In this document: piece after piece, positions 1 to 64,000 of the stretch
Layout of the letters: every line of letters begins with the position of its first letter
How positions within the stretch are numbered: the first letter of the stretch is position 1
From: Verrucomicrobiia bacterium
GTDB taxonomy: Bacteria > Verrucomicrobiota > Verrucomicrobiia > JADLBR01 > JAIBCM01
Assembly: GCA_019694135.1 (NCBI GenBank)
Contig: JAIBCM010000003.1
Span: 198,626-262,625, forward strand
Length of the DNA: 64,000 nt
Direction of reading: 5' to 3'
The notes under the pieces: model-generated
Database searches by the model: none
What the model was told of the DNA's origin: nothing
Seen by the model: the letters and a program-made list of their open reading frames with translations, nothing else
Position numbers and translations under genes: made by a program

Positions 1-11012: not shown

Positions 11013-11944
11013 AAGCCCCATTGAGTGATAAGAAAAGTGGTAGGCTCTTCCGGAAAAATTTCGTCCGAAGCGTCCATTGCAGGCACCAAAACAAATTCGC
11101 CTTTTTGCAAAATTTCATTCCCCCATCGCGCTCTTCCTTCAACCACAAAAATCAATTGAAAAGTGCTCGGATCATTTTTCCATAAAAATGGCGTAGCGAA
11201 TTTTTGTTGTTTCAAAGAAAAAAAGGGTGTGATCAATGGATTTTTTTCAAGCAAAGCATGTGGCGACATTTCTTTTCCTCGCCAAATAATGGATTTTAGC
11301 GCTTCATTAGAGTGTAACGATCGCAATTTTCTCTGAGCATCAACCCGATCCCAATCATGCAACCGATAAGTCGTATCGGCATTTTGTTGCACTTCAACAA
11401 TCAAATTTCCTCCTCCAATCGCATGCAAACAACCGGCTGGGATAAATGCCACTTCGCCAGGTTGTGGATGATACCGATTCAATTGATCAATCACAGTATG
11501 ATTCCTAATTGCTTGAGTAAGTGAAGACTCAGTCACACCCTCTTTGACTCCTAAAAAAATTTCAGCATTGGGCTGTGCTTCCACAAAATACCAAGCTTCC
11601 GTTTTCGATTCACTATTCAATTCTTTCGCGATTTGCGCCGGAGGATGCACTTGCAAAGAAAGTTTATCTTGGGCATCTAAAATTTTAATTAAAAGAGGAA
11701 ATCGATCAACATCAGGAGCTTGAGTTCCAAAAATTTTTTCTCGTTCATGGATCCAAAGTTCATGCAATGTTTTCCCTTGATAAGGAGCACTTGTGACCAC
11801 ACTTTGCGCTTCTTTACGGTCCACTAACTCCCAAGATTCCCCAATAACAAGAGCAGGCGGTAAGGGTCGACCATATAAAGTCTCAATTTTTCTACCGCCC
11901 CACACCCTTTCCAAATAAATCGGTTGGAAACGGATAAGAGACAT
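11009..11944 (-). CDS. manA: Mannose-6-phosphate isomerase, class I
   Basis: Cupin-type PMI signature (LSLQVHPP, HAIGGGNLIVEVQQNADTTYRLHDWDR). Confidence 0.75.
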   Translation of the reverse strand: MSLIRFQPIYLERVWGGRKIETLYGRPLPPALVIGESWELVDRKEAQSVVTSAPYQGKTLHELWIHEREKIFGTQAPDVDRFPLLIKILDAQDKLSLQVHPPAQIAKELNSESKTEAWYFVEAQPNAEIFLGVKEGVTESSLTQAIRNHTVIDQLNRYHPQPGEVAFIPAGCLHAIGGGNLIVEVQQNADTTYRLHDWDRVDAQRKLRSLHSNEALKSIIWRGKEMSPHALLEKNPLITPFFSLKQQKFATPFLWKNDPSTFQLIFVVEGRARWGNEILQKGEFVLVPAMDASDEIFPEEPTTFLITQWGF

Positions 11945-11956
11945 GGCTCAAGTTAG

Positions 11957-12002
11957 AATTATGAATTATGAATTAAAAAGTTAATTTTCATAATTCATAA
12001 TT
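11957..12002. repeat. AT-rich inverted repeat (16-bp arms, about 14-nt spacer) between aminotransferase stop and manA start
   Basis: aattatgaattatgaa ... ttcataattcataatt read directly from sequence; possible terminator or operator. Confidence 0.5.
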
Positions 12003-12007
12003 TTAAT

Positions 12008-13174
12008 TTACTTCAAAGATTGGCAAAAGCGCGAGAATCGTTCCAAGCCCGATTCAATTTGTTCCAGGCTGGCCGCATAACTTAAGCGCACCGTGTTATC
12101 ATCCCCAAAAGCAATACCAGGCACAACGGCAACTTTATGTTTTTCCAAAAGTTTTTCAGCAAACTCTTGAGAACCTAAACGAAATTGAGAAATGTCTGGC
12201 AAGACATAAAAAGCGCCTTGCGGTTCTGTTACTTTAACACCTGAAATCCCGCGCAACAACTCCACCATACGTTGGCGCCGTGTATCAAATTCATCTCGCA
12301 TATGCGCCACACAATCTTGAGGACCACGCAAAGCGGCTAAAGCCCCTTTTTGAGCAAACGAAGTCGGATGCGAAGTGCTATGACTTTGTAAACTATCAAT
12401 CGCAGCGGCAATGTGTTCCGGAGCCGCAACATAACCCAAACGCCACCCTGTCATCGCATAAGCTTTGCTAAAGCCATTGACCGTAAGCGTCATATCATAA
12501 ATACCCTTACTGAAACTCGCAATACTCACCGCTTTAGCATCGCCATAAATTAATTTTTCGTAAATTTCGTCACTTAAAATATAAATTTCTTCTTCCAAAG
12601 CAATTTCTGCCAACTCCACTAACTCCGCCTCGGTGTAAACCGAACCGGTAGGATTACCTGGCGAGTTAAGGATCACCATCTTAGTGCCAGGAGAAATATT
12701 TTCACGAAACAATTCTGGCGTTAATTTATAACCATTTTCCGCTGTAGTAGGCACAATATAAGGTTCACCCCCAGCAATTCTCACCATTTCCGGATAACTC
12801 AACCAATAAGGCGCTGGAATTAAAACTTCGTCACCTTCATTCAACACTGCCATCATGGCATTGAAACAGGAATGTTTTGCCCCACAATTAACAATGATTT
12901 GCGAAGGTTTGTAATCCAAACCATTATCCTCTTTTAACTTATCGGCAATTGCCTGACGCAACTCTGGAATTCCAGAAGAAGGTGTATATTTAGTAAAACC
13001 CGCTTCCAAAGCGCCCATAGCAGCCGCTTTGATATGTTCAGGCGTATCAAAATCCGGTTCGCCTGCGGCAAAACTTAACACATCTTCTCCGGCAGCCTTT
13101 AATTGCTTAGCTTTCGCATCGATCGCTAAAGTCTGTGATGGAGTCACTTCTTGAATTCGTTTGGCAACTTGCAT
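12008..13174 (-). CDS. Class I pyridoxal-phosphate aminotransferase (aspartate aminotransferase-like)
   Basis: SFSKAYAMTGWRLGY-type PLP-lysine block, GEPDFDTP near N-terminus. ORF track extends to 13342, but Met 57 (MQVAKRIQEVTPSQT) matches typical AspAT N-termini, so start set at 13174. Confidence 0.8.
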   Translation of the reverse strand: MQVAKRIQEVTPSQTLAIDAKAKQLKAAGEDVLSFAAGEPDFDTPEHIKAAAMGALEAGFTKYTPSSGIPELRQAIADKLKEDNGLDYKPSQIIVNCGAKHSCFNAMMAVLNEGDEVLIPAPYWLSYPEMVRIAGGEPYIVPTTAENGYKLTPELFRENISPGTKMVILNSPGNPTGSVYTEAELVELAEIALEEEIYILSDEIYEKLIYGDAKAVSIASFSKGIYDMTLTVNGFSKAYAMTGWRLGYVAAPEHIAAAIDSLQSHSTSHPTSFAQKGALAALRGPQDCVAHMRDEFDTRRQRMVELLRGISGVKVTEPQGAFYVLPDISQFRLGSQEFAEKLLEKHKVAVVPGIAFGDDNTVRLSYAASLEQIESGLERFSRFCQSLK

Positions 13175-13372
13175 GCAATTTTCCTTATCTACTAACATTT
13201 TCTTACCTTTTATTTCGTTTCTTTCAAAGTTGGCGAGCCTAAGCAGCCCCAGAGTAATCGTCAACGAAAAAGCCACACTCCCATTGGCATCATATTTTTG
13301 ATTGATGACAAAAGCAGGAGAAACACTGGACAAAAGAAACACTTTCTCACACCCTTCGCTCTTATTTTAAAA

Positions 13373-14047
13373 ATGAAAAATATGAAAAATTGGGGAGTTA
13401 TCTTTGATTGGGACGGAGTCATCGTAGACTCTTCGCGCCTACATGAGAAAAGCTGGGAAATTTTAGCCAAACAACTCAACCTGATTTTACCTGAAGGCCA
13501 CTTCAAAAAGGGTTTTGGCATGAAAAATGATTATATCATTCCCAACATCTTAAAATGGGCTTCGGAGAAGGAATCCATTCAACAATTAGCAGATCGTAAA
13601 GAAGCACTTTATCGTGAACTCGTGCGTGACGAAAAAATTGAGTTATTGCCAGGAGTTCGTTCTTTGTTGGAATCTCTAGCTCGCCACGAAATTCCTCGCA
13701 CCATTGGTTCGTCCACTTGCCTAGCCAATATCCAAGTTGTATTAGAATGCACGGAGATTGCCCATTTTTTTGATAATATTGTTTCAGCCGAACAGGTCGC
13801 ACAAGGCAAACCGCATCCTGAAGTTTTTTTAAAAGCCGCCCAACGCTTAAACCTTATCCCGCAACAATGTTTAGTCATCGAAGACACACAAGTCGGATTA
13901 CAAGCAGCACAAGCTGCGCACATGTTTGCTTTAGGTGTAGCCACCACGCATCCTGCAGAAACATTAACTCAAGCCGATCGCGTCGTAGATAACCTGACAG
14001 TCGTCTCAGTCGAAGAGTTAGAGCAATGGGTCACAGACGCGCTTTAA
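13373..14047 (+). CDS. HAD-superfamily hydrolase (beta-phosphoglucomutase-like)
   Basis: HAD motif [11 protein letters not shown] near N-terminus; ORF track begins at 13298 but the Met just upstream of the motif is the likelier start. Confidence 0.7.
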
Positions 14048-14963
14048 ACCATTCGATCGTTTTTTGAAGACCCTCTTCCAACTTCACTTTAGGTTCCCAA
14101 CTTAAAATCTTTTTTGCTCGAGAAATATCGGGACGCCGTTGTTTAGGATCATCTACTGGCAAAGGTTTATAAATAATCTGACTTTTGGCTCCAGTGATTT
14201 TAATGATTCTTTCCGCAAACTCCTTCACCGTTAACTCAATCGGATTACCAATATTTACCGGCTCATGAAAATCAGATTGCGACAAACGATAAATGCCATC
14301 AATCAAATCGGAAACATAACAAAAACTCCGAGTTTGACTCCCATCACCAAATACTGTTAACGATTCATTGCGTAACGCTTGACTTACAAAAGCCGGCACC
14401 ACACGACCATCGCGCAAACGCATGCGAGGGCCGTAAGTGTTAAAAATACGAACAATATGCGTGTTCACCTTATGATAGCGATGATAAGCCATCGTCATTG
14501 CCTCAGCAAAACGCTTCGCTTCATCATAAACGCCGCGCGGGCCGATTGGGTTCACATTACCCCAATAATCTTCCGATTGCGGATGCACCAAAGGATCTCC
14601 GTAACATTCCGAAGTCGACGCCAAAATAAAACTCGCCTTCTTGGCTGCAGCCAAACCTAATGCTTTATGCGTGCCCATCGCCCCCACTTTCAAAGTTTGG
14701 ATCGGTAATTCCAGATAATCAATCGGACTCGCTGGTGAAGCAAAATGAAAAACAAAATTTACCTCGCCTGGAATATAAAGATATTCCGTGACATCCTGCT
14801 TAATAAATTTAAAGCGTTCGTTTCCTGCAAGATGTTCGATATTAGCCACATTCCCAGTAAGCAAATTATCCAAACCAATCACCGTATGACCTTCGGCTAA
14901 CAATCGATCGGATAAATGTGATCCTAAAAAACCCGCAGCTCCTGTAACAACACTTATTGGCAT
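14031..14963 (-). CDS. UDP-glucuronate decarboxylase (NAD-dependent epimerase/dehydratase family)
   Basis: N-terminal [12 protein letters not shown]ossmann motif, YDEAKR catalytic block, overall UXS-like length. Confidence 0.8.
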
Positions 14964-15007
14964 GCAATCGGTGTAACGAAATTAATACGAAAGTCGAGCG
15001 TGAGAAT

Positions 15008-15808
15008 TTAATTGTTTCGAAACGGCCTGCCAAATGCCACAAACCGTCCTTGCACCCGATTCCATTTCGAACCATAACCACCGAAAGGTTGATTCGGATC
15101 AAACTCATAAAGATCAGGCCCCCCGCGCTTCGCAGTCAAAAAACCGCGCGCACTGGATTGAGATCCGCCTACGATCGCTTTACCTTCACGATCTCGACCC
15201 AAATACACCATCACATGCGTAATGGGAGGATAACGCTCAGGACGGTAAGTATTCTCCCAAAACAAAAGATCACCCACTTGCAAATAGCGAAACAAAGACT
15301 CTTCATCCACATGTCCACCTTTACGAGGGGCAGCCCAAGTGCGATTGCGCAAACGTAAAAAATGATATTGATCCGAGGCTGTGCGTCCCAAATCTAAACT
15401 CACCACTTTTTGGTAAAGATAACGCGTCGTATTGGAACAATCCATCACCCAATTTTGCGGCAATCCCGGAGGTCGCCATAAACCTCGATAACCTACCCCC
15501 GCTGCCGCGATCCGTTTAATTTCATCAATAAATTTCTGTTGCAGTCCTCGCCAAAAAGAAGGCGCGACAGCTTGTTGTTTCATTTTTTGTTCTAAAACCG
15601 CTTTTTGCAAAGATTCATTGAAAGATGATAAACGAGCCGTTACCACATTAGTTGTTCGAACTATTTCTGGTTCACCCATCGCATCCAATGCTGGCTCATC
15701 CAAGGAACGCGCTTGAAGCGAACTTAAAGAAAGAGAAAAAAGAGATAAAATAAAAATCAGCCAAGCGCTTATCCTTAGCGCCCAAACGATATTGATCTCA
15801 ATCTTCAT
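15008..15808 (-). CDS. NlpC/P60 (C40) family peptidase, secreted
   Basis: Signal peptide; Cys in DCSNTTRY and downstream His in THVMVYLG, spacing consistent with NlpC/P60 catalytic pair. Confidence 0.55.
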   Translation of the reverse strand: MKIEINIVWALRISAWLIFILSLFSLSLSSLQARSLDEPALDAMGEPEIVRTTNVVTARLSSFNESLQKAVLEQKMKQQAVAPSFWRGLQQKFIDEIKRIAAAGVGYRGLWRPPGLPQNWVMDCSNTTRYLYQKVVSLDLGRTASDQYHFLRLRNRTWAAPRKGGHVDEESLFRYLQVGDLLFWENTYRPERYPPITHVMVYLGRDREGKAIVGGSQSSARGFLTAKRGGPDLYEFDPNQPFGGYGSKWNRVQGRFVAFGRPFRNN

Positions 15809-16953
15809 AATCGATTATTACCGTCTTGAAATCCGCTCAAAACAGAAAATGGTTCCAAGACATTCTTTGTCTGACATAATAACTTAAAATTCGCGCCCAT
15901 CAAGCCTGGATGCATTAAAGTTTGAAAAGCTCTAATCCAACTTTTAGAAGACGAATCTGCTAATTTTCCCTCCATTTTTAATAACTCTTCTTTTGCTAAT
16001 CCGATTAAAAAATGATGTTGATCGGTAAAACCATAAAAATCTAATCCCACCTTCTCTCCCTCCCTCTTTAACAAAGAAAAATTAACATGTGCCGTCAAAT
16101 CCTGATCCCCAACCCGTTCGCAAAAACTTTTCTGTCTTTGATGCCGATAATAAGCGCTTAACGCGCCTTCACTGCGATGCTCAGCATAATATTCTTCCTG
16201 GCTGTAACCGTAATCAATCGTTAACACAAACCCCTTTTTTATGATTCGCGCCACCTCTTTTATCCAATCTTTCACCTCCAAATTAATTTCTGTTCGATAA
16301 CCCTCAATCCTTGGCAAAGGCAACTGCTCAATTTCTTTTGTCAAAACTTCCGAAGACAAAACGCTAGCAAACTCAAAAAAACCGCGATCCTTTTCCCAAC
16401 CCACATAAATTTCTCGCCACTCCTCTTGACCCCGAACAATTCGATGCACCGGAAAAGCATCAACCAACTCATGACTAAAAAAAATGCCACAAATCGATCC
16501 CTCATCTATTTTTTTCAACGATTCCGAGTGACAAACTTTTTTTTCCAACTTTGCTTCACATAATTTTTCTCTTTGCCATTGTTGCCCCTTCTCCCAAGGC
16601 TCGATTATCCCGTAAGTTAAAGCCTCAAAAAAATCAGAAGAGAAATCTCGGCACCATCGCAAAATATCCACTGCCAACTGGCCATCATGCGCCCCCTGTT
16701 CCATAATGGTAAACCCACCCGGCTTTCCCATCGTCACCCATACCTCTCTCAATTGTTGCGCTAATAACTGTCCATACAAATGGCTTACCTGAACATTGGT
16801 AAAAAAATGGCCTTCCTTGCCCAAGGGTTGACGTATTTTACGATAAAATCCCTGATCCTCATCATACAAACAACGCTCCATGAAATTTCGAAACGTCAAA
16901 GCGCCATGCGCCAAAATATCGTTTTTTAATTTTTCCTCCAATGCCACAGACAT
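15805..16953 (-). CDS. SAM-dependent methyltransferase, MidA/DUF185 family
   Basis: Translation resembles the MidA-type family; stop overlaps downstream gene start by 4 nt. Confidence 0.6.
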   Translation of the reverse strand: MSVALEEKLKNDILAHGALTFRNFMERCLYDEDQGFYRKIRQPLGKEGHFFTNVQVSHLYGQLLAQQLREVWVTMGKPGGFTIMEQGAHDGQLAVDILRWCRDFSSDFFEALTYGIIEPWEKGQQWQREKLCEAKLEKKVCHSESLKKIDEGSICGIFFSHELVDAFPVHRIVRGQEEWREIYVGWEKDRGFFEFASVLSSEVLTKEIEQLPLPRIEGYRTEINLEVKDWIKEVARIIKKGFVLTIDYGYSQEEYYAEHRSEGALSAYYRHQRQKSFCERVGDQDLTAHVNFSLLKREGEKVGLDFYGFTDQHHFLIGLAKEELLKMEGKLADSSSKSWIRAFQTLMHPGLMGANFKLLCQTKNVLEPFSVLSGFQDGNNRL

Positions 16954-17111
16954 ATATTAGCAAAACTAATCCACTTATAGAAATTTAGTCAAATAACTCA
17001 AAATAAATTACTTACAATATAAATTGAGCTTTTCATTAAAAATCCTCTTATCACCTTCGCTTTACACATCTCTTCTCAACCCTTATATTTATTCTATCAG
17101 AACCTAACTAT

Positions 17112-18104
17112 TTGCTCAAACCTAGTTTCATGCCAGAAACCACACTTCACTTTGAAAACCCTAGAGCTTTACAACTGCTCTACGCCAACAATCCAGCCAA
17201 TTTACAACAACTCGAAGAAAAATTGGATCTGAAACTTACGACTCGTGAGGGATGGATTAAGCTTAAGGGTAAAACTCCCCAAATCGAAAAAGCCAAACAC
17301 CTCTTTGAAAGTCTACACGCCGCCCGAGAGCATGGCATTCCCATTCGTCAACATGAATTTCAATATGCTCTCAACCTAATCAATCAAGGCAAAGGCGAGC
17401 AACTGGAAAAATTATATCATCAACCCATTGCCCTTTCCCCTAAAAACCCACCTATCGTGCCCAAAACACTTGGCCAAAGCCGCTACCTCGATCTCATTCG
17501 CCAATGCGATGTCACGCTCGGCATCGGCCCCGCAGGCACCGGCAAAACCTACCTCGCCGTCGCCATGGCCGTCGCCGCTTTAAAAGCAAACCAAGTGCAT
17601 CGCATTATTCTTACTCGCCCCGCCGTGGAAGCGGGCGAATCACTGGGCTTTTTACCCGGCGATCTTAAAGAAAAATTACTCCCCTACCTGCGCCCCTTAT
17701 ACGACGCGCTCAACGACATGTTAGAGCCCGAAGAAGTGGAACGCTACATTGAACGCAACACCATCGAAATCGCTCCATTGGCTTACATGCGAGGTCGCAC
17801 TCTAGCTAACGCTTTCATCATCCTCGATGAAGGCCAAAACGCAACCACCGAACAGATGTTTATGTTCCTCACACGACTTGGCCCTGATTCGAAATGCGTC
17901 GTCACAGGCGACCCTACCCAAATCGACCTTCCGCGCGCACGCAAATCCGGTCTAATCGAAGCCGTTGAAGCCCTCTCCAACACTCCAGGAATTGGACTAC
18001 ACGCTTTTAACGAAACTGATGTTATCCGTCATCCTATCGTGCAAAAAATAATAAACGCCTATCGCTCTCATCGTGGGGAAAAGAATACACCTCTCAACTT
18101 TTAA
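17112..18104 (+). CDS. phoH: PhoH-family ATPase
   Basis: Walker A GIGPAGTGKTYLAVAMAV and PhoH-like body. Confidence 0.9.
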   Translation: MLKPSFMPETTLHFENPRALQLLYANNPANLQQLEEKLDLKLTTREGWIKLKGKTPQIEKAKHLFESLHAAREHGIPIRQHEFQYALNLINQGKGEQLEKLYHQPIALSPKNPPIVPKTLGQSRYLDLIRQCDVTLGIGPAGTGKTYLAVAMAVAALKANQVHRIILTRPAVEAGESLGFLPGDLKEKLLPYLRPLYDALNDMLEPEEVERYIERNTIEIAPLAYMRGRTLANAFIILDEGQNATTEQMFMFLTRLGPDSKCVVTGDPTQIDLPRARKSGLIEAVEALSNTPGIGLHAFNETDVIRHPIVQKIINAYRSHRGEKNTPLNF

Positions 18105-18109
18105 ATGTT

Positions 18110-19801
18110 ATGTGGCGATTGTGGAAACGTCGTAATCTGGTCAAAGAAGGATTAGCCTGCGAAAAACAACGGCGTAATGCTGAAGTCGCCACATGGCGCG
18201 AAACTTTAGAAACTTCCTGGGGCAGCAAAATTTTTCTAATTTTATTAATCGGCGCAGCTCTTGCCGCTTTAAATTTATGGGGCAACGAAACCGCTCAAAA
18301 TAAATTTTTCACAATGATTTTGATTGAAGCCATCTACGCCATTTCGATTGTTCTCCTTTATCTGCTCCATCCCAAAACACTACGGCGCCACTCCCGTTTT
18401 CTCCTGCTCTATGGAGCAGTTTTAACTAATTTATTGCTAGCAAAAATCATCGGCTCCTTTGCTGAAGATGTCGACGTCTCCTTCAAACGTTTTCCTTTTA
18501 TCTACATGATTCCTTCAGCTTTTGCGCCCATGCTCATTTCCACACTTTTAGGAGTCAGATTAGGCGTAGTAACTGTGCTATTTACCAGCCTTTTTGAAGC
18601 CATCCTCCTTTCCAAAAACTTTACCTTTCTGCTCGTCGTCAGCCTCCTAACCGGATTGATCGCCGTGCTTTTAACGCGAAACATTCGCAAACGCGGTCAT
18701 CTCATTCGCGCGGGTCTTTACGTGGGATTAACCGGTTTTATTTGTTCCTTATGCTTTGGCTTATTACTTGGCCAAAAATATCCCATCCTCCTCAATCAAG
18801 CCATGTGGGCCGCTGCGACAGGTGTCATGACTGGCGTGCTCGTCAATATGCTTTTACCCATTTTAGAAGCGCTTTTTAGCATCACCACCAATCTTTCCTG
18901 GCTCGAAATGGCCGACCTCAACCATCCTCTCCTTCGACGCCTAACCTTGGAAGCTCCTGGCACCTATCATCATAGTTTACTTGTGGCTAATCTCGCAGAA
19001 GCCGCGGCTCAAGCAGTCGGCGCTAACGCCTTGCAATGTCGCGTCTCCTCCTATTTTCATGATGTCGGAAAAGTAGTGAAACCAGAATATTTTACTGAAA
19101 ATCAACCCTTCGATCACAATCCCCATGACGATCTGAGCCCTACTATGAGCACTTTAATCGTTATGGCTCACGTCAAAGAAGGCATTGACCTCGCTTTCAA
19201 ATACAAACTTCCTGAACCCATCATCGAAGCCATCCGTGAACATCATGGCACCACTTTAGTCAGCTATTTTCATGCGCGCGCCTTACGCCAACACCAAGAC
19301 GCTTTAGTCGGTGTGCAAATCATGAACCTACGCGAAGAAGACCTGCCCGACGTTGCGGAAGAAACATTTCGCTATCCCGGGCCTAAACCGCAATCGCGCG
19401 AAACCGCCATTCTCATGATTGCTGATTCGGTAGAAGCTTCATCACGCGCTCTATACCGTCCTACCCCCAAACAAATCGAAGAACTCGTTCATTCTATCAT
19501 ACAAGAAAAAGCACAAGACGGGCAATTTGACGAATGCCATCTCTCCTTCAAAGACCTCGAAACCATCGAACAAACCCTCACCTTCACTCTCAAAACTATG
19601 CTCCACTCTCGCATCGCTTATCCCAAGGAAGAAAGAAAGGGAGAAGGAAAGAGAGAAACAAAAGAAGAGGAAAAAGAAAAAGCCCCAAAAGATGAAAAAC
19701 AAAATTCTTCTGTTCAACCAACAAAAACAATTTCGTCTACCACTCAAAGCTCTTCAACGACAACTACAACACCTAGCGAAAAAAGAACCCCTGCCTCATA
19801 A
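18110..19801 (+). CDS. 7TM-receptor-linked HD-domain phosphohydrolase (YqfF-like)
   Basis: Multiple N-terminal TM helices, then HD/HDIG domain (HHSLLVANLAEAAA...HDVGK); low-complexity Lys/Glu/Ser/Thr C-terminal tail. Confidence 0.8.
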   Translation: MWRLWKRRNLVKEGLACEKQRRNAEVATWRETLETSWGSKIFLILLIGAALAALNLWGNETAQNKFFTMILIEAIYAISIVLLYLLHPKTLRRHSRFLLLYGAVLTNLLLAKIIGSFAEDVDVSFKRFPFIYMIPSAFAPMLISTLLGVRLGVVTVLFTSLFEAILLSKNFTFLLVVSLLTGLIAVLLTRNIRKRGHLIRAGLYVGLTGFICSLCFGLLLGQKYPILLNQAMWAAATGVMTGVLVNMLLPILEALFSITTNLSWLEMADLNHPLLRRLTLEAPGTYHHSLLVANLAEAAAQAVGANALQCRVSSYFHDVGKVVKPEYFTENQPFDHNPHDDLSPTMSTLIVMAHVKEGIDLAFKYKLPEPIIEAIREHHGTTLVSYFHARALRQHQDALVGVQIMNLREEDLPDVAEETFRYPGPKPQSRETAILMIADSVEASSRALYRPTPKQIEELVHSIIQEKAQDGQFDECHLSFKDLETIEQTLTFTLKTMLHSRIAYPKEERKGEGKRETKEEEKEKAPKDEKQNSSVQPTKTISSTTQSSSTTTTTPSEKRTPAS

Positions 19802-20099
19802 AGAAATCTCTTTCATTTTTCTTAATCCTCAAGCGATGGCAACCTTGAATCAACGCTACCTCAACCATCGCGGCGCTACCGACGTTATCACCTTTCAACA
19901 CGGCGAAATTTTTATCTGTCCGGCCATTGCTAAACGACAGAGTCAACAACGCAACCTACCCTTTGCTAAAGAACTGTTGCTTTACGCTATTCATGGTTGG
20001 CTTCATCTACGTGGGTTTAATGATAAAACCGTCGCCCAAGCCAAACGCATGGAACAACAGCAGCAAAAGTTGCTCGACCAACTTTATTCTTCATCATGA
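19692..20099 (+). CDS. ybeY: rRNA maturation endoribonuclease YbeY
   Basis: EISFIFLN...TDVITFQ and HGWLHLRGFND metal-binding motif; ORF track starts at 19527, start chosen at Met 56 (MKNKILLF). Overlaps tail of upstream gene. Confidence 0.8.
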   Translation: MKNKILLFNQQKQFRLPLKALQRQLQHLAKKEPLPHKEISFIFLNPQAMATLNQRYLNHRGATDVITFQHGEIFICPAIAKRQSQQRNLPFAKELLLYAIHGWLHLRGFNDKTVAQAKRMEQQQQKLLDQLYSSS

Positions 20100-20671
20100 C
20101 TCCCATAAAAACGCGCGCATTGATTTTAAAGCGCCAAAAAACAGGAGAAACCTCCTTGTTAATAACACTTTTAACCAAAGATTATGGACTAAGACAAACC
20201 CTGGCAAAAGGCGCAGCTAAACCGCCCAACCCCCTTGCCGGAATCCTTGATCTTTTTCATGAAATTGAAGTCGTCCTAACCCCTTATCGAACCAGCACAA
20301 AAACTTATCTCAAAGAAGCGCGCCTCATTCAATCTTACTCCGCTTTGCATCGTGACTATCTTAAACTGCAATTAGCCAGTTACTTTGCTCAACTTTATTT
20401 CATCTGCCTGCCGCACGCCCACCAAGCCTCAGATTTATATGAACTCATGCAAAAAGCCTACGATTATCTCGATCATCATCCCGCCTCTTTAACCCTTATG
20501 CAACGTTTTGAAATAGCGTTACTCACTCACTTGGGCCTGGCTCCCACTCCAGAAAAAGGTGCCCTTCAGTATTTTGCTAATGTCTTCGGTCAAAATTTTC
20601 ATCAAATTCCCGAAAAACGAAAAAAACTTCTTTTCACATTGCAAAAAATCGCAACAATGCCGAACCATTAG
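20096..20671 (+). CDS. recO: DNA repair protein RecO (short form)
   Basis: N-terminal OB-fold-like pattern (RALILKRQKTGETSLLITLLTKDYGLRQTLAKGAAK); 4-nt overlap with ybeY stop. Confidence 0.65.
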   Translation: MTPIKTRALILKRQKTGETSLLITLLTKDYGLRQTLAKGAAKPPNPLAGILDLFHEIEVVLTPYRTSTKTYLKEARLIQSYSALHRDYLKLQLASYFAQLYFICLPHAHQASDLYELMQKAYDYLDHHPASLTLMQRFEIALLTHLGLAPTPEKGALQYFANVFGQNFHQIPEKRKKLLFTLQKIATMPNH

Positions 20672-20695
20672 CAATAACAAAGAAAGAAAAAAATT

Positions 20696-21148
20696 ATGGA
20701 AACGAGTCTCATCTTATTAAAACCCGATTGTGTCACCAAAAAATTAACCGGAGAAATCATTCGCCGCTTTGAAACAGCTGGATTCCAAATTCGTGGCTTA
20801 AAAATGATGCGTCTCAACAACGCCATCTTAAAAGAACATTACGCGCATCTCATCGATAAACCTTTTTACCCGGAAATCGAATCCTTCATGCAATCCGCGC
20901 CAGTCGTAGCCCTAGCGCTGTCCGGCGAAAATGTCATTGCCCGCATTCGCGATCTCATCGGCCCTACCGACTCGAAAAAAGCCGCTAAAGGCACTGTTCG
21001 CGGCGATTATGGCGTCGACGTCATGGTTAACATCGTTCACGCCTCGGATTCTTTAGAAAATGCCCAACTCGAACTCAAACGTTTTTTTGCTAACAGCGAA
21101 CTCTTTGATTTCGATCCAGCAAAAGTGCCTGTTGGTTCACAACGATAA
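20696..21148 (+). CDS. ndk: Nucleoside diphosphate kinase
   Basis: LILLKPD, NIVHASDS active-site His motif, about 150 aa. Confidence 0.9.
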   Translation: METSLILLKPDCVTKKLTGEIIRRFETAGFQIRGLKMMRLNNAILKEHYAHLIDKPFYPEIESFMQSAPVVALALSGENVIARIRDLIGPTDSKKAAKGTVRGDYGVDVMVNIVHASDSLENAQLELKRFFANSELFDFDPAKVPVGSQR

Positions 21149-21267
21149 CAATAATTTCTTAACCGCAAAGGGTGCTGAGAAAAGCAGCGCTTAATAACCA
21201 AACCGGTTTTGAAACTTTTTCTTAACTGGCCACATGCTCTGTGTCTTCTGTGGCTATTCGGTTAAAA

Positions 21268-21621
21268 TTATTTCCCAGCTTTAACCGCTTTAAAAATTTC
21301 GCTAAATACTTTGGGTTCGCGCACAGCGATTTCAGCTAAAACTTTGCGATCGAGTTCAATTCCCGATTTTTTCAAAGCTTCAGCAAACCGACTGTAAGTC
21401 GCTCCGAGTTCTCGGCACAAAGCATTCAGGCGAGTAATCCATAACGCGCGAAAATTGCGTTTACGCGTTTTACGATCGCGATAAGCCCAATATTTGCCCT
21501 TCATCTGGGCATCTTTGGCATAACGAAAAAGTTTACTGCGTCTTAAACGATAGCCTTTTGAAGCTTTAAGGACGCGTTTCCTTCTCTCACGAGAAGCTGG
21601 AGCATTAGTGGCACGTGGCAT
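21268..21621 (-). CDS. rplT: 50S ribosomal protein L20
   Basis: Basic 117 aa protein, MPRA...RRKR, typical L20; position in infC-rpmI-rplT operon. Confidence 0.9.
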   Translation of the reverse strand: MPRATNAPASRERRKRVLKASKGYRLRRSKLFRYAKDAQMKGKYWAYRDRKTRKRNFRALWITRLNALCRELGATYSRFAEALKKSGIELDRKVLAEIAVREPKVFSEIFKAVKAGK

Positions 21622-21746
21622 AAGATTTACAAATTATAATTAAAAATTAAAGCTTAATGAAGTAGCACAGGCATCTTTACTGTAAAGTAAATTTAAAAAA
21701 GCTAACTAAATCATTGAACACTGATAGTTCACGGCTGATTGCTAAA

Positions 21747-21962
21747 TTAAAACCGGCTAAAAGGCAAAGTTTCCAACAAAGGAGCTTCCATCGTTTTATG
21801 CACCACTGATTTTTTGCCTAATAAACGTTTTCGTTTACGATTTTTGCTAGCAGCTAAATGACGACGACCCGCCTTGGATCGCAATATCTTTCCGGTAGCT
21901 GTTACTTTAAAACGTTTTGCAGCTGCCTTTTTAGTTTTTCGTCTCGCAATAGGTCTCGGCAT
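21747..21962 (-). CDS. rpmI: 50S ribosomal protein L35
   Basis: MPRPIARRKTKKAAAKRFKVT... basic small protein; start set at Met 5 of the tracked ORF. Confidence 0.85.
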   Translation of the reverse strand: MPRPIARRKTKKAAAKRFKVTATGKILRSKAGRRHLAASKNRKRKRLLGKKSVVHKTMEAPLLETLPFSRF

Positions 21963-21970
21963 ATTTTTAC

Positions 21971-22561
21971 TCAACTTTCTTCATCATCATGTTCATCATG
22001 TTCTTCAATCTCCTCTTCGTGAGGCTGACTGTATTTTCTAACTCGTTTATTTTCAGGCAAGGGCGCTATCATCATTGTAATCGCACGACCGATTAATTTA
22101 GGTTGCATTTCAACCGTGCCAATATGACTTAGGTCATCACGAACTTTTTGCATCAACACGTTACCGTTTTGGGCATTTTGCATTTCGCGACCCCGAAACA
22201 TCAAAGTTAATTTTACCTTCATCCCTTTGTCAAGAAAGACTTCGCCATTGCGAATTTTTGTCATGTAATCATGCGACGCAATGTTAGGTCGAAATTTAAT
22301 TTCTTTCAGCTTAGTCGCCGAAGCATGCTTTTTGGAATCTCGCTGTTGTTTGGCAAGTTGATAACAATATTTTCCATAATCCACGATTTTACAAACCACC
22401 GGATTGGAACGACTGGAAATTTCAATCAAATCCAGTCCATATTCTCTGGCTTTCATCAAGGCCTCTTCCAAACGAAGCACTCCAAGATTTTTTCCTTCGG
22501 GATCAATGACCAGAATCTCGCGAGCGCGAATCCTGTTGTTTACTCTAGGTTTTAGTTGAAT
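21971..22561 (-). CDS. infC: Translation initiation factor IF-3, probably initiating at non-canonical ATT
   Basis: Tracked ORF (start 22480) lacks the conserved IF-3 N-terminus; in-frame upstream reading gives IQLKPRVNNRIRAREILVIDPEGKNLGV, matching it. First in-frame codon after thrS stop usable as start is ATT at 22561..22559. Confidence 0.75.
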   Translation of the reverse strand: MQLKPRVNNRIRAREILVIDPEGKNLGVLRLEEALMKAREYGLDLIEISSRSNPVVCKIVDYGKYCYQLAKQQRDSKKHASATKLKEIKFRPNIASHDYMTKIRNGEVFLDKGMKVKLTLMFRGREMQNAQNGNVLMQKVRDDLSHIGTVEMQPKLIGRAITMMIAPLPENKRVRKYSQPHEEEIEEHDEHDDEES

Positions 22562-22576
22562 AGATCGTCTCCTTGT

Positions 22577-24412
22577 TTAGTTTTGTTTTGTCACCACTTC
22601 TTGATGAAAACGAGTTAACCATGTTTCAAACGGTTGAACCCCCTCATCTCCATGCTTGCGACTCCGCACAGAAACATTACCCGAGGCCGCTTCTTTAGCG
22701 CCCACCACGAGCATGTAGAAAACTTTTTCCACCTGAGCAAGTCGAATTTTTGCACCCAACTTCTCATGGCTTGTGTCTAAACTAACCCGAACTCCCAACT
22801 CGCGCAACTGCGCTTCATAATTTTTTGCCACTTCAATCTGCTGATCTGTAATAGGAATAATACGAACCTGCTCCGGTGACAACCATAATGGAAAAGCGCC
22901 GGCAAAATGCTCAATCAAAAGCCCGCAAAATCGCTCCATCGAACCAAACGGTGCGCGATGAATCATCACAGGTCGATGCGATTGACCATCTGAACCAACA
23001 TAAGAAAGATCAAAACGAATCGGCAAATTATAATCCACTTGCACTGTGCCTAACTGCCACTCACGACCAATCACATCCTTCACTACAAAATCAATTTTCG
23101 GCCCGTAAAAAGCCGCTTCTCCTGCCTCTTCAGAAAATGGCACTCCCAAAGTCTGAGCCGCCTCACGACAAGCCGACTCTGCTTTGTCCCAATTAGCTGA
23201 CTCACCAATATATTTATCCGAATTCACATCGCGCAAGCCTACGCGCACCCGATAATCGTTCATGCCTAACGTTTGCAAAACTAGACTCACCAAAGCCAAA
23301 CATCCCTTCAACTCATCGGCCACTTGTTCTTCTGTGCAAAAAAGATGCGCATCATCCTGAGTAAACCCACGCACCCGCGTCATGCCATTCAACTCGCCAG
23401 ATTGTTCCCAGCGATAAACCGTGCCAAATTCCGCCAAACGCACCGGCAAATCTCGATAAGAACGAGGTTCCGAATCAAAAATTTTAATGTGATGCGGACA
23501 ATTCATCGGCTTCAATAAATAACCATCCACCTCGCCTTGATTCAATCGATTCGATAAATCCGCACAACTGCAACCTTCTGAAGCGAGCTTATCTAAAAAA
23601 TCGCGCTCAATTAAAGGAGGATACTGCGCCTCTTGATAATAAGGAAAATGACCAGAAGTACGATAAAGTTCTAATTTACCGATGTGCGGCGTAAACACCG
23701 TGGAATACCCCTGCTTTCTCAGCTCTTCAGAAATAAAATTCTGCAACTCCTGACGAACGATCGCTCCATGAGGCGTCCACAACACTAAACCCTGCCCCAC
23801 GGAATCATCAATATGAAACAATTTTAATTCCTTGCCCAACTTGCGATGATCCCGCTTTTTCGCTTCTTCCAATGCATTAAAATAATTATCCAATTCCGAT
23901 TGCGTGGCAAAAGCCGTGCCATAAATCCGTTGCAACTGCGGATTACGCTCATCGCCTTTATAATAAGCGCTCGCTACATGCGTTAAACGAAACGCACCTA
24001 TCGCATCGGTACTCGCCACATGCGGACCTGCACAAAGATCAATAAACTCGCCATTCTGATAAAGAGAAATCGGTTCATCCTCTGGAATATTTGTCAAAAT
24101 ATCTAACTTAAATTTACTAGGCTCTGCACGATCGGACACAGCCGCCAACCTTCCCGATTTTGCCAACTCAAGCGCCTTCTCCCGAGACACCACTTCCTTC
24201 GCAAAAGATTGCTTAGCCTGAACTACTTTTTTCATCTCCGCTTCGATTTTCGGAAAATCTTCCGGCGAAATACGATGTTTTAACTCCACATCATAATAAA
24301 AACCATTTTCCACAGGTGGCCCGGCAGCAAATTGCGCATCTGGCCAAATTTCACAAATCGCCGTGGCTAAAACATGCGCACAAGAATGACGTAAACGCTC
24401 CAACTCAGTCAT
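22577..24412 (-). CDS. thrS: Threonyl-tRNA synthetase (no N-terminal TGS domain evident)
   Basis: RHSCAHVLA editing-domain motif near N-terminus, class II catalytic core and anticodon-binding domain; 611 aa. Confidence 0.9.
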   Translation of the reverse strand: MTELERLRHSCAHVLATAICEIWPDAQFAAGPPVENGFYYDVELKHRISPEDFPKIEAEMKKVVQAKQSFAKEVVSREKALELAKSGRLAAVSDRAEPSKFKLDILTNIPEDEPISLYQNGEFIDLCAGPHVASTDAIGAFRLTHVASAYYKGDERNPQLQRIYGTAFATQSELDNYFNALEEAKKRDHRKLGKELKLFHIDDSVGQGLVLWTPHGAIVRQELQNFISEELRKQGYSTVFTPHIGKLELYRTSGHFPYYQEAQYPPLIERDFLDKLASEGCSCADLSNRLNQGEVDGYLLKPMNCPHHIKIFDSEPRSYRDLPVRLAEFGTVYRWEQSGELNGMTRVRGFTQDDAHLFCTEEQVADELKGCLALVSLVLQTLGMNDYRVRVGLRDVNSDKYIGESANWDKAESACREAAQTLGVPFSEEAGEAAFYGPKIDFVVKDVIGREWQLGTVQVDYNLPIRFDLSYVGSDGQSHRPVMIHRAPFGSMERFCGLLIEHFAGAFPLWLSPEQVRIIPITDQQIEVAKNYEAQLRELGVRVSLDTSHEKLGAKIRLAQVEKVFYMLVVGAKEAASGNVSVRSRKHGDEGVQPFETWLTRFHQEVVTKQN

Positions 24413-24630
24413 GATTAACGTAAAACTGCCACAACAGAAAAATGAGAAGCAAGCACCTTCGTCGATTGACGAATCGCTACAAAAAACGGAGTCTGTCTTA
24501 AAACTAAACTTGCCACAGATTTTTATTCTCTAGCATTTTCCTAGGAAATGTCGACTGAAATTACTAAGCAATTTTAAAATAAATTTACCCTTGTTTCTCA
24601 ACCGATTCCTATCAAACTATAATAACTAAC

Positions 24631-25035
24631 ATGCAACGTATTGTTTCAGCCCTTATCCTTGTCGCAATCCTTGCCATCGCTCTAGGATATGGTTGGCATT
24701 ATTATCAACAACAACGGGAGCTGGTCGATATTGGCATCGCAGAAGAAGAACTCAATAACTGCCCTGCTCTCATGGATGAGGCCGCCATTCGCTCGGTCAA
24801 ACTTTATCATCAACTCGAAAACGCCGTTTCAAGAGGCAATTTAAAAATCGTCAAACGCAATGCAAAAACTCTCTCCACTTACCTATCCAAAATAAATCCT
24901 GAAGCATCCGTAGCCGCACAAAAGCTGGCTCAAGTCTCCGATAAAAATCAGGCTAGTAACGAGTTTCAAAAATTCGATCAACTACTCGAACCCAAAACTC
25001 GCAAGCAAAATCCCAATATCCAAGTGCTGCCTTAA
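24631..25035 (+). CDS. Hypothetical membrane-anchored protein
   Basis: Single N-terminal TM helix (IVSALILVAILAIALGYGW), no recognisable motifs. Confidence 0.4.
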   Translation: MQRIVSALILVAILAIALGYGWHYYQQQRELVDIGIAEEELNNCPALMDEAAIRSVKLYHQLENAVSRGNLKIVKRNAKTLSTYLSKINPEASVAAQKLAQVSDKNQASNEFQKFDQLLEPKTRKQNPNIQVLP

Positions 25036-25047
25036 CTCTCTTTCACC

Positions 25048-25159
25048 TATCATCCTCGGGCTTGCTTTACACCTGTCCGAAGTGTGCCCAAAAACTCTAA
25101 GTGTTATCTTGCAACTCCAACCACACCTTTTGTCATCCTCGGGCTTGACCCGGGTATCC
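25048..25159. repeat. Two direct copies of a 17-bp motif (tatcatcctcgggcttg / tgtcatcctcgggcttg) about 83 bp apart
   Basis: Read directly from sequence; second copy followed by cccggg-centred palindrome. Same core (TGTCATCC..) recurs at 56125..56196 and 57825..57893. Confidence 0.6.
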
Positions 25160-25239
25160 ATATTCATAAGACATAATTAGCATCAAAGCATTAAGATTAA
25201 ACACTGGCTTCCCAATAGAGTTTCAGCTTAGCTCTGTTT

Positions 25240-27345
25240 ATGTCATTGGAAACAAGCCTTCTTAAAATGTTAAAACGCGAGGATTATTCGCCGGCAGACT
25301 TTCATACCTTACGAAAAAAATTAAACCTCAAAGCCCATCAAACTCACGAGTTTAGCCATCTCCTCGAACGGCTTGAAAAACAAGGAGTGATTGTTAAAAT
25401 CAGAAATAACGCATTTGCACTAGCAAAAGAAGCCGATCTCGTGACTGGCCGACTTCGTTTCAATAAAAATGGCGCAGCAACACTGATTCCTTTAGAACCC
25501 CTTTCCTTCCCTATCCATATTCCTTTTGAAAATACAGCTACTGCATTACACAACGACCTCGTAGTCGCTCGTCTGGAATCTCGTCCTATTCATCGGAGAG
25601 GAGTCTATCATAAAACCGGTATCGTCATAAAAATTTTGGAGCGCAGCCGAACTGAATTAGTCGGCACTTTGAAAAAAAGTCAGCAGTTTTATTATGTCGT
25701 TCCAGATGACGCCCGATTTCCGCACGACGTTTATGTGAAACCCTCCCTTCCCACTGCGCCACAATCCATTATTTCAACCGGCAGCAAAGTGCTGGTAAAA
25801 TTACTCGAATGGACAGATCGACAACGCAATCCTGAAGGAACCATCATCGAAATCCTGGGTAAACCGGAGGAGCCGGGCGTAGACATGCTTTCGATTCTCA
25901 AACACTACAATTTATCGAGCGATTTCCCTGATGAAGTTTTGGAAGAATGCCGCAATTTATCAAAAAACTTAGATGTAAAAAATCGCCGCGATTGCCGTTC
26001 CCATCTCGTCATCACCATCGACCCCGACGATGCTAAAGATTTCGACGATGCCATTAGTTTAGCTCCTGCCTCAGAAGGTCAATGGAAACTTTGGGTACAT
26101 ATCGCCGACGTCTCTCACTACGTCTCACCCGGCTCTCATTTAGACCGCGAAGCGCGCAAACGCGGCAATTCCACCTACCTCGTCGATCGCGTCATCCCGA
26201 TGTTGCCACCTATTTTAAGTAACGATCTTTGCTCACTCAAACCGCATGTTGACCGTCTAACCGCCTGTGTCGAATTTCTTATTTCGTCTAAAGGCAAAGT
26301 TATCAAAACTCAATTTTATCGAGCCATTATCCACTCCAAACATCGCTACACTTATCAAGAAGCGTTCAAAGTTTTACAACGACAACCCAAAAACTCGACA
26401 GAACGCATGCTGCACCAAATTCATCATTTAGCTCAAAAGTTTCGTCGCCAACGATTTTCAAGCGGTTCACTCGATCTTGATTTTCCTGAATCCAAAATTC
26501 GTCTCAACACCCAAGGTGAAGTGGTCGGAGTAGAGCGCGTCGAAAATGACATTTCTCATCAACTCATCGAAGAATGCATGCTCTTAGCTAATGAAGCTGT
26601 AGCAAAATATCTCAAAACCAAAAAGCGCCCCTCGCTTTATCGCATTCACGAAACGCCCGATCCGGAAAAACTCCAAGAATTTCGTGAAATGGTTTGCGCC
26701 TATCACATTCCATGTGGAGATTTAACTTCACGACGCGAAATACAAAAACTATTACAACACCTCAAAAAAGATTCATTAGGCCAGGCACTAAAAATTGGTT
26801 TATTACGCTCTTTAAAACGCGCCTGCTACTCCCCTCAACCCCTCGGCCACTATGGTCTAGCCAAAATCCATTACACCCACTTCACCTCACCTATCCGACG
26901 CTATGCGGACTTAATCGTGCATCGCAGCTTATTTGATAACGCCAAAAAATTCCTTGGCCAAGGCGCCTTGAAAGAAGTTTCTGAACATATTTCCTTAACC
27001 GAACGCAATTCTGCAGAAGCCGAACAAGACAGCAAAACCACTAAAATGCTACAGTTCTTGCAACAACAAATCACCTCCAACAAACGCGTCCCTTACGAAG
27101 CGCTGATTACCGATGTGCAAAATTTTGGATTCTTTGCAGATGTTCACGATCTTTGTCTGAGCGGTTTAGTCCCCGTTTCCTCCATGAAAAAAGATTTTTA
27201 TTTATTTGATGCCTCTCGCTTTCAACTACGCGGCAAGCGAACTCGTCACTTGATCGCTATCGGCGACAAAGTAAAAGTCCAAGTTCTGAATGTAGATTTT
27301 TACAAAAAACGCGTAGATTTTTCTTTAGCAACTGAGTCGTCTTAA
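25240..27345 (+). CDS. rnr: Ribonuclease R
   Basis: RNB catalytic block (DPDDAKDFDDA), cold-shock-like N-terminus, S1-like C-terminus; 701 aa. Confidence 0.9.
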   Translation: MSLETSLLKMLKREDYSPADFHTLRKKLNLKAHQTHEFSHLLERLEKQGVIVKIRNNAFALAKEADLVTGRLRFNKNGAATLIPLEPLSFPIHIPFENTATALHNDLVVARLESRPIHRRGVYHKTGIVIKILERSRTELVGTLKKSQQFYYVVPDDARFPHDVYVKPSLPTAPQSIISTGSKVLVKLLEWTDRQRNPEGTIIEILGKPEEPGVDMLSILKHYNLSSDFPDEVLEECRNLSKNLDVKNRRDCRSHLVITIDPDDAKDFDDAISLAPASEGQWKLWVHIADVSHYVSPGSHLDREARKRGNSTYLVDRVIPMLPPILSNDLCSLKPHVDRLTACVEFLISSKGKVIKTQFYRAIIHSKHRYTYQEAFKVLQRQPKNSTERMLHQIHHLAQKFRRQRFSSGSLDLDFPESKIRLNTQGEVVGVERVENDISHQLIEECMLLANEAVAKYLKTKKRPSLYRIHETPDPEKLQEFREMVCAYHIPCGDLTSRREIQKLLQHLKKDSLGQALKIGLLRSLKRACYSPQPLGHYGLAKIHYTHFTSPIRRYADLIVHRSLFDNAKKFLGQGALKEVSEHISLTERNSAEAEQDSKTTKMLQFLQQQITSNKRVPYEALITDVQNFGFFADVHDLCLSGLVPVSSMKKDFYLFDASRFQLRGKRTRHLIAIGDKVKVQVLNVDFYKKRVDFSLATESS

Positions 27346-27664
27346 TGAATCTTTTTTCTTAACAAGCTCCGCTCAACGCTTTGCTCTGTACTATTTTCGC
27401 TTTCCGCGTGGCGAATGGAGAGTTGACCTGTTCACACCCTGTTCACATCAAAATAGACGGCTTGGAGTAACGAGGTAGTCAGGAAAAAGATGACAATTGT
27501 TGACAAAAAAGGTGTTTTCAATCGCTGAAAAAGTTGAAAAAAACATTTTCTTAAGGAGTTTAACCTAATCATCAATTCTTAAATGCTTCGCTTTTGCTTT
27601 ATATTGTCAATCTTTTTATTGTTTATTTCGATAACACGACTTATCTAATACATGACATAAAACT

Positions 27665-28396
27665 ATGAATACAGCTAAGCTCCCTTCACTTGATGGCATT
27701 TTATTAGTCGACAAACCGACCAACTGCACTTCTCACGATATGGTGGATTTTGTGAGAAAAAAATTCCGTTTTAAAAAGGTAGGCCATTGCGGAACGTTGG
27801 ATCCTTTAGCAACTGGCCTCATTATTTTGACTCTGGAACGTGGCACTAAAATCCAGGATCTTCTCATGAGCGAAGATAAAGTTTATGAGGGAACTTTGGA
27901 ATTAGGAAAAGTCACTGATACCCAAGATGCTCAAGGTAAAATGATTGAAGAACACCCCGTAGCGCCCGAAATCCAAAATCAAATTCCTCAAGCTTTTAAA
28001 AAATTTTCCGGCGATTTTTATCAGCTTCCGCCTATGGTTTCTGCCATTAAAAAAGATGGTGTTCCCCTTTACAAACTAGCCCGACAAGGAAAAACGATTG
28101 AACGAGAACCACGCCTGGTTCATGTTTATCGTCACGAAATTCAGCGTATTGATCTGCCCGAAGTAGATTTTCTCGTGGAATGCAGCAAAGGATTTTATGT
28201 GCGCACTTATTGTCACGATATTGGGCACCTTTTGGGTTGTGGAGGGCATTTGAAAAAATTGCGACGAACGCGTTCCGGCAATTTCAATGTGCAACAGGCG
28301 CTCACTCACGATCAACTCAAAGCCATGGAAAGCATCGAGACATTGCGGCCTCACATCATTAGCCTTCCTGAAGTTAGTCGCATTCGAAGGTTTTAA
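27665..28396 (+). CDS. truB: tRNA pseudouridine(55) synthase
   Basis: GHCGTLDPLATGLIIL catalytic Asp motif. Confidence 0.9.
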   Translation: MNTAKLPSLDGILLVDKPTNCTSHDMVDFVRKKFRFKKVGHCGTLDPLATGLIILTLERGTKIQDLLMSEDKVYEGTLELGKVTDTQDAQGKMIEEHPVAPEIQNQIPQAFKKFSGDFYQLPPMVSAIKKDGVPLYKLARQGKTIEREPRLVHVYRHEIQRIDLPEVDFLVECSKGFYVRTYCHDIGHLLGCGGHLKKLRRTRSGNFNVQQALTHDQLKAMESIETLRPHIISLPEVSRIRRF

Positions 28397-28402
28397 ATTT
28401 GC

Positions 28403-29317
28403 GTGAAAACGCTTCATGCCATTTCTGAACTTGTCTCCTTACCAAAACCGTTATGTCTCGCTATTGGTGTATTTGATGGCGTGCATCGCGGTCATCAAGC
28501 CCTTATTGCTGCTGTAAAAAAAGAGGCTTTAACCCGACAGGCTCTCGACGTTATTGTCACTTTCGAGCCTCATCCCCTAAAAATTCTTCGCCCCGAAGCC
28601 CCACCTCAACTTCTTACTTCAACTCGACATAAGCTTTATATTTTAGAATCTTTCAAAGTTTCTGCAACACTCGTGATTCCTTTTAATTTAGCATTTTCTC
28701 AAACCTTACCTGAGGATTTCATTCAACAACTGGTGGATGCTTCTCCATCTTTAAAACTGATCGGCATCGGTCATCGTTGGGAGTTTGGTTATCAAAGAAT
28801 GGGCAACGCCAAACTGTTAGAAAAATTGGGACAACGCTATCATTTCGATGTTTTAGAATTATCCCCCGTCATTGAAGATAATGAAACCATTAGTAGCACC
28901 CGCATTCGTCAAGCCGTTCGTGATGGCAATCTGCATCAAGCAGCCCTTTTGCTAGGCCGCCCTTTTTCACTTTTTGGTAAAGTAGTTAAAGGCCAGGGCT
29001 TGGGAGAACAACTCCAATTTCCTACAGCCAACCTCGATTTAGAAGGAGAAAAATTGCCTCCCTTTGGTGTTTATGCCGCTCGATGTCAGGTTCAAAACCA
29101 AACCTATCAAGCCGCGGTCAACATTGGAATTCGTCCAACTTTTAACTCCAATACACCAACTGTAGAAGCTCATTTATTAAATTTTACAGGCGATTTATAC
29201 GGAAAAGATATAGAAATTTTTCTTCTCAAAAAAATTCGTGACGAAAAAAAATTTTCCGGTGTAGAAGATTTAAAACAACAGATTAAAAAAGATATTGAAC
29301 AAATCAAAAAAACTTAA
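28403..29317 (+). CDS. ribF: Bifunctional riboflavin kinase / FAD synthetase
   Basis: N-terminal nucleotidyltransferase (GVFDGVHRGHQ) and C-terminal riboflavin kinase domain. Confidence 0.9.
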   Translation: MKTLHAISELVSLPKPLCLAIGVFDGVHRGHQALIAAVKKEALTRQALDVIVTFEPHPLKILRPEAPPQLLTSTRHKLYILESFKVSATLVIPFNLAFSQTLPEDFIQQLVDASPSLKLIGIGHRWEFGYQRMGNAKLLEKLGQRYHFDVLELSPVIEDNETISSTRIRQAVRDGNLHQAALLLGRPFSLFGKVVKGQGLGEQLQFPTANLDLEGEKLPPFGVYAARCQVQNQTYQAAVNIGIRPTFNSNTPTVEAHLLNFTGDLYGKDIEIFLLKKIRDEKKFSGVEDLKQQIKKDIEQIKKT

Positions 29318-29321
29318 CCAA

Positions 29322-29996
29322 TTAACGTGTTTGATTCAAAGTCGTATGATTTTGAACTCTCTGATTTTCCACAATTGGTGGTGGAGAGTAAGTATCAGGA
29401 TTAATTGCATCCGGCATACGATAGCTTGCAATTTTATCAACAGAAAAAGCGGAAATTTTTACTTGATCGCTTTGGTTACCACCTAATAAATAAACCGTTT
29501 TTCCATCTTTTGAAACTCCAGCAACAAAACCGACATGCCCCTTGCCTTTTCCATAATCAATCACTGCAATGGCACCATAAACAGGTTCTTCAGCTTCCTG
29601 TCCCCAATTTTTCCAAGACAAAGCTGCCGCACTATTGGTACCTGGATAACCCGCTTGTTCCATAGTCCAATTTACAAATGAACTACACCAAGGTGTTTCG
29701 TCATCATTAGCTCTCAATTTAGTGGAATCATGATACTCAATAATTCGCTCAGAATTCTCAGAACCGCTAATTTCTTTAATACCACTCGCATCTTCACAGC
29801 CTGCCATAAGCATCCAGTTGCTAGGATCACAAATTGGAGCAACCAATTCTTTTGTAGTCAAAATATCACGTCGCCCTCGTCCAATCGCTAAAAAATTTTT
29901 GGGCTGCATATAAAAATTCAAACCTGCAAAAAAACCTTCTTTTAAAGGTGCTTGAGGTGCTTTTCCCACACCACTCATAATAATTTCGTTTTCCAT
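29322..29996 (-). CDS. CHAP / NlpC-P60-like cysteine peptidase-amidase domain protein with unknown N-terminal domain
   Basis: C-terminal TPWCSSFVNW (Cys) ... GHVGFV (His) resembles CHAP-type papain-fold amidases; no signal peptide. Confidence 0.5.
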   Translation of the reverse strand: MENEIIMSGVGKAPQAPLKEGFFAGLNFYMQPKNFLAIGRGRRDILTTKELVAPICDPSNWMLMAGCEDASGIKEISGSENSERIIEYHDSTKLRANDDETPWCSSFVNWTMEQAGYPGTNSAAALSWKNWGQEAEEPVYGAIAVIDYGKGKGHVGFVAGVSKDGKTVYLLGGNQSDQVKISAFSVDKIASYRMPDAINPDTYSPPPIVENQRVQNHTTLNQTR

Positions 29997-30001
29997 ATTT
30001 T

Positions 30002-30262
30002 TTATTTTCTAAGATTTTTGTTTAATGCAATTTGAAATTCACTAACAAGTTGATCACTCGTAATTCCACTCAAAATCCAAATCATTAACTGTTCATAAGA
30101 AACAGCACGCCCAAAACGTTTTTTAATTAGCTCTGAGGCTTGAAAAAATTCTCGCATAATTAGATCGGGAATTTTTAGCACAACATCATGTTGAGTTTCT
30201 AAAAGAGCTTTTTCTGATTTTTTCACATTGAAAATATTCTTTAAAGAAACAAATTCGCTCAA
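30002..30262 (-). CDS. Small hypothetical protein (tandem paralogue of 30263..30532)
   Basis: 86 aa; shares E-L-M-V/I-W-I-L-S-x-I block with neighbour. Confidence 0.5.
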   Translation of the reverse strand: MSEFVSLKNIFNVKKSEKALLETQHDVVLKIPDLIMREFFQASELIKKRFGRAVSYEQLMIWILSGITSDQLVSEFQIALNKNLRK

Positions 30263-30532
30263 CTATTTTCTTCCACTCTGTTTCGCAGCTGATCGCAAGG
30301 CCAGAGCCTCTTCAAATTCTTTAATCAAATAATCTTCTCGAATTTCACTTAAAATCCAGACCATCAATAATTCGGGTGAAATATCGTAATCGTATTCTTT
30401 TTGAATTTTTTGAGAAGCTCGCTGAAATTCACGAAGCAAATTTTGAGGCAATTTCAAACAAAACTCGACATCTTTATTAGAAAAATTCTTTTTAACTGTT
30501 TTCTGAGTGTTACGAGTAGTTTTTTTCTTCAC
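30263..30532 (-). CDS. Small hypothetical protein (tandem paralogue of 30002..30262)
   Basis: 89 aa; LREFQRASQKIQKEY...LLMVWILSEI similar to the adjacent gene; stop abuts next start. Confidence 0.5.
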   Translation of the reverse strand: MKKKTTRNTQKTVKKNFSNKDVEFCLKLPQNLLREFQRASQKIQKEYDYDISPELLMVWILSEIREDYLIKEFEEALALRSAAKQSGRK

Positions 30533-30582
30533 TAGATTAAGAATATCCGATTTATAAAAAATATCAATCGACTAACTTTAGT

Positions 30583-31023
30583 TTAATAATTTAACTTTGG
30601 TGCAACTGCCCCCGGCGTGGGAGCGGTTTGCAATTCGCCCTTGTTAAGCGCATCCCAAACTGATTGTTTACAATCTACACTTTCTCCCCCCTTCACAGCT
30701 AGTTTACGACCCACTTCATTATTATTCACGTCCATTACTATTTCTTCAGGTGGATTCTCGCCATATTGCTCATGAATATTCCCAATCTTTTCTGCCTGGT
30801 CAGTACCTAACTCTTGTGCCATTCGACATGATAAATATGCATGACGAAAAGCATCTCTTTGCCCGTTATGTCTACCAGGAAGCCCAGTTTTATCGGAAAC
30901 TTGAAAAGCTTCTTCTCCTATATTACTAGCTTCATTAGCATCCAGAGGCCCAACCGCTAAAACTTGAGTTCTAACTTCAGGTTTATCAAAAAATTTTTTA
31001 ATTTTATCATAAATTTCACCCAT
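30583..31023 (-). CDS. Hypothetical protein with conserved RDAFRHAY (R-x4-H) and HE motifs
   Basis: 146 aa; motif fits the HEPN R-x4-6-H pattern, but assignment is speculative. Confidence 0.45.
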   Translation of the reverse strand: MGEIYDKIKKFFDKPEVRTQVLAVGPLDANEASNIGEEAFQVSDKTGLPGRHNGQRDAFRHAYLSCRMAQELGTDQAEKIGNIHEQYGENPPEEIVMDVNNNEVGRKLAVKGGESVDCKQSVWDALNKGELQTAPTPGAVAPKLNY

Positions 31024-31052
31024 ATAAAATCCCTTTGTTTTTTCTTATTCTA

Positions 31053-31895
31053 TCAATTTTGTGCTTTTTGAGCAACAAAATAACGATCTTTCAAAGATAA
31101 ATCTTTCAGAACCTCTATTTCAATTAAACCGCTCTGCTCTCCCATGTGCATGACCTCATTTTTTTGATCTTCTCCCATTTCCAACAAAAGCCATCCACCC
31201 GATTTTAAATAATTATCAGCCTTTTCGATAAGATTTCGGATGATAGCCAAACCATTTTCTCCACCATCCAAAGCTGGCTCAGGATCCGCTTGAACTTCTG
31301 GAGATAAATTTTTTAAAATGGAAGTAGGTAGATAAGGAGGATTTGAGACGATAATGTCCACTAAAGGCATTGTTTCTTCCAAAAGATTACATTGAATCAA
31401 TTGCAATCGATCCACCACTTTTAATTTTTCAGCATTCTCTTGGGTCAAAGCGAGCGCTTCAGAGCTTATATCACTTGCAATTGCCTTCCATCCCGGTTTT
31501 TGCAATAGAAACGTAATGGCAATAACTCCGCTCCCCGTCCCCACATCCCACAAAACTCCTTCTTTTTGAGTCGCTTTACTCAAAGCAAGCTCCACCAATT
31601 TTTCCGTTTCAGGACGTGGCACTAAAGCTCGCGCATCCGATTTAAAAGTGTAACCATAAAACTCAGCAGTTCCAATAATATGTTGCAAAGGCTCACGGCT
31701 TGCACGTCGTTTTACCAAGTTCCTCAATCGCGCTAAATCGCCCTCGTCAATTTCTCGATCAAACTGCAAGTAAAGATCAAGCCGTTTGACTCCCAACCCA
31801 AAAGCGATCAACTGTTCCGCATTCAATCGCGGCGAATCAACTCCCTGTTTCTGAAAATAATCGGAAGTAATTTGAATGAGCTCCAAAAGCTTCAT
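31053..31895 (-). CDS. prmC: Release factor glutamine N5-methyltransferase
   Basis: NPPY motif (IVSNPPY) and SAM-binding VGTGSG; 4-nt overlap with prfA. Confidence 0.9.
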   Translation of the reverse strand: MKLLELIQITSDYFQKQGVDSPRLNAEQLIAFGLGVKRLDLYLQFDREIDEGDLARLRNLVKRRASREPLQHIIGTAEFYGYTFKSDARALVPRPETEKLVELALSKATQKEGVLWDVGTGSGVIAITFLLQKPGWKAIASDISSEALALTQENAEKLKVVDRLQLIQCNLLEETMPLVDIIVSNPPYLPTSILKNLSPEVQADPEPALDGGENGLAIIRNLIEKADNYLKSGGWLLLEMGEDQKNEVMHMGEQSGLIEIEVLKDLSLKDRYFVAQKAQN

Positions 31896-32977
31896 TGCAA
31901 CTCCGCCAATCGCGCTTCCAAATGATTTTTTCTTAAGGCTTCTAGCATCTCTTCAATGCTACCCTCCATGAATTCGCTCAAATTATAAAGTGTTAAATTA
32001 ATGCGATGATCCGTGATTCGATTTTGCGGATAATTGTAAGTGCGAATCTTTTCATTGCGATCTCCCGTCCCTACTTGGCTTTTGCGATTGGCAGCATATT
32101 TGGCATCCTCTTCTGCGCGCTGCTTTTCTAACAATCGAGAACGTAAAACATTTAAGGCTTTTTCACGATTTTTTAATTGGGATCGTCCATCCTGACATCG
32201 CACAATCATACCGCTAGGAATATGCAAAACTTGCACCGCTGAATCAGTAGTATTAACACCTTGCCCACCTGGCCCTCCCGAGCGACACACCTCAATACGC
32301 AACTCATCCGGACGAATCACAATATCCACCTCCTTCGCTTCGGGCAAAACTGCTACCGTGGCGGTGGAAGTGTGAATACGACCTTGCGCTTCAGTTGCAG
32401 GAACACGCTGCACACGATGCACACCACTTTCAAATTGAAAATATTTGTAAACCTCTTCACCAAACACTTGAAAAATCACTTCGCGAATACCGCCCAATTC
32501 GCCTGGACTCAAATCCATAACCTCCCATTTCCAGAACGGATTTTTTTCAATATAACGCGTATACATTCGGTAAAGATCAGCAGCAAACAAAGTCGCTTCA
32601 CTGCCACCCGTGCCCGCGCGAATTTCAACAATCACATTTCGCTCTTCATCAGGATCGGCTGGCAATAAAGCCGCCTGAGCCGCTAAAGCTAAATGAGCAT
32701 GTTTCGCCTTTAACTCCTCTTGTTCCGCCTCCAACATCTGAAGAAACTCAGGATCTTGCTCTGCACCATCCGCTAAAAGTTTTTCATTGGCCGTCAAATT
32801 GCGAGAAACTTCTTGCAACGCTTCATAGTCAGCCAAAGCGGCTTTTAAACGACTATGTTCCCGCGTGACCTCCTGCGCCTTTTGAGGATTAGAAAAAACG
32901 CTTCCCTCAGAAAGTTGCGCTTCCACTTCCTGAAACCGTTTTCGCAATCGTTCAAAATGAGGTGTTAAATCCAGCAT
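31892..32977 (-). CDS. prfA: Peptide chain release factor 1
   Basis: GGQ motif (SGGPGGQGVN) and RF-1-like body. Confidence 0.9.
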   Translation of the reverse strand: MLDLTPHFERLRKRFQEVEAQLSEGSVFSNPQKAQEVTREHSRLKAALADYEALQEVSRNLTANEKLLADGAEQDPEFLQMLEAEQEELKAKHAHLALAAQAALLPADPDEERNVIVEIRAGTGGSEATLFAADLYRMYTRYIEKNPFWKWEVMDLSPGELGGIREVIFQVFGEEVYKYFQFESGVHRVQRVPATEAQGRIHTSTATVAVLPEAKEVDIVIRPDELRIEVCRSGGPGGQGVNTTDSAVQVLHIPSGMIVRCQDGRSQLKNREKALNVLRSRLLEKQRAEEDAKYAANRKSQVGTGDRNEKIRTYNYPQNRITDHRINLTLYNLSEFMEGSIEEMLEALRKNHLEARLAELQ

Positions 32978-33056
32978 AAACTATATTTTTTCGTTACTAA
33001 AAACAAAACAGGCGAGGAAAGTTAACCCTTCCTCACCTGCTAAAATGATATCTCAG

Positions 33057-33290
33057 CTACTTCTTAGCTTTAGTTTTTTTATTTCCAGCAATCAAAGTCG
33101 TGCCGTAGCGTTTACTAAATTTTTCTACGCGCCCCGCAGTATCGACAAATTTTTGCTGGCCAGTAAAGAAAGGATGACAAGCCGCACAAATACTAATATG
33201 CAAATCACGCTTCGTCGAACGAGTATGATAAGTTGCGCCACAGGAACAACGAATCGTTGTTTCCGCATAATCTGGGTGAATCTCAAGTTT
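33057..33290 (-). CDS. rpmE: 50S ribosomal protein L31
   Basis: MKLEIHPDY ... CxC...CxxCHP zinc-ribbon pattern; start set at Met 12 of tracked ORF. Confidence 0.85.
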
Positions 33291-33410
33291 CATAAACAAT
33301 ATTTCGTTAGCATGCTTTTTCATGAAGTCAACTGCCGCTTTTTAGACAAGAAATAACATTGATCCTCAGCTAGACTGGCTTATGCTAAAGATAAGAAACG
33401 ATAAGCTTTT

Positions 33411-36400
33411 ATGATTACGCATCAACCTTACCATTTTACTCTGAACGGAAAAAAAATTCAAATTACTGATGAATCTCCGAATTTAACCCTTCTGCAATAT
33501 TTGCGACAAAATGGTCACATTGGCTCCAAAGAAGGTTGTGCTGAGGGTGATTGCGGCGCGTGCACAGTAGCGATTTTGGAACGCAATGCAAAAGGTGAAG
33601 CCTCTTATCGTGCGGTAAATAGTTGCATTATGCTCCTCCCCATGTTGGCGGGTCGCGAAGTGATCACTTCGGAAGGATTAGCCTGTCATGAAACCTTACA
33701 CCCGGTGCAGCAAGCGATGGTGGCCAATCACGGCTCGCAATGCGGTTATTGCACGCCGGGTTTTGTCATGTCACTCTTTGAAGCTTACTATCGCAAAGAT
33801 CTGAAGCAACAATGGCAAATTAACGATCAACTTTGCGGCAATTTATGTCGTTGCACGGGTTATCGACCTATTCGCGATGCTGCAGTGGAAGTATTAACAG
33901 GACGATTTAAAAATGGTGTGACTGATCCTTTTGCGGAAAGATTGGAATGCGTTAAAAATGAGTCACAATTAGCGCCCGGTCAATATGCGCCTAATTCGAA
34001 ACAATTTTTCTTACGTCCCAGTTCTCTCAAAGAGCTTTTGCAAATGATTCATGAGTTTCCCGATGCGCGACTTATCGCAGGCGGTACAGAACTGGGAGTC
34101 GATATTGCAAAAAATTTCAAATATCATCCTTACTTAATTTCCACAGAAGCCGTAGGGGAACTCAAAACGATTACCTCTACCAAACAAGAATGGCACATTG
34201 GCGCCGCAGCTACTCTCACCCAAATTGAGGAAACGTTACAAGGCGAAATTCCTTCCATTCAAAAAATGTTAACCGTATTTGCATCGCGCCAGATTCGCAA
34301 TCGCGCCACGCTTGGAGGAAACCTGGTAAACGCCTCCCCTATTGGCGATATGGCACCGGTTTTATTGACTTTAGACGCGCGTCTCATTGTTGCCTCGATG
34401 GATGGTGAAAGGGAAATTCCGATTGATCAATTTTTCCTGGCTTATCGCAAAACTGCTTTAGAACCTCGCGAAATTTTGAAATCCATTATTATTCCCAGAC
34501 AATTACCCGGGCGCGCCAATTCCTTCAAAGTCTCTAAGCGAATGGAATTGGATATTAGCACCGTGGCTGCTGCATTTCGTGTGGAATTGGATGATGCAGC
34601 ACAGGTTAAAACCGCGCGTCTTGCTTATGGGGGTGTCGCAGCAACACCTGTACGCGCTAAAAAAACAGAACAGTTTTTACTTAATAAAGCGTGGAATCGC
34701 GAAACATTGACTGAAGCAATGGCTATCATTAAAGATGAATTCACGCCTATCACCGATGCACGCGGCACTGCGGATTATCGTCGTGAACTCATCCCTAGTT
34801 TATTGGAAAAATTTTTCGATGAAGAAGAATTTCCCATCAATTATAATGCCATTACGCCGATTCCAGCTCCCGCAATTCGACCGATTCCACATGAAAGCGG
34901 TCATAAACATGTCGCTGGCACCGCAATTTATGTCGACGATGCAGCGGAACCTGCTGGTATGCTCGAAGTCTGGCCAGTTTGTTCGCCTTACGCCCATGCG
35001 CGAATTATTAAACGCGATGCTCATCTTGCAAAACAAATGCCTGATATTGTTGCCGTGCTCATGGCAGAAGATGTGCCAGGTGAAAATGATGTGGGCGCGG
35101 TGCGACACGATGAAATTTTGCTCGCTGACAAAGAAACGCTTTACCACGGTCATCTGGTCGCACTAGTAGTTGGAAAAACTCAGGAAGCCTGTCGCGCAGC
35201 AGCCGCAAAAGTTCAAGTAGAATACGAACCTTTGGAGCCTGTAATTGATTTAAAAAAAGCAATCGCTCAAAACATGTTTCATACTGATCCGCATGTGATG
35301 GAACGAGGCGACGCAAAGAAAGTATTAAACAATTCGCCCAACACTTTAGTTGGCGATTTTCATTTTGGCGGTCAGGAACATTTTTATCTCGAAACTCACG
35401 CGGCATGGGCCGAACCGGGCGAAGATGGAGAAATGTTTGTGAGTTCATCCACGCAACACCCGTCCGAAATTCAAATTGTTGTCGCTCGCGTTTTGGGTGT
35501 TTCACGACACAAAGTCGTCTGCCAAAGCCCGCGCATGGGCGGTGGATTTGGTGGAAAAGAAACGCAAGGCAACACTCCCGCTGCGCTTGCTGCTATTGCT
35601 GCCCGAAAAACTGGTAAACGCGTCCGAGTGCGTCTCAACCGAGAACAAGACATGATTCTTAGCGGAAAACGTCATCCGTTTTATGCGCAATTTAAAATCG
35701 GTTTTGATAACGAAGGCAAATTACTGGCTTTGCAGGCGGATCTTTTTGCCGATGGGGGTTGGGCTTTGGATTTATCGCAACCTGTGGCCGATCGTGCGCT
35801 TTTTCATTTAGACAACTCTTATTACCTTCCCAACGTTCGCGCTACCAGTCGTGTTGTGAAAACTCATATTGCTTCCAACACAGCATTCCGCGGTTTTGGC
35901 GGTCCTCAAGGCATGTTGGTAATTGAAGAAATTATGGATCGCATCGCGCGTCAATTAGGTTTACCTCCCGAAACGGTTCGCGAGCGAAATCTTTATCATG
36001 GCACGGGTGAAACGAACACAACGCACTACGGGCAAGTTATCGAAGATAATCGTTTGCAAAAAATTTGGCATGAACTCATTCGCTCTTCCGACTTTCATCA
36101 ACGTCGTAAACAATTAAAACAACGCAATGCAGAAAATGCCCGCTTTAAACGCGGCATTGCCATTACGCCGGTTAAATTTGGGATTTCTTTCACTTTGACA
36201 CACATGAATCAGGCTGGAGCTTTTGTAGTGATTTATGCCGATGGCAGTGTGCAACTCAACCACGGCGGCACAGAAATGGGGCAAGGGCTTCACACTAAGA
36301 TGATAGCGGTCGCTGTGAAAGAGCTGGGCGTCAAAGTCGAACAAATTCGTGTGATGAACACAAGCACCGATAAAGTGCCAAACACCTCTCCTACTGCTGC

Positions 36401-37220
36401 TTCCAGCGGCTCCGATCTCAATGGACAAGCCGTGAAAAATGCCTGTGTCATATTGCGCGAACGTTTGACACCCGTGGCAATGAAATTGTTGGAGGAAGAA
36501 TTTCAGCAAAAATCGTCCGGGATCATTTTTGAAGATGGCGAAGTTTATGACAAAAAATTTCCGCACAACAAAATTTCTTTTATCGCTCTGACCCAACGCG
36601 CTTATGTCGAACGCATCAGTTTATCAACCACGGGTTTCTTCGCGACTCCCGGTATTTATATGGACTGGAGCAAGGGCAAAGGAAATCCTTTCCTTTATTT
36701 TGCCTGCGGTGCAGCAGTGACGGAAGTAGAAATCGATAGTTACACGGGCATGAATCGCATTTTGCGAGTCGATATTTTGCATGATGTTGGAAGCTCTCTT
36801 AACGAAGCGGTGGATCGTGGCCAAATCGAAGGTGCGTTTGTTCAAGGCATGGGCTGGTTAACCTGCGAAGAATTAAAATGGGATGATAAAGGCAAGCTCC
36901 TTACTAAATGCGCTAGTACTTATGCAATTCCTGCCATTAGCAACGCACCGATTGAATTTAATGTGAAACTGCTGCCCGATGCGGCACAACACAACACCAT
37001 TCACGGCAGCAAAGCCGTGGGAGAACCACCTCTCATGCTTGCAATTTCTGTGCGTGAAGCGCTTCGTGACGCTATCGCAGCCTTTAGCGAGTCAGGCGAA
37101 CAAATTCCTCTTCCCTCACCCGCTACGAATGAAGCGATTTATTTAACTTTGAAAAATAGGCAAACTTCAAAAAGTAACAAATCTAACAAAGAAAAGAAAT
37201 CTCTTAAAGTCTCTGCTTAA
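33411..37220 (+). CDS. Xanthine dehydrogenase, single-chain (2Fe-2S + FAD + molybdopterin domains fused)
   Basis: N-terminal 2Fe-2S cysteines (CAEGDCGACTV; CGYCTPG), FAD-binding middle, molybdopterin domain with GGGFGGKE; 1269 aa; adjacent to guaD-like and xdhC genes. Confidence 0.85.
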   Translation: MITHQPYHFTLNGKKIQITDESPNLTLLQYLRQNGHIGSKEGCAEGDCGACTVAILERNAKGEASYRAVNSCIMLLPMLAGREVITSEGLACHETLHPVQQAMVANHGSQCGYCTPGFVMSLFEAYYRKDLKQQWQINDQLCGNLCRCTGYRPIRDAAVEVLTGRFKNGVTDPFAERLECVKNESQLAPGQYAPNSKQFFLRPSSLKELLQMIHEFPDARLIAGGTELGVDIAKNFKYHPYLISTEAVGELKTITSTKQEWHIGAAATLTQIEETLQGEIPSIQKMLTVFASRQIRNRATLGGNLVNASPIGDMAPVLLTLDARLIVASMDGEREIPIDQFFLAYRKTALEPREILKSIIIPRQLPGRANSFKVSKRMELDISTVAAAFRVELDDAAQVKTARLAYGGVAATPVRAKKTEQFLLNKAWNRETLTEAMAIIKDEFTPITDARGTADYRRELIPSLLEKFFDEEEFPINYNAITPIPAPAIRPIPHESGHKHVAGTAIYVDDAAEPAGMLEVWPVCSPYAHARIIKRDAHLAKQMPDIVAVLMAEDVPGENDVGAVRHDEILLADKETLYHGHLVALVVGKTQEACRAAAAKVQVEYEPLEPVIDLKKAIAQNMFHTDPHVMERGDAKKVLNNSPNTLVGDFHFGGQEHFYLETHAAWAEPGEDGEMFVSSSTQHPSEIQIVVARVLGVSRHKVVCQSPRMGGGFGGKETQGNTPAALAAIAARKTGKRVRVRLNREQDMILSGKRHPFYAQFKIGFDNEGKLLALQADLFADGGWALDLSQPVADRALFHLDNSYYLPNVRATSRVVKTHIASNTAFRGFGGPQGMLVIEEIMDRIARQLGLPPETVRERNLYHGTGETNTTHYGQVIEDNRLQKIWHELIRSSDFHQRRKQLKQRNAENARFKRGIAITPVKFGISFTLTHMNQAGAFVVIYADGSVQLNHGGTEMGQGLHTKMIAVAVKELGVKVEQIRVMNTSTDKVPNTSPTAASSGSDLNGQAVKNACVILRERLTPVAMKLLEEEFQQKSSGIIFEDGEVYDKKFPHNKISFIALTQRAYVERISLSTTGFFATPGIYMDWSKGKGNPFLYFACGAAVTEVEIDSYTGMNRILRVDILHDVGSSLNEAVDRGQIEGAFVQGMGWLTCEELKWDDKGKLLTKCASTYAIPAISNAPIEFNVKLLPDAAQHNTIHGSKAVGEPPLMLAISVREALRDAIAAFSESGEQIPLPSPATNEAIYLTLKNRQTSKSNKSNKEKKSLKVSA

Positions 37221-38490
37221 CACCCGTAATTTTTTTCTTTTTTTCTTCGCTTTCCTCTTGTTGTTCTTGCTGCTCTTGCTTTTCAGATTCAGGGTCTTTG
37301 AGCAAGGGAGATTTTTGCATTTTATCGATCTGTTCTGCAGTCCAGCGTTTGGCATTTGAAGCAGGATCAAATTCTCTATTAATATTACAAACTGCCATAA
37401 CATTTCTTGCATCTTCGGGCTTTGGCGGGCAAGAGTATTTGTCAGCATGATACGGGTAATGATGATCCTGCGTTAAAACATGACCAATTTCATGAGCTAA
37501 AACGAAAGGCACTTTTGTATCAGACATCACAACATTGTTAATACGATTATCATCAGGACTTTTATCGTTTAAAATCGTGTCTTCCTTGTAAATTTTAGCA
37601 TAAGCTACTGCTATATTATCTTTTGAAGGAGGATCCACCTTATCAAACTTGCCCACATAAAAAACCTGAACATCTCTAGGATTTGGAGTTGCTAATTTAT
37701 CAAATAATACCTTTTCATCGCTTTCGCTGAAACCATCCGATAAATTGACACCCTCCGGAACATCGACAGAAACAATATTGGCATTAATCTTAATCCCAAC
37801 CGATGCATAAATCTCATTAGCCTCTTCAACTTGCCTCTCAACATCTTCTCGGCTCGCCGCTTCTTGACCATCTTTTTTAAGAATATTAATGGTTATATCA
37901 AGTTCTTTAACAATAGGCACTTTAGCTGTGGTTGAAATATTTTTTTCAGGATAATCAACCTTAACTTCACCTCCCAGCATTGTTTGAAAGGTTTGATCGC
38001 ATTGCATCACTTTCTTATCACATTGATTATCTTCAATTTTATTTACAACTACAGCATCATCAATGGCATCAGACGTTAATAATAAGGGTTTCGACTCAAA
38101 AATCCCCGACCCTTCTGCCGTTTCGTTTAAGACAACTTTTCTGTCTTTCTCATCATATTTAGGATTTGGATTTTGAGTGGATAATGTAACATTTATTTGT
38201 TTTTCACCACTTTCATTGATATCTTTCAATCGAATAAAAAACTTATTGTCATCGTTATTGGGATCAAAGGTTGCTTTTCCAGGATTAACTCCATCTTTAG
38301 TTTTTACATAATGAGCTTCAACAAAAGATTTTTCCATGGTCCCCACGTTAAGCTCCTCTGTTGGCTTTTTCTCAGCATCAAGAATTTCTAAAACGGGCGG
38401 ACCAGCAGCAGCTTGAAAAACGGTTTGATTAGAGTTTCGATTGGTTTCGGTTTGTTGAGACGACTCTTCAGGTTTTCTGATTTGTCCCAT
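37204..38490 (-). CDS. Hypothetical protein with HExxH zinc-metallopeptidase-like motif (paralogue of 1623..2873)
   Basis: VLAHEIGHVLTQDHH near C-terminus; EIYASVGIKI block aligns with EIYASQGIKL of the paralogue; Glu/Lys-rich C-terminal tail; no signal peptide. Confidence 0.6.
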   Translation of the reverse strand: MGQIRKPEESSQQTETNRNSNQTVFQAAAGPPVLEILDAEKKPTEELNVGTMEKSFVEAHYVKTKDGVNPGKATFDPNNDDNKFFIRLKDINESGEKQINVTLSTQNPNPKYDEKDRKVVLNETAEGSGIFESKPLLLTSDAIDDAVVVNKIEDNQCDKKVMQCDQTFQTMLGGEVKVDYPEKNISTTAKVPIVKELDITINILKKDGQEAASREDVERQVEEANEIYASVGIKINANIVSVDVPEGVNLSDGFSESDEKVLFDKLATPNPRDVQVFYVGKFDKVDPPSKDNIAVAYAKIYKEDTILNDKSPDDNRINNVVMSDTKVPFVLAHEIGHVLTQDHHYPYHADKYSCPPKPEDARNVMAVCNINREFDPASNAKRWTAEQIDKMQKSPLLKDPESEKQEQQEQQEESEEKKKKITGVKQRL

Positions 38491-38585
38491 GAAAAAGACA
38501 TATAAGCTAAAATTAATTATATTTCAAATGCAATATTTTTATTCAACTTGCTCTAAAATTTAGCTTTGTTAGGTTAGACTTTTAT

Positions 38586-39053
38586 ATGAAAGAACAATTC
38601 ATGCGAGAAGCGATCCATATGGCGGATCATGGAATGTGTAAGGGTCATGGAGGGCCGTTTGGAGCGGTTATTGTTAAAGATGGAAAAGTGATCGGTCGCG
38701 GATGCAATCAAGTGACTTCCACCAATGATCCTACCGCTCATGCCGAAATGGTTGCCATTCGTGACGCATGTAAAAATGTGAAAGATTTTTCTCTGGATGG
38801 CGCTGAAATTTACACCAGTTGTGAACCGTGTCCCATGTGTTTAGCAGCGATTTATTGGGCGCGAATTGCTAAAATTTATTACGCGAACACTCGCAAAGAT
38901 GCTGCGGATATTGGGTTTGATGATGATTTTATTTATCGTGAAGTTCCGCTGCCTTTGGAAAAACGTTCGCTCAAGATTGAACCTTTACTGCGCGAAGAAG
39001 CGCAACGCGCTTTTCAAGATTGGCTCAAAAAAGAGGATAAAATTCCTTATTGA
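38586..39053 (+). CDS. guaD: Guanine deaminase, cytidine-deaminase fold (GuaD-type)
   Basis: HAEMVAIR...CEPCPMC zinc motif; overall pattern recalled as similar to small Bacillus-type guanine deaminase; in purine catabolism context. Confidence 0.75.
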   Translation: MKEQFMREAIHMADHGMCKGHGGPFGAVIVKDGKVIGRGCNQVTSTNDPTAHAEMVAIRDACKNVKDFSLDGAEIYTSCEPCPMCLAAIYWARIAKIYYANTRKDAADIGFDDDFIYREVPLPLEKRSLKIEPLLREEAQRAFQDWLKKEDKIPY

Positions 39054-39102
39054 GTCGAAGTTAAAGGCGCGCATCTTATGATAGGATTAAGATGCTGAAT
39101 TT

Positions 39103-40017
39103 ATGACTCATTTTTTTGAACAGATTGCTACTGTGTCGCAATCCGCTCAGCCTGCGGTTTTAGGCATCATTACGCGGGTAAAAGGTTCCAGCCCTCAAAA
39201 GCCCGGCGCTAAAGCGCTTTTTTTCCCGGATGGCCGCATCATCGGAACTTTGGGCGGTGGCTGTTTGGAAGCAGAAATTCAAAAACGGGCGATTGCTTCG
39301 TTGCAAACGCAAAAAGCTGAATCTTTTGATCTGTTGCTAGATCATGATTTTGGTTGGGATGATGGGCTTATTTGTGGTGGTAAAGTTTTTGGCCTTATTT
39401 TACCGCAAGCAATCCAAGAAATTTCGCTTTGGCAAAAACTGGCTCGAAGAGAAGAAAAAATTCGGTGGGGTATTGATGAAAATTTTACTGTCGTAGAAAA
39501 TCCGGTTAAAGATAAGGTTTTATACGAAGAAACCACTTATCCTCCGGTGCATTTATGGATTGCCGGTGCAGGACACATTGCCAAAGCTCTGGCGCCTTTG
39601 GCGGCTTCATTAGATTTTTCTGTAACAGTTTTTGACGATCGCCCTACCCTTGCCAGTCACGAAAATTTTACTAAAGAAATCCAGCTTAAAACCGATTATT
39701 GGGATAATCTTTTAACCATTCGCCCACCCGATCATCAAAAAACGTTTGGCGTAATTGTCACTCGAGGTCATAAACATGACGCCTTGGTGCTACGACATTG
39801 GATTCATTACTCTTTCGACTTTTTAGGAATGATTGGCAGCAAGAGAAAGGTTCAAATTATTCGCGATCACTTTCTCCACGAAAAATTAGCTACTGAAATC
39901 CAATTTAATCGCGTACAATGTCCCGTAGGGATTAATATCGAAGCCCAAAGTCCGCAAGAAATTGCAGTGAGCATTGCAGGTCAATTGATTCAATCGCGTT
40001 CATCATTAATTTTTTAA
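39103..40017 (+). CDS. xdhC: XdhC/CoxI-family xanthine dehydrogenase accessory protein
   Basis: XdhC-like N-terminal domain (GTLGGGCLEAE) and Rossmann-like C-terminal domain. Confidence 0.8.
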   Translation: MTHFFEQIATVSQSAQPAVLGIITRVKGSSPQKPGAKALFFPDGRIIGTLGGGCLEAEIQKRAIASLQTQKAESFDLLLDHDFGWDDGLICGGKVFGLILPQAIQEISLWQKLARREEKIRWGIDENFTVVENPVKDKVLYEETTYPPVHLWIAGAGHIAKALAPLAASLDFSVTVFDDRPTLASHENFTKEIQLKTDYWDNLLTIRPPDHQKTFGVIVTRGHKHDALVLRHWIHYSFDFLGMIGSKRKVQIIRDHFLHEKLATEIQFNRVQCPVGINIEAQSPQEIAVSIAGQLIQSRSSLIF

Positions 40018-40027
40018 TTTCACCAGC

Positions 40028-40771
40028 TTAATCATTCGCTCGTTTAAATTCTCGCAAACGCCCTTTAAACGCCAGCTGCACCCATTCCCAGCGTTTATTA
40101 AGGGAAAGTCGTGCTGGAATCAAAGGCATAAACCCAACTAAATTTTGATTTCTTAACGCCGCTTCAAGATTGTTTTGCTCTCGAATTAAAGCATTACTGA
40201 TATCTTCATCCGTAATCGTTCGCGATTTTTCGAGTGGATTGCCAATTTGAATTAAAATAAAAGGTTTTTCTTCTTTCAAAAATTCATAGCGAAAAATAAC
40301 CGGTAAAAGTTGCGCGCGCGGCACGTTATTAGCCAAATAGGCTGTTCCCTCTTTTACTTCAATGGGAGTGTAGATAGAAGTCGTCTTTCCTTGAGGGAAA
40401 ATCCAGCATAATGATTCAGGATTTTGCAATAATTGAATCGTATAACGCACCGAAGCCGCCGCACGAAGAGGATTGGACGTGTCGACCGAATACATTCCCA
40501 GCCAAGTGAAAAAACGATAATATTTTAATTGTTTTTCCTCCATCATACAAAAAGTCGCTTTTTGCGAATTGAATCGTGTTAGATAAAAAGTCAAAAAACC
40601 ATCCCACCAATTAGTATGATTAGCAAAACAAATAGCTGGATGCGTTTTTTCCAATTTAGAATAGTTTTCTAAACCTTTAACATAAATGCCTGAAAAATTA
40701 CGTCGCAAAAGCCAGCGACAATAAAGGTAAAAAAGACTGTCCAACAAAGGATTTTTATTGGCGGGAATCAC
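40028..40771 (-). CDS. Lysophospholipid (1-acyl-glycerol-3-phosphate-type) acyltransferase family protein
   Basis: HxxxxD acyltransferase motif (HTNWWD) and downstream FPQG-like block. Confidence 0.6.
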   Translation of the reverse strand: MIPANKNPLLDSLFYLYCRWLLRRNFSGIYVKGLENYSKLEKTHPAICFANHTNWWDGFLTFYLTRFNSQKATFCMMEEKQLKYYRFFTWLGMYSVDTSNPLRAAASVRYTIQLLQNPESLCWIFPQGKTTSIYTPIEVKEGTAYLANNVPRAQLLPVIFRYEFLKEEKPFILIQIGNPLEKSRTITDEDISNALIREQNNLEAALRNQNLVGFMPLIPARLSLNKRWEWVQLAFKGRLREFKRAND

Positions 40772-41642
40772 AAGAACCCTTTTTATAAAGCCAATAAGCT
40801 TTTAAAACAAGTCGGAGTTTTTTGAATAAAGAGACATGATGCCTAACAGAAACATCATAGTCGTGTTTGGCAATCTCATCCAAAATCGCAGCATACACAT
40901 ATCTCATAATCCAAACCGTAAATTGAGAACCATCATCAGCCAAAGAAGAAATGCCTTTTTCGCTTGTTAGATAATATTCTTGCGCACGTTGAGCAAAGAA
41001 AATGGCGTATTTTTTCCAATTTTCCTGAGTAAAACCGTTTGTTAAATCGACCTGATACGACTCCAATTCTTCTGCAGGTAAATAAACTCGATGGTTTTCA
41101 TAATCTTCTTTCACATCACGTAAAATATTGGTCAATTGCATCGCAATCCCCAGGCTAATCGCGTGCTCTTTCGCGTTCGGATCTTTTATTTCAAAAATGT
41201 GACTCATGATAAGTCCCACCACTGACGCAACGTAATAACAATAATCCTCCAGATCTAACCAGGTCTTGATTTGAATGGAAGGTTGAGCATCCATTTCTAC
41301 TCCTTTGATTAAATTTTCAAAGTGGCCTTTCGGGATTCGATAAGTTCGAATCGTGGAATAAAAAGCGTCTGCCCAATCGAATTGCTCTGGAACATTTTTG
41401 GAATAAAATTGATTCAGTATCTTTCTAAGGTTCTGAGCAACTTCCAATTGATCTTCAAAAGATGTGCTGCAATCCATTCTATCATCGACATAACGACAAA
41501 AAGCGTAAACAGCATAAGCAGCATCTTTTTTCTTTTTAGGTAAAGCGAAGGAAGCAAAGTAAAAACTTCTAGCATGTTGACGAGTCATTTCCCGAGCGGC
41601 TTGGAAACTTTGCTGCAAATGTGAAGATTTAGCGGTTGGCAT
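40755..41642 (-). CDS. Squalene/phytoene synthase family protein
   Basis: Asp-rich motifs YAFCRYVDDRMD and ILRDVKEDY typical of trans-isoprenyl diphosphate synthase head-to-head enzymes. Confidence 0.75.
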   Translation of the reverse strand: MPTAKSSHLQQSFQAAREMTRQHARSFYFASFALPKKKKDAAYAVYAFCRYVDDRMDCSTSFEDQLEVAQNLRKILNQFYSKNVPEQFDWADAFYSTIRTYRIPKGHFENLIKGVEMDAQPSIQIKTWLDLEDYCYYVASVVGLIMSHIFEIKDPNAKEHAISLGIAMQLTNILRDVKEDYENHRVYLPAEELESYQVDLTNGFTQENWKKYAIFFAQRAQEYYLTSEKGISSLADDGSQFTVWIMRYVYAAILDEIAKHDYDVSVRHHVSLFKKLRLVLKAYWLYKKGSCDSRQ

Positions 41643-42477
41643 TCAAAAAATAATTACGCTGCTTTTCACTAATTGGCATTTCCATTTTTTCCATTACCAT
41701 TAGTAAATCCTCCCAAACTTTGCGTTTTTCAGTGTTGCTCTGATTTCTTAAAAGATAAGCGGGATGATAAGTTGGCATTACTGGGATATCTTGAAATTGA
41801 AGCCAGTGCCCACGCAATTTCCCAATCGGCGCTTCGACCCCTAAAAGACCAGTAACCGCCGTTGCACCCAACGCAATAATAGCTTTCGGTTGAATTAGTT
41901 CAATCTGCTCCTTGAGATAAGGTAAACAAGTGTTCATCTCTTCAATGGTTGGTTTACGATTGCCTGGCGCACCTGGCGGCATATCGGGACGACATTTCAA
42001 AACATTGGAAATATAAACTTCATCACGCGATAAATCCATTGCTTCCAACATTTTATTGAGTAATTGTCCAGCCCGCCCCACAAAAGGTTCCCCCAAACGA
42101 TCCTCATCCGCTCCAGGGGCTTCTCCAACCAACATCAATTGGGCATCAATATTGCCAATACCGAAAACAACCTGAGTGCGACTCCTGACAAGATGCGGAC
42201 ACTTTTGACAGACCAATGCAATGTTTTTTAAATGTTCAAGTTTCTTTTTTTTATCGTTTTCAGAAAGATGTTCATGATGCGTTTTTTCTGAATTTTCTTT
42301 TTTCATAGAGGATAGATTTGGAGTTATTTTGGAAAAATCCGCAACACTTGAAAATCGAATAAAACGATCTCCTCGTTTTTTGCGTTGCTCTAAATATTGC
42401 AAAAGAATTTCAGAAGTTTTTGCCATGACGCAGTTGCTCAAGTAAGTGAATAAAATCTTCGGGCAAACCCGCCTCAA
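41629..42477 (-). CDS. Uracil-DNA glycosylase, family 4 type
   Basis: GEAPGADEDRLGEPFVGRAGQLL motif and CxxC near N-terminus; true start may be internal. Confidence 0.75.
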   Translation of the reverse strand: MRRVCPKILFTYLSNCVMAKTSEILLQYLEQRKKRGDRFIRFSSVADFSKITPNLSSMKKENSEKTHHEHLSENDKKKKLEHLKNIALVCQKCPHLVRSRTQVVFGIGNIDAQLMLVGEAPGADEDRLGEPFVGRAGQLLNKMLEAMDLSRDEVYISNVLKCRPDMPPGAPGNRKPTIEEMNTCLPYLKEQIELIQPKAIIALGATAVTGLLGVEAPIGKLRGHWLQFQDIPVMPTYHPAYLLRNQSNTEKRKVWEDLLMVMEKMEMPISEKQRNYFLNANR

Positions 42478-43318
42478 TTACCATCTCTTTTTTAGTAAGA
42501 GGATGCTGAAAAATAAGTCGTCTCGCATGCAGCATTTGCCGAGGTGCTTGAGATGCAACTTTACCATAAAGTTTATCTCCAAGCACCGGACATCCTATGG
42601 AAAGCAAATGAACTCGGATTTGATGCGTACGCCCTGTTAAAATTTGACACTCTAAAAAGCTCGCAGCCTTGAATTTCTCTATTATTTTATATCGCGTAAT
42701 AGCTAGTTTGCCTTTTTTCGAAACTGCCATCTTTTTTCGATGAACGGGATGCCTCTCTATTGCTGATATAATTTCTCCTTCCGATTTCTTAGGGAAAGAT
42801 TGGGCTAAAACTTGATAAAATTTTTGAATTTTTCGATCCTTAAATTGCTGTGATAAAGCCTGATGAGCTTTATCAGTTTTAGTAACAAGCAACACGCCAC
42901 TTGTTTCCTTATCCAAACGATGAACGATTCCTGGCCTTTCCACACCACCGATCCCCGAAAGCGAGCCCCGGCAATGATGCAACAAAGCGTTAACCAGTGT
43001 CCCTTCAGAATGTCCAGGAGCCGGATGCACAACCAAACCCTGCGGTTTGTTAATTGCTAGAAATTCATCATCTTCATATAAAATCTGCAATGCAATTTCT
43101 TCGGGTTTCAAATTCAAAGATTGCATCGGCGGAAAATGAATCGTTATCTCATCTCCTATTCGAACTCGAATAGAAGATTTCGCCGATTTTTGATTTACTA
43201 AAATACACGAACCGCGAATTAATTGTTGAATCCGAGAGCGCGTTAATTCAGGATTTTTTTTAACCAACCATTGATCAACGCGCAACCCCGCTTCATCCAC
43301 AAATAAAACCCGATCCAT
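42410..43318 (-). CDS. RluA-family pseudouridine synthase (RluD-like)
   Basis: S4-like N-terminus and catalytic HRLDKETSGVLLV motif. Confidence 0.85.
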   Translation of the reverse strand: MDRVLFVDEAGLRVDQWLVKKNPELTRSRIQQLIRGSCILVNQKSAKSSIRVRIGDEITIHFPPMQSLNLKPEEIALQILYEDDEFLAINKPQGLVVHPAPGHSEGTLVNALLHHCRGSLSGIGGVERPGIVHRLDKETSGVLLVTKTDKAHQALSQQFKDRKIQKFYQVLAQSFPKKSEGEIISAIERHPVHRKKMAVSKKGKLAITRYKIIEKFKAASFLECQILTGRTHQIRVHLLSIGCPVLGDKLYGKVASQAPRQMLHARRLIFQHPLTKKEMVIEAGLPEDFIHLLEQLRHGKNF

Positions 43319-43337
43319 ATCAATGGATTACTCTAAC

Positions 43338-43814
43338 CTACTCAGGGAAAAATTTTTCAAATTTTACCGTGCCATCTGCCATAACAACGACATTTCCCGA
43401 AGAATATATCTGATTTTTTCCAACAAACAAATAAAGTTGATCTCGATCCTCTGCATAAAAAAAATCTTTAGGACAAACTCCACCATAAAAAAAATCTGGT
43501 AGATCACCTGCTTGATGTTTGGGCTGAGTCGGATCATACCAAGCCTCATCAGGAACACCATAAGCTTTAAGCTGCCTTTGCCACCATTTCATATCACTGG
43601 ACAATTGTTCCGTAGATTTTGCAGTTTCTGGATTCATATCATCAAACATTTTTTGCGCTCCAGAATAAAGTTGTTGAGCACGAGAGAGACACTTGGTTGT
43701 ATTAATGTGCTTACGAAACGTGAAAAATGTGGGTATTGAAATCCCTATCAACAATGCGATTAGAGACATTGTAATTAAAAGTTCTAAAAGAGTAAAAGCC
43801 TTTTGCGATTTCAA
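43338..43814 (-). CDS. Prepilin-type N-terminal cleavage/methylation domain protein (pseudopilin-like)
   Basis: N-terminus KAFTLLELLITMSLIALLIGI matches prepilin leader plus hydrophobic helix. Confidence 0.7.
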   Translation of the reverse strand: MKSQKAFTLLELLITMSLIALLIGISIPTFFTFRKHINTTKCLSRAQQLYSGAQKMFDDMNPETAKSTEQLSSDMKWWQRQLKAYGVPDEAWYDPTQPKHQAGDLPDFFYGGVCPKDFFYAEDRDQLYLFVGKNQIYSSGNVVVMADGTVKFEKFFPE

Positions 43815-43825
43815 ACCTTAAGACA

Positions 43826-44491
43826 TTAACGATAAACTTTCGTTGTGGGAATACCAAAAAAATTCGGAACAGTAGAGATTTTTTTTGCCTCAACTATAAC
43901 ACCTGGGACTGTTTTAGAACTTCTTATAATAGTAACCCCAGTTTGCCTATCAAAATCCACACGCATATTATTGTTATCAGAGGTGTACTCAACGTTACCT
44001 CTCATTATTTTTCCAGGCGCTTTTTTCTGATAAAACATTATTCCTTCAACTAATAATTCAGCTGAAAATCTTTGAATAAATGGAATTTCTACGGGGCCAA
44101 ATGAAAAGGTAATATTCCTATTTTTAGAATCACCTGGTATAGAAATAATATTAGTCCCAGAACCTAGGGTGCTTCCAAAAGGTAAAACCAAAACGGATCC
44201 TCGCGTATTAACTTTTCTTCCCGCAACAAATAAAAACCCTTGCAAAACTCGACCTTCATGAAATCCCAGGGGGCTAAAATTTAAAGTAAAAGTAAAAAGT
44301 CCTCCATTCAAAACAAAAGTAAAACCTTCTCCAGTAGTATCATTAAAAGTAATAGGAATACGTTGTGGTCCAATCATACATTGATAAGTTCCAACAATTT
44401 TAATATCTCGTTCAGCTTGGGCTTTAAGCTGAGTACTGTTAACAAACACTAATGTTAAAACAACAAGTAAAATTATGATTTTTTGTTTCAT
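43826..44491 (-). CDS. Hypothetical secreted protein
   Basis: Signal peptide (MKQKIIILLVVLTLVFVNSTQLKA); no recognised motifs; sits between secretin and prepilin-like genes. Confidence 0.45.
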   Translation of the reverse strand: MKQKIIILLVVLTLVFVNSTQLKAQAERDIKIVGTYQCMIGPQRIPITFNDTTGEGFTFVLNGGLFTFTLNFSPLGFHEGRVLQGFLFVAGRKVNTRGSVLVLPFGSTLGSGTNIISIPGDSKNRNITFSFGPVEIPFIQRFSAELLVEGIMFYQKKAPGKIMRGNVEYTSDNNNMRVDFDRQTGVTIIRSSKTVPGVIVEAKKISTVPNFFGIPTTKVYR

Positions 44492-44495
44492 AGAC

Positions 44496-46892
44496 TTAGC
44501 GGCTTGCAGTTTTTTGTGAAGGTATGACTAATGGTTCAGGTGGATTGACTAATTCTCCTGTTGGCGTAATTAATTTAGGGGTCACAAAAATCACCAAATT
44601 CTTTTTAATCGATTGCTCTACATCTGAACGAAAAAATCGACCTAAAAGAGGAATATCGCCAAGAATGGGAATCTTATCTTTAATTTTTTGAACATCTTCA
44701 CGTAATAAACCGCCTAAAATAACGGTGGACCCATCTTTAACCTGAACACTTGTCTCAATACGTCGAGAATTAAATACTGGCATATTAATAACGTTTTCAG
44801 TTAAAACAAAGGTTTGATCCCCATCAGCTACGGTCATAGGTGTACCATAATTAATAAATCCTTCAAAATCTTCGACCAAAGGAACAAGATTAAGATCAAT
44901 CGTTTGATTATCAGGACCAACCTCCGGGGTGACGTTTAAAATAACACCGACTTCTCTATCAGTAAAATTAGAAGGTTGTGCCGGAGTAATAACAGGCGGC
45001 GGTTGACTAATAAGATTATTAACGTCATTTGCTCCACCACTTGATGTGGTAGGAGGCAATTCAGGAGCATCATAAGTATCAGCATAAGAAAATCGACGAA
45101 CAATTTTTATGGTAGCTTGTTCACCACTACGAGCCACCACTTTCGGCGCTGACAAAAGATCGACTGATTTTTTCTGAGCTAAAGTTCGGATTAAAACATC
45201 AATATTATATTTGGCAATACCCACAGCAAAATTAAAGCTATTGGGTATAGGTCTCGCATCAATACCGTTATTTTGAGAAAGCAAAGCATCGACTGAATTA
45301 GGTTTGATATGAGCCGAACTTCGTAATCCATCAAAATGGTTTAATCCATCCATATCAAGAGGGGAAAAATTACCTGATGGACGAGTATAATTTCCCTCTT
45401 TCACTACGTTCATTGCAATCGAAAGTTCATCAAAATCGGTTTGATTAAGTTCGATAAACTTGGCCTCAATTTCAACCTGAGCAGGAATATCGGTTGGAGA
45501 ACCAACTAAGGCATCAATGAGCTCCAAATTAGCCGGAGAATTTCGAACAGTCAATTTACTGGACGCTGAAGAATAAGAAGCGCTAGCGCCTTCAGGAAAA
45601 GTAACACCTCGTGATTCTAAAACTTTTCGAATATCGGTTTCTCGCTCAAATTGCACTTTTTCCATAAGAGAACGACTAAAAGATCTTCGTGTGCGAGAAC
45701 CCCCTTGTTGTTCTCCACCCGTTTCAACATTAAAAAAGTCTGGTTTAACACGATACTCTTTGGTCAATAACTGATCGGTTGGCGCTGTTAAAGGAAGAAT
45801 ACTCACCGAAAACTCATCCATTTGATATTTTAAATTGGCTAAACGCGTCGCATAACGAATGACTTCCTCTAAAGGAACACTCTGAAGATTTAATGTTACC
45901 TCAGATCCCATTGAGTCAGGAGTTAAACGCGAAACAAAATTAATACCCTTTCTTTCGGGATCGAGTTCTTTACTTTTTACATTGAGAAAATCAATAACAT
46001 CTAAAATGCTAGCTCGATCAAAAGCTACTTGAGGCAGAATAATCGTTTTTAATTTTCTGCTAAGATTTTCTACATTGGAACGTGTTAAAGGGGCATTGGC
46101 AAAAATTCCGGAATCCGAAATCACATCTTTGGGAATGGGCATTTCCCATTTTTCAGTAACTTCAGTCATGCCTTGAAAACGAGCTACTTCTTGAGCTTTT
46201 TTAGCATAACGCAACTTATGATCTAACACCTTATCTAATCGCTTACGTGCCGTGCTATTGAAAGGATCGATCGTCAAAATTTGCTGATATTTTTTCTCTG
46301 CCTCATCAAATTGAGCCGTGTCCAATAAATCATCACCCTCTTGCAACAAAGTATTCACATCTGCCACATCTTTTAAATAACGCGGAGTAATAGCAGGATT
46401 ATCACGTTCAATCATGGGCTTACCCTCTTGATCTAAAGCAATACCCATCGCAGCATACAAACTCGCTCGCTCTGCTTGAATGCGAGAATCTTTAGGCGCA
46501 AAAGATAACGCTTCATCAGCATTCGCTCTAGCTTCATCCAAAAGGTTGGCTTTTAAATTTTCATGAGCTAATTGTATCAAGGCAACGGCTGCCCCATCAT
46601 AAGCCTTATTTTGCAACGGCGCGGTCGCCGGAGAAGGAGCCGGTAAAAGAGCTACAATCGCACGATATTTTTCTAAAGCTTCTTTATAACCTTGCGCTTC
46701 TAACAAAGCATTTCCCTCTCTGAGTAAAGCAGTTCCTCGAATCACAGCTTGTTGACGCTTTAATACTGCAGTTTGAGAAGCTTTTTGTGCGCTGATATAA
46801 TCGGACTGATCAACATTCCCATTCCCTAGCAAAGCCAAAGGTGCTATACCTAATAAAAAGAAACAAAAAATTTTATAATAACAAAGTTTCAT
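44496..46892 (-). CDS. Secretin-family outer-membrane channel protein (PilQ/GspD-like), copy 2
   Basis: C-terminal secretin signature (VILGGLLREDVQKIKDKIPILGDIPLLGRFFRS); signal peptide; TPR-like N-terminal region. Confidence 0.8.
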   Translation of the reverse strand: MKLCYYKIFCFFLLGIAPLALLGNGNVDQSDYISAQKASQTAVLKRQQAVIRGTALLREGNALLEAQGYKEALEKYRAIVALLPAPSPATAPLQNKAYDGAAVALIQLAHENLKANLLDEARANADEALSFAPKDSRIQAERASLYAAMGIALDQEGKPMIERDNPAITPRYLKDVADVNTLLQEGDDLLDTAQFDEAEKKYQQILTIDPFNSTARKRLDKVLDHKLRYAKKAQEVARFQGMTEVTEKWEMPIPKDVISDSGIFANAPLTRSNVENLSRKLKTIILPQVAFDRASILDVIDFLNVKSKELDPERKGINFVSRLTPDSMGSEVTLNLQSVPLEEVIRYATRLANLKYQMDEFSVSILPLTAPTDQLLTKEYRVKPDFFNVETGGEQQGGSRTRRSFSRSLMEKVQFERETDIRKVLESRGVTFPEGASASYSSASSKLTVRNSPANLELIDALVGSPTDIPAQVEIEAKFIELNQTDFDELSIAMNVVKEGNYTRPSGNFSPLDMDGLNHFDGLRSSAHIKPNSVDALLSQNNGIDARPIPNSFNFAVGIAKYNIDVLIRTLAQKKSVDLLSAPKVVARSGEQATIKIVRRFSYADTYDAPELPPTTSSGGANDVNNLISQPPPVITPAQPSNFTDREVGVILNVTPEVGPDNQTIDLNLVPLVEDFEGFINYGTPMTVADGDQTFVLTENVINMPVFNSRRIETSVQVKDGSTVILGGLLREDVQKIKDKIPILGDIPLLGRFFRSDVEQSIKKNLVIFVTPKLITPTGELVNPPEPLVIPSQKTASR

Positions 46893-49454
46893 TTATTTCA
46901 TCCTTCCCTGAGGCTCATTTACTATCCTCAACTCCTGAGGCTCTTGAGTCGAATCCCAACGAGGAACCTCAGCAAAAGTAGGATTATTATCAAAGCTTTG
47001 TGTATCTTCAAAATTACGTTTATTAAAAAGTTCTCCATCAGATCGAATCAAATTACAGGTAACAAAAATCAACAGATTCTTTTTAATGCTTTGATCAATT
47101 TTCGAACGGAAAAGACGCCCTAATAATGGTAAATCGCCCAGTAAAGGAATTTTATCATCAACTTTTTGAATGTCTTCCCGGATTAATCCACCTAATAAAA
47201 CTGTTTGACCATCTTCAATACTCAATCGCGTTTTAACCTCTCGATAATTAAAAACAGGTGTGTTAATAATATTATCAGCGACTTTAACTGCTTGAGACGT
47301 TCCCAAGTCTAAAGCATTAATAGGATTTCCATAATTAATGAATCCTTCAAAATCGACAACTCTAGGTGTTAACTGAAGATCAATCGTTTGATTATCAGGA
47401 TAAAGTTGAGGATTGACCGTCAAAATGACGCCGATCTGCTCATTTTTAAAAGTCGAAGGAGTTGAAGGAGTCACAGCACGGTAGCCATTTCCACTCGGCA
47501 ACTGTGAAATAGACGCATCAATTTGAGGTGGCTCAATAGCTTGAGGATCAGGATAAAAAAAGTCGCGAGCAATACGAATTTCAGCATCTTGAGAAGGTTT
47601 AGTGACTACTTTGGGCACAGCTAAAAGATCAGCACCCGTTTTTTGTGAAAGCGCATAAACTAACAATTCAAACTTATACTTACTTAATGAAATCGCACTT
47701 TGAAACGCTGTTCCTAAAGGCCCTGCAAAAGCGGTAGCGGCTCCTGCTAATAAAGCATCAAAAGTATTAGCATTAATAGCATTTCCTCCCACTGCTAAAT
47801 CTACCGGTAATCCCAAAACCTCCGTTGAAGCCGAAGGAGCTGAAGTTCTTAAACCAGGAGTATCAGTTGGAGCCGATTGAGAACGTCCTCTTCGATTAAT
47901 ATTCCAACGGAAAGAAAGCTCATCCAAATCAGTCTGATTCACCTCCATAAAACGAGTTTCGATTTGAACCTGAGGAACTTCCTGACTTTCCGAACTAATC
48001 ACACTTTCAATCAAAGCTAAATTATCCAATGTATTTCGAACTACGAGCAAACTTCCATTCGACAAATAATTAGCCGAGGAGCCGGGAGGAAATTGAACAC
48101 CATAAGTTTCTAATTTTGTCTTCACTTCTTCACGAGCAATATTGACTGATTCACTTAACGTGCCACCGTCCTTGCTCTCAATTTTCGCGCCAATAAAACC
48201 CGCTGGCACTTGGAACGTGCGAGTAAATAACGCCTCAATATTTTCTGAAGCCGGCGCCACTAAAACTGCATATTCCTCCACTTTATAGATCAAATCCGCT
48301 TGTTTTGCGATAAGATCCAAAACCGCGGCCAAAGGCAAATTTTCTAAGTTCAAAGTAATGCGACGCGCATCAATCGTTTCAATCGAAACCTGCTCGCCAG
48401 CGCTCGGTTGACTTTCTGCAGCATCTGAAACAGTTGCAATCGTGGTCTTCAAAACAAAATTCAAACCTTGCCCAGTCGGATCTAACTCTTTGGATTTAGC
48501 CTGTAAAAAAGTCACCGCTTCTTCCACCGATGCTTCGTCAAAATTAATTTTATCAATAATAATATTGTTTAACTTTTCCTCAATACGTGCCGTATTCGAC
48601 AAACTCGCAGCAGAAACACTTCTCTCTTCGCGAGGCTTCAAAATATTACGATTCACCGGATTACTCCAAGCTTTCGTCACTTCATAAAGCATTTCTTTAC
48701 GACTATTCTCTTTAGCATCTTTGGCATATTTCAAACGCAGTTGAGAAACTCGCTTCAAACCGTCCTGTGCAGCCTTATTATAAGGATCAATCGCCAAAAC
48801 CTTTTTAAAGTTTTCTTCTGACTTAATATATTGCCCAGTTTCGCGCTGTTTTTCGCCTAAATCCAAAAGCCGTTTCACTTCTCCAACAGCTTGCACAAAC
48901 TCAGGTGTCACTGCAGAATTGGGCTCAATTACCAATCCCTCACCCGATTGTTTTTGAATCGTCTTAGCAAGTTTCTGCAACTCCTTATCTTCAGGAGAAT
49001 AAGCTAACGCCTCAGAAACATAGCCTCCTGCTGTCTGAAATTTTCGCGTTTCCAAAGCCTCCTCAGCCAAACGCATATTAGCCATCGTCAACCCCTCAGC
49101 CGCAGCCTGATAAAGATCGAAAGTATTCGTTGTCATCGGCAAATTCTGCAAAACAAAACGATAACGATCCGCTGCAGAAACATATTCTTTAGCGGAATAA
49201 AGCTGTTCGCCTTCCACTAAAGCTTTTTTGCTGCCAGTAAAAAGTTTTTGTCGTCGCGCTGTTTCATTTTGCAAAGCGCGATCAACTGCTGCATTTTCAG
49301 CATAAACCATGTTTTGCGTCAAAAAAATGGAACCTAAGAAAAAACCAAGACAAAAGAAACGATTGCTACCCTTCAATCTCATAAAGTAAGTCGATAGTGA
49401 ATAGAGCCTTTCTTGAATGCAAGAATTAATTTCCCTTATTTTTAAAATATTCAA
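46893..49454 (-). CDS. Secretin-family outer-membrane channel protein (PilQ/GspD-like), copy 1
   Basis: C-terminal secretin signature (VLLGGLIREDIQKVDDKIPLLGDLPLLGRLFRS); paralogous throughout to copy 2; start possibly the internal Met before the hydrophobic segment. Confidence 0.8.
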   Translation of the reverse strand: MNILKIREINSCIQERLYSLSTYFMRLKGSNRFFCLGFFLGSIFLTQNMVYAENAAVDRALQNETARRQKLFTGSKKALVEGEQLYSAKEYVSAADRYRFVLQNLPMTTNTFDLYQAAAEGLTMANMRLAEEALETRKFQTAGGYVSEALAYSPEDKELQKLAKTIQKQSGEGLVIEPNSAVTPEFVQAVGEVKRLLDLGEKQRETGQYIKSEENFKKVLAIDPYNKAAQDGLKRVSQLRLKYAKDAKENSRKEMLYEVTKAWSNPVNRNILKPREERSVSAASLSNTARIEEKLNNIIIDKINFDEASVEEAVTFLQAKSKELDPTGQGLNFVLKTTIATVSDAAESQPSAGEQVSIETIDARRITLNLENLPLAAVLDLIAKQADLIYKVEEYAVLVAPASENIEALFTRTFQVPAGFIGAKIESKDGGTLSESVNIAREEVKTKLETYGVQFPPGSSANYLSNGSLLVVRNTLDNLALIESVISSESQEVPQVQIETRFMEVNQTDLDELSFRWNINRRGRSQSAPTDTPGLRTSAPSASTEVLGLPVDLAVGGNAINANTFDALLAGAATAFAGPLGTAFQSAISLSKYKFELLVYALSQKTGADLLAVPKVVTKPSQDAEIRIARDFFYPDPQAIEPPQIDASISQLPSGNGYRAVTPSTPSTFKNEQIGVILTVNPQLYPDNQTIDLQLTPRVVDFEGFINYGNPINALDLGTSQAVKVADNIINTPVFNYREVKTRLSIEDGQTVLLGGLIREDIQKVDDKIPLLGDLPLLGRLFRSKIDQSIKKNLLIFVTCNLIRSDGELFNKRNFEDTQSFDNNPTFAEVPRWDSTQEPQELRIVNEPQGRMK

Positions 49455-49460
49455 AATTAA

Positions 49461-50426
49461 TTATTGACTTGGAATCTGTAGCATTTCCTTTTCCGTGCCA
49501 TCTTCCGATAAAGCCATAATCTCCGCACCGGTTTCACTCAAATTTTTCACGCGATAATTTATTCCGCGAAACGTAATCTCTTGAGCTTTTTCTACAGGAT
49601 AATTTTTATTTTCTAATAAATCTACCAACGTTCCCGTTAAAATGGGCGCATCCGACACCTGTTTCATTACCAACGTTAAACGTTCGCCTGTCACCTCATT
49701 CACCACGTCCAACTCCGATTCATCATAAGGCAACATCACTCCTTGCATTTTAGGATTTTCTCGTTCCCCTTTTTTCTCGCGATATTCTTCCACTCGCCAA
49801 TCTTCAAACTTATCACCTTTTTTCACAGAATTGGAACGATGTCTTCGATCGCGCGGATGGGAAAGCTTGACTTGGAAAAATGTCTGTCCTCCCACTTCGT
49901 TGACCCCAGTAAACTCCAGCGAATACGGTTTCGCCTCAAAATTCGTCAAACGCAATTTCGTTGTAAAAGGGGGATGCGATTCCGCCTTCAAGGGATCCGT
50001 CTTGCCCAAATACTCATCCTTATTCGTAAAACCATCTTTATCGGGATCCTGATCTGCGACGGTTGGATCACTCAGACTAAAACCATACTGTTCTTTCCAC
50101 AATGGCGCAATCCCATCAACCCCCGCTTCATCAGGTCGATACAATTTCAACTTACGCTCATCCGCCAACCATTCCAACTTTCGAGAAATAAACAAACGAT
50201 GCCCATTCTCAGCAGCCTTCCACTCCTCATTTTGATCCAACTCTTTTCCCAAATCTTGATATTGATCCAAATCCTCACGGACCTTTGCATTGCCACCCAA
50301 CACTTCCGCCACCGCTTGGGGAGGAGCTGTAGAAAAAGACAACGCTTTAAAAATGGCGACGCCCAATAAAATTAACAACACGCTAAACAACAACGTCCAT
50401 TCAATATTTTTTTTTGCCCAATTCAT
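49461..50426 (-). CDS. Hypothetical membrane-anchored protein (possible PilP-like component)
   Basis: N-terminal TM helix; position between pilO-like gene and secretin; assignment by context only. Confidence 0.4.
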   Translation of the reverse strand: MNWAKKNIEWTLLFSVLLILLGVAIFKALSFSTAPPQAVAEVLGGNAKVREDLDQYQDLGKELDQNEEWKAAENGHRLFISRKLEWLADERKLKLYRPDEAGVDGIAPLWKEQYGFSLSDPTVADQDPDKDGFTNKDEYLGKTDPLKAESHPPFTTKLRLTNFEAKPYSLEFTGVNEVGGQTFFQVKLSHPRDRRHRSNSVKKGDKFEDWRVEEYREKKGERENPKMQGVMLPYDESELDVVNEVTGERLTLVMKQVSDAPILTGTLVDLLENKNYPVEKAQEITFRGINYRVKNLSETGAEIMALSEDGTEKEMLQIPSQ

Positions 50427-51394
50427 TTTTTAACACTCACATTTTCATCACTCTGCCAATTAATATAATCAATTCTCATCGTAATGCGAATCGTCTCCTC
50501 ACCTAAAATCAAATTAGCCGCCACACTTTTAGGACCTTCCGAAGTTGCGCCCTTAGTCTTCAAATCCTCTACTGTCGGCGGTTCCCCTCGTTCATTAATA
50601 ACCTCCAAAGAACGCACTATCCAAAAAGGCTGAGCGCCATTTTCCTGGCCTTCCCCACCTCTTTCATTCAAAGCATCCACAATTTTTCTCAAACTCGTAT
50701 CCGTTCCGACAAATTGAAAAACAAATGGAAGAGTTCGATAAAAAAGCCCTTCGCGATCCAATGACATAGCGGGCAACAACTCTCCCAACTCCCCCTCACT
50801 TCCACGCACAGGTTGTCGAGTTGCTGCGGCCGCTCCAGAACTTTGGGTTAGCAAATCTTCCACAGGCAAACGCGACACACTCTTTAACTCATTAATTCCC
50901 GATTCAAATAACAACTGCGTCAACCGCTCAATAATTCTCAACTCTTGCGTTAAAAACACCGTCGCCTCCGGCGCTGGAATACTGGTTAAATAGCGACCAA
51001 ACCCAAACGAAAAATTTTCTGGTAATGTAACAGGATTTCTTGCCTTTTGCGCCATCTCCACCAAACGATCGCGCGTATTGCGAAATTCCGTTTGAAAATC
51101 GATCGGATTCAAAGCCTCGCCTTGAATTTGTCCCTGCTTCAATTCAGCAATAGCCGGCTGTAAATAACTTTCCAACTGCTGCGCCTTCTCCTGATAAACT
51201 TTCGTATTGGCCTCACTCGGAAACACCGATTGCCCACGATAACGCGATAACGTCATCGCCTGCGACTCCAAATCCGTATTCAACGAACTCACCCGTTGCC
51301 CTTCATGCCACCAAAAATAACCGCCCACTGCACTAATCACTATCGCCACCAACAGCGCCTGAGAAGTTTCACGATTTTTCTTAAACCAATCCAT
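50423..51394 (-). CDS. PilO-like pilus assembly protein (putative)
   Basis: N-terminal TM helix followed by coiled-coil-like region; follows pilM-pilN fusion; 4-nt overlap with downstream gene. Confidence 0.45.
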   Translation of the reverse strand: MDWFKKNRETSQALLVAIVISAVGGYFWWHEGQRVSSLNTDLESQAMTLSRYRGQSVFPSEANTKVYQEKAQQLESYLQPAIAELKQGQIQGEALNPIDFQTEFRNTRDRLVEMAQKARNPVTLPENFSFGFGRYLTSIPAPEATVFLTQELRIIERLTQLLFESGINELKSVSRLPVEDLLTQSSGAAAATRQPVRGSEGELGELLPAMSLDREGLFYRTLPFVFQFVGTDTSLRKIVDALNERGGEGQENGAQPFWIVRSLEVINERGEPPTVEDLKTKGATSEGPKSVAANLILGEETIRITMRIDYINWQSDENVSVKK

Positions 51395-51423
51395 ATTACT
51401 TTTTTCTCATTTCTCTATTTTTC

Positions 51424-53205
51424 TTAAGGCACCAAAGGAATCGGCGTCTTTAGCTTTGCCTTAATTTTAAAATTCAATGCCAACCGCTTTTCTTCCACCG
51501 AAACCACATCTACCGTCACCAACTTGGGATCGGCTATATCCTGCTCTGTCATCGCAAAAAATTGAGATTGCGGAAATTTCTTCAAAAAATTACCAATCAC
51601 TTCCTGTCCATCAATTCGCAAATCCGGCGTTTGCAAATCAGCCGGATTAATATTTTCATACGACCCCTCAATCAATAAATGCGTGATCTGCGTCGCATCC
51701 GCAGCAGCAGACTGAGGCTTGCCCGTAGTGCGCTTGGGCGGCGCTGTAATCGGACTCACCACCATCGGCAACTCCCGATCATCAAAAGCCGGTTTCAAAG
51801 CAGTAATCCAGACTCCCACAGGAATCATCGTATTTAACTCCTTCAACAAACCTGGCCAATAACGACGCATCTTAATTAAGCCATCAATCTGCTCCGCCTC
51901 ACTCAAAGCCTTCTCATATCGCGTCTGCACTGCTTTCAACTCACGATTCGCCGACTCCAAAGTGCCTACCTCGCCCGAAATCGTTGCTAACTGCGCTTGC
52001 AAAATATTTCCTTTACGCCAATGACTCGCCCATAGCACCCCAAACAAAACCACCAAAGCCGCCGCCAATGCCACTTGCAAACTGCGTCTTTTTCCCGAAG
52101 CTCGTGACGCCTCAACACTTGCCGGCACCAAATTAATATCTAACGGACAAGGCCCTGTTGCATGCAACGCCAAACCCACCGTCTCGCCCAACCAAGCCGC
52201 CGAACGCACCAACGTCTCACGCGAAATCGAAGGGGCCACAGCCACATTCCGTAAAGGATTAAAAAATTCAATTGGCACACGCAACTTTTCCGAAAAGAAA
52301 AGATCCATATAAGCCAACAAACTCGATCCACCAGTTAACAAAATTCGCATCGGAGCGCTGCCCCCTTGTTGACTGCGATAAGACACGATCGAACGCGACA
52401 CTTCTGAATGCAAACGCGTTAAAATGCCGCGAATCACCTTGGAAATGCGGGCCGCCGTTGCATCATCGGGATCTGCATAAGCGCCACCTAACCCCACAAA
52501 CCCTTTTTCCTGCTTCAACTGCTCTGCTTCAGCAAACGACAATTGCATATCCGTTGCAATCGCCTGAGTAATCTGATTGCCACCAATCGGCACACCACGA
52601 ATGAAAATTTTACCATCTTCCGCAAAAATGAGTTGAGTCGATTTCGCGCCAATATCTAAAATCAACGTGCAACCTTCATAATCGGGATAATTAAAACGAA
52701 ACGCATTATAAAGCGATAAAGGTCCCACGCCTACACGCTCCGCAACACAACCCGTCGCGCTCACCCCCGAATTGATACGATCCAACATCTCTGCCTTAAT
52801 CGCAACAATCACGGCCTCCAAATCCGAATTCTTCACCGATTGAACTAACTGATAATCCCACACCACTTGATCCATGGGGAAAGGAACATTCTGTTGCGCT
52901 TCAAAGCGCACCATCTGCGTAACCTGCTCAGGAGCTGAAGGAGGCAACTTCACAAAACGCGTAAAAACCGATTGACCCGAAATACAATAATAAATCGAAG
53001 TGCCTTGACTTATCTTGCCCGTCAAAACCCGCCGCAACACATTGGCAACAGCTTTCTCTCGCTCCTCTTCCGAGGCTCCTTCCAACGCAATTGTCTCAAT
53101 GACTGCCCCCTCCAACAATAAGCCACCCGCTGTAGAACTATAAAAACCCACACTAATACTGTGGCTACCTAAATTAATCGCAATTACCCTACCGCTTTTA
53201 CTCAT
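51424..53205 (-). CDS. pilM: Type IV pilus assembly protein PilM fused to PilN-like domain
   Basis: Actin-like ATPase N-terminal part (IAINLGSHSISVG...); internal TM helix (LQVALAAALVVLFGVLWA) preceded by LDINLVP PilN-type start; 593 aa. Confidence 0.7.
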   Translation of the reverse strand: MSKSGRVIAINLGSHSISVGFYSSTAGGLLLEGAVIETIALEGASEEEREKAVANVLRRVLTGKISQGTSIYYCISGQSVFTRFVKLPPSAPEQVTQMVRFEAQQNVPFPMDQVVWDYQLVQSVKNSDLEAVIVAIKAEMLDRINSGVSATGCVAERVGVGPLSLYNAFRFNYPDYEGCTLILDIGAKSTQLIFAEDGKIFIRGVPIGGNQITQAIATDMQLSFAEAEQLKQEKGFVGLGGAYADPDDATAARISKVIRGILTRLHSEVSRSIVSYRSQQGGSAPMRILLTGGSSLLAYMDLFFSEKLRVPIEFFNPLRNVAVAPSISRETLVRSAAWLGETVGLALHATGPCPLDINLVPASVEASRASGKRRSLQVALAAALVVLFGVLWASHWRKGNILQAQLATISGEVGTLESANRELKAVQTRYEKALSEAEQIDGLIKMRRYWPGLLKELNTMIPVGVWITALKPAFDDRELPMVVSPITAPPKRTTGKPQSAAADATQITHLLIEGSYENINPADLQTPDLRIDGQEVIGNFLKKFPQSQFFAMTEQDIADPKLVTVDVVSVEEKRLALNFKIKAKLKTPIPLVP

Positions 53206-53252
53206 CGTTTCTCCAAGACTATTTTCAAAACCATTTCAAAAAAATGATGCCA

Positions 53253-54032
53253 TTAAGGACTGTTTGTCTCCATCATAGTAGTCACCTCCGGTCGAGGCAA
53301 AGGCGCCGTCATGCGAGGCATCGCGCTACTACCACCACTACCCGACTCTCTTAAAGGCGGATAATGTTCCCAATAATCCATCGCCCAAGGCGTCTTCGTA
53401 ATTGGCATTAACACCCCTGTCTTACCACCTTTTAAAAACCAGTCTGCTTCCGCCACCCGCTCAGCGCGACGTGTCTCCGCCCAAGACACTCGCTTTCCAT
53501 CTACAAACACTTCCGCTGCCATCGCTGACTGCTTAAAAGCTTGTTCTCCGCCATACATTTCCACCTGAAACGGCGACAAATAAGCCGAAGCAAAATAACC
53601 TTCGCCCAAAGCCAAAGGCCCGTAATGCAATTCTATCGACAAAACTTCCTGATCCAAATCCTGCGGCCGTTGCGGCTGCGGCGTTAAAAGATGAAGCTTC
53701 ACCATCACATCCTGAAAAAAACCGCCCCCCGGCTGCTCCAACTCTTCCCGAGACAATCGCGGATTCAAACTATATTCCACCTCAACTTCCAACCATTTCA
53801 TACGCGGCCCTCTTAAAGGATCCGAAGGCCGTTTCAATTCCACAGCATTCACACCACGTTTCGGCGTTTCAACAAATTCTATTTTAATATTATTAGGTTT
53901 AATCTCAAACCCTGGCACCTGGTCAAAATTTTCCTGATCAGAAAAAGGCATTGGATCTTGAGGCTCTTGTCCTCCTACCACCATACAACTCCCTACCAAT
54001 GCCGCTACTAAGATAAAAAAGTGTCGGCTCAT
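53253..54032 (-). CDS. Hypothetical secreted protein, first gene of the pilus-like locus
   Basis: Signal peptide (MSRHFFILVAALVGSCMVVG); Pro/Gln-rich; no recognised motifs. Confidence 0.4.
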   Translation of the reverse strand: MSRHFFILVAALVGSCMVVGGQEPQDPMPFSDQENFDQVPGFEIKPNNIKIEFVETPKRGVNAVELKRPSDPLRGPRMKWLEVEVEYSLNPRLSREELEQPGGGFFQDVMVKLHLLTPQPQRPQDLDQEVLSIELHYGPLALGEGYFASAYLSPFQVEMYGGEQAFKQSAMAAEVFVDGKRVSWAETRRAERVAEADWFLKGGKTGVLMPITKTPWAMDYWEHYPPLRESGSGGSSAMPRMTAPLPRPEVTTMMETNSP

Positions 54033-54208
54033 ACCTACCTATTTGCCAAAAAAAGAGTATAGGTCAAACTTTATATTAGTGATTATTAACTCGTGACCAG
54101 TGACAAGTAATCGGCTATTAATCACCAACTAATCTAGATAGTGTTTAGTATCGTCACGAAATAGCTAAAAGGTAAACGTATTAAGACTAGATCTCCAGGT
54201 CACCGCCT

Positions 54209-55981
54209 TTAAGCCACGACAATTAGCTTAATCGACGTCGGCAAATGGCGCGCGACTTGCGTAATGACATTACCTTGAATCAAATTAATAATTGCTGCGC
54301 GATTCGAACTACCCATCACCAAAAAATCCACTCCCAATGTGGATGCCACATCTAAAATCGTCTCAGAAGGATTACTGCTCTGACTATACAACGTTCGCAC
54401 CGCCACCTCATTGCCAATCCCCTTTACCTGATTAAAAAACGACACGGCATAAGCGTCATCCTGCCAACGCCCGCCAATATCCAACGTCACTGCCACCTGC
54501 TTAATATAAAGCACAAACAAACTGGCTCCCCGTAACTTGGCTTCATCCAAGGCAAACTGCACCGCCGGCGTCATCCCACGTGCAGCCACTAAAATCTTCG
54601 CTCCTCCTTCCATCACTTGGGTAGCTTCTTCTTTTTCAGCCTCAGAAGAACTTAATCCTAACTCCAATCCTGGCTGAGGTTCCACCGAAACTTCGACACC
54701 CTGTTTACGGGCCACATAACGCAATAAAAAGCCCATACTTAAAACTAAAATCATAAAAACCGTGGCAGAATGTTTGGTTATAGCAATCGTAACCCACACC
54801 CCAAACAAAACCAAAAACGTCATCAACATCACCACTCGCTCCCACCGTTTCATGGGCAATTTGCGATTCACTCCACACGAAAATAAATTAATACAAATTG
54901 CCCCCACGACACCAATGGCATACAACGAAGCCAAATACTTTACTCCTTGATCAGGACTCGCAGACTCCAAAACAATCACCGGCGCCACCATTGCCACAAT
55001 CAATGGCACCCATGGCACACCGAAACGATTCAACTGCGTAAACGGTTTAGGCAACTCCCCATCATGCGCTAACAAATATAAAATCGCGATCAACCCACCA
55101 ATTGCTGTATTGACTGCCGATAACAATAATAATCCAAAAACAATACCCACAATCCAACCAAACCAAGGCCCTATCCACAACTCGCCCATATAACGCAACA
55201 AATTAGCTTCCTTCGTCATCGCTTCTTTCGGCAAAGCCATCGCTAAAAAACCCAACAAAGCCGTCGCCACCGCCACCTCAACCAAAACAATCGTAATAGC
55301 CACCTTCGACGTCCGATGCACCGAAGGTTTTTCCGGCGTGCTGCCCGGATCTAAACGCATCACCCCCGTCGTGCTCGCAATCGCCTCCACCCCTGACAAA
55401 GCCAAAATAATACCTACAAAAGCCGCCCAATTGTGTCCAGCACCCCCTTGCATCGGCTCAATTCGAATTTCATCCAAATGAAATAAACCCGCAACTAACA
55501 AAACAATAACCACAAACAACGTCGGAGCCGCCAACCAAATCGCAATTCCACCAGTATGCTTCGGCCCAAAAAAATTTAAAAAACCGACACCAAAAATCGC
55601 CAAAGTCGCAAACCGCTGCGCCTCATACGATTCAAATCCAAAATAATGAAACGCCTCAAAACAACTCAACGACGCGGTAATAATATAATCCGCCACCAAC
55701 ATCAACGCCCCAATCACTGCAAGCTTTTGCGACAATCGCTGCGCTGAACTATAAACCCCACCCCCTGTAGGAAAATATTTGCAAATCCAAACATAATTCA
55801 ACCCCACAATCGCCGTCAGAGCTGCTACCGCTAAAAAATGAGGCAACGCCGTATAACCCAGAAGCGCAAACCCAATCCCAATCACATACGCCTTGCTCGT
55901 CCCCCAATCCCCATAAAGCAAAGCAGCTGCCCGTGCCCAACCCACGTTGCGCGGACGACCTACCTTATTTAACTCCATCAT
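54209..55981 (-). CDS. APC-family amino acid permease fused to C-terminal universal stress protein (UspA) domain
   Basis: About 12 predicted TM helices, then Usp-like domain (ILVAARGMTP...VDFLVMGSSNRAA...). Confidence 0.7.
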   Translation of the reverse strand: MMELNKVGRPRNVGWARAAALLYGDWGTSKAYVIGIGFALLGYTALPHFLAVAALTAIVGLNYVWICKYFPTGGGVYSSAQRLSQKLAVIGALMLVADYIITASLSCFEAFHYFGFESYEAQRFATLAIFGVGFLNFFGPKHTGGIAIWLAAPTLFVVIVLLVAGLFHLDEIRIEPMQGGAGHNWAAFVGIILALSGVEAIASTTGVMRLDPGSTPEKPSVHRTSKVAITIVLVEVAVATALLGFLAMALPKEAMTKEANLLRYMGELWIGPWFGWIVGIVFGLLLLSAVNTAIGGLIAILYLLAHDGELPKPFTQLNRFGVPWVPLIVAMVAPVIVLESASPDQGVKYLASLYAIGVVGAICINLFSCGVNRKLPMKRWERVVMLMTFLVLFGVWVTIAITKHSATVFMILVLSMGFLLRYVARKQGVEVSVEPQPGLELGLSSSEAEKEEATQVMEGGAKILVAARGMTPAVQFALDEAKLRGASLFVLYIKQVAVTLDIGGRWQDDAYAVSFFNQVKGIGNEVAVRTLYSQSSNPSETILDVASTLGVDFLVMGSSNRAAIINLIQGNVITQVARHLPTSIKLIVVA

Positions 55982-56124
55982 TACATCCCCACTCTAAAAG
56001 AGATTTAACCAAAAATTCAAACAGGAAATTTGAATAATAACACTTCTTTAATGATTTAGCTTTAGCTATGACGCACAAAGCTGGGATGTTTGATTTAGGT
56101 AAAGTCGCCCAATTCAATCATATC

Positions 56125-56196
56125 ATATCATCCTCGAACTCGATCCGAGAATCCACATTCCCACCCCATTGTCATTCCCGACTCGATCGAGAATCC
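56125..56196. repeat. Two tandem copies of about 29-bp unit (atcatcctcgaactcgatccgagaatcca / gtcattcccgactcgatcgagaatcca)
   Basis: Read directly; contains 10-bp palindrome ctcgatcgag; shares core with repeats at 25048 and 57825. Confidence 0.55.
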
Positions 56197-56354
56197 ATTC
56201 TTTATTTCTCTGGATCCCCGGGTCACCAAAGCGGGATGAGGAGTGTAGTTGACATTTTAGGATAGCGCTTAGCGCTCTTTGGGACTTCAGACAATTATAT
56301 TAAAGCTTAACCGGGGCTCCCATTGTTCAGCAGTTACCTATTCCCGACAATCTT

Positions 56355-57746
56355 TTACCAAGGACTAGGCATCCCCCAACCCTTAGTCTGAGCAGCTTCA
56401 CCAGCAATCCTAGCAGGTTCTTGAAAAGCTTGGCGGAGTTTATCGCCAGCTGGCCTGACCAAATGTTCATTGGCTAGTTCAGCTCCTTTACCAACAGCCG
56501 GGGCTACCATCTCTCCCACCTTACCACCCGCTGCTATGCCTGTTTTTACTACTGGTACAACCACAGGAGCAACTACATGCTCTGCTACAGGCAACACCAC
56601 GTGGTCAACTGCTGCATCTACTGCCGGGTTAATGGCATAACAAAGTCCTACAGTCTCCACACAATCAGCTACATCAATCACATCAAGAGCGGCCTCTCCT
56701 AATTCAGCCCCCCTCTTTAACGCTTCTCTAGCCACCACACCCGCTCCCAAAGGATGCTCTCGACCAGACGGCTCTGGCTCTTCAGAAACCTGACTCACGT
56801 AAGCCACACCGCTTACCACAACAATCTTTTCAGATTTTGCCAGATAATTCCTAGATCTTGATTCGAGACTATTCAACAACTTATAGAAACATGCATCCGC
56901 CTCACGATAATCGTCCCAAGCTTGACGAAGTCTATCCGTATTTGGCTTTATTTGGGTATTGCCTAACTCTTCTGATAGAACACGTGAAAAAATTTCCAAT
57001 TTCTCATTCTGATTAATAGTAACCTGTAAAAATTCGTCAAAATACTCAGCCAAAGCTTTAGCTTCAGCAGCAAGTTCACGACTAGCCTTACTAGGATTTA
57101 ATGCTGCAATCTCATTAGCATGATGCAAAGCTTCTTTAGATATCTTATTCATTTCTTTCATAGAATGAATGAAACCTTTATTATCAGATATTATTCCTCC
57201 TACATCACTCAAAATATCGTTCCAAAAATAAATTTCTTCAGATGAATGAATTTTTTTTGGGGCTTTTGGGGCAATCGAAGATGATGGATCACCAAAATAA
57301 TTATCCATTCTTTTTCTGATGCTCGCCAAAGCCTTAATGTAGGAAAAATCAAAACCCCTAACTCCTCTATTAAATTCATGTCCAGCCTGAGCTAAACGAG
57401 CAGCGTGATAATAAGGCTTATCAACATGGCTCGCAAGCCTAGCGAATCGTGCCTTTTTATAAGCTTCTTGAGCCTCTTGAATTCCATAAAGATCTTTATA
57501 TGCTTCATCACAAGCATGATTAGCTTCTAAGAAAGCTTTTTCATTTTCTGGAGTAGAATCGGCTCGAAATCTTTGTTTCGCCAGAGTCATCTGGTCATGC
57601 GCTTCGTATGCTAGCTTATGAGCCTCTTCCAATTCCTCTGCAGCAAAGGGTGGGATCTCTATCTCTCTAGGCTTCGAACCGCTAATCCTATCCCAAGCAT
57701 CACCAAGTTTTCTTCTCCAACCACTTTTGCTACCACCTTTACCCAT
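56355..57746 (-). CDS. Hypothetical Ala-rich protein, compositionally atypical
   Basis: 463 aa, no recognised catalytic motifs; N-terminus MGKGGSKSGWRRK; codon usage looks different from neighbours by eye (frequent CTAG); flanked by repeat loci. Confidence 0.5.
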   Translation of the reverse strand: MGKGGSKSGWRRKLGDAWDRISGSKPREIEIPPFAAEELEEAHKLAYEAHDQMTLAKQRFRADSTPENEKAFLEANHACDEAYKDLYGIQEAQEAYKKARFARLASHVDKPYYHAARLAQAGHEFNRGVRGFDFSYIKALASIRKRMDNYFGDPSSSIAPKAPKKIHSSEEIYFWNDILSDVGGIISDNKGFIHSMKEMNKISKEALHHANEIAALNPSKASRELAAEAKALAEYFDEFLQVTINQNEKLEIFSRVLSEELGNTQIKPNTDRLRQAWDDYREADACFYKLLNSLESRSRNYLAKSEKIVVVSGVAYVSQVSEEPEPSGREHPLGAGVVAREALKRGAELGEAALDVIDVADCVETVGLCYAINPAVDAAVDHVVLPVAEHVVAPVVVPVVKTGIAAGGKVGEMVAPAVGKGAELANEHLVRPAGDKLRQAFQEPARIAGEAAQTKGWGMPSPW

Positions 57747-57824
57747 AATAATTTCCTTAAATTTCCTCTTTTTAAGAATTAAACATAGAAAAAAATTTTG
57801 TCAAATACCCCCTCGCTACCAAAC

Positions 57825-57893
57825 TTGTCATCCGTCATCCTCACCCTTACAGAAAATGCCAAATGCCAACCTTGTCATCCTCGTCCGTCAGCC
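57825..57893. repeat. Two copies of cttgtcatcc(g/t)... motif, period about 46 bp
   Basis: cttgtcatccgtcatcctcaccc and cttgtcatcctcgtccgtcagcc, with aaatgccaaatgccaa between; same core as 25048 and 56125 loci. Confidence 0.55.
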
Positions 57894-57983
57894 GATGGAT
57901 TTAGCAGCACTCAAAAGTTTATATCTTCTCACTACGTCAAATGACGTATTTCCAAACCGGAAAAAATATATAATAAAGAAATA

Positions 57984-59234
57984 ATGAAAATCCAAATTAG
58001 CCTTTTACTTCTTTTTATCGGCCTCTGCCAATCGACCTGGAGCGCAATCAATGACAACTTTGCAAACCGCATCCCGCTCGTAGGTCTTCCGGTTACGGCT
58101 CAACTCCTAACCAACACCGACGCCACTGTCGAAGCCGGCGAACCTCAACATGCGGGTCTCGCTGACACCACCAACTCCGTCTGGTGGACCTGGACAGCGC
58201 CTGCTAATGGCGATTACGCTTTTTTAACCCTAGGCAGCGATTTCGATACCGTGCTTGCGCTTTATGAAGGAAACGCCGTCAACATGCTTACTACTTTAGC
58301 CTCGAATAATGATGCCAATTTAGGTGGCACTAACATCGTTAAACGCAGCTATCTTCATCTTAATCTAACCAATAGCCAAACCGTCCAAATCGCAGTATCC
58401 GGCACGGGCCCTGATAAAAGTAATAAAGGCCAAATCAAACTACAAATTGCCCAACGCCCGATTAATGACGATTTTGCCAATGCTCAACCCCTTTCCGGCC
58501 CCACACTTACCACAAACGCCACCACCCTTGGCGCTTCCAAAGAATCGAGCGAACCTCAACTTCAACCCACCGCCCCCGGCAGCGCTTCAATCTGGTGGCA
58601 ATGGTCGCCCCCCACCAACGGCTCTTATGTCGTCTCAACAGAAGGCACAGGTTTTGACTCTCTCTTAGGCGTTTACACCGGCAACTCACTCAACGCACTC
58701 ACACAAATACTACGCGCCAATAACACCAGCTCCAACTTAAACGAAATCGCATCCTTCCAAGCCGATGCTAACACAACTTACTTTATTACCGTCGATGGCA
58801 ATGGACCACTGCAATTCGGCAATGTCGTCCTTAGCATTTATCCAGGAGCCGTCGAAAATTTTATTGACCCGAATCTGCTGGGTTTGGAAATCTCAATTCG
58901 CGCCCCTAAAAACGATGGAAAAACTTATAAAAAACGTGCCAGACGTGGCGTTCGAGCCCGAGCCAAATTCGTAGACACCACCGGCACCAACACCATCAAA
59001 AAAATTGAATACGCCGTCGTCAGTGGCACCAATTTAACCAACAGCGCCATTCCTAATCCTTTCATCAGCTTCGAAAAAGTTAAAATTCGTAAAAAAGGTA
59101 AAGTAGCTCGCGGTCGCACCACCATCGCATCCAACCTACCCAGTGGCGAAGTTCGCTTGGAAGTGCGCGCAGTCATCAACGACACCAACACCACCAGCAC
59201 CGTGAAACGAACATTTAATTTGATTCGAAAGTAG
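57984..59234 (+). CDS. Secreted protein with two tandem internal repeats of about 130 aa
   Basis: Signal peptide (MKIQISLLLLFIGLCQSTWSA); repeats start INDNFANRIPL... and INDDFANAQPL..., each with W-x-W and G-x-Y...FD..L..Y blocks; basic C-terminal region. Confidence 0.6.
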   Translation: MKIQISLLLLFIGLCQSTWSAINDNFANRIPLVGLPVTAQLLTNTDATVEAGEPQHAGLADTTNSVWWTWTAPANGDYAFLTLGSDFDTVLALYEGNAVNMLTTLASNNDANLGGTNIVKRSYLHLNLTNSQTVQIAVSGTGPDKSNKGQIKLQIAQRPINDDFANAQPLSGPTLTTNATTLGASKESSEPQLQPTAPGSASIWWQWSPPTNGSYVVSTEGTGFDSLLGVYTGNSLNALTQILRANNTSSNLNEIASFQADANTTYFITVDGNGPLQFGNVVLSIYPGAVENFIDPNLLGLEISIRAPKNDGKTYKKRARRGVRARAKFVDTTGTNTIKKIEYAVVSGTNLTNSAIPNPFISFEKVKIRKKGKVARGRTTIASNLPSGEVRLEVRAVINDTNTTSTVKRTFNLIRK

Positions 59235-59703
59235 AAACCTTCTTTTTCCATTCAGCCCAATAATACCCAAGCGCGATAGCTAACAACAAGCTATTGCGCA
59301 CCACCATTCCTTGCGCTGTTTTTCCTAAAAAATTGAGCGCGCCAAAACAACTGCATTCTATCGCAATTCCCCGATAAATAGCCGATCCCAAAGCCCCCAA
59401 AAAAATGACCAATAAAAAACTGGCTGCCAAAGCTCCAACCCGTCGCCCCATCACCAATAACAAACCCGTAAAAACTTCAAAAATAAGCAACCCCATCGCC
59501 AACACCGGCAATAAAAATTCCGGTAACAAATGATAAGCCTTCATTGCCTTCACCAAATCCCAAGGCGCTTGCAATTTCATCACACCTGCCAACAAAAAAA
59601 CAACTCCCAAAAAAAATTGTACTACTTGTAGCGCTTTCGAACACCAAAATTCCCGATTCTTCACCGCTCCACCTCCTGCCCCGACCTCTCCCACATTTCC
59701 CAA
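59215..59703 (-). CDS. DoxX/MauE-family membrane protein
   Basis: Four hydrophobic helices (LQVVQFFLGVVFLLAGVMKL ...); overlaps upstream rhodanese ORF. Confidence 0.55.
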   Translation of the reverse strand: MGNVGEVGAGGGAVKNREFWCSKALQVVQFFLGVVFLLAGVMKLQAPWDLVKAMKAYHLLPEFLLPVLAMGLLIFEVFTGLLLVMGRRVGALAASFLLVIFLGALGSAIYRGIAIECSCFGALNFLGKTAQGMVVRNSLLLAIALGYYWAEWKKKVSTFESN

Positions 59704-60149
59704 CCCCCCGCAAAAACCATAACCTGATTCACACCTAGTCCCAATAACTTTTCCGCAACAATCCGACTATCCTCACAGTCCGCTCCAGAACAATAAACCA
59801 CAACCTTCCGCTCCGCCAAATCTGACACTTTCAGATTTAACCTTTTCCAACCTTCCTCAAATTGACGCCTCGCCAAATTTAACGCACCAGGCACATGCCC
59901 CATTTGATAAAATCCACTATCCCTCGCATCCAAAATCACCACGTTTTGATCCGTCATCAATTTCAAAAATTCTGTTAAACTGATTTCGTGAACCAACGAT
60001 TTTTTTTCCTGAATCGGTTCAACCAACGCTTGATGCCATCGGGGAAAATAACGTTTTCCAACTTGCACCGAAGCAAAGCCTAAACCGCAAGCAACAGCCC
60101 CCATTATTAAAACCTGAAAACAATCTTTAAAAAAAAATCTTATTCCCAT
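59661..60149 (-). CDS. Rhodanese-domain sulfurtransferase, membrane-anchored
   Basis: N-terminal TM helix; rhodanese fold with active-site Cys (VVVYCSGADCEDS). Confidence 0.7.
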   Translation of the reverse strand: MGIRFFFKDCFQVLIMGAVACGLGFASVQVGKRYFPRWHQALVEPIQEKKSLVHEISLTEFLKLMTDQNVVILDARDSGFYQMGHVPGALNLARRQFEEGWKRLNLKVSDLAERKVVVYCSGADCEDSRIVAEKLLGLGVNQVMVFAGGWEMWERSGQEVER

Positions 60150-60181
60150 GCAATGATCAGCTTACCAACTCGTTTCATAAC

Positions 60182-60967
60182 TTACTTCGCATTTAACAGT
60201 TTCTTAAGAGAAGGATAAGAATCAGGCGAATTCGGATTCGGAGGCAAATTCGTAATCAACTGCACCACACGATCCCCTCCTTCTCCCTTATATCTTTCAA
60301 CAAATTTTTTAAAATCTTCACTCGCTGCATCATCCGCCTTGTCACTAACCACCCGCAACGCAACATGTGGCACAGCATAACTCTCCAACACCGACAACAA
60401 ACCAAATAAATTCATATCCACGGCTTGCGCTTGCGTGCTATCACGCAACTCATTTCTAAACCGTTCCGAAGCAATAAACGCTTCACCCGAAGCCACCGTA
60501 ATTTTTTTCAATTCATTTTCCAAAACCATTTCTTTCACCCAACTCGGAAAAGGCAAAACAAACTCTGCTCGCTCGCCTCGTTGAAATGCCGAACCCGTTT
60601 GAGTCCCTTTTTGATAAGCCACCACATTCGTCACCAAACACCATTGCCCCACCTTCAAATCGTCCAACAACGCCCCAATCGGACCCAACGAAATCGCCAA
60701 ATCGCAACGAAACCGACTCAACAACGCCTGCGCAGAAATCGCGCTCTCCACCACCCCCGCACCCATTTTCACACCGTAAACCTGATGCGCTCCCAGCCGC
60801 ACCGTTTCAATCGATCGATTCCCCACTTTAGTCGCACCGTTTACCGATTGAGCCTGCGCCTTGATTTGATCCCAATCCCGTTCCAAAGCATAAAACACCG
60901 CAATCTCATCCGCCCAAATCCGCCAACTTAAAAATAATCCAACACTTAGAATAAGCGCTAATTTCAC
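60182..60967 (-). CDS. Nucleoside phosphorylase-family protein (MTA/SAH nucleosidase-like)
   Basis: ASGEAFIAS...VDMNLFGL...RVVSDKADD matches PNP/MTAN family patterns. Confidence 0.55.
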   Translation of the reverse strand: MKLALILSVGLFLSWRIWADEIAVFYALERDWDQIKAQAQSVNGATKVGNRSIETVRLGAHQVYGVKMGAGVVESAISAQALLSRFRCDLAISLGPIGALLDDLKVGQWCLVTNVVAYQKGTQTGSAFQRGERAEFVLPFPSWVKEMVLENELKKITVASGEAFIASERFRNELRDSTQAQAVDMNLFGLLSVLESYAVPHVALRVVSDKADDAASEDFKKFVERYKGEGGDRVVQLITNLPPNPNSPDSYPSLKKLLNAK

Positions 60968-61047
60968 ACCTTGATTTTAAACGATTTTCTGCAGGAGTAA
61001 AGCTAAGCTAAAAGACATCAACTCTCGAAAGCCATTATTTAAAAACC

Positions 61048-61119
61048 TGCCAGAGGGGAGATTTGAACTCCCGACCAAGGGCTTATGAGTCCCCTGCTCT
61101 ACCACTGAGCTACCCTGGC
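61048..61119 (-). tRNA. tRNA with anticodon CAU (elongator Met or Ile2-lysidine type)
   Basis: Minus-strand GCCAGGGTAGCTCAGTGGTAGAGCAGGGGACTCATAAGCCCTTGGTCGGGAGTTCAAATCTCCCCTCTGGCA folds as cloverleaf: 7-bp acceptor stem, T-loop TTCAAAT, anticodon loop CTCATAA. G1-C72 paired, so not initiator. CCA not encoded. Confidence 0.8.
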
Positions 61120-61206
61120 TCTGGTTTTTTCTTAGAATAATAAACCTTCTGCGTAAAACAAATTTTTATATTCTAGTTACGAGTTACCAATCACCAGTCA
61201 CTTACC

Positions 61207-63282
61207 TCACGCCTGATCCACCCATTTACGACGTTGACCTTGCAATAAATTTTTAATGCGCCGTTTCAATTCTTTATTTTCTGAATTATTCAACCGGGGA
61301 TCCTGCTCCACTGTCTCACGCGCAAAAGTTTGCGCTTTACGAATCAAATCCCAGTCCGTCACCAAATTTCCTAATCGAAATGGAGCGACCCCACTTTGCC
61401 GTTTTCCTAAAACATCCCCTACTCCTCGTAACTGCAAATCGGCTTCCGCAATTTTAAAACCATCTTGGGTCTCTTCCAAAATTTTTAATCGCTCCCAACT
61501 TTCAGCATTTTTCGCCTGACTCACTAAAATACAATAAGACGTGTGTGGTCCGCGTCCAATGCGACCCCGGAGTTGATGCAATTGTGCTAAACCAAAACGT
61601 TCCGCATTTTCAATAATCATCACTGAAGCATTGGGCACATCCACGCCCACCTCAATTACAGTCGTAGCAACTAAAACCGAAATTTTACCCTCCCGAAATT
61701 CCTCCATTAACAATTCTTTTTCCTGAGCTTTCAATTTTCCATGCAATGCCACTACGGAATAAGGGGCTAATTGTTTCTGCAAAGTTTCGACCTGTTTTTT
61801 AACCGTTTTCAAAACCTTCTCATCACCCTCTTCAATCGCCGGATAAACAATATAAACTTGTCGCCCCTGCTTACACTGCACACATACAAAATCCCAAATT
61901 TTTTTCAAAGCCTCTTCTGATCGCAATGCTGTGATCATTTTACCACGACCTTTCGGCATCTCATCAATCACCGAAACATCCAGATCGCCATACACAGTTA
62001 AGCCAAGCGTGCGAGGTATTGGCGTCGCGGTCATCACCAGAACATGCGGCGATTCTCCTTTCGCACGCAAACGAGCGCGTTGTTCCACACCAAATTTATG
62101 TTGCTCATCAATCACAATTAATCCCAGATTTTCCAAGCGCACCTTTTCCTGAAATAAAGCATGCGTTCCAACCCAAATTTGCGGCTTAAAAAAATCGCCT
62201 GATTGCGTTTTTTTATTTCCTGTCATCAAACCAATCGTCAATCCCATTCCTTTCAAAAGTCGACGCAAGGTTAAGAAATGTTGATTCGCAAGAATATCCG
62301 TAGGCGCCATGAATGCCGCAGTAAATCCCGCCTCTACCGCTTGCAAAATTGCAAGAATGGCCACCAAAGTTTTCCCAGAACCCACATCCCCTTGCAGCAA
62401 ACGATTCATGGGATGTTCTCGATTCAAATCCGCACTAATTTCTAAAAACACACGTTGCTGTGCTACAGTCGGCGTAAATTGAAGTTCAGTAAGAAACTTG
62501 GGGATGAACTGCGAACTCGGGGCTATCGCTTTTCCCAAAGCCACCTTATTCTTATGACGACGCAACGCCAAAAGACTTTGCCAAACATAAAATTCGTCAA
62601 AGGCTAAGCGTTTTCGCGCTTTTTCGGCATGCACAAAATTTTCGGGAAAATGAAGCTGCCAAAGATTTTCCTGCCACGATCTCCCTTCTCGAGCCATGGG
62701 CAACCATTCCTGATATTGCGAATCCAATTGTTTCAACGCACGAAAAATAATACTGCGATAAACGCGTTGCGACAAACCATGGGTCAAAGCATAAATCGGC
62801 ACAATGCGCTCCATATGAACTTGCCTCTCGGCATCATCATAGATCGGTTCCCACTCCGGCATATCCAGCACCCAACGATTTCGAGATTGTTTCAACTTGC
62901 CAAAAACATAGAGCTCAACAGTTTTACCTTCCCATTGCTTGGCTAAATAAGGAACATTAAACCAGCGCAATTGCAAAGCCATCGAAGAATAGCTCAACGT
63001 TTTCGCAGAAACTTCAATAATTGATCTTCCCCCTCGCAAACGTCGCATTTTTACACTTTGAAAACGAACCGGTATAGCAATCCATTCTCCATCTTCCCAT
63101 GGTTTACTAGCTACCTCAGTTGCATGCGACCTTCGATCCTCATAACGCCTTGGTTTAGTAAAAAAAAGATCTTCTACCGTAAAAATATCCAATACTTCAA
63201 AAAGCGCAGAACGCGTTGCACCGACAAAAGGCAACTGAATCAAAGGCGTGTTAAGTGTGTCAAAGCTAGGGCGTATTGGCAT
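61207..63282 (-). CDS. recG: ATP-dependent DNA helicase RecG
   Basis: Wedge-domain N-terminus, Walker A GDVGSGKT, DEQH box (IVIDEQHKFG), helicase C-terminal motifs. Confidence 0.9.
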   Translation of the reverse strand: MPIRPSFDTLNTPLIQLPFVGATRSALFEVLDIFTVEDLFFTKPRRYEDRRSHATEVASKPWEDGEWIAIPVRFQSVKMRRLRGGRSIIEVSAKTLSYSSMALQLRWFNVPYLAKQWEGKTVELYVFGKLKQSRNRWVLDMPEWEPIYDDAERQVHMERIVPIYALTHGLSQRVYRSIIFRALKQLDSQYQEWLPMAREGRSWQENLWQLHFPENFVHAEKARKRLAFDEFYVWQSLLALRRHKNKVALGKAIAPSSQFIPKFLTELQFTPTVAQQRVFLEISADLNREHPMNRLLQGDVGSGKTLVAILAILQAVEAGFTAAFMAPTDILANQHFLTLRRLLKGMGLTIGLMTGNKKTQSGDFFKPQIWVGTHALFQEKVRLENLGLIVIDEQHKFGVEQRARLRAKGESPHVLVMTATPIPRTLGLTVYGDLDVSVIDEMPKGRGKMITALRSEEALKKIWDFVCVQCKQGRQVYIVYPAIEEGDEKVLKTVKKQVETLQKQLAPYSVVALHGKLKAQEKELLMEEFREGKISVLVATTVIEVGVDVPNASVMIIENAERFGLAQLHQLRGRIGRGPHTSYCILVSQAKNAESWERLKILEETQDGFKIAEADLQLRGVGDVLGKRQSGVAPFRLGNLVTDWDLIRKAQTFARETVEQDPRLNNSENKELKRRIKNLLQGQRRKWVDQA

Positions 63283-63327
63283 ATACAGATAGGAGGGCTG
63301 TCGGCGAAGGGTTGAACGTTAAAAAAA

Positions 63328-63888
63328 ATGAATCGACTTCGCAACGACAATATCCTTGGTTCTTATCAAAAAATGAGTTATACTGTTAAAAAAATGAAAA
63401 GTTGTAAATTGTGGTGGCTTAATTTCCGTGGGAAGTTTCAAAGCAAAAGTTTCTGGAATATCAGCTCTGTGCTGTTGGTTCTATTTAGTTTTATTTATCA
63501 ATCTCAAAGTGACAGCGCCATAAGTTTAATGACACCCGGTTCAGTGATCAAAGGATTTAAAATTCCTCGCTTTAATGAAAAAGGCGAAACTATCGCCCAA
63601 CTCTCAGGAGAAAGCGCAAAGATTATGGATTCCGAACGCATTCTAATACAAGATATGCGCTATGAAACCTTGGAAAAACATAAACCCCATTTTCAATTCG
63701 AAGCCGAAAGTGGCATTTTTCATCGCAAAGCAGAAATTCTGACCTCAAAAAAACGCGTGCACTTTTATCGGGACAACTTAAAAATTAATGGAACCGGTCT
63801 GGTATGGAATTTAAAAAATAATCAGTGTCGCATGGCTTCAAATGTAGTTATGCTTATTCAAAACATGGAACAGGGATTAACACAGTAA
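63328..63888 (+). CDS. Putative LptC-like periplasmic membrane-anchored protein
   Basis: Single TM helix (ISSVLLVLFSFIY) then beta-rich domain; followed by a signal-peptide gene (possible LptA). Weak assignment. Confidence 0.35.
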   Translation: MNRLRNDNILGSYQKMSYTVKKMKSCKLWWLNFRGKFQSKSFWNISSVLLVLFSFIYQSQSDSAISLMTPGSVIKGFKIPRFNEKGETIAQLSGESAKIMDSERILIQDMRYETLEKHKPHFQFEAESGIFHRKAEILTSKKRVHFYRDNLKINGTGLVWNLKNNQCRMASNVVMLIQNMEQGLTQ

Positions 63889-63898
63889 CATGAAAACA

Positions 63899-64000
63899 CT
63901 AAAAATATTTCGATTATGTTTAGCCACCAGCATCGTGTTGCTTGGAACAGTTTACTTTTTTTCCTGCTACGCCGCTTCTTCCCCATCCACACCACCTAAC
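63899..64000 (+). CDS. Start of secreted protein (partial, continues beyond window)
   Basis: ATG at 63899 then signal-peptide-like MKTLKIFRLCLATSIVLLGTVYFFSCYA; open to window end. Confidence 0.4.

Follow-up and report, generated by a model that had tools for sequence, protein, structure and literature searches.

Decayed TGTC-tagged hairpin repeats of the CGTC-tagged REP superfamily at lineage-specific insertions in a Verrucomicrobiia genome

The stretch of DNA analysed here, hereafter the window, comprises 64,000 nucleotides, with 42% G+C, of a Verrucomicrobiia genome. Its 57 genes are all ordinary chromosomal genes, among them leuBCD, phoH, recO, ndk, rplT, infC, thrS, rnr, truB, ribF, prmC, prfA and recG, together with a xanthine dehydrogenase gene and a pilus/secretin cluster. 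None of the 57 encodes a transposase or recombinase, and the window likewise holds no RAYT gene (Y1 HUH, PF01797). Three of its intergenic spacers carry copies of a short repeat: locus 1 lies upstream of the RNase R gene (rnr), and loci 2 and 3 flank a 463-aa gene on both sides (56355-57746, minus strand). An independent Logan assembly (L001) matches locus 1 base for base (100% identity over 1,646 bp), so the repeats at this site are not an assembly artefact.

An earlier note on this DNA had described a core, TGTCATCC, recurring as paired copies in these three spacers, and this observation is borne out: the core is found there above chance, and its matches are nearly all intergenic. The exact core occurs five times in the 64-kb window against 1.28 expected, a count reached by none of 100 dinucleotide-preserving shuffles. 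Three of these occurrences are at the repeat loci (25131, 57826 and 57873) and two lie within genes (5643 and, on the minus strand, 33172). One-mismatch variants account for TATCATCC at 25048 and 56126 and for TGTCATTC at 56170; one TCATCCTCG match falls inside the phoH-like gene. The longer core TCATYCYCG is present six times where 2.0 are expected, again without a shuffle of 100 reaching the count, and five of the six matches are intergenic in a window whose intergenic DNA makes up about 9%. As a greedy ORF map places ~91.5% of the window within genes, our own binomial estimate for this distribution is P ~3e-5. A pattern for the whole unit, TCATYCYCG-N-CTYGA-N-CGRGRATC, has two window matches against 0.00 expected. 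The spacing between paired copies had been given as 45 to 83 bp, in agreement with the 83, 44 and 47 nt that we measure from start to start. A generic repeat finder run on the window does not show the family, the units being too short and too divergent for it.

The core turns out to be only the 5' end of a repeat of ~30 nt. From its 5' end, a full unit reads as an unpaired tag (TGTC), the first arm of an 8-9 bp stem whose opening pairs are A-T/T-A, a CTYGA loop of 5 nt, the second, complementary arm, and CCA as an unpaired tail. By this anatomy the window holds three intact units, one degraded inverted unit and three 5' half-unit or degenerate remnants, as well as a second module of ~55 nt (Table 1); all seven units and remnants are intergenic and fall at the three loci. 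The inverted unit U5 had escaped the first reading of the sequence, as had the repetitive nature of the DNA that separates and adjoins the units of loci 1 and 2. That reading had reported palindromes near some copies, and had missed that each good unit is itself a palindrome.

Table 1. Repeat units, associated repeat DNA and the segment missing from two relatives, in window coordinates
Feature	Position	Strand	Description
U1	25048..25065	+	5' half-unit: TATC tag, 5' arm ATCCTCGGG, loop CTTG(C), without 3' arm
Internal module, copy A	25074..25130	+	second repeat, ~55 nt, starts TGTCCGAAGT; unit-associated
U2	25131..25160	+	intact: TGTC tag, 9-bp stem ATCCTCGGG/CCCGGGTAT, loop CTTGA, tail CCA
Segment of ~1.9 kb	56032..57924		missing in L192 and L193; holds locus 2 repeats, 463-aa gene and locus 3 repeats
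U3	56126..56155	+	intact: TATC-ATCCTCGAA-CTCGA-TCCGAGAAT-CCA, 9-bp stem
U4	56170..56197	+	intact: TGTC tag, 8-bp stem ATTCCCGA/TCGAGAAT, loop CTCGA, tail CCA; left half of HH dimer
Dimer spacer	56198..56210		TTCTTTATTTCTC, 13 nt; conserved in L002, whose dimer has the reverse complement of GAGAGGAATAAAGAA
U5	56211..56241	-	degraded inverted unit: CCTC tag, stem reduced to ATCCC/GGGAT, enlarged loop, tail CCA
Internal module, copy B	56242..56293	-	aligned with copy A; matches module pattern
U6	57826..57842	+	two overlapping 5' fragments, TGTCATCC and GTCATCCTC; without 3' arm; does not fold
U7	57873..57903	+	degenerate: TGTC tag, 5' arm ATCCTCG, 9-nt loop, bulged 3' arm CGA(T)GGAT, without CCA tail

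The units share an architecture and differ in detail. The tag is TGTC in U2, U4, U6 and U7, CCTC in U5 and TATC in U1 and U3, and it is CGTC in none of the window copies. The stems of U2, U3 and U4 all start AT...AT and contain one or two non-Watson-Crick pairs each: U2 has one G.T pair and one mismatch, while the two C.A mismatches of U3 are G.U pairs on the minus strand, where U3 forms a 10-bp hairpin in an RNA fold. U2 has the loop CTTGA, U3 and U4 have CTCGA, and a CCA tail follows U2, U3, U4 and U5. A covariance model scores U2 at 47.5 bits and U3 at 37.6 bits, both being part of its training set, and recovers U4, which lies outside that set, at E = 0.0012; U5 is found at E = 0.1. The model misses U1, which does not fold and differs from U2 by three mismatches over a 19-mer, and U7 is returned at a non-significant E = 7.6. 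For U1, U6 and U7 the assignment is made from the 5' end only, which in U7 is a shared stretch of 11 nt. The tag strand is the plus strand in six of the seven units and remnants; these represent only three independent loci, too few for a claim of orientation bias. Over positions 1-64000 the GC skew stays negative (cumulative -5.75), and the plus strand has the composition of a lagging strand.

Repetition extends beyond the units into their flanks, and the loci are thus short mosaics of units, half-units and the ~55-nt module. U4 and U5 form a tags-outside (HH) dimer of ~72 nt at 56170-56241, and U3 and U4 a head-to-tail pair. A counterpart of this region lies in L002, a sister metagenome-assembled genome (MAG) with ~90% nucleotide identity to the window, which carries two units in 18 kb. 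These make up a well-formed tags-outside dimer (5872-5942) at the position of the window's locus 1. U4 is near-identical to the L002 unit at 5915-5942 (minus strand), and the degraded U5, the right half of the window dimer, aligns with the intact L002 unit at 5872-5901. Taken as a whole, window 56169-56293, read on the reverse strand, and L002 5815-5943 are 78.6% identical. Copy A of the internal module aligns both with copy B and with L002 5815-5871, and a pattern for this module has two window matches against 0.00 expected; no convincing conserved structure was found in it (three predicted pairs, -0.8 kcal/mol). Metagenome scans for the lineage-specific dimer spacer and for the internal module returned no match in either case. 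Units occur singly, as tags-outside dimers with a 13-nt spacer and as 5' half-units. The numbers are small: one such dimer in the window and one in L002, one head-to-tail pair, and half-units that precede full units.

Comparison with relatives places each of these mosaics in DNA that the relatives lack or arrange differently. The spacer between a 134-aa gene and rnr measures 204 bp in the window and 320 bp in L002, but only 15 and 11 bp in L003 and L005, respectively, and locus 1 is thus an insertion of 190-300 bp upstream of rnr. The window and L002 differ at this locus by ~117 bp, and the difference is bounded by a direct repeat, CTTGNCCCGGG, which corresponds to the loop and 3' arm of a unit. 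Two alternative events would account for it, namely deletion between half-units and insertion into a unit. The RNase R encoded downstream is 97% identical to a Verrucomicrobiia MAG protein; it and the permease assign the window to Verrucomicrobia, and a Coxiella/Legionella origin, which the G+C content and similar palindromes known there had at first suggested, was rejected on these grounds and on the match of the 463-aa protein given below. Other differences from the relatives are found nearby. The rnr-truB spacer, A+T-rich and ~320 bp long in the window (27346-27664), holds no CGTC-type unit; its counterparts in L002 and L003 measure 33 and 9 nt. Between thrS and the 134-aa gene, L002 has a PhdYeFM-type antitoxin gene with a 94-aa partner (4761-5283), a pair missing from the window (compared at 24413-24630). 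The xanthine-dehydrogenase-like gene is a single 1,269-aa ORF in the window (33411-37220) and is split into frames of 607, 183 and 227 aa in L002 (13947-17766), which could reflect a pseudogene or assembly errors.

Loci 2 and 3 bound a single segment. In L192 and L193 a permease gene directly adjoins the 416/427-aa gene, with spacers of 108-120 bp, and the ~1.9-kb segment that separates the two in the window is missing; the junction sequences were compared, and the nucleotide identity of L192 to the window is ~78-83%. L192 carries a homologue of the 463-aa gene at 11870-13129, 45% identical across the 249 C-terminal aa. It lies on the other side of the permease gene, a position occupied in the window by just 176 bp (54033-54208). 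The 463-aa gene has been relocated or replaced, and its new position is flanked by repeats. Its product has no assigned function; a 100% identical protein is present in a Verrucomicrobiae MAG (locus tags K1X66), and the only other match in a large protein database is a 36% paralogue in the same MAG. The covariance model detected no unit in ~76 kb of loci from more distant relatives, syntenic regions included. All three loci thus coincide with lineage-specific insertions or gene relocation, and the check on whether copies mark synteny breakpoints, which had been proposed when the core was first described, is positive at three of three. The position of locus 3, between divergent genes, is not the one that REPs prefer. 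Altogether, these comparisons show that the mosaic DNA entered three intergenic sites after the split from the nearest sampled relatives and was later reshaped by deletion or insertion between repeated half-units. Mobility is read here from presence and absence between relatives at only three loci in 64 kb, and neither a target duplication nor an active copy was seen.

The unit is not confined to this lineage. A scan of species-representative genomes (596 Gb) with the pattern TCATYCYCG-N(1-4)-CTYGA-N(1-3)-CGRGRATC found at least 120 loci, against ~6 expected by chance (our estimate, with equal base frequencies). The higher groups among the matches listed include Alpha-, Beta- and Gammaproteobacteria and Campylobacterota. 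Matches were found in many Alphaproteobacteria and in Rhodoferax, Polaromonas, Francisella, Legionellaceae, Sulfuricurvum, Sulfurovum and Desulfovibrionaceae, and further ones in Bacteroidales, Treponema, Dehalococcoidia, several Patescibacteria, Nitrospirales, Zixibacteria, Calditrichota, Bdellovibrionales and Fibrobacter. Inverted doublets 15-25 nt apart are numerous among the matches listed, and U2 shares its entire 5' arm and loop with the commonest Agrobacterium/Rhizobium unit among them, TCATCCTCGGGCTTGA. At stem positions that the pattern leaves free, the two arms are exact reverse complements in 145 of the 149 matches listed, with 11 different complementary combinations. Among 49 distinct units with 9-bp stems drawn from the matches listed, 98.9% of cells pair, against 88.5% after shuffling and 21-55% when the partner is slid, and 47 cells are changed on both sides against 13 in shuffles. 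Such complementarity and covariation indicate that the hairpin is under constraint, with tag, loop and tail fixed. The two bases before TCAT are CG in 89 and TG in 50 of the matches listed (139 of 149), and the two bases after ATC, in the tail, are CA in 93 of 149, the first tail C having been fixed by the pattern itself. The loop is CTTGA in 128 and CTCGA in 21 of the 149 matches listed, within a pattern that required CTYGA. IMG/VR viral contigs carry units as well, on 64 stretches. At least 11 units lie on a single 35.8-kb contig with a viral classification, IMGVR_UViG_3300037246_003066 (L131, L142, L150, L161 and L175); many stretches in the viral collection are prophage calls in isolate genomes, and host DNA may be included.

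These features identify the repeat as a decaying member, with a TGTC-tag variant, of a known superfamily, the CGTC-tagged REPs, as judged against the published text description of the superfamily. Members have the tag CGTC, often TGTC or CCTC, stems of 8-9 bp with A-T in positions 1-2, loops of 4-5 nt in few sequence types, and an unpaired tail that is mostly CCA (Di Nocera, De Gregorio and Rocco 2013, BMC Genomics 14:522, PMC3733652). They are present in tens to thousands of copies, mainly extragenic, which is a criterion of membership; HH dimers predominate, heterodimers are common in families 2-3 and head-to-tail pairs are negligible; no transposase is associated with them, and no RAYT gene flanked by units was found in the 2013 survey (PMC3733652). 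The same survey reported CGTC repeats in Proteobacteria, Chlorobi, Bacteroidetes, Spirochaetes and Thermotogae, and for Verrucomicrobia only GTAG repeats, in Opitutus terrae (PMC3733652). CGTC-tagged REPs in Verrucomicrobia are accordingly new relative to that listing, and we found no later literature on CGTC repeats or on REPs in Verrucomicrobia; a literature text search for the unit sequence gave no match. To our knowledge the superfamily is an "orphan": we know of no enzyme that mobilises it and of no demonstration of its excision or transposition.

The window units share with CGTC-tagged REPs the tag variants TGTC and CCTC, the 8-9 bp stem starting A-T/T-A, the 5-nt loop, the CCA tail, tags-outside dimers including 8-bp/9-bp heterodimers, the extragenic location and, in the DNA examined, the absence of a linked transposase. 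They differ in their verrucomicrobial host, in lacking the canonical CGTC tag, in low copy density in the window, in the degraded state of most copies, in the one head-to-tail pair and in the extra ~55-nt module. By geometry, U4 (8-bp stem, 5-nt loop) appears CGTC-2-like, and U2 and U3 (9-bp stem, 5-nt loop) CGTC-3/4-like. The suggestion in the earlier note of a REP/MITE-like element thus holds in its REP part, given the tag, stem, loop and tail anatomy, the extragenic position, the lineage-specific insertions and the covarying stems across bacteria.

Several better-known systems are close to this one. The dRS3 element of Neisseria has the consensus ATTCCC-N8-GGGAAT. In the 2013 classification dRS3 repeats are CGTC-1, a family with an 8-bp stem and a 4-nt loop, and the Rickettsia elements RPE-6 and RPE-4 are CGTC-1 and CGTC-4 (PMC3733652). 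As with dRS3 and the NIMEs, units are interleaved here with other short repeats in intergenic mosaics at rearrangement junctions; in contrast, window loops have 5 nt (CTYGA), and Neisseria carries hundreds of copies in large clusters. Neisseria repeats are, moreover, targets of IS110-type recombinases and filamentous prophages, and no such partner was seen in the window. With the ~55-nt module, the units here are embedded in short mosaics in the manner of BIMEs and NIMEs. Rickettsia RPEs are often found in frame inside genes, whereas the recognisable window units all lie between genes. GTAG REPs, REPINs and BIMEs, which RAYT transposases (Y1 HUH) mobilise, have in common with our units a short unpaired tag, an imperfect hairpin, inverted doublets and an extragenic location, and probably also the logic of single-stranded hairpin DNA recognised by its structure and a few fixed bases. 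The difference lies in the tags, which are TGTC, TATC or CCTC in the window rather than GTAG or GTGG, with no GTAG beside the hairpins, and in the lack of a RAYT gene there. Three further candidates were rejected: integron attC sites, as the units have no GTTRRRY/RYYYAAC cores; CRISPR repeats, as the arrays have no unique spacers; and dif/Xer sites, to which the units bear no resemblance.

Folding of each unit had also been proposed as a check. As single-stranded DNA, U2 folds at -4.9 kcal/mol (z = -1.9) and is the sole window unit to fold better than its shuffles; U3 and U4 reach -2.4 kcal/mol and the remnants ~0. The L002 dimer folds at -16 kcal/mol (z = -2.6), and by comparison the weak folding of the window copies indicates that they are decaying. 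No sigma-70-like promoter overlaps any unit, and no intrinsic terminator (a G+C-rich hairpin with a T run) was called on the units on either strand. At E <= 1, Rfam gave a single, meaningless miRNA match (E = 0.99) for loci 1-3 and none for unit-rich loci from other genomes.

The pairing defects raise the question of whether the units owe their maintenance mainly to a role in RNA, as UTR hairpins with a protective or terminating effect on transcripts, and are not primarily selfish DNA. Many REPs have been proposed to act as RNA (PMC3733652). The window's U2, U3 and U4 contain four transition-type mispairs, and all of them are G.U in the sense of the transcribed strand of the adjacent genes (plus for U2, minus for U3 and U4), and across genomes T.G pairs exceed C.A pairs in tag-strand orientation by 13 to 4 among the matches listed. 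This bias hints at an RNA-level constraint or at a transcription-linked mutation bias, on small counts; C-to-T deamination of the non-template strand would give an equal bias. The hairpins, however, are not followed by a T run, no terminator-like site was called on them, the copies are decaying and weakly folded, and relatives manage without units. A role in RNA would in any case be compatible with a selfish origin. We therefore regard maintenance chiefly as RNA elements as unlikely.

Less likely still is that the dimer represents a classical MITE, a deletion derivative of an insertion sequence moved by a DDE transposase through TGTCAT...ATGACA terminal inverted repeats. The tags-outside dimers of the window and L002, with inverted ends, a length of ~72 nt and a position in inserted DNA, have the appearance expected of such an element. 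Neither is accompanied by a target-site duplication, single units and half-units occur as often as dimers, and the two halves of a dimer are each self-complementary hairpins with different stems. The covariation of stems across genomes fits recognition of a hairpin rather than of terminal repeats. No related insertion sequence or transposase was seen in the window or near units elsewhere (at least 120 loci): no transposase recurs within 8 kb of units at these loci, and all-against-all clustering of 3,507 ORFs from them yielded, as families recurring beside units, only common housekeeping types, namely ABC transporter, GGDEF, short-chain dehydrogenase and glutathione S-transferase.

Regulator binding sites had been the alternative offered alongside a mobile element, and in this form the paired direct copies would be operators of a transcription factor controlling rnr and the permease, 463-aa and 416-aa genes. 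Copies are paired 44-83 bp apart upstream of genes, and locus 3 lies between divergent genes, which speaks for such control. Close relatives, however, keep the genes with the spacers of 11-15 bp or 108-120 bp given above and without the sites, the copies differ from one another by mismatches and truncations and are decaying, and units are found in many phyla beside unrelated genes with stems that covary, whereas an operator would conserve bases rather than pairing. With no sigma-70-like promoter overlapping the units either, this alternative is unsupported and we consider it highly improbable. The variable orientation of copies relative to genes had been raised as an argument against a simple promoter, and that argument is sound. 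Chance recurrence of a short motif, to which the core matches inside genes might point (two exact TGTCATCC and the one in the phoH-like gene), can be dismissed with near certainty, as no shuffle reaches the observed counts and the matches extend to 30-nt units and to mosaics of more than 120 nt with 78.6% identity between loci.

We are thus left with a model, which we hold to be very probable as a whole, in which the window carries mostly decayed copies of a CGTC-tagged REP in its TGTC variant, brought in by lineage-specific insertion and descended from a repeat that presumably spread by means of its hairpin. By analogy with GTAG REPs and RAYT and with IS200/IS605 elements, a putative trans-acting enzyme working on single-stranded DNA would take as its substrate the hairpin together with the constant tag, loop and tail. 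Such activity would belong to the past of this genome rather than its present: spread has presumably largely stopped, and the copies would accumulate mismatches as a result. Transcribed units would fold into RNA hairpins, which would lie in the 5' leader of rnr and in the region that is at once 3' of the 463-aa gene and 5' of the permease gene, and these hairpins could have a modest effect on mRNA stability.

A bolder proposal is that the CGTC/TGTC hairpin repeat is the substrate of one widespread putative trans-acting enzyme and not a set of lineage-bound relics. It is suggested by the constancy of the tag, the CTTGA loop and the CCA tail and by covarying stems from Patescibacteria and Dehalococcoidia to Proteobacteria, Bacteroidota and Verrucomicrobia, by tandem arrays of 5' half-units before full units with no arrays of 3' halves (among at least 120 loci), and by the difference between L002 and the window bounded by CTTGNCCCGGG inside a unit. 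We find this proposal doubtful. If it were true, the half-unit asymmetry and the CTTGNCCCGGG-bounded difference would be footprints of directional, loop-targeted insertion or copying.

The asymmetry itself is a concrete footprint that needs explanation. Among the at least 120 loci there are 38 5' half-units without a 3' arm, 16 of which stand in tandem arrays just before a full unit, and 21 3' half-units, none of them in arrays. The same order, with the 5' half first, is seen in the window, where U1 precedes U2 and U6 precedes U7. These arrays may record the way in which the repeats arise. Arrays in which tag, 5' arm and loop are followed by 4-13 unrelated bases occur in L009, L016, L029, L042, L057, L060 and L106. 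A different kind of amplification is seen in L091 (2590-3050), where a tags-outside heterodimer of a CTTGA-loop unit and a TTTC-loop unit, with a constant spacer of ~40 nt, is present in four tandem copies with a period of 124 bp, dimer and flank having been amplified as a block.

For annotation, these results mean that the three spacers are best treated as repeat-bearing insertions and not as regulatory regions conserved with relatives, and that they mark changes in gene order, including the relocation of one gene. The presence of CGTC-tagged REPs in Verrucomicrobia and in many phyla beyond the five of 2013 provides a wider comparative base, which could serve a search for the enzyme by phylogenetic co-occurrence. 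Elsewhere in the window, a type IV pilus-like cluster (43338-54032) includes pilM and two tandem paralogous secretin genes (44496-46892 and 46893-49454) that share a 173-nt stretch with 72% identity. Genes of this cluster have L192 orthologues that match the Pfam families of Amuc_1100 and Amuc_1102, as in the pilus-associated locus of Akkermansia.

Follow-up and report, generated by a model that had tools for sequence, protein, structure and literature searches.

Paralogous small cytoplasmic proteins attached to stand-alone toxin domains in a Verrucomicrobiia bacterium: possible regulators of effector modules rather than classical immunity proteins

In a 64,000-nt stretch of a Verrucomicrobiia contig (JAIBCM010000003.1, positions 198,626 to 262,625; hereinafter the window) we found two neighboring small genes, A and B, which belong to a very narrow, nearly orphan family and accompany two unrelated effector-type domains, namely a DUF6973/BteO-like domain in the case of A and a CHAP amidase in the case of B. 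A classical immunity role for these proteins is unlikely. Instead, we tentatively posit that they may be small dimeric DNA-binding regulators of an RHH-like type that control the expression of the modules to which they belong, a reading that we regard as possible rather than probable.

The cassette comprises four co-directional genes on the minus strand (Table 1) lodged between prfA–prmC (31053-32977) and a convergent ribF–truB–rnr block, these five being the cassette-flanking genes. The CHAP gene starts 5 nt past the stop codon of B. The small genes have a GC content of about 30% as compared to 41–47% in the flanks, and no Rfam family above threshold, tRNA or intrinsic terminator is found in the cassette or adjoining it. 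Elsewhere, the window carries a long co-directional minus-strand cluster (40028-53205) with tandem secretins (44499-46892 and 46896-49454) and a PilM-like gene (51427-53205), which resembles a type IV pilus or T2SS-like apparatus in which the secretins are duplicated. It also codes for a xanthine dehydrogenase as one fused 1269-aa ORF (33411-37220); the counterpart in a related MAG (L001 3301-7120) is called as three pieces of 607, 183 and 227 aa, which may reflect a pseudogene or a misassembly.

Table 1. Genes and promoter-like elements of the cassette (coordinates are those of the window)
Feature	Coordinates	Strand	Description
DUF6973/BteO-like effector domain, stand-alone	30583..31023	minus	146 aa, without signal peptide; upstream of A
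P_A promoter-like element	30540..30567	minus	TTGATA, 16-nt spacer, TATTCT
Gene A	30263..30532	minus	89 aa, GTG start; small protein, predicted cytoplasmic
Gene A, architecture			basic K/R/T-rich tail; alternating-hydrophobic segment with Pro at its end; three helices (predicted)
A–B spacer holding P_B promoter-like element	30227..30262	minus	36 nt; TTGAGC, 17-18-nt spacer, GAATAT/AATATT
Gene B	30002..30226	minus	74 aa, GTG start at 30226 (probable); paralogue of A
Gene B, longest mechanical ORF	30002..30262	minus	86 aa, TTG start
TIGR02594/CHAP amidase	29322..29996	minus	224 aa, without signal peptide; downstream of B

The two small ORFs named in a preliminary description of this DNA are present on the minus strand at the coordinates given there (89 and 86 aa), and the central block that it saw in them, along with the divergence of their N-termini, is borne out by alignment. 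In a single BLASTP comparison A and B are 45% identical, with 67% positives, across an ungapped stretch of 55 residues (E 2e-15), a similarity far beyond chance; the shared block reads LLREFQRAS...PELLMVWILSEI in A and IMREFFQAS...YEQLMIWILSGI in B, while the N-terminus is a K/R/T-rich tail of about 20 aa in the former and MKKSEKALLETQHD in the latter. The end-to-start abutment of the two ORFs, which had also been claimed, holds for the longest mechanical ORF of B but not for its probable start, which leaves a 36-nt non-coding spacer. That start is most likely the GTG at 30226, 36 nt further downstream than the TTG at 30262, because the B orthologues P0004 and P0005 are annotated at 74 aa, a B-like relative (P0007) has an ATG start at the aligned MKKS position, and in contig L008 a stop codon lies in frame 12 nt ahead of the aligned B start.

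A and B are real genes under purifying selection. Pairwise dN/dS values in diverged orthologue pairs are 0.04–0.32 for A (orthologues P0001–P0003 and P0006) and 0.07–0.32 for B (0.07–0.12 among the cassette orthologues), with all four cassette genes showing values of about 0.04–0.3 in diverged pairs and about 0.05–0.2 among cassette-bearing loci. Neither protein has a signal peptide or TM segment (15-aa hydropathy peaks at 0.9 or less within the first 30 residues), and both are predicted to be cytoplasmic; a holin role is ruled out by the lack of a TM segment. The tail of A is basic: 8 of the first 20 residues are K/R (9 in the orthologue P0003), and the protein has a pI of 9.6. Two other family members, P0007 and P0008, are acidic (pI 5.0–5.5). 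B and P0007 have the same N-terminal tail, although their partner genes are different.

A HMMER profile scan of all 1.84 billion 50%-cluster representatives recovers this small-gene family as just five clusters: two A-type (P0003 and P0006), two B-type (P0005 and P0007) and one distant (P0008). A word-indexed search of 5.8 billion proteins yields close orthologues of A and B only, and among GTDB species genomes the family is confined to one Verrucomicrobiia MAG. There are no relatives in viral contigs, and tblastn searches against phages and plasmids return only noise. Searches of Pfam, NCBIfam, PHROGs, PADLOC and PDB sequences with single sequences and profiles of A and B likewise give nothing significant; in Pfam, no family is matched at E<=1 by A or B, and none at E<=10 by any of the nine members. 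The family is thus nearly orphan and very narrow, with no described family matching it. Each chromosomal member adjoins a stand-alone polymorphic-toxin or T6SS-effector domain without a signal peptide, and a toxin-domain neighbor is seen in three of the four contexts of the family. In addition to the two in the window, P0007 (contig L006) immediately precedes the gene of a DUF4329 protein, at a locus between gyrB and typA. The fourth context is that of P0008, the most distant member (68 aa; L005 1175-1381), which lacks the N-terminal tail and whose contig carries an ArdC antirestriction gene; at this locus no recognizable toxin domain adjoins it, and the downstream 124-aa gene is without a family match.

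The neighbors of A and B in the window are indeed of the toxin/effector type, as had been supposed. The upstream one, earlier singled out by an R-x4-H motif, belongs to the DUF6973 family (Pfam E 1.3e-20, 73.6 bits against a cut-off of 27) and has a counterpart with 100% identity in a "Verrucomicrobiae bacterium" MAG. Elsewhere in metagenomes this domain is an RHS toxin tip, since it comes C-terminal of the RHS core end motif (…DPIG…DPFGL) and the YD-shell domain (P0013, P0014 and an ORF of L013). The family profile matches BteO, a T6SS effector of B. fragilis (PDB 9uu0_A, E 1.5e-7), which is also the top Foldseek match of the AF2 model of the window protein (pLDDT 84; probability 0.99, TM 0.51). 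Its invariant residues R60, H61, H84, E85, E94 and D98 align to R143, H144, H167, E168, D187 and D191 of BteO, the mutation of which abolishes toxicity (PMC12541434). The Pfam match, the homology to BteO and the conservation of these essential residues together place it among the DUF6973/BteO-like domains.

Compared with the BteO–BtiO pair of B. fragilis (PMC12541434; PDB 9uu0), the window protein keeps the residues for toxicity and OmpA-binding (R/H, H/E, D/E, D) but lacks the N-terminal TM helix and the surrounding T6SS locus, and it is followed not by a BtiO-like periplasmic OmpA-C-like immunity gene but by one for a small signal-less protein predicted to be helical. The published views of such domains conflict, with one describing a non-enzymatic OmpA binder (PMC12541434) and the other a lipid-head-group enzyme (PMC12419801). 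The H/E/D/N/G pattern of DUF6973 fits the signature of the Lipocone superfamily as given in the latter study, and the AF2 model has weak Foldseek matches to Wnt7a/Wnt8 and to class A acid phosphatases (PAP2); we treat a possible membership in the Lipocone superfamily as a lead. We also observed that the invariant H61, E85, D98, N101/N102 and G105 lie on three consecutive helices, and that DUF6973 has a conserved C-terminal tail of the form LQTAPxPGxxxPxxxY.

The protein downstream of B matches Pfam CHAP (E 3.8e-12), the NCBIfam amidase family TIGR02594 (E 6e-37) and a PHROG tail lysozyme (E 3e-34), and its translation displays the catalytic PWCSSF and GHVGFV motifs. Amidases of the TIGR02594 family occur in T6SS effectors (PMC13055248) and also as phage tail lysozymes. 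The DUF4329 domain next to P0007 corresponds to the Tox-JAB-2 domain of Zhang et al. (PMC3482391). The N-termini of the DUF6973, CHAP and DUF4329 proteins are all devoid of a signal peptide.

A comes after DUF6973 in every contig with visible upstream DNA (the window, L001, L007–L011 and L015–L020), a linkage seen in about 12 contigs of five sequence types. B and CHAP are a separate module, gained and lost as a unit. Contig L015 is 100% identical to L007 up to the last codons of A and 99% identical again inside ribF; between these points a 21-nt junction (L015 6506-6526) replaces a 968-nt segment of L007 (6262-7229) with the end of A, B and CHAP. The junction keeps a 9-nt remnant of the CHAP 3′ end in frame with A, whose C-terminus becomes ...SGRVKR, and the remnant indicates that B–CHAP was lost by a clean deletion between these near-identical strains. 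The module is also absent in the more distant lineages L002, L003 and L017, and a B-type gene occurs elsewhere with a different partner, as in P0007. The tandem pair thus consists of two modules placed side by side and is not the product of local duplication beside one toxin, as had originally been claimed; a recent tandem duplication is ruled out, with the A-type and B-type genes being old clades.

The cassette further shows mosaic recombination with breakpoints at gene boundaries. Between L007 and L008 the identity is 100% for A, 99% for B and 98% for CHAP, but only 64% for DUF6973. Between the window and L001, the CHAP genes (L001 10535-11209) have a dS of 0.13 and 98% amino acid identity as against a dS of 0.62 for B, with A, B and DUF6973 falling in the range of 0.6–1.0. 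A few kb from the cassette there is also a strain-level indel of a TA module: a Phd/YefM antitoxin and a 94-aa RelE/ParE-like gene are found between a 134-aa gene and thrS in L001 (15784-16306) and L007 (11488-12010), and are missing from the window (24483-24622) and L008.

The usual interpretation of polymorphic-toxin and T6SS effector domains is that of an effector paired with its cognate immunity protein, and it was in this sense that the preliminary description took A and B as candidate immunity proteins. The toxin context stands, but the immunity role itself does not follow from it. A and B do resemble the immunity proteins of polymorphic toxins (PMC3482391), including those of the Lipocone toxins (PMC12419801), in being small, fast-diverging tandem paralogues that lie directly beside toxin domains (A after DUF6973, B before CHAP and P0007 before DUF4329) and conserve only a hydrophobic core. 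They differ in having no match to an Imm family, and for two of the three partner toxins their compartment is probably the wrong one. The toxicity of BteO is restricted to the periplasm and is not seen when BteO is cytoplasmic; BtiO, which confers immunity to it, carries a signal peptide and is a periplasmic OmpA mimic (PMC12541434). To the extent that the target compartment can be taken over from homologues, the signal-less A and B would not reach it. A BtiO-like immunity function is ruled out for them by the absence of a signal peptide.

The relatives of both window effectors point in the same direction. RHS–DUF6973 toxins are followed by homologous lipoproteins (L012 864-1274 and L013 642-1190; 32% identity, E 6e-20, no Pfam match), which constitute a candidate periplasmic immunity family for BteO-like toxins that differs from the published description of BtiO. 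In 6 of the 80 metagenome loci with related TIGR02594 amidases, another conserved lipoprotein adjoins the amidase, which in these cases carries a peptidoglycan-binding N-terminal domain. This lipoprotein of about 140 aa, with the motif FW..FR.A (L033 5546-5983, L077 5554-5979, L041 991-1398 and L026 350-787; also in L037 and L039), is likewise a candidate immunity family. No homologue of either lipoprotein family is found in the window and, conversely, none of the 80 loci has an A/B-like gene. Thus, the immunity role is disfavored because one 55-aa core accompanies three unrelated folds (DUF6973, CHAP and DUF4329/Tox-JAB-2), because the relatives of both effectors pair with periplasmic or lipoprotein partners that are absent here, because A and B lack a signal peptide or TM segment, because related CHAP loci do without an A/B-like gene, and because A is invariant between L007 and L008 despite the divergence of DUF6973. 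The low dS of CHAP relative to B in the comparison of the window with L001 also shows the two not to co-vary.

The regions upstream of the small genes show a recurrent promoter-like organization. In a promoter scan, the −10 box of P_A ends 7 nt before the GTG of A; the −35 box (TTGACA/TTGATA), the −10 box (TAnnnT) and the distance of about 7 nt are kept in L001, L007, L008, L017 and L002, while the spacer sequence varies. P_B, with 6–7 nt from its −10-like box to the GTG of B, fills the whole A–B spacer, and a perfect TTGACA is found at its −35 position in L001, L007 and L008 as well as upstream of P0007. More generally, every A, B and P0007 gene is preceded by a TTGACA-like box, a variable spacer of 16–18 nt and a TAnnnT-like box that stops about 7 nt short of the GTG or ATG start codon; in L007 and L008 this distance is 5 nt and the box is also weak. 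Given this short distance, the mRNAs of A and B are predicted to be leaderless or to have a 1-nt leader. A Shine-Dalgarno-like AAAGG(G)A lies upstream of the ATG of DUF6973, and also before CHAP in L007 and L008, though it is not clear there in the window. The conservation of the promoter-like element suggests that it travels with the small gene, and in the two-gene modules of B and P0007 it is the small gene that lies proximal to the promoter. In the window and L001 the −35 box is overlain by an imperfect inverted repeat, CGATTGAT-N7-ATAAATCG, which is not kept in L007, L008, L017 and L002, and no conserved operator-like repeat was found in the promoters of the small genes.

RHH domains are characterized by an N-terminal β-strand with alternating inward-facing hydrophobic residues followed by two helices linked by a short turn with an S/T/N N-cap. 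They form obligate dimers via an antiparallel β-ribbon that is inserted in the major groove of DNA, typically at repeated operator half-sites. The alignment of the A/B family (A2) has invariant L26, P29, F36, S52, M57, L61 and F73, and displays in all members hydrophobic residues at positions −1, −3 and −5 before the invariant proline and an invariant serine before helix 2. The resulting pattern of an alternating hydrophobic/polar segment, an invariant Leu-x-x-Pro, a first helix, a short loop and another helix with a serine N-cap can be read as RHH-like, with an extra third helix (EFEEAL) that is conserved in the family and is not part of the RHH core. There is no invariant polar residue across the family and hence probably no catalytic site, but rather a scaffold with variable surfaces.

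A and B are comparable to RHH regulators and antitoxins, such as Arc/Mnt, CopG, ParG, omega of omega-epsilon-zeta and the ParD/CcdA type, in several respects beyond this pattern: a size of 70–90 aa, a predicted cytoplasmic location, the basic and presumably flexible N-terminal tail of A and its orthologues, and placement as the first gene of a small operon, behind a promoter-like element of its own, in modules that are gained and lost between strains. They differ from them in the lack of a significant sequence or profile match, a loop without the usual glycine, the conserved third helix, the lack of detected operator repeats, and the two acidic members. The AF2 monomer of A is also strandless, with helices at 30-47, 53-62 and 66-86 and no secondary structure in residues 1-29. 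Searches of NCBIfam, PHROGs and PDB sequences gave no RHH match, and hhalign comparisons against nine RHH sequences returned P values of 0.05–0.8, not better than those of the controls (0.17–0.9).

In the reading that we tentatively favor, each small protein would dimerize and bind DNA in an RHH-like manner and would repress its own promoter, thereby setting the expression of the attached effector gene, and each small gene would mark a separate module, A that with the DUF6973/BteO-like domain and B that with CHAP. This reading derives from the unrelatedness of the effector partners, the lack of co-variation with them, the predicted cytoplasmic location, the basic tail of A, and the promoter-like elements and promoter-proximal position of the small genes. 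The association of one domain with three unrelated effector folds, and the tail shared by B and P0007, argue for a generic role as opposed to a fold-specific neutralization. Moreover, by analogy with BteO, which is toxic only in the periplasm, and with the lipoprotein partners of the relatives, a cytoplasmic immunity protein would not be needed. Small regulators are common in plasmid- or ICE-type settings, and the occurrence of P0008 on an ArdC contig is accordingly counted in favor of a regulatory role. Against it stand the lack of significant RHH similarity, the weak AAA+ lid-like signals described below, the absence of an operator repeat, the acidic P0007 and P0008, and the third helix.

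Somewhat unlikely, in our view, is that A and B are antitoxins or cytoplasmic immunity proteins that neutralize toxin domains acting inside the cell, e.g., on lipid II or UDP-MurNAc-peptide precursors, such that the cassette would contain two TA-like or abortive-infection-like modules. The layout would suit this, with the small gene tightly upstream of the larger one in B–CHAP (5-nt gap) and P0007–DUF4329, and with the reverse-order DUF6973–A pair having a promoter-like element for the small gene; so would the strain-level presence and absence, which is like that of the nearby bona fide Phd/YefM module, and the lack of signal peptides, of secretion genes adjoining the cassette and of a periplasmic immunity gene within it. 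Signal-less stand-alone Min-Wnt/Lipocone domains have been proposed to act on lipid II from within the cell (Burroughs et al., PMC12419801), which fits with the Lipocone-like pattern and the weak Wnt/PAP2 matches of DUF6973. However, BteO is harmless in the cytoplasm (PMC12541434), a single 55-aa domain would need to neutralize three unrelated folds, and the partner-specific segments are very short, those of B and P0007 even being shared between different partners. Nor is the expected evolutionary coupling seen, with A remaining invariant as DUF6973 diverges and CHAP being exchanged without B.

The weak signals in the profile searches raise a different prospect, namely that A and B have some other role, for example as a stand-alone AAA+-lid-like protein-binding module, and that their adjacency to effectors reflects shared mobility rather than shared function. 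The resemblance recurs in a match to the NCBIfam RFC large subunit (positions 234-285, E 0.021, in three of the nine members) and another to a PHROG clamp-loader family (E 0.047), and in L002, L003, L015 and L017 the block ends with A, without an effector downstream. Yet none of these matches is significant, and mere co-mobility sits uneasily with the invariable position of A after DUF6973 across five sequence types and with the polymorphic-toxin domains in three of the four family contexts; we deem such a role fairly doubtful. Quite improbable is an export adaptor or chaperone function, by which A and B would capture the signal-less effectors inside the cytoplasm and pass them on to a secretion system or contractile-injection apparatus whose genes lie elsewhere. 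Each of the three partner domains is of a type known to be carried by T6SS, RHS or phage-tail machines (PMC12541434, PMC13055248, PMC3482391; PHROG tail lysozyme), all three proteins are signal-less, and B and P0007 sit just upstream of the effector as is usual for adaptor genes. This position and the predicted cytoplasmic location are shared with the T6SS adaptors and chaperones (DUF4123/Tap-1, DUF1795/Eag and DUF2169), but A and B are much smaller than these and show no homology to them, with no match to DUF4123, DUF1795 or DUF2169 at E<=10. Further, the cassette has no adjoining vgrG, PAAR, Hcp or tail genes, and among the ten ORFs annotated elsewhere in the window there is only the secretin/PilM cluster; A does not co-vary with DUF6973, and the 80 related CHAP loci dispense with any A/B-like gene.

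In the organization described here, three effector domains are stripped of RHS, of secretion signals and of their usual periplasmic immunity partners, and each is linked instead to a member of one tiny, undescribed protein family that is predicted to be cytoplasmic. A bolder proposal, which we consider unlikely, is that A and B are the founders of a new cytoplasmic partner family for domesticated toxin domains, i.e., a universal antitoxin, sensor or adaptor that would replace the periplasmic immunity protein and with which a Verrucomicrobial lineage would deploy BteO/Lipocone-like, CHAP and Tox-JAB-2 domains from inside against cell-wall precursors, in a TA- or abortive-infection-like manner, or export them without RHS or T6SS. 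At the level of annotation, the cassette cautions against automatically taking a small gene beside a toxin domain for one that confers immunity. If A and B are regulators, the addition is a modest one, of effector modules that come with their own switch. If instead they bind the effectors, they would illustrate how a cell keeps envelope-directed toxins, or makes use of them, in its interior, and would bear on the dispute over whether the BteO-type domain is an OmpA-binder (PMC12541434) or a Lipocone enzyme (PMC12419801).

What the first reader, a model, noticed from the sequence alone, without database searches (positions are those of the whole stretch)
37204..38490. Second HExxH paralogue embedded antisense within the purine catabolism cluster
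This paralogue lies on the opposite strand between the xanthine dehydrogenase gene and guaD/xdhC, overlapping the xdh 3' end by 17 nt. It shares the EIYAS-GIK block and HEIGH spacing with 1623..2873 but has a Glu/Lys-rich tail. Its placement inside an otherwise coherent metabolic cluster suggests insertion or a functional link.
Basis: seen in the sequence. Interest (0 to 1): 0.5.

Follow-up and report, generated by a model that had tools for sequence, protein, structure and literature searches.

The report
Variable accessory metalloprotease gene splitting xdh–guaD
The gene is a real but dispensable zinc-protease gene from a large unnamed family: some close relatives carry it between two purine-breakdown genes, others lack it or carry a very different version, so it is an accessory insertion and not part of purine metabolism.

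Summary
ORF 37204..38490 (-) encodes a 428-aa HEIGH protein. It overlaps the xdh stop by 17 nt, diverges from guaD-xdhC, and is a true paralogue of 1623..2873 (BLASTP E=3e-14).

Comparative loci decide the interpretation.
- Four lineages carry the gene at exactly this site.
- Four very close lineages (XDH about 82-96% identical) have xdh followed directly by guaD.
- Occupied and empty loci interleave on the XDH tree.
- Alleles at the site are 38-96% identical, while flanking proteins are 90-97% identical.
- Synonymous divergence disagrees with the flanks in both directions.

So this is a fast-evolving, recombining accessory protease gene at an indel hot spot. "Insertion" is supported and "purine-related function" is not. 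Substrate, location and export route are unknown. Interest is moderate.

The parts
37204..38490 (-). CDS of the 428-aa HExxH protein (NCBI MBX7157862.1, locus tag K1X66_05705, annotated as hypothetical protein)
   Evidence: Intact homologues at 96, 59, 54 and 38% identity. dN/dS 0.29-0.40.
38401..38490 (-). Residues 1-30: polar, disordered N-terminus (MGQIRKPEESSQQTE...) with no signal-peptide h-region
   Evidence: pLDDT below 60. Maximum Kyte-Doolittle 15-residue mean is 1.16 in the first 50 residues and 1.23 over the whole protein.
37876..38400 (-). Residues about 31-205: all-beta Ig-like sandwich domain. It may be a prodomain or a binding domain. D145 and D165 are at least 90% conserved family-wide.
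37297..37875 (-). Residues about 206-398: metzincin-fold catalytic domain
37480..37494 (-). HEIGH zinc-binding and catalytic motif (H333, E334, H337)
   Evidence: E334 and H337 are invariant and H333 is at least 90% conserved in 72 family members.
37459..37464 (-). H343-H344. H344 is the likely third zinc ligand (HExxH-x6-H). There is no Gly at the canonical +7 position.
   Evidence: H344 is at least 90% conserved. The third His lies at +10 to +12 across the family.
37396..37404 (-). N363-V-M365, candidate Met-turn
   Evidence: N363 and M365 are invariant in the 7-sequence alignment. The family consensus is NLM. Its position under the zinc site was not checked in coordinates.
37207..37296 (-). 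Residues 399-428: Glu/Lys/Gln-rich C-terminal helix. In this genome the last roughly 30 codons differ from all other alleles, which end ...EEKEK..RLVMR.
   Evidence: Window versus L001 is only 59% nt identical at 37200-37300.
37204..37220 (.). 17-nt convergent overlap of the xdh and HExxH 3' ends (11 nt in the other alleles). No terminator-like hairpin is present.
38491..38546 (.). AT-rich segment upstream of the HExxH gene. It is present only in occupied loci and presumably carries the gene's own promoter.
   Evidence: That it carries a promoter is inference.
38547..38575 (+). Conserved promoter-like element in front of guaD (TTGCTC, 16-17 nt spacer, TAnnnT). It occurs in occupied and in most empty loci.
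   Evidence: Sequence comparison. It is absent only from L014/L015. Promoter function is inferred.
33411..37220 (+). Context: single-chain xanthine dehydrogenase (Fer2, Fer2_2, FAD, CO_deh_flav_C, hammerhead, MoCoBD)
38586..40017 (+). Context: guaD (CDA-type guanine deaminase) and xdhC
1623..2873 (+). Paralogue (416 aa) between leuB and an NHL-repeat gene

Best explanation
The ORF encodes a zinc endopeptidase of the metzincin structural clan. It belongs to a large family that no Pfam or NCBIfam model captures at threshold. Its layout is a disordered polar N-terminus, an Ig-like beta-sandwich domain, a catalytic domain with HEIGH-x6-H and an N-V-M Met-turn candidate, and a charged C-terminal helix. 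It is one of at least four paralogues in this Verrucomicrobiae genome. The gene is an accessory gene and not a purine-catabolism gene. It sits, together with its own upstream region, exactly between the xdh stop codon and the promoter-like element of guaD-xdhC. Within one narrow clade this site is either empty or occupied, and when occupied it holds alleles that differ as much as distant paralogues do. I infer that the site is kept variable by gain or loss and by homologous recombination through the conserved flanks and the more conserved gene ends. I infer that the protein works as a protease on proteins outside the cytoplasm (environmental, prey, host or competitor proteins), reaches them by a non-Sec route, and is under diversifying or frequency-dependent selection. 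Shown here: gene reality, fold, motif conservation, family size and architectures, multi-copy status, presence/absence polymorphism and discordant divergence. Inferred: catalytic activity, extracellular action, export route, selective agent, and promoter assignments.
Against: No signal peptide, lipobox or hydrophobic segment is present, so extracellular action needs an unidentified export route, and a cytoplasmic role is not excluded. The zinc motif lacks the canonical Gly and has the third His one residue further along than HExxHxxGxxH. No activity, expression or localisation data exist. The direction of change (loss versus gain) is unresolved, because no remnant of the gene is detectable in the empty spacers. 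All comparison loci come from metagenome assemblies or MAGs, so chimeric assembly cannot be wholly excluded, although five independent assemblies give the L003 allele. The low GC3 is not unique: secretin1 has 0.253. Only four occupied lineages are known, and dS is saturated for the divergent pairs, so positive selection could not be tested.
Confidence: 0.6

Rival explanations
1. Cytoplasmic stress or anti-phage defence protease. On this reading it is a single-gene abortive-infection or immunity function: the beta-sandwich domain senses an invader protein and the protease then cleaves a host or phage target.
For: It has no signal peptide or membrane segment. It is polymorphic for presence or absence at a hot spot, has highly divergent alleles, and shows recombination discordant with the flanks. 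It is multi-copy. All of these are typical of defence genes.
Against: PADLOC gives only a 30-residue HExxH-level match to capP (E 0.007), and PHROGs only a motif-level hit. No partner genes or defence island lie nearby, and the neighbourhood is housekeeping. In most of the family the module is fused to extracellular adhesin, CBM or dockerin domains, which points outside the cell.
Confidence: 0.12
2. Functional partner of the purine cluster. For example, it could be a protease that processes or regulates the unusual single-chain XDH, by analogy with proteolytic XDH-to-oxidase conversion in mammals (this analogy rests on my own knowledge). Alternatively, its convergent transcription could tune xdh expression.
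For: It holds the same position, orientation and 3' overlap with xdh in four lineages. The neighbouring XDH is a fused, eukaryote-like single chain. No terminator separates the convergent genes.
Against: Four close lineages with the same fused XDH (about 82-96% identical) lack the gene. Verrucomicrobia with 62-65% identical fused XDH also lack it. The L001 genome keeps the protease intact while its xdh carries five 1-nt indels. The paralogues are not near purine genes. A partner of a 93%-conserved enzyme would not be expected to drop to 38% identity.
Confidence: 0.05
3. A decaying or catalytically dead relic. On this reading the divergence reflects relaxed constraint, and the protein has no function or only a binding function.
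For: dN/dS is about 0.3-0.4, much higher than the 0.03-0.08 of most neighbours. The gene is dispensable in relatives. The zinc-site spacing is non-canonical. A few family members lack HExxH.
Against: All five alleles are full-length and free of stops. HEIGH, H344, and the N and M of the Met-turn candidate are invariant in the subfamily. dN/dS is well below 1. The window and L001 alleles show strong constraint in the catalytic domain (pN 0.004).
Confidence: 0.08
4. Cargo of a discrete mobile element (IS, integron cassette or MITE-like) that inserted site-specifically downstream of xdh.
For: There is a clean presence/absence difference whose boundaries are the xdh stop and the guaD promoter-like element. 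A 59%-identical homologue sits at an unrelated locus in a sample that also contains an empty xdh|guaD site.
Against: No transposase or integrase is present. There are no terminal inverted repeats and no target-site duplication; only short chance-level repeats were found. Homology between the L002 copy and the window is confined to the coding region.
Confidence: 0.07

Closest known systems
Fragilysin (BFT) and metalloproteinase II of Bacteroides fragilis (MEROPS M10C; PDB 3p24, 7pnd, 4on1)
   Different: Sequence identity is only 10-15%. TM-score is about 0.3 with rmsd about 14 A over both domains, so the domain packing or the N-domain fold is not shown to be the same. BFT has a signal peptide or lipoprotein signal and the canonical HExxHxxGxxH; this protein has neither. 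A zymogen or aspartate-switch role for the N-domain is untested.
Ulilysin / pappalysin family (M43) and mirolysin
   Different: There is no significant sequence match, the metal-site spacing differs, the N-terminal domain is different, and the Ca-binding and disulfide features were not examined.
Adamalysin / reprolysin (M12B; Pfam Reprolysin_5 PF13688, Reprolysin_4, Reprolysin_3)
   Different: The score of 24.0 bits is below the 27-bit gathering cut-off, the third His is at +11 and not +10, and there are no disintegrin or Cys-rich modules.
Strain-variable accessory genes at chromosomal hot spots (general phenomenon of flexible genomic islets flanked by core genes)
   Same: A fixed site between conserved core genes is either empty or filled with highly divergent alleles, and its genealogy is discordant with the flanks.
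   Different: It is a single gene with no integrase, tRNA or repeats. The islet lies inside what is otherwise a three-gene metabolic cluster.

Membership tests
Metzincin clan of zinc metallopeptidases | Catalytic-domain fold: five-stranded sheet, active-site helix and C-terminal helix | tested here: met
Metzincin clan of zinc metallopeptidases | Extended zinc motif HExxHxxGxxH/D | tested here: inconclusive
   HEIGHVLTQDHH has His at +10 and +11 but Thr in place of the Gly. Across the family the conserved third His (H344, at least 90%) lies at +10 to +12. HExxH itself is conserved.
Metzincin clan of zinc metallopeptidases | Conserved Met-turn beneath the zinc site | tested here: inconclusive
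   N363-V-M365 is invariant in the subfamily, and an N[LVIM]M motif was found in about 43 of 69 HExxH-bearing members. Model coordinates could not be inspected to confirm its position.
Pfam Reprolysin_5 (PF13688) / M12B | Score at or above the Pfam gathering threshold | tested here: not met
   24.0 bits against a 27-bit cut-off. The paralogue scores 22.7 bits.
NCBIfam named families (M6 domain, SVAGG) | Score at or above the curated cut-off | tested here: not met
   16-18 bits against cut-offs of 110-150.
Fragilysin family (M10C) | Significant sequence similarity across the prodomain and catalytic domain | tested here: not met
   The profile reaches only the catalytic part at E about 1e-3, 21 bits. 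The structural match over both domains has TM about 0.3.
Purine-catabolism gene cluster (xdh-guaD-xdhC) | Co-occurrence with the cluster across genomes that have it | tested here: not met
   Absent from L011, L014/L015, L016/L017, L019, L012 and L013. Paralogues lie elsewhere.
Sec/Tat-secreted or lipoprotein protease | N-terminal signal peptide with a hydrophobic core | tested here: not met
   Maximum 15-residue Kyte-Doolittle mean is 1.16 in the first 50 residues. No dedicated predictor was available.
Known anti-phage defence proteins (PADLOC-DB) | Match to a defence-protein model | tested here: not met
   Only capP, E 0.007, over 30 residues around HExxH.
Transposable element or integron cassette | Transposase or integrase, terminal inverted repeats, target-site duplication or attC | tested here: not met
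   and neighbour annotation.
Active peptidase | Zinc-dependent proteolysis | not testable with these tools
   Needs biochemistry.

The most novel reading that the evidence does not exclude
The subfamily (no signal peptide, semi-conserved MGKRKK-EES-QQ N-terminus, SPLLKDP motif and charged C-terminal helix, hypervariable core, several copies per genome) could be a repertoire of non-classically exported effector proteases. A Verrucomicrobiae lineage from wastewater-type habitats would use them against other organisms. Alleles would be swapped by recombination through conserved gene ends, and the N-domain would act as a fragilysin-like aspartate-switch prodomain (conserved D145 and D165).
Probability: 0.15. 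Interest if true: 0.6.

Novelty: new member of a known kind. Interest (0 to 1): 0.38.

Why it matters
It shows that a gene sitting inside a tidy metabolic cluster need not belong to it. Empty-site relatives settle that question without experiments. It also flags a large metzincin-like family, about 1000 50%-identity clusters centred on Planctomycetes/Verrucomicrobia-type proteins, that has no Pfam or NCBIfam model, an atypical zinc-site spacing and a characteristic Ig-like fore-domain. A family model and one biochemical characterisation would annotate many 'hypothetical proteins'. Finally, the sharp contrast between 38%-identical alleles and 93%-identical flanks marks a locus under unusual evolutionary pressure in an uncultured lineage. 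That makes it a candidate marker of biotic interaction.

Tried and rejected
1. Searching for more occupied or empty loci by pattern scans failed. The genome-contig scan with the XDH alignment returned only the already known MAG, and two metagenome-contig scans returned nothing.
2. I looked for a remnant of the protease gene in the empty-site spacers to decide loss versus gain. Local alignment scores equalled those of shuffled controls, so this was rejected as evidence.
3. Mobile-element hallmarks around the gene were sought. Only short chance-level direct and inverted repeats were found, and no terminator.
4. A riboswitch or other RNA element in the locus was sought. No Rfam hit was found apart from a sub-threshold wcaG match upstream of xdh.
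5. Defence or phage origin was tested. PADLOC and PHROGs gave only motif-level matches.
6. I asked whether the polar N-terminus is a degenerate Planctomycete-extracellular motif. No Pfam response was obtained even at E<=10, so this stays unsupported.
7. The AFDB Foldseek library was unavailable.
8. A literature search on metzincins in Verrucomicrobia and Planctomycetes gave nothing specific from the listed titles and abstracts; no paper was opened.
9. The first, shallow AF2 model (7 sequences, pLDDT 69) was superseded by the 72-sequence model.
10. A frameshift explanation for the odd C-terminal tail in this genome was considered. The alternative frames do not restore the consensus ...RLVMR ending, so a replaced or diverged segment is more likely.
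Full report
**Observation**

The minus-strand ORF 37204..38490 (ATG start, 428 aa) is present as described. Its stop codon (37204..37206) lies 17 nt inside the 3' end of the plus-strand gene 33411..37220.

Pfam identifies that neighbour as a single-chain xanthine dehydrogenase with Fer2, Fer2_2, FAD_binding_5, CO_deh_flav_C, hammerhead and two MoCoBD domains. The genes on the other side are a CDA-type guanine deaminase (38586..39053) and XdhC (39103..40017). The ORF is convergent with xdh and divergent from guaD across a 95-nt AT-rich spacer.

HEIGH is at residues 333-337. The protein is a true paralogue of 1623..2873: BLASTP E=3e-14 over the N-terminal 250 residues, with the catalytic regions aligning as well. 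Both carry IYAS-x-GIK about 106-112 residues before HEIGH. The target ends in a Glu/Lys/Gln-rich tail. All elements of the observation are confirmed.

**What the protein is**

No Pfam or NCBIfam model reaches its threshold. The best is Reprolysin_5 at 24.0 bits against a 27-bit cut-off.

The word-indexed search of 5.8 billion proteins found only five relatives. The exhaustive profile search told a different story: 1023 50%-identity clusters at E<=1e-3 and 168 at E<=1e-30. The roughly 350-residue two-domain module typically forms the C-terminus of proteins up to about 2000 aa. The N-terminal parts of those proteins carry Calx-beta, cadherin-like, Big, SdrD_B, cohesin/dockerin, Planctomycete-extracellular and GH25 domains.

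In a 72-member alignment E334 and H337 are invariant. H333, H344, D145, D165, A229, G232, P245 and G253 are at least 90% conserved. The consensus is LAHExGHxL-x5-H ... NLM.

With this alignment AlphaFold2 gives pLDDT 87.7 and pTM 0.87. The model has four parts:
- residues 1-30: disordered
- residues about 31-205: an all-beta sandwich
- residues about 206-398: an alpha/beta domain
- residues 400-427: a long helix

The zinc motif is atypical because there is no Gly at +7 and the conserved third His lies at +11. N363-V-M365 is a plausible Met-turn.

There is no hydrophobic segment anywhere in the protein, so no Sec or Tat signal or membrane anchor is evident.

**Genome and family context**

The window comes from a Verrucomicrobiae MAG (XDH 100% identical to an NCBI MAG protein). 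The target is MBX7157862.1, K1X66_05705, annotated 'hypothetical protein'. The rest of the window is core housekeeping DNA.

Two further family members, K1X66_00080 and K1X66_02530, belong to the same MAG, giving at least four paralogues. In a close relative the leuB-side locus holds a tandem pair of family members where the window has one.

**Comparative loci**

The same gene sits between xdh and guaD, in the same orientation and with an 11-nt 3' overlap, in three other lineages:

| Locus | Protein identity to window | Source |
|---|---|---|
| L001 | 96% | |
| L003-L007 (five independent assemblies) | 54% | |
| L008 | 38% | |

Other loci with the same flanking synteny have xdh followed directly by guaD:

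| Locus | xdh-guaD spacer | Source |
|---|---|---|
| L011 | 47 nt | |
| L014/L015 | 10 nt | |
| L016/L017 and L019 | 68-84 nt | |

On an XDH tree the occupied and empty loci interleave in both subclades. For example, the window (occupied) and L014 (empty) are 96% identical in XDH over the shared 650 columns. L003 (occupied) and L011 (empty) are 92% identical over the full XDH and 93% over those shared columns. At least two gain or loss events are therefore needed.

More distant Verrucomicrobia with the same fused XDH (62-65% identity) have other neighbours and no such gene. A 59%-identical homologue (P0002) lies in an unrelated context, in a sample that also contains an empty xdh|guaD locus. 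Homology there is confined to the coding region.

The indel comprises the coding region plus about 55 nt upstream. It ends at a conserved promoter-like element (TTGCTC, 16-17 nt spacer, TAnnnT) in front of guaD. That element is also present in most empty loci. No transposase, terminal repeats or target duplication were found, and no remnant of the gene is detectable in the empty spacers. The polarity of the change is therefore open.

**Evolutionary dynamics**

Against L008, the flanking proteins are highly conserved:
- XDH 93.4%, guaD 96.8%, XdhC 90.5% and acyltransferase 92.3% identical, with dS 0.5-0.9
- this protein only 38% identical, with dN 0.52 and dS 1.3-1.6

Nucleotide similarity breaks off about 140 nt inside the 5' end and resumes about 115 nt before the 3' end.

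Against L001 the pattern is reversed. Codons 1-390 have the lowest dS of 15 genes compared (0.078 versus 0.13-0.75; sliding identity 93-100% versus about 85-95%). The last roughly 35 codons, together with the XDH tail encoded opposite them, are only 59% identical.

The ranking of allele identities (window and L001, then L002, then L003, then L008) contradicts the XDH tree, where L008 groups with the window. Together these results indicate allele replacement and exchange by recombination, and not simple vertical divergence.

All alleles are intact, keep the metal-binding residues, and show dN/dS 0.29-0.40. Selection is therefore purifying but much weaker than on the neighbours, which mostly show 0.03-0.08. 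GC (0.368) and GC3 (0.273) are low. GC is the lowest of the 16 genes sampled, but GC3 is not unique.

**Interpretation**

The best-supported reading is a fast-evolving, recombining accessory gene for a metzincin-type protease. It lies in the gap between two transcription units (xdh, and guaD-xdhC with its own promoter-like element). The extracellular architectures of most family members suggest action outside the cytoplasm. However, the lack of any signal peptide in this subfamily leaves both the location and the export route unknown.

Four rivals were considered:
- **Defence or abortive-infection protease.** It fits the population pattern, but it has no PADLOC support and no partner genes.
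- **Dedicated purine or XDH partner.** It is contradicted by the empty sites, by L001 keeping the protease while its xdh carries five 1-nt indels, and by the extreme divergence.
- **Decaying relic.** It is contradicted by intact ORFs and conserved catalytic residues.
- **Cargo of a discrete mobile element.** No hallmarks were found.

**Comparison with known families and novelty**

Structurally it is a metzincin, closest to ulilysin, fragilysin/MPII and the adamalysins. It fails the sequence thresholds of every named family and has a non-canonical metal-site spacing. I therefore file it as a new, unnamed family within a known clan. I do not file it as a member of M12B, M10C or M43. The genomic behaviour, a variable islet between core genes, is a known kind of phenomenon.

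Interest is moderate. The finding cleanly separates 'inside a cluster' from 'part of the cluster'. It also exposes a large unannotated protease family with an unusually variable locus. No new mechanism is demonstrated.

Noticed in passing
window 1623..2873; L020:4313-5908 and L020:6001-7251: The first paralogue also sits in a variable spot. In a close relative (leuB 92% identical) the leuB-side locus holds a tandem pair of family members, with an extra 531-aa copy carrying HETFH, and a umuDC-like pair beyond the NHL-repeat gene. The paralogue itself is only 79% identical and the NHL protein 76%.
   Followed up: partly
L001:11265-15084 (xdh of MAG GCA_041395165.1): The xdh orthologue in the 96%-allele genome carries five single-nucleotide indels relative to the window and is called as three fragments. 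Several indels lie in short homopolymers, so either pseudogenisation or assembly error is possible.
   Followed up: partly
window 37150..37300: A segment of about 100-150 nt spans the C-terminal tails of both convergent genes. It is only about 59% identical to L001, although both sides are 85-100% identical. The window's XDH tail and protease tail differ from those of all other alleles.
   Followed up: partly
window 38547..38575: A conserved promoter-like element (TTGCTC, 16-17 nt, TAnnnT) lies 10-15 nt upstream of the guaD start. It is shared by occupied and empty loci and missing only in L014/L015, where guaD follows xdh after 10 nt.
   Followed up: partly
window 33411..37220: XDH is a single 1269-aa chain that fuses the Fe-S, FAD and molybdopterin parts in the eukaryote-like order. 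Thousands of similar proteins were found, the best at about 60% identity, and many of them are labelled Verrucomicrobia or Pedosphaera.
   Followed up: no
window 43338..53205: A type IV pilus or T2SS-like cluster has two consecutive large secretin genes (798 and 853 aa, the first with TPR), a pseudopilin, a 593-aa PilM-like protein and several ORFs without Pfam hits.
   Followed up: no
P0002 (L002:10001-11413): The 59% homologue has a 37-residue insertion right after HEIGHLL that contains 'ILVDEIGRL'. This looks like a degenerate duplicate of the 'LSHEIGHLL' active-site helix.
   Followed up: no
window 56355..57746 (-) and 57984..59234 (+): Two divergent ORFs of 463 and 416 aa have no Pfam match. 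They are not members of the HExxH family by hmmsearch.
   Followed up: no
window 1..64000: GC skew on the plus strand is strongly and uniformly negative (cumulative -5.75 over 64 kb), so the whole window lies on one replichore with the plus strand as the C-rich strand.
   Followed up: no
L015:1-1324: Upstream of xdh in the empty-site relative, the L31-prfA-prmC genes are replaced by a reverse-transcriptase gene (RVT_1), a ParE-toxin pair and a cytochrome P460-like gene. This is another local rearrangement in the clade.
   Followed up: no

Follow-up and report, generated by a model that had tools for sequence, protein, structure and literature searches.

A counterpart of the Akkermansia Amuc_1098-1102 type IV pilus-like cluster with two secretin paralogues in an uncultured Verrucomicrobium

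An uncultured Verrucomicrobium carries, as eight open reading frames (ORFs) spanning positions 43338-54032 on the minus strand of a 64 kb stretch of DNA (the window), its own counterpart of the Akkermansia Amuc_1098-1102 type IV pilus-like envelope cluster. The locus is colinear with A. muciniphila Amuc_1102-1101-1100-1099-1098 (MUL2), and members of all five families follow one another in matching order on one strand. Published accounts call the Akkermansia genes a 'type IV pili cluster' and Amuc_1098 its PilQ, and report that MUL2 is required for mucin handling and is syntenic across Akkermansiaceae and other Verrucomicrobiales. This much is already known: GenBank names two of the proteins found here, and a 2026 publication showed that the cluster is conserved across Verrucomicrobiales. 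What is uncommon about the locus is its 3' end, with a doubled secretin, a 221-amino-acid predicted beta-barrel protein and a 158-amino-acid prepilin. A first-pass annotation had called the region a type IV pilus-like envelope locus lacking an ATPase and of non-canonical composition. The name was right; the oddity was overstated, since the gene order is that of the curated Amuc_1098-1102/MUL2 cluster, to which five NCBIfam models are dedicated, and maps onto the classical pilM-N-O-P-Q operon, and since pilT-pilB-pilC adjoin the cluster in related Verrucomicrobiota. What does depart from the Akkermansia and classical layouts is the 3' end.

The genes are numbered g1-g8 from the upstream end. 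The eight-gene minus-strand chain was recovered by ORF analysis as first annotated, and its gene identities held: a protein in which a PilM_2 domain precedes a transmembrane (TM) segment and a tail in the periplasm, two proteins with Secretin domains and a single N_methyl prepilin. Intergenic gaps from g1 to g8 are 47, 29, -4, 6, 0, 4 and 11 nt, and the earlier suggestion that overlapping and abutting junctions make up one operon is in keeping with them; judged by spacing alone, the eight genes fit co-transcription. Spacing does not by itself mark the end of the putative operon, because the next downstream gene, encoding an RluD-like pseudouridine synthase, lies on the same strand only 19 nt after g8. 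Promoter and terminator consensus scans returned site counts no higher than those in shuffled sequence and are uninformative either way.

The first gene, g1 (53253-54032; 259 amino acids), encodes an Amuc_1102-family (MUL2A-like) protein whose N-terminus carries a signal peptide; LVGSC is a possible lipobox. It scores 38.5 bits against the NCBIfam model Amuc_1102_rel (NF042424), under the cutoff of 55, and a phmmer search of the PDB retrieves 7DSZ (Amuc_1102) with E = 2.2e-4; a profile built from ten ORFs upstream of PilM genes matches the same structure with E = 2.9e-21. An Amuc_1102-family (MUL2A) gene is located directly upstream of the PilM gene here. Two embedded secreted proteins had initially been taken as unknowns, for which HMM annotation was proposed; this gave the sub-threshold Amuc_1102_rel match for g1 and no match to that model for g7. 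The two are not equally unknown: g1 is an Amuc_1102 homologue, and the 221-residue g7 alone is truly unannotated.

Gene g2 (51424-53205; 593 amino acids) encodes a PilM-PilN fusion of the Amuc_1101 family, comprising a cytoplasmic actin-like PilM domain (residues ~1-350), one TM helix (~376-396) and a periplasmic tail. Pfam PilM_2 (PF11104) matches with 1.2e-31 over profile positions 2-338 of 340, and the score against TIGR01175 (pilM), 130.8, falls just short of the cutoff of 133. Judged by its score, g2 is a relative of the Amuc_1101 family rather than an equivalog, because the 539 bits obtained against NCBIfam Amuc_1101_fam (NF045709; residues 1-591 against 1-607 of 608) lie under the equivalog cutoff of 650. 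More than 5,500 homologues of g2 were found, nearly all of about 580-600 amino acids, and a precomputed PilN (PF05137) match is carried by two of them only, both distant relatives. A GenBank protein identical to one encoded at the locus bears the name 'pilus assembly protein PilM'.

The two following genes encode single-span membrane proteins. The product of g3 (50423-51394; 323 amino acids) is bitopic with an N-terminal TM helix, belongs to the Amuc_1100 family and is the putative PilO/GspM-like partner of the PilN part of g2. It scores 118 bits against NCBIfam Amuc_1100_fam (NF038287; cutoff 180), and its identical GenBank entry, MBX7157874.1, is named 'Amuc_1100 family pilus-like protein'. 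A profile of the Amuc_1100 family matches structures 6LAD and 6KNY with E about 2e-28 over positions 33-310 of 315. Pfam PilO (PF04350) has no match in g3 or nine relatives; the Pfam signals among Amuc_1100-family relatives are sub-threshold and weak, T2SSM_b in three of ten and PilN in one. That Amuc_1100 may be PilO-like follows from the account of its crystal structure in a review and from these weak Pfam signals. The start of g4 (49461-50426; 321 amino acids) overlaps the g3 stop by 4 nt. Its product, which has an N-terminal TM helix, a linker and beta-rich C-terminal domains, reaches 114.8 bits against NCBIfam NF042425 (Amuc_1099 family), over the cutoff of 50, and contains an invariant DxDxDGF..E motif of the TSP3-like, Ca2+-type. 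One of its C-terminal beta domains appears to resemble the PilP/GspC-HR fold, and PilP is among the top fold matches. A Pfam scan of 60 Amuc_1099-family members gave no PilP or GspC signal and returned the TSP3_bac motif only.

Two Amuc_1098-family secretins follow in tandem. Secretin A, g5 (46893-49454), consists of 853 amino acids when read from a TTG start, and its true start is probably M25 at about 49382, giving a signal peptide; a TPR-like N-terminal region precedes the C-terminal secretin domain (Pfam Secretin, 1.4e-32). Secretin B, g6 (44496-46892; 798 amino acids), abuts g5 with a gap of 0 nt and likewise possesses a TPR-containing N-terminal region (Pfam Secretin, 7.9e-36; TPR_2, 4.7e-7). 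Against NCBIfam Amuc_1098_fam (cutoff 750), g5 scores 597.5 bits over 20-804 of 805 and g6 scores 622 bits in a full-length match. The PilQ model TIGR02515 (124-129 bits, cutoff 284) and the GspD model TIGR02517 (124-130 bits, cutoff 351) perform alike on both, and Pfam finds no AMIN domain in either, the N-terminal regions matching TPR repeats instead. The two proteins are 35% identical over their full length. Orthologues of g5 are the first-position secretins of the related loci L003 and L081 (46-49% identity) and those of g6 the second-position secretins (45-51% identity); by these comparisons g5 and g6 are ancient paralogues whose order is fixed in three lineages. A recent or decaying duplication as the origin of the second secretin was considered and rejected, since neither protein is truncated and separate orthologues of g5 and g6 stand in the same order in two other lineages. 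In place of a single Amuc_1098-family secretin directly downstream, the locus thus far described has two paralogues; among the related loci that could be assessed, 40 contain one secretin and seven contain two. A literature search found no paper on paired secretins in one operon.

The last two genes depart from the MUL2 layout. The product of g7 (43826-44491) is a secreted protein of 221 residues from a small family restricted to its lineage, and its predicted fold is an all-beta up-and-down barrel. A second Amuc_1102-like protein had been considered for g7 and was dropped, as it matches neither Amuc_1102_rel (NCBIfam) nor 7DSZ (PDB) and its model is a long-stranded barrel. The barrel protein is not a general companion of secretin duplication, because an HMM of the family found no members in the other tandem-secretin loci. 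The prepilin-type protein g8 (43338-43814; 158 amino acids) begins MKSQKA|FTLLELL, with Ala rather than Gly at -1 and Glu at +5, and matches Pfam N_methyl (3.9e-7) and TIGR02532 (23.5 bits, above the cutoff of 16.3); syntenic homologues occur in L003 (E = 7e-11) and L084/L086. A motif scan of the window found no prepilin besides g8. As the sole prepilin it is a candidate filament subunit only, and Ala at -1 counts against the reading as a pilus machine. One could imagine that the secretin paralogues form an obligate mixed ring or a two-channel assembly, with g7 as a dedicated outer-membrane partner and g8 as the cognate (pseudo)pilus subunit, a proposal we regard as decidedly improbable. If true, the secretin architecture would be one that has not been described in type IV pili or in type II secretion systems, and it might be adapted to take up polymers and not to export a fibre.

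The likeness to Akkermansia MUL2 extends beyond gene order to a PilM-PilN fusion of about 600 amino acids, bitopic Amuc_1100- and Amuc_1099-like proteins, a secretin with a long TPR-containing N-terminal region and a cluster devoid of an ATPase. The differences are that two secretin paralogues occur here and one there, that the beta-barrel protein and prepilin genes come after the secretins, that the downstream neighbour is the rluD-like gene and not coaE-rho, and that the host is an environmental metagenome-assembled genome (MAG), whereas Akkermansia is a gut mucin specialist. Neighbouring coaE-rho has been reported for the Akkermansiaceae cluster and is present at other loci with tandem or single secretins. 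Four of the five family matches lie under the NCBI equivalog cutoffs; the proteins of the locus are therefore distant relatives whose function may have drifted. Of 80 loci taken from different GTDB species, most repeat the order PilM-PilN, Amuc_1100-like, Amuc_1099-like and secretin.

With the classical type IVa PilM-N-O-P-Q set (P. aeruginosa, Neisseria, Myxococcus and Thermus) the locus shares the order of functional slots, namely an actin-like PilM, two bitopic partners, a beta-domain protein that would bind the secretin, and the secretin itself, together with a strong PilM sequence match and PilP among the top fold matches. It departs from that set in that PilM and PilN are fused, in place of separate PilN and PilO (PF05137, PF04350), and that neither PilO nor PilP has a Pfam sequence match; the PilP-like protein is TM-anchored and has a TSP3-like, putatively Ca-binding motif, the secretins have TPR N-termini where a TIGR02515-type PilQ has AMIN domains, and an Amuc_1102-like gene upstream and a second secretin are added. 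We consider it probable that the genes specify that half of an Amuc_1098-1102/MUL2-type type IV filament machine which spans the envelope and excludes the motor, corresponding to a pilM-N-O-P-Q operon. In such a machine, the cytoplasmic PilM domain, fused to its PilN-like segment, would pair with the Amuc_1100-like bitopic protein in the inner membrane, and the TM-anchored Amuc_1099-like protein would cross the periplasm so that its HR-like beta-domain could dock on the secretin ring at its N-terminal domains. Secretins A and B would provide the outer-membrane channel, either mixed in one ring or in two alternative rings, with the products of g1, g7 and g8 as accessory or filament components. 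Extension and retraction ATPases, a PilC platform and a prepilin peptidase are assumed to act in trans from another locus.

The same proteins could instead belong to a type II secretion-like exporter that drives folded proteins, such as enzymes that degrade glycans, through the secretin to the outside; g2 would then be GspL, g3 GspM, g4 GspC, g5 and g6 GspD, and the short prepilin a pseudopilin. The domain layout is in fact nearer to type II secretion than to type IVa, in that PilM-like and PilN-like parts are joined in one polypeptide as in GspL; the weak T2SSM_b signal in three of ten Amuc_1100-family relatives and the tie between the GspD and PilQ models on both secretins point the same way. 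However, the cytoplasmic domain is by sequence a PilM (PF11104, and the near-cutoff TIGR01175 score) and not a GspL, for which the Pfam T2SSL model has no match; the GspD model scores far under its cutoff, and the GspC-like protein has no PDZ Pfam match. The GspL-GspM-GspC-GspD arrangement with its companions is not found, as gspE, gspF and the gspG-K pseudopilin set are absent from the locus. Related loci, moreover, carry a PilT-like second ATPase beside PilB and PilC, and classical type II secretion systems are not known to have a retraction ATPase. The Akkermansia papers also describe pili and a pilus-located Amuc_1100. We therefore regard an exporter of this kind as unlikely and favour the filament machine.

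The claim that no PilB/PilT-type ATPase or platform protein lies inside the window was borne out by motif and homology searches, for these 64 kb only. A GspE/PilB/PilT-type Walker A motif was absent from every frame of the window, where such P-loop motifs occur in PhoH-like and RecG-like ORFs and as a motif match in a CHAP-domain ORF only, and PilB, PilT and PilC from a related locus had no match at E <= 10 among all window ORFs. None of pilB, pilT, pilC and pilD is present in the window. In eight related loci, PilB- and/or PilT-like ATPase ORFs are situated 2-5 kb from the secretin. The adjacent motor-type ORFs of L006 were confirmed as T2SSE+MshEN, T2SSE and T2SSF, and this is the one of the eight in which pilC was confirmed beside pilT-pilB; most related loci have no motor gene within 10 kb. 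The pilMNOPQ operon is normally encoded apart from pilB/pilC/pilD and pilT/U (P. aeruginosa, Neisseria and Myxococcus), and the absence of a motor from the window thus proves little. The lack of any motor or platform gene within 64 kb, and within 10 kb of most related loci, would also suit a self-contained, ATPase-free envelope structure such as a static pore that is built on the secretin, imports glycans and is tethered to the inner membrane, and a review links Akkermansia MUL genes to intracellular accumulation of mucin degradation products and not to motility. We find such a pore very hard to credit, however, given the usual separation of these operons from their motors, the pilB/pilT-type genes adjacent to eight related loci and the retained prepilin gene, whose product would have to be processed by a prepilin peptidase and assembled by an ATPase. 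PilM in characterized systems, moreover, couples to the PilB/PilC motor. A competence pilus machine that takes up DNA through its secretin is similarly remote, since the best sub-threshold NCBIfam matches of the g8 N-terminus (ComGC and ComGE) and the weak secretin matches to HofQ 'DNA uptake porin' models are far under cutoffs and cover the generic prepilin helix or secretin domain only, inspection of the window translations by eye gave no obvious comEA-, comEC- or dprA-like ORF, and the Akkermansia cluster is tied to mucin use and surface signalling and not to transformation.

The type IV filament machine that we favour belongs to a biomedically prominent family, Amuc_1100 being the best-studied Akkermansia effector protein, and a pilus, a secretion system and a glycan-uptake device are all candidate roles for the Amuc_1098-1102 machine. 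Read by slots, Amuc_1101 may be PilM+N or GspL, Amuc_1100 PilO or GspM, Amuc_1099 PilP or GspC, and Amuc_1098 the secretin. The layout is shown here in dozens of species-level genomes labelled Verrucomicrobiota, many Chthoniobacterales MAGs among them. For annotation, 'no ATPase nearby' is to be expected of such operons and is not a sign of an incomplete or exotic system. By analogy with Akkermansia genetics as reported in the literature, the locus is likely to serve this organism in attaching to complex glycans or particles or in acquiring them. In the doubled-secretin variant and its private beta-barrel protein, nature offers an experiment on secretin stoichiometry that could be exploited given a cultured carrier.

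The eight consecutive minus-strand ORFs described in the first-pass annotation are present, on translation of the window, exactly at 43338-54032, and three of its gene calls are borne out by Pfam: the 593-aa protein read as a PilM-PilN fusion (g2) contains a PilM_2 domain (E = 1.2e-31), the 853- and 798-aa proteins read as secretins (g5 and g6) contain Secretin domains (E = 1.4e-32 and 7.9e-36, respectively) and the 158-aa prepilin-like protein (g8) contains an N_methyl signal. Every protein in the Amuc_1098-Amuc_1102 cluster of Akkermansia muciniphila has its own curated NCBIfam model, and the models of all five families are matched in the window with the cluster order kept: Amuc_1102_rel by g1 (38.5 bits, cutoff 55), Amuc_1101_fam by g2, end to end (539 bits, cutoff 650), Amuc_1100_fam by g3 (118 bits, cutoff 180), Amuc_1099_fam by g4 (114.8 bits, cutoff 50) and Amuc_1098_fam by both g5 (597 bits, cutoff 750) and g6 (622 bits, cutoff 750). 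The scores fall below the equivalog cutoffs for all genes except g4; therefore, g1 and g3, the two weakest links, were re-examined using profiles made from syntenic ORFs in related loci. For g3, the family profile aligns almost end to end with the crystal structures of Amuc_1100, 6LAD and 6KNY (E ~2e-28), and the g1-family profile matches the Amuc_1102 structure 7DSZ (E = 2.9e-21). For g2 and g3, GenBank has identical proteins, annotated as 'pilus assembly protein PilM' and 'Amuc_1100 family pilus-like protein', respectively, in the MAG that carries MBX7157873-MBX7157875 (locus tags K1X66_*), and a cluster-mate of g4 (>=90% identity) on the same contig as these matches is 'hypothetical protein K1X66_05760'. 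At its core, the locus belongs, as a distant relative, to a cluster type that is already known and curated and has recently been surveyed; a doubled secretin, a private beta-barrel protein and a pilin set it apart.

In Akkermansia, the Amuc_1098-1102 proteins are plentiful in the cell envelope (Ottman 2017) and are assigned to a type IV pili cluster in which Amuc_1098 is PilQ (Segers and de Vos 2023). Amuc_1099-1102 have been termed 'MUL2'; Amuc_1102 is reported to resemble an archaeal type IV pilin and Amuc_1101 to be a PilM, and synteny is conserved among Akkermansiaceae and frequently beyond them, in other Verrucomicrobiales (Wilkie 2026, ISME J). The intracellular build-up of mucin degradation products requires MUL genes for pili and periplasmic complexes (2025 review). 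More than 5,500 relatives of the PilM-PilN fusion can be detected, nearly all of ~580-600 aa, and at least 586 loci encode it when one genome per GTDB species is scanned; Verrucomicrobiota is the name in most record titles, and many of these are Chthoniobacterales MAGs. PilMN, Amuc_1100-like, Amuc_1099-like and secretin genes is the usual order in the 80 loci fetched (L001-L080), dozens of Chthoniobacterales MAGs among them. MUL2 has been described as 'less conserved' in Chthoniobacterales in a published survey (PMC13174399), a contrast that may be due to detection sensitivity. Upstream of PilM, the Amuc_1102-like gene has often diverged beyond the reach of pairwise search; its ORF could be aligned in all ten sampled loci, including one missed pairwise (L006), and the joint profile matches 7DSZ.

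The g4 protein (49461-50426) was modelled with AlphaFold2 from a 60-sequence alignment (pLDDT 85), giving an N-terminal transmembrane helix, a linker and beta-rich C-terminal domains. Residues 127-138 form a DxDxDGF..E motif that is invariant in the Amuc_1099 family and at which 27 of the 60 members match TSP3_bac, a Ca2+-binding repeat, in Pfam. PilP and GspC proteins are not known to have such a feature. The motif suggests a putative calcium-dependent element in the periplasmic linker. Members of the Amuc_1100 family give weak Pfam matches to T2SSM_b (three of ten) and PilN (one of ten). With the evidence combined, the cluster reads as PilM+PilN, PilO, PilP and PilQ or, in type II secretion terms, as GspL, GspM, GspC and GspD, and the latter terms suit its fused, transmembrane-anchored architecture better than do those of PilMNOPQ.

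The window lacks a PilB/PilT-type ATPase and a platform gene, as had been claimed: a GspE/PilB/PilT-type Walker A motif is absent from every reading frame of the 64 kb, and PilB, PilT and PilC of a related locus match none of all window ORFs. Treating the missing ATPase as an oddity overstates the case. The pilMNOPQ operon of characterised type IVa systems lies apart from pilBCD and pilTU. Descriptions of the Akkermansia cluster likewise list no ATPase (Ottman 2017; Segers and de Vos 2023). Absence at the locus is therefore expected, and is ordinary for this cluster type. Eight related loci (L004, L005, L006, L008, L009, L011, L023 and L027) carry PilB-sized and/or PilT-sized ORFs with a GPTGSGKT Walker A motif, 2-5 kb past the secretin, and Pfam verifies convergent pilT (T2SSE), pilB (T2SSE and MshEN) and pilC (T2SSF) genes in L006, which connects the family with a standard motor. 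These same eight loci have no detectable Amuc_1099 homologue; in L006, which exemplifies this subgroup (12742-13557 and 17203-21334), an unrelated 271-aa ORF with no Pfam match separates the Amuc_1100-like gene from the secretin.

We consider it probable that the locus is the envelope half of an Amuc_1098-1102-type type IV filament machine, which would be driven in trans by the motor proteins PilB, PilT and PilC, presumed to be encoded elsewhere. The strongest rival, a type II secretion-like exporter, is favoured by the GspL/GspC-like architecture, but the PilM-type sequence of g2 and the PilT-like ATPase in related loci argue against it and we regard it as unlikely. A competence pilus and an ATPase-independent pore are both very improbable.

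The two secretins share 35% identity end to end. Among the window and two other lineages, represented by L003 and L081, first-position secretins share 46-49% identity and second-position secretins 45-51%, versus 33-37% between positions. Each copy thus has a positional orthologue in both lineages; the pair is therefore ancient, with both copies maintained. Among assessable related loci, seven have tandem secretins and 40 a single one, and a neighbour-joining tree points to duplication having occurred independently at least twice, probably three times. A literature search found no paper describing paired secretins within one operon. Loci L033, L044, L078 and L080 (~18.8-20.8 kb) represent an independent tandem-secretin lineage, in which the second secretin precedes a dephospho-CoA kinase-like ORF and, next, a likely rho, called from N-terminal sequences only; both neighbours are also reported at Akkermansiaceae MUL2 loci. 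Members of the family of the 221-aa predicted beta-barrel protein g7 (43826-44491) have in common an invariant C-terminal K-x-x-R (e.g. KVYR or KIRR), unlike typical outer-membrane barrel proteins, in which an aromatic last residue is expected. The g8 protein is the sole prepilin found in the window by motif scan and has syntenic homologues in L003 and L084/L086.

The intergenic gaps from g1 to g8 are 47, 29, -4, 6, 0, 4 and 11 nt, a spacing that suggests co-transcription of the eight genes, as first proposed. An RluD-type pseudouridine synthase gene follows on the same strand after only 19 nt, so that spacing sets no operon end; consensus scans for promoters and terminators gave site numbers not above those in shuffled sequence. 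G+C shifts within and around the locus, from 0.37-0.39 in the secretin genes (44-48 kb) to 0.45-0.48 at 50-56 kb, where the PilM and Amuc_1102-like genes and the permease gene upstream of them lie. Just upstream of the locus and permease gene lie two fairly long ORFs that lack Pfam matches, 56355-57746 (-) and 57984-59234 (+), one of 463 aa and the other of 416 aa, secreted and internally repeated in its N-terminal half. Elsewhere in the window, paralogous ORFs at 1623-2873 (+) and 37204-38490 (-) encode 416 and 428 aa (29% identity over ~250 N-terminal residues); both contain an HExxH motif with weak, sub-cutoff Reprolysin_5 (M12 metallopeptidase) matches, one has an EF-hand-like match and neither has an obvious signal peptide.

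By analogy, the filament machine would likely serve to attach to complex glycans or particles or to acquire them. The locus is helpful for annotation and provides a lead on secretin stoichiometry.

What the first reader, a model, noticed from the sequence alone, without database searches (positions are those of the whole stretch)
44496..49454. Tandem duplicated secretin genes
Two adjacent full-length secretin genes (798 and 853 aa) with zero intergenic gap, both with the C-terminal secretin signature and related TPR-like N-terminal regions. Most pilus or type II loci have one secretin; a pair suggests a hetero-oligomeric or two-layer channel.
Basis: partly seen in the sequence, partly recalled or inferred. 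Interest (0 to 1): 0.55.

Follow-up and report, generated by a model that had tools for sequence, protein, structure and literature searches.

The report
Conserved tandem pair of pilus secretins
A verrucomicrobial pilus-type operon (the Akkermansia Amuc_1098-1102 type) carries two old, intact, back-to-back copies of its outer-membrane channel gene instead of one, and this arrangement, which recurs in several lineages, makes a mixed two-protein secretin channel a testable idea but does not prove it.

Summary
Two intact secretin genes lie head-to-tail on the minus strand. sec1 is 46893-49382 (829 aa from the likely ATG; the 853-aa TTG ORF is over-extended). sec2 is 44496-46892 (798 aa). The sec1 stop abuts the sec2 ATG (TAA|ATG), and a GGGAAGGA Shine-Dalgarno sits inside the end of sec1.

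They are old paralogues, not an assembly artefact: 35% identical over their full length, both with dN/dS about 0.05. Both have the same predicted plan: signal peptide, TPR/helical domain, N0/STN-like domain, N3-like domain, secretin barrel.

Both are Amuc_1098-type secretins (Akkermansia "PilQ"). They follow homologues of Amuc_1102, 1101 (PilM-like), 1100 and 1099, so this is that known operon with its secretin doubled.

Of 82 related loci, 13 have a tandem pair, 47 are clearly single and 22 are too cut to tell. The window's pair sits in a clade made only of paired genes, and its duplication predates that clade's deep split. At least two other lineages duplicated independently. Gaps are -4 to +25 nt in all pairs but one.

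A mixed ring is my leading reading (about 0.4). Two separate homomeric channels is nearly as likely. No description of such pairs was found in the literature searched. This is a new variant of a known kind, of moderate interest.

The parts
53253..54032 (-). Amuc_1102-related pilus-like protein (259 aa), first gene of the cluster
   Evidence: NCBIfam NF042424, E = 8.8e-10, 38.5 bits, below the cut-off of 55. The orthologues in L081 and L082 carry Pfam Amuc_1102.
51424..53205 (-). Amuc_1101-family PilM-like protein (593 aa): PilM/actin-like ATPase fold followed by a membrane-anchored C-terminal part
   Evidence: Pfam PilM_2, 1.2e-31. NCBIfam Amuc_1101_fam, 539 bits, full length.
50423..51394 (-). 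Amuc_1100-family protein (323 aa)
   Evidence: NCBIfam NF038287, 4.6e-34. A weak sequence match to the solved Amuc_1100 structures 6kny and 6lad, E = 4e-5.
49461..50426 (-). Amuc_1099-family pilus-like system protein (321 aa)
   Evidence: NCBIfam NF042425, 114.8 bits, above the cut-off of 50.
46893..49382 (-). sec1, the upstream Amuc_1098-type secretin (829 aa from the ATG at 49382; the ORF is open up to the TTG at 49454). Domains in window coordinates: TPR/helical 48666-49304, N0/STN-like 48210-48596, N3-like 47973-48125, secretin barrel 47046-47972, disordered C-terminal tail 46896-47045.
   Evidence: Pfam Secretin 113 bits, weak STN match. NCBIfam Amuc_1098_fam 597.5 bits. AF2 model m4620195461f8, pLDDT 78.7. 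Domain mapping. dN/dS 0.060 against L082.
46890..46908 (-). Junction between the two genes: GGGAAGGA (46908-46901), an 8-nt spacer that contains the sec1 stop TAA (46895-46893), then the sec2 ATG (46892-46890)
   Evidence: Read directly from the sequence. The same stop|ATG abutment is present in L081 and L082. Gaps are -4 to +25 nt in the other pairs, except L032 at about 73 nt.
44496..46892 (-). sec2, the downstream Amuc_1098-type secretin (798 aa). Domains in window coordinates: TPR/helical 46146-46808, N0/STN-like 45750-46076, N3-like 45480-45632, secretin barrel 44568-45479.
   Evidence: Pfam Secretin 123.6 bits plus TPR_2. NCBIfam Amuc_1098_fam 622 bits. AF2 model m456cd40fe30f, pLDDT 81.7. 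Foldseek top hit is V. cholerae competence-pilus PilQ 6w6m, 1e-20. dN/dS 0.051.
43826..44491 (-). 221-aa secreted protein of unknown family, 4 nt downstream of sec2, probably in the same operon
   Evidence: No Pfam or NCBIfam match. Conserved in the same position only in L081 and L082.
43338..43814 (-). 158-aa prepilin-type protein (N-terminal methylation motif)
   Evidence: Pfam N_methyl, 3.9e-7; TIGR02532. Conserved in L081, L082 and L001.

Best explanation
This is the verrucomicrobial pilMNOPQ-like operon known from Akkermansia (Amuc_1102-1101-1100-1099-1098), with the secretin gene present as an ancient tandem paralogue pair.

Shown: both genes are intact and have the same domain plan (signal peptide, TPR/helical domain, N0/STN-like, N3-like, secretin barrel). 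Both are under equally strong purifying selection. They sit in the operon with no intergenic base, and a ribosome-binding site for sec2 lies inside the end of sec1. The pair has been inherited together across a deep clade of Verrucomicrobiota.

Inferred: the two are co-transcribed and translationally coupled. Both are exported and inserted in the outer membrane. Both work with the single Amuc_1101/1100/1099 inner-membrane and periplasmic set encoded upstream.

My preferred mechanism is an inference and is not shown: sec1 and sec2 co-assemble into one mixed secretin complex through which the pilus-like filament passes. The ancestral homomer's duplicates would have started as a mixed ring and then become mutually dependent.
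For: Identity and context: Secretin and TPR domains. Full-length Amuc_1098-family matches of 622 and 597 bits, and Amuc_1099 to 1102 homologues directly upstream. Secretin fold plus TPR in both AF2 models.

Both copies functional: dN/dS is 0.060 and 0.051, with almost equal dN (0.086 and 0.088), against L082. Of 100 family-conserved positions, 82 (sec1 group) and 79 (sec2 group) are kept.

Coupling: TAA|ATG with GGGAAGGA 8 nt upstream. Gaps are -4 to +25 nt in 11 of 12 pairs measured. No terminator-like site above chance lies between the genes.

Age and co-inheritance: sec1 and sec2 each have orthologues at 95/94, 86, about 80, 53 and about 47-50% identity. At least three of these orthologue pairs have matching contig lengths, and two were confirmed as adjacent genes on one contig. 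In the NJ tree, a clade made only of paired secretins has 84-96% bootstrap support, and sec1 and sec2 are sisters in only 0-3% of replicates. All upstream copies share a shorter linker and all downstream copies share a short N0 loop.

Recurrence: independent duplications in Chthoniobacterales/Terrimicrobiaceae and in L057, always secretin-secretin directly after the Amuc_1099 homologue wherever the upstream region is held.

Only one set of partner genes is encoded next to the two secretins.

From general knowledge, not tested here: duplicates of homomers start as heteromers and often stay so when co-expressed, and the pIV secretins of phages f1 and IKe form mixed multimers when co-produced (Kazmierczak et al. 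1994).
Against: No computation here tests physical co-assembly. The secretin assemblies among the solved-structure matches, and all I know of from general knowledge, are built from a single secretin species (homo-oligomers of 12-15 subunits). Tandem duplicates are adjacent and co-transcribed simply because of how they arise, so adjacency is weak evidence. Divergence is greatest in the periplasmic TPR (30% identity) and N0 (35%) domains and least in the barrel (49%). That pattern is also what one expects if the two copies dock to different partners. The rest of the genome, with its ATPase, platform and any second system, is not visible in the window. The deep order of the four subclades is unresolved.
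Confidence: 0.42

Rival explanations
1. There are two separate homo-oligomeric channels. After duplication the paralogues became insulated from each other, and each forms its own ring with a distinct task (for example pilus extrusion versus DNA uptake or protein secretion, or use under different conditions). They would share or alternate on the same Amuc_1101/1100/1099 platform, or dock to a second system encoded elsewhere.
For: The solved secretin assemblies matched here contain a single secretin species. Paralogue divergence is concentrated in the TPR and N0 domains (30-35% identity), which in other secretins mediate piloting and system-specific docking, and the barrel is more conserved at 49%. 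sec2 orthologues have changed several family-conserved N0/N3 positions that sec1 orthologues keep (G316, L345, A362, A438, T452). Many bacteria have several secretins for different machines (general knowledge).
Against: No second set of partner genes accompanies the second secretin in any of the 13 paired loci. The genes have stayed abutting, without acquiring separate regulation or moving apart, in all three independent origins. No genome among the 80 GTDB loci shows a dispersed second Amuc_1098-type copy.
Confidence: 0.4
2. One copy is no longer a pore subunit. It would be a degenerate or accessory protein, such as a pilotin-like or scaffold protein that helps the other copy reach or insert into the outer membrane, or that forms a periplasmic ring (the "two-layer" idea).
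For: The family carries a TPR module resembling the TPR pilotins PilF/PilW/TadD (TIGR02521 weak hit; RcpA-TadD among the fold matches; noted for Amuc_1098 in PMC4960237). A duplicate could specialise on that role. One family-conserved acidic residue (sec2 position 600) is R/K in all sec2 orthologues.
Against: Both copies keep a complete secretin barrel that is predicted with high confidence and includes the C-terminal conserved block. Both keep about 80% of family-conserved positions. The barrel is the most conserved part between the paralogues and within each orthologue group. dN/dS is equal in the two.
Confidence: 0.1
3. The pair is an artefact, or a recent and functionally redundant duplication on its way to losing one copy.
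For: In the closest MAG (L081) the sec2 orthologue is split into 640 + 176 aa.
Against: The two genes are 35% identical in protein, with DNA similarity only in 418 nt. The L081 assembly also splits other genes that are intact here (PilM-like 509+70, MoCoBD 227+183), which points to indel errors in that assembly. The pair is intact in L082 and L001, and both orthologue series reach about 47% identity. Both copies are under strong purifying selection.
Confidence: 0.02

Closest known systems
Amuc_1098 ("PilQ") of Akkermansia muciniphila and the Amuc_1098-1102 pilus-like gene cluster
   Same: Both window proteins match NCBIfam NF042912 over their full length. Both have the N-terminal TPR and C-terminal secretin architecture. 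The gene order is the same after the Amuc_1102, 1101, 1100 and 1099 homologues. Amuc_1098 is an outer-membrane protein and the most abundant one in A. muciniphila (PMC4960237).
   Different: Akkermansia (L080, L036, L031, L078) and 47 of the 60 informative loci have one secretin, whereas here there are two paralogues. Both score below the family's curated cut-off (622 and 597 bits against 750), with only about 31-33% identity to Akkermansia-type members. The whole pair clade lacks a Gly-rich stretch present in other members.
Type IVa pilus secretin PilQ (TIGR02515; solved structures include V. cholerae 6w6m, P. aeruginosa 6ve2, M. xanthus 3jc8)
   Same: This is the best solved-structure match by sequence and by fold. 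N0, N3 and the secretin domain are collinear. The gene lies at the end of a pilM-led operon.
   Different: The score is below the PilQ family cut-off (124-129 bits against 284). No match to the AMIN domains of classical PilQ was detected; there is a fused TPR domain instead, whereas classical systems use a separate TPR pilotin (PilF/PilW). Classical pilMNOPQ operons have a single pilQ, to my knowledge.
Type II secretion secretin GspD and other secretins (MshL, HofQ, SctC, RcpA, phage pIV)
   Same: They share the secretin barrel (Pfam PF00263; fold matches at E = 1e-14 to 1e-18).
   Different: All scores are far below the family cut-offs (for example GspD 130 against 351). There is no run of several N-domains ahead of the barrel and no gsp gene context.
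Mixed multimers of phage f1 and IKe pIV secretins (experimental co-expression; cited from my own knowledge, Kazmierczak et al. 1994)
   Same: It is a precedent that two diverged secretins can enter one multimer.
   Different: That case was an artificial combination of two phages' proteins, not a pair encoded and conserved together in one operon.

Membership tests
Secretin superfamily (Pfam PF00263) | C-terminal secretin domain scoring above the Pfam gathering threshold | tested here: met
   123.6 bits (sec2) and 113 bits (sec1) against 27.5, each covering the whole 169-position profile.
Secretin superfamily (Pfam PF00263) | Secretin beta-barrel fold preceded by an N3-type domain | tested here: met
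   AF2 models with pLDDT 81.7 and 78.7. For the sec2 model, the top 40 Foldseek PDB matches are all secretins, E = 1e-20 to 7e-10.
Secretin superfamily (Pfam PF00263) | Forms a 12-15-mer outer-membrane channel | not testable with these tools
   This needs biochemistry or cryo-EM. No multimer prediction tool was available.
Amuc_1098 family type IV pilus outer membrane protein (NCBIfam NF042912) | Full-length match above the curated cut-off of 750 bits | tested here: not met
   622.1 bits (sec2, profile positions 19-804 of 805) and 597.5 bits (sec1, 20-804). The matches are end to end at E = 1e-186 and 4e-179 but below 750. I therefore file them as a divergent sister group of the equivalog, not as equivalogs.
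Amuc_1098 family type IV pilus outer membrane protein (NCBIfam NF042912) | N-terminal TPR domain fused to a C-terminal secretin | tested here: met
   TPR_2/TPR_14 hits. Helical repeat domain at residues 29-249 (sec2) and 27-239 (sec1) in the models, with TPR proteins among the fold matches.
Amuc_1098 family type IV pilus outer membrane protein (NCBIfam NF042912) | Encoded directly after Amuc_1101, 1100 and 1099 homologues | tested here: met
   for the window. The same order is present in most of the 82 related loci.
Type IVa pilus PilQ (TIGR02515) | Score above the family cut-off of 284 | tested here: not met
   123.6 and 128.6 bits.
Type IVa pilus PilQ (TIGR02515) | N-terminal AMIN domain(s) | tested here: not met
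   No AMIN match appeared in the Pfam scan at E <= 0.01. The N-terminus is helical/TPR in both models.
Type II secretion GspD (TIGR02517) | Score above the cut-off of 351, and gsp gene context | tested here: not met
   130.3 and 124.2 bits. No gsp genes were found among the flanking ORFs scanned.
Hetero-oligomeric secretin (hypothetical class) | Both paralogues present in one multimer | not testable with these tools
   Only indirect evidence exists: abutting genes, equal constraint, co-inheritance and recurrence.

The most novel reading that the evidence does not exclude
sec1 and sec2 form an obligate hetero-oligomeric secretin ring, for example alternating subunits in an even-numbered ring. 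It would be the first natural mixed secretin. Such pairs would have arisen at least three times independently in Verrucomicrobiota by duplication of the TPR-fused Amuc_1098-type secretin, making this a repeated case of a homomeric outer-membrane channel becoming a heteromer.
Probability: 0.35. Interest if true: 0.7.

Novelty: new variant of a known kind. Interest (0 to 1): 0.45.

Why it matters
Every secretin channel described so far, in type II and type III secretion, type IV pili, Tad pili and filamentous phages, is built from one secretin protein. A secretin paralogue pair that is conserved, translationally coupled and recurrently evolved inside a single pilus operon gives a concrete, cloneable test of whether mixed secretin rings exist in nature. 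It would also show how a homomeric ring becomes a heteromer.

The locus is also the environmental counterpart of the Akkermansia Amuc_1098-1102 cluster, whose products (Amuc_1100, Amuc_1098) are studied for their effects on the host. Knowing that whole lineages run this machine with two secretins bears on how the machine is built.

If the two copies instead form separate channels, the finding is an ordinary case of paralogue specialisation.

Tried and rejected
1. Exact-sequence look-up of sec2 found nothing. The window's own genome is not in that collection, so relatives were used instead.

2. I first read the family-conserved Arg of the GLR motif (sec2 R524) as lost in sec1 orthologues, which would have been complementary degeneration. 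Re-alignment with sec1 as the reference aligns sec1 R530 to that column, and the raw block shows TPGLRT. The claim was dropped as an alignment artefact.

3. NJ bootstrap analysis with three distance corrections could not resolve whether the window group and the Methylacidiphilales-like group share one duplication. The up+up grouping got 30-47% support, dn+dn 8-10%, and Mup+Mdn 42-62%. The only firm result is that sec1 and sec2 are not sisters (0-3%). The indel characters favour one duplication. No maximum-likelihood tree program was available.

4. The promoter and terminator scan gave counts at or below the shuffled expectation and says nothing about the transcription units.

5. Literature searches for tandem, second, heteromeric or duplicated secretins, for Verrucomicrobia secretins and for Methylacidiphilum secretins returned nothing relevant. 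These searches cover only the open-access library.

6. The split sec2 orthologue in L081 was rejected as evidence of a pseudogene, because other genes in that MAG are split in the same way.

7. Pfam scans of ten further large ORFs of the window found no PilB/PilC/PilT or Gsp genes, so the motor of the system is encoded elsewhere.

8. No multimer structure prediction was available, so sec1/sec2 interfaces could not be compared with sec1/sec1 or sec2/sec2 interfaces.
Full report
**1. Observation**

The ORF list shows two long minus-strand ORFs at exactly the stated positions: 46893..49454 (853 aa from a TTG) and 44496..46892 (798 aa from an ATG). The upstream stop TAA (46895-46893) is followed directly by the downstream ATG (46892-46890). 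A GGGAAGGA Shine-Dalgarno motif lies 8 nt upstream of that ATG, inside the end of the upstream gene.

The 853-aa length is an artefact of taking the first possible start. The ATG at 49382 gives 829 aa beginning with a typical signal peptide, and it corresponds to the start of the 830-aa orthologue called in a related metagenome contig. I call the genes sec1 (upstream, 46893-49382) and sec2 (downstream).

Both contain a complete Pfam Secretin domain (113 and 123.6 bits; threshold 27.5) and N-terminal TPR matches. They align over their whole length at 35% identity (E = 3e-145). At the DNA level only 418 nt of the barrel region are recognisably similar, at 69%, and there is no third secretin in the window.

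**2. What the genes are**

NCBIfam places both proteins, end to end, in the Amuc_1098 family of "type IV pilus outer membrane proteins". The scores are 622 and 597 bits, E = 1e-186 and 4e-179. Both are below the curated equivalog cut-off of 750, and both are far above any PilQ, GspD, MshL, HofQ or SctC model, all of which stay below their own cut-offs.

The four genes directly upstream are homologues of Amuc_1099, Amuc_1100, Amuc_1101 (PilM-like; Pfam PilM_2, 1e-31) and Amuc_1102. Downstream, at gaps of 4 and 11 nt, follow a 221-aa secreted protein with no family match and a 158-aa prepilin.

The locus is therefore the pilMNOPQ-like "Amuc_1098-1102" cluster known from Akkermansia muciniphila. 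There, Amuc_1098 was named PilQ, shown to be in the outer membrane, and found to be the most abundant outer-membrane protein (PMC4960237). No PilB/PilC/PilT or Gsp genes were found among the ten other large ORFs of the window that I scanned.

**3. Domain plan of both copies**

AlphaFold2 models were built with a 148-sequence family alignment. Mean pLDDT was 81.7 for sec2 and 78.7 for sec1. Both models give the same plan:

| Element | sec2 residues | sec1 residues |
|---|---|---|
| Helical/TPR domain, after the signal peptide | 29-249 | 27-239 |
| Alpha/beta N0/STN-like domain | 273-381 | 263-391 |
| N3-like domain, after a disordered linker | 421-471 | 420-470 |
| Secretin barrel | 472-775 | 471-779 |

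- sec1 has a weak Pfam STN hit in the N0-like domain, and many family members carry PF07660.
- sec1 also has a disordered 50-residue C-terminal tail.
- For the sec2 model, Foldseek against the PDB returns only secretins in the first 40 places. The top hit is the V. cholerae competence-pilus PilQ 6w6m (1e-20), followed by BfpB, XcpQ, GspD, InvG, RcpA and pIV. TPR proteins follow.
- A sequence search of the PDB agrees and aligns N0 through the barrel collinearly with PilQ.
- Paralogue identity per domain is 30% (TPR), 35% (N0), 41% (N3) and 49% (barrel).

**4. Are both copies functional?**

Against the orthologous pair in L082 (86% aa identity), dN/dS is 0.060 for sec1 and 0.051 for sec2, with almost equal dN (0.086 and 0.088). 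Of 100 positions conserved in at least 85% of other family members, the sec1 orthologue group keeps 82 and the sec2 group keeps 79.

The closest MAG (L081, GCA_041395165.1, 94-95% identity) has sec2 split into 640 + 176 aa. The same assembly also splits the PilM-like gene and a molybdoenzyme gene that are intact here, so I attribute this to indel errors and not to decay. Neither copy is a pseudogene.

**5. Distribution and history**

A scan of one genome per GTDB species returned 80 loci, all from Verrucomicrobiota. With two loci from close relatives this gives 82 loci:

| Category | Loci |
|---|---|
| Tandem pair | 13 |
| Single copy, with at least 2.5 kb visible on both sides | 47 |
| Too cut to tell | 22 |

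Wherever the upstream region is held, the order is Amuc_1101-1100-1099-secretin(-secretin), and no paired locus has a second set of the partner genes.

I built a neighbour-joining tree of the 95 secretins.

- The window's two genes fall in a clade that consists only of paired genes (93% bootstrap; 84-96% in a re-analysis).
- That clade has four well-supported subclades. Two are the upstream and downstream copies of the window group (window, L081, L082, L001; 100% each). Two are the upstream and downstream copies of a group that includes a Methylacidiphilales MAG (L046, L068, L075, L010; 93% and 86%).
- The order of these four subclades is unresolved. sec1 and sec2 are sisters in only 0-3% of replicates, so the duplication predates the split of the two groups.
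- Shared indels favour a single duplication: a shorter linker in all upstream copies and a short N0 loop in all downstream copies. Mostly reciprocal BLAST preferences point the same way.
- Each paralogue has its own orthologue series, down to about 47-53% identity. At least three of these orthologue pairs have matching contig lengths, and two were confirmed as adjacent genes on one contig.

Two further duplications are independent. One is in Chthoniobacterales/Terrimicrobiaceae (L003, L006, L013, L032, L033; upstream and downstream clades each 100%). The other is in a Verrucomicrobiales genome (L057; 91%).

The intergenic distance is -4 to +25 nt in all pairs but one; in L032 it is about 73 nt.

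**6. How it most likely works**

*Shown.* There are two intact, co-inherited, equally constrained secretin paralogues. They are encoded back to back in one operon with a ribosome-binding site arrangement typical of translational coupling, next to a single set of PilM/N/O/P-like partner genes.

*Inferred.* Both are exported, inserted in the outer membrane and used by the same pilus-like machine.

*Preferred mechanism (confidence about 0.4).* The two co-assemble in one mixed ring. My reasons are these:
- Duplicates of a homomer necessarily begin as a mixed assembly.
- Co-expression has been kept in all three independent origins.
- No lineage within the pair clade is seen to have lost one copy.
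- There is only one set of partner genes.
- Diverged secretins can mix. Phage f1 and IKe pIV do so when co-produced; this is from my own knowledge and was not tested here.

*Main rival (about 0.4).* There are two separate homomeric channels with different partners or tasks. This fits the fact that the solved secretin assemblies I know of each contain a single secretin species. It also fits the stronger divergence of the TPR and N0 domains, and the loss in sec2 orthologues of several family-conserved N0/N3 residues that sec1 orthologues keep.

*Minor rivals.* One copy acting as a non-pore accessory protein (about 0.1) is disfavoured by the intact, well-conserved barrels. An artefact or a decaying recent duplicate (0.02 or less) is refuted. 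Nothing here specifically supports a stacked two-layer channel.

**7. Comparison with what is known, and novelty**

The proteins are secretins: the superfamily features I could test were met. They are the nearest relatives of the Amuc_1098 family in architecture and context but fall below its equivalog cut-off. They are not classical PilQ (no AMIN domain detected, below cut-off) and not GspD.

The operon is a known kind. What is new is a conserved, recurrently evolved tandem secretin pair within it. Searches of the open-access literature found no description of such pairs or of natural heteromeric secretins. NCBI annotates the closest orthologues as hypothetical proteins. I rate it a new variant of a known kind.

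**8. Verdict**

Interest is moderate, at 0.45. For most readers this is a gene duplication in a known operon. For secretin specialists it offers a clean, testable candidate for the first natural mixed secretin. I give that reading a probability of about 0.35, and it would deserve an interest of about 0.7 if true.

Noticed in passing
window 43826-44491 (-): A 221-aa protein with a signal peptide and no Pfam or NCBIfam match lies 4 nt downstream of sec2 and upstream of a prepilin gene. Homologues were found only in the two closest relatives (L081, L082). It may be a lineage-specific component of the pilus system.
   Followed up: partly
window 49383-49454 (-): The mechanical ORF for sec1 starts at a TTG 24 codons upstream of the likely ATG start, so the 853-aa length in the finding is over-extended. 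With the ATG, the gap to the Amuc_1099-like gene is 78 nt.
   Followed up: yes
L081 (GCA_041395165.1, JAWLBA010000004.1) 3697-5474, 10001-12395, 19668-20965: In this closely related MAG several genes that are intact in the window are split in two (PilM-like 509+70 aa, sec2 640+176 aa, molybdopterin-binding domain 227+183 aa). This looks like indel errors of that assembly rather than biology.
   Followed up: partly
window 33411-40017: A block that looks like purine or xanthine catabolism. It holds a fused 1269-aa xanthine-dehydrogenase-type enzyme (Fer2, FAD_binding_5, MoCoBD domains in one chain), a cytidine/guanine-deaminase-like gene (38586-39053) and XdhC (39103-40017). A 428-aa protein with a reprolysin-like HExxH motif lies on the opposite strand (37204-38490), overlapping the end of the dehydrogenase gene by 17 nt.
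   Followed up: no
window 57984-59234 (+): A 416-aa secreted protein with two internal repeats of about 150 aa (INDNFANRIPL... and INDDFANAQPL...) and no Pfam match. The neighbouring 463-aa protein (56355-57746) also has no Pfam match.
   Followed up: no
sec2 residues about 496-562 (window about 45207-45407) and the same region in L001, L010, L046, L068, L075, L081, L082: All secretins of the pair-only clade lack the Gly-rich stretch (GGGT...G / YPF) that other Amuc_1098-family members carry between the first barrel hairpin and the GLR motif. This is a clade-specific deletion in a loop that is predicted with low confidence.
   Followed up: partly
sec2 residue 600 (window 45093-45095) and sec1 residue 607 (829-aa numbering; aligned column in alignment A2): The family-conserved Glu of the "VREF" strand is Arg or Lys in all seven sec2 orthologues, and Asp, Glu, Gln or Lys in the sec1 orthologues. 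This fixed charge reversal is a candidate paralogue-specific contact.
   Followed up: no
L010 (CAWEXI010000002.1) 8622-10816 and L052 (CAVXLY010000005.1): The secretin and PilM-like genes in these long-contig MAGs are broken into several overlapping ORFs. The upstream secretin copy of L010 is therefore visible only as fragments. It was counted as a pair, but with lower certainty.
   Followed up: partly
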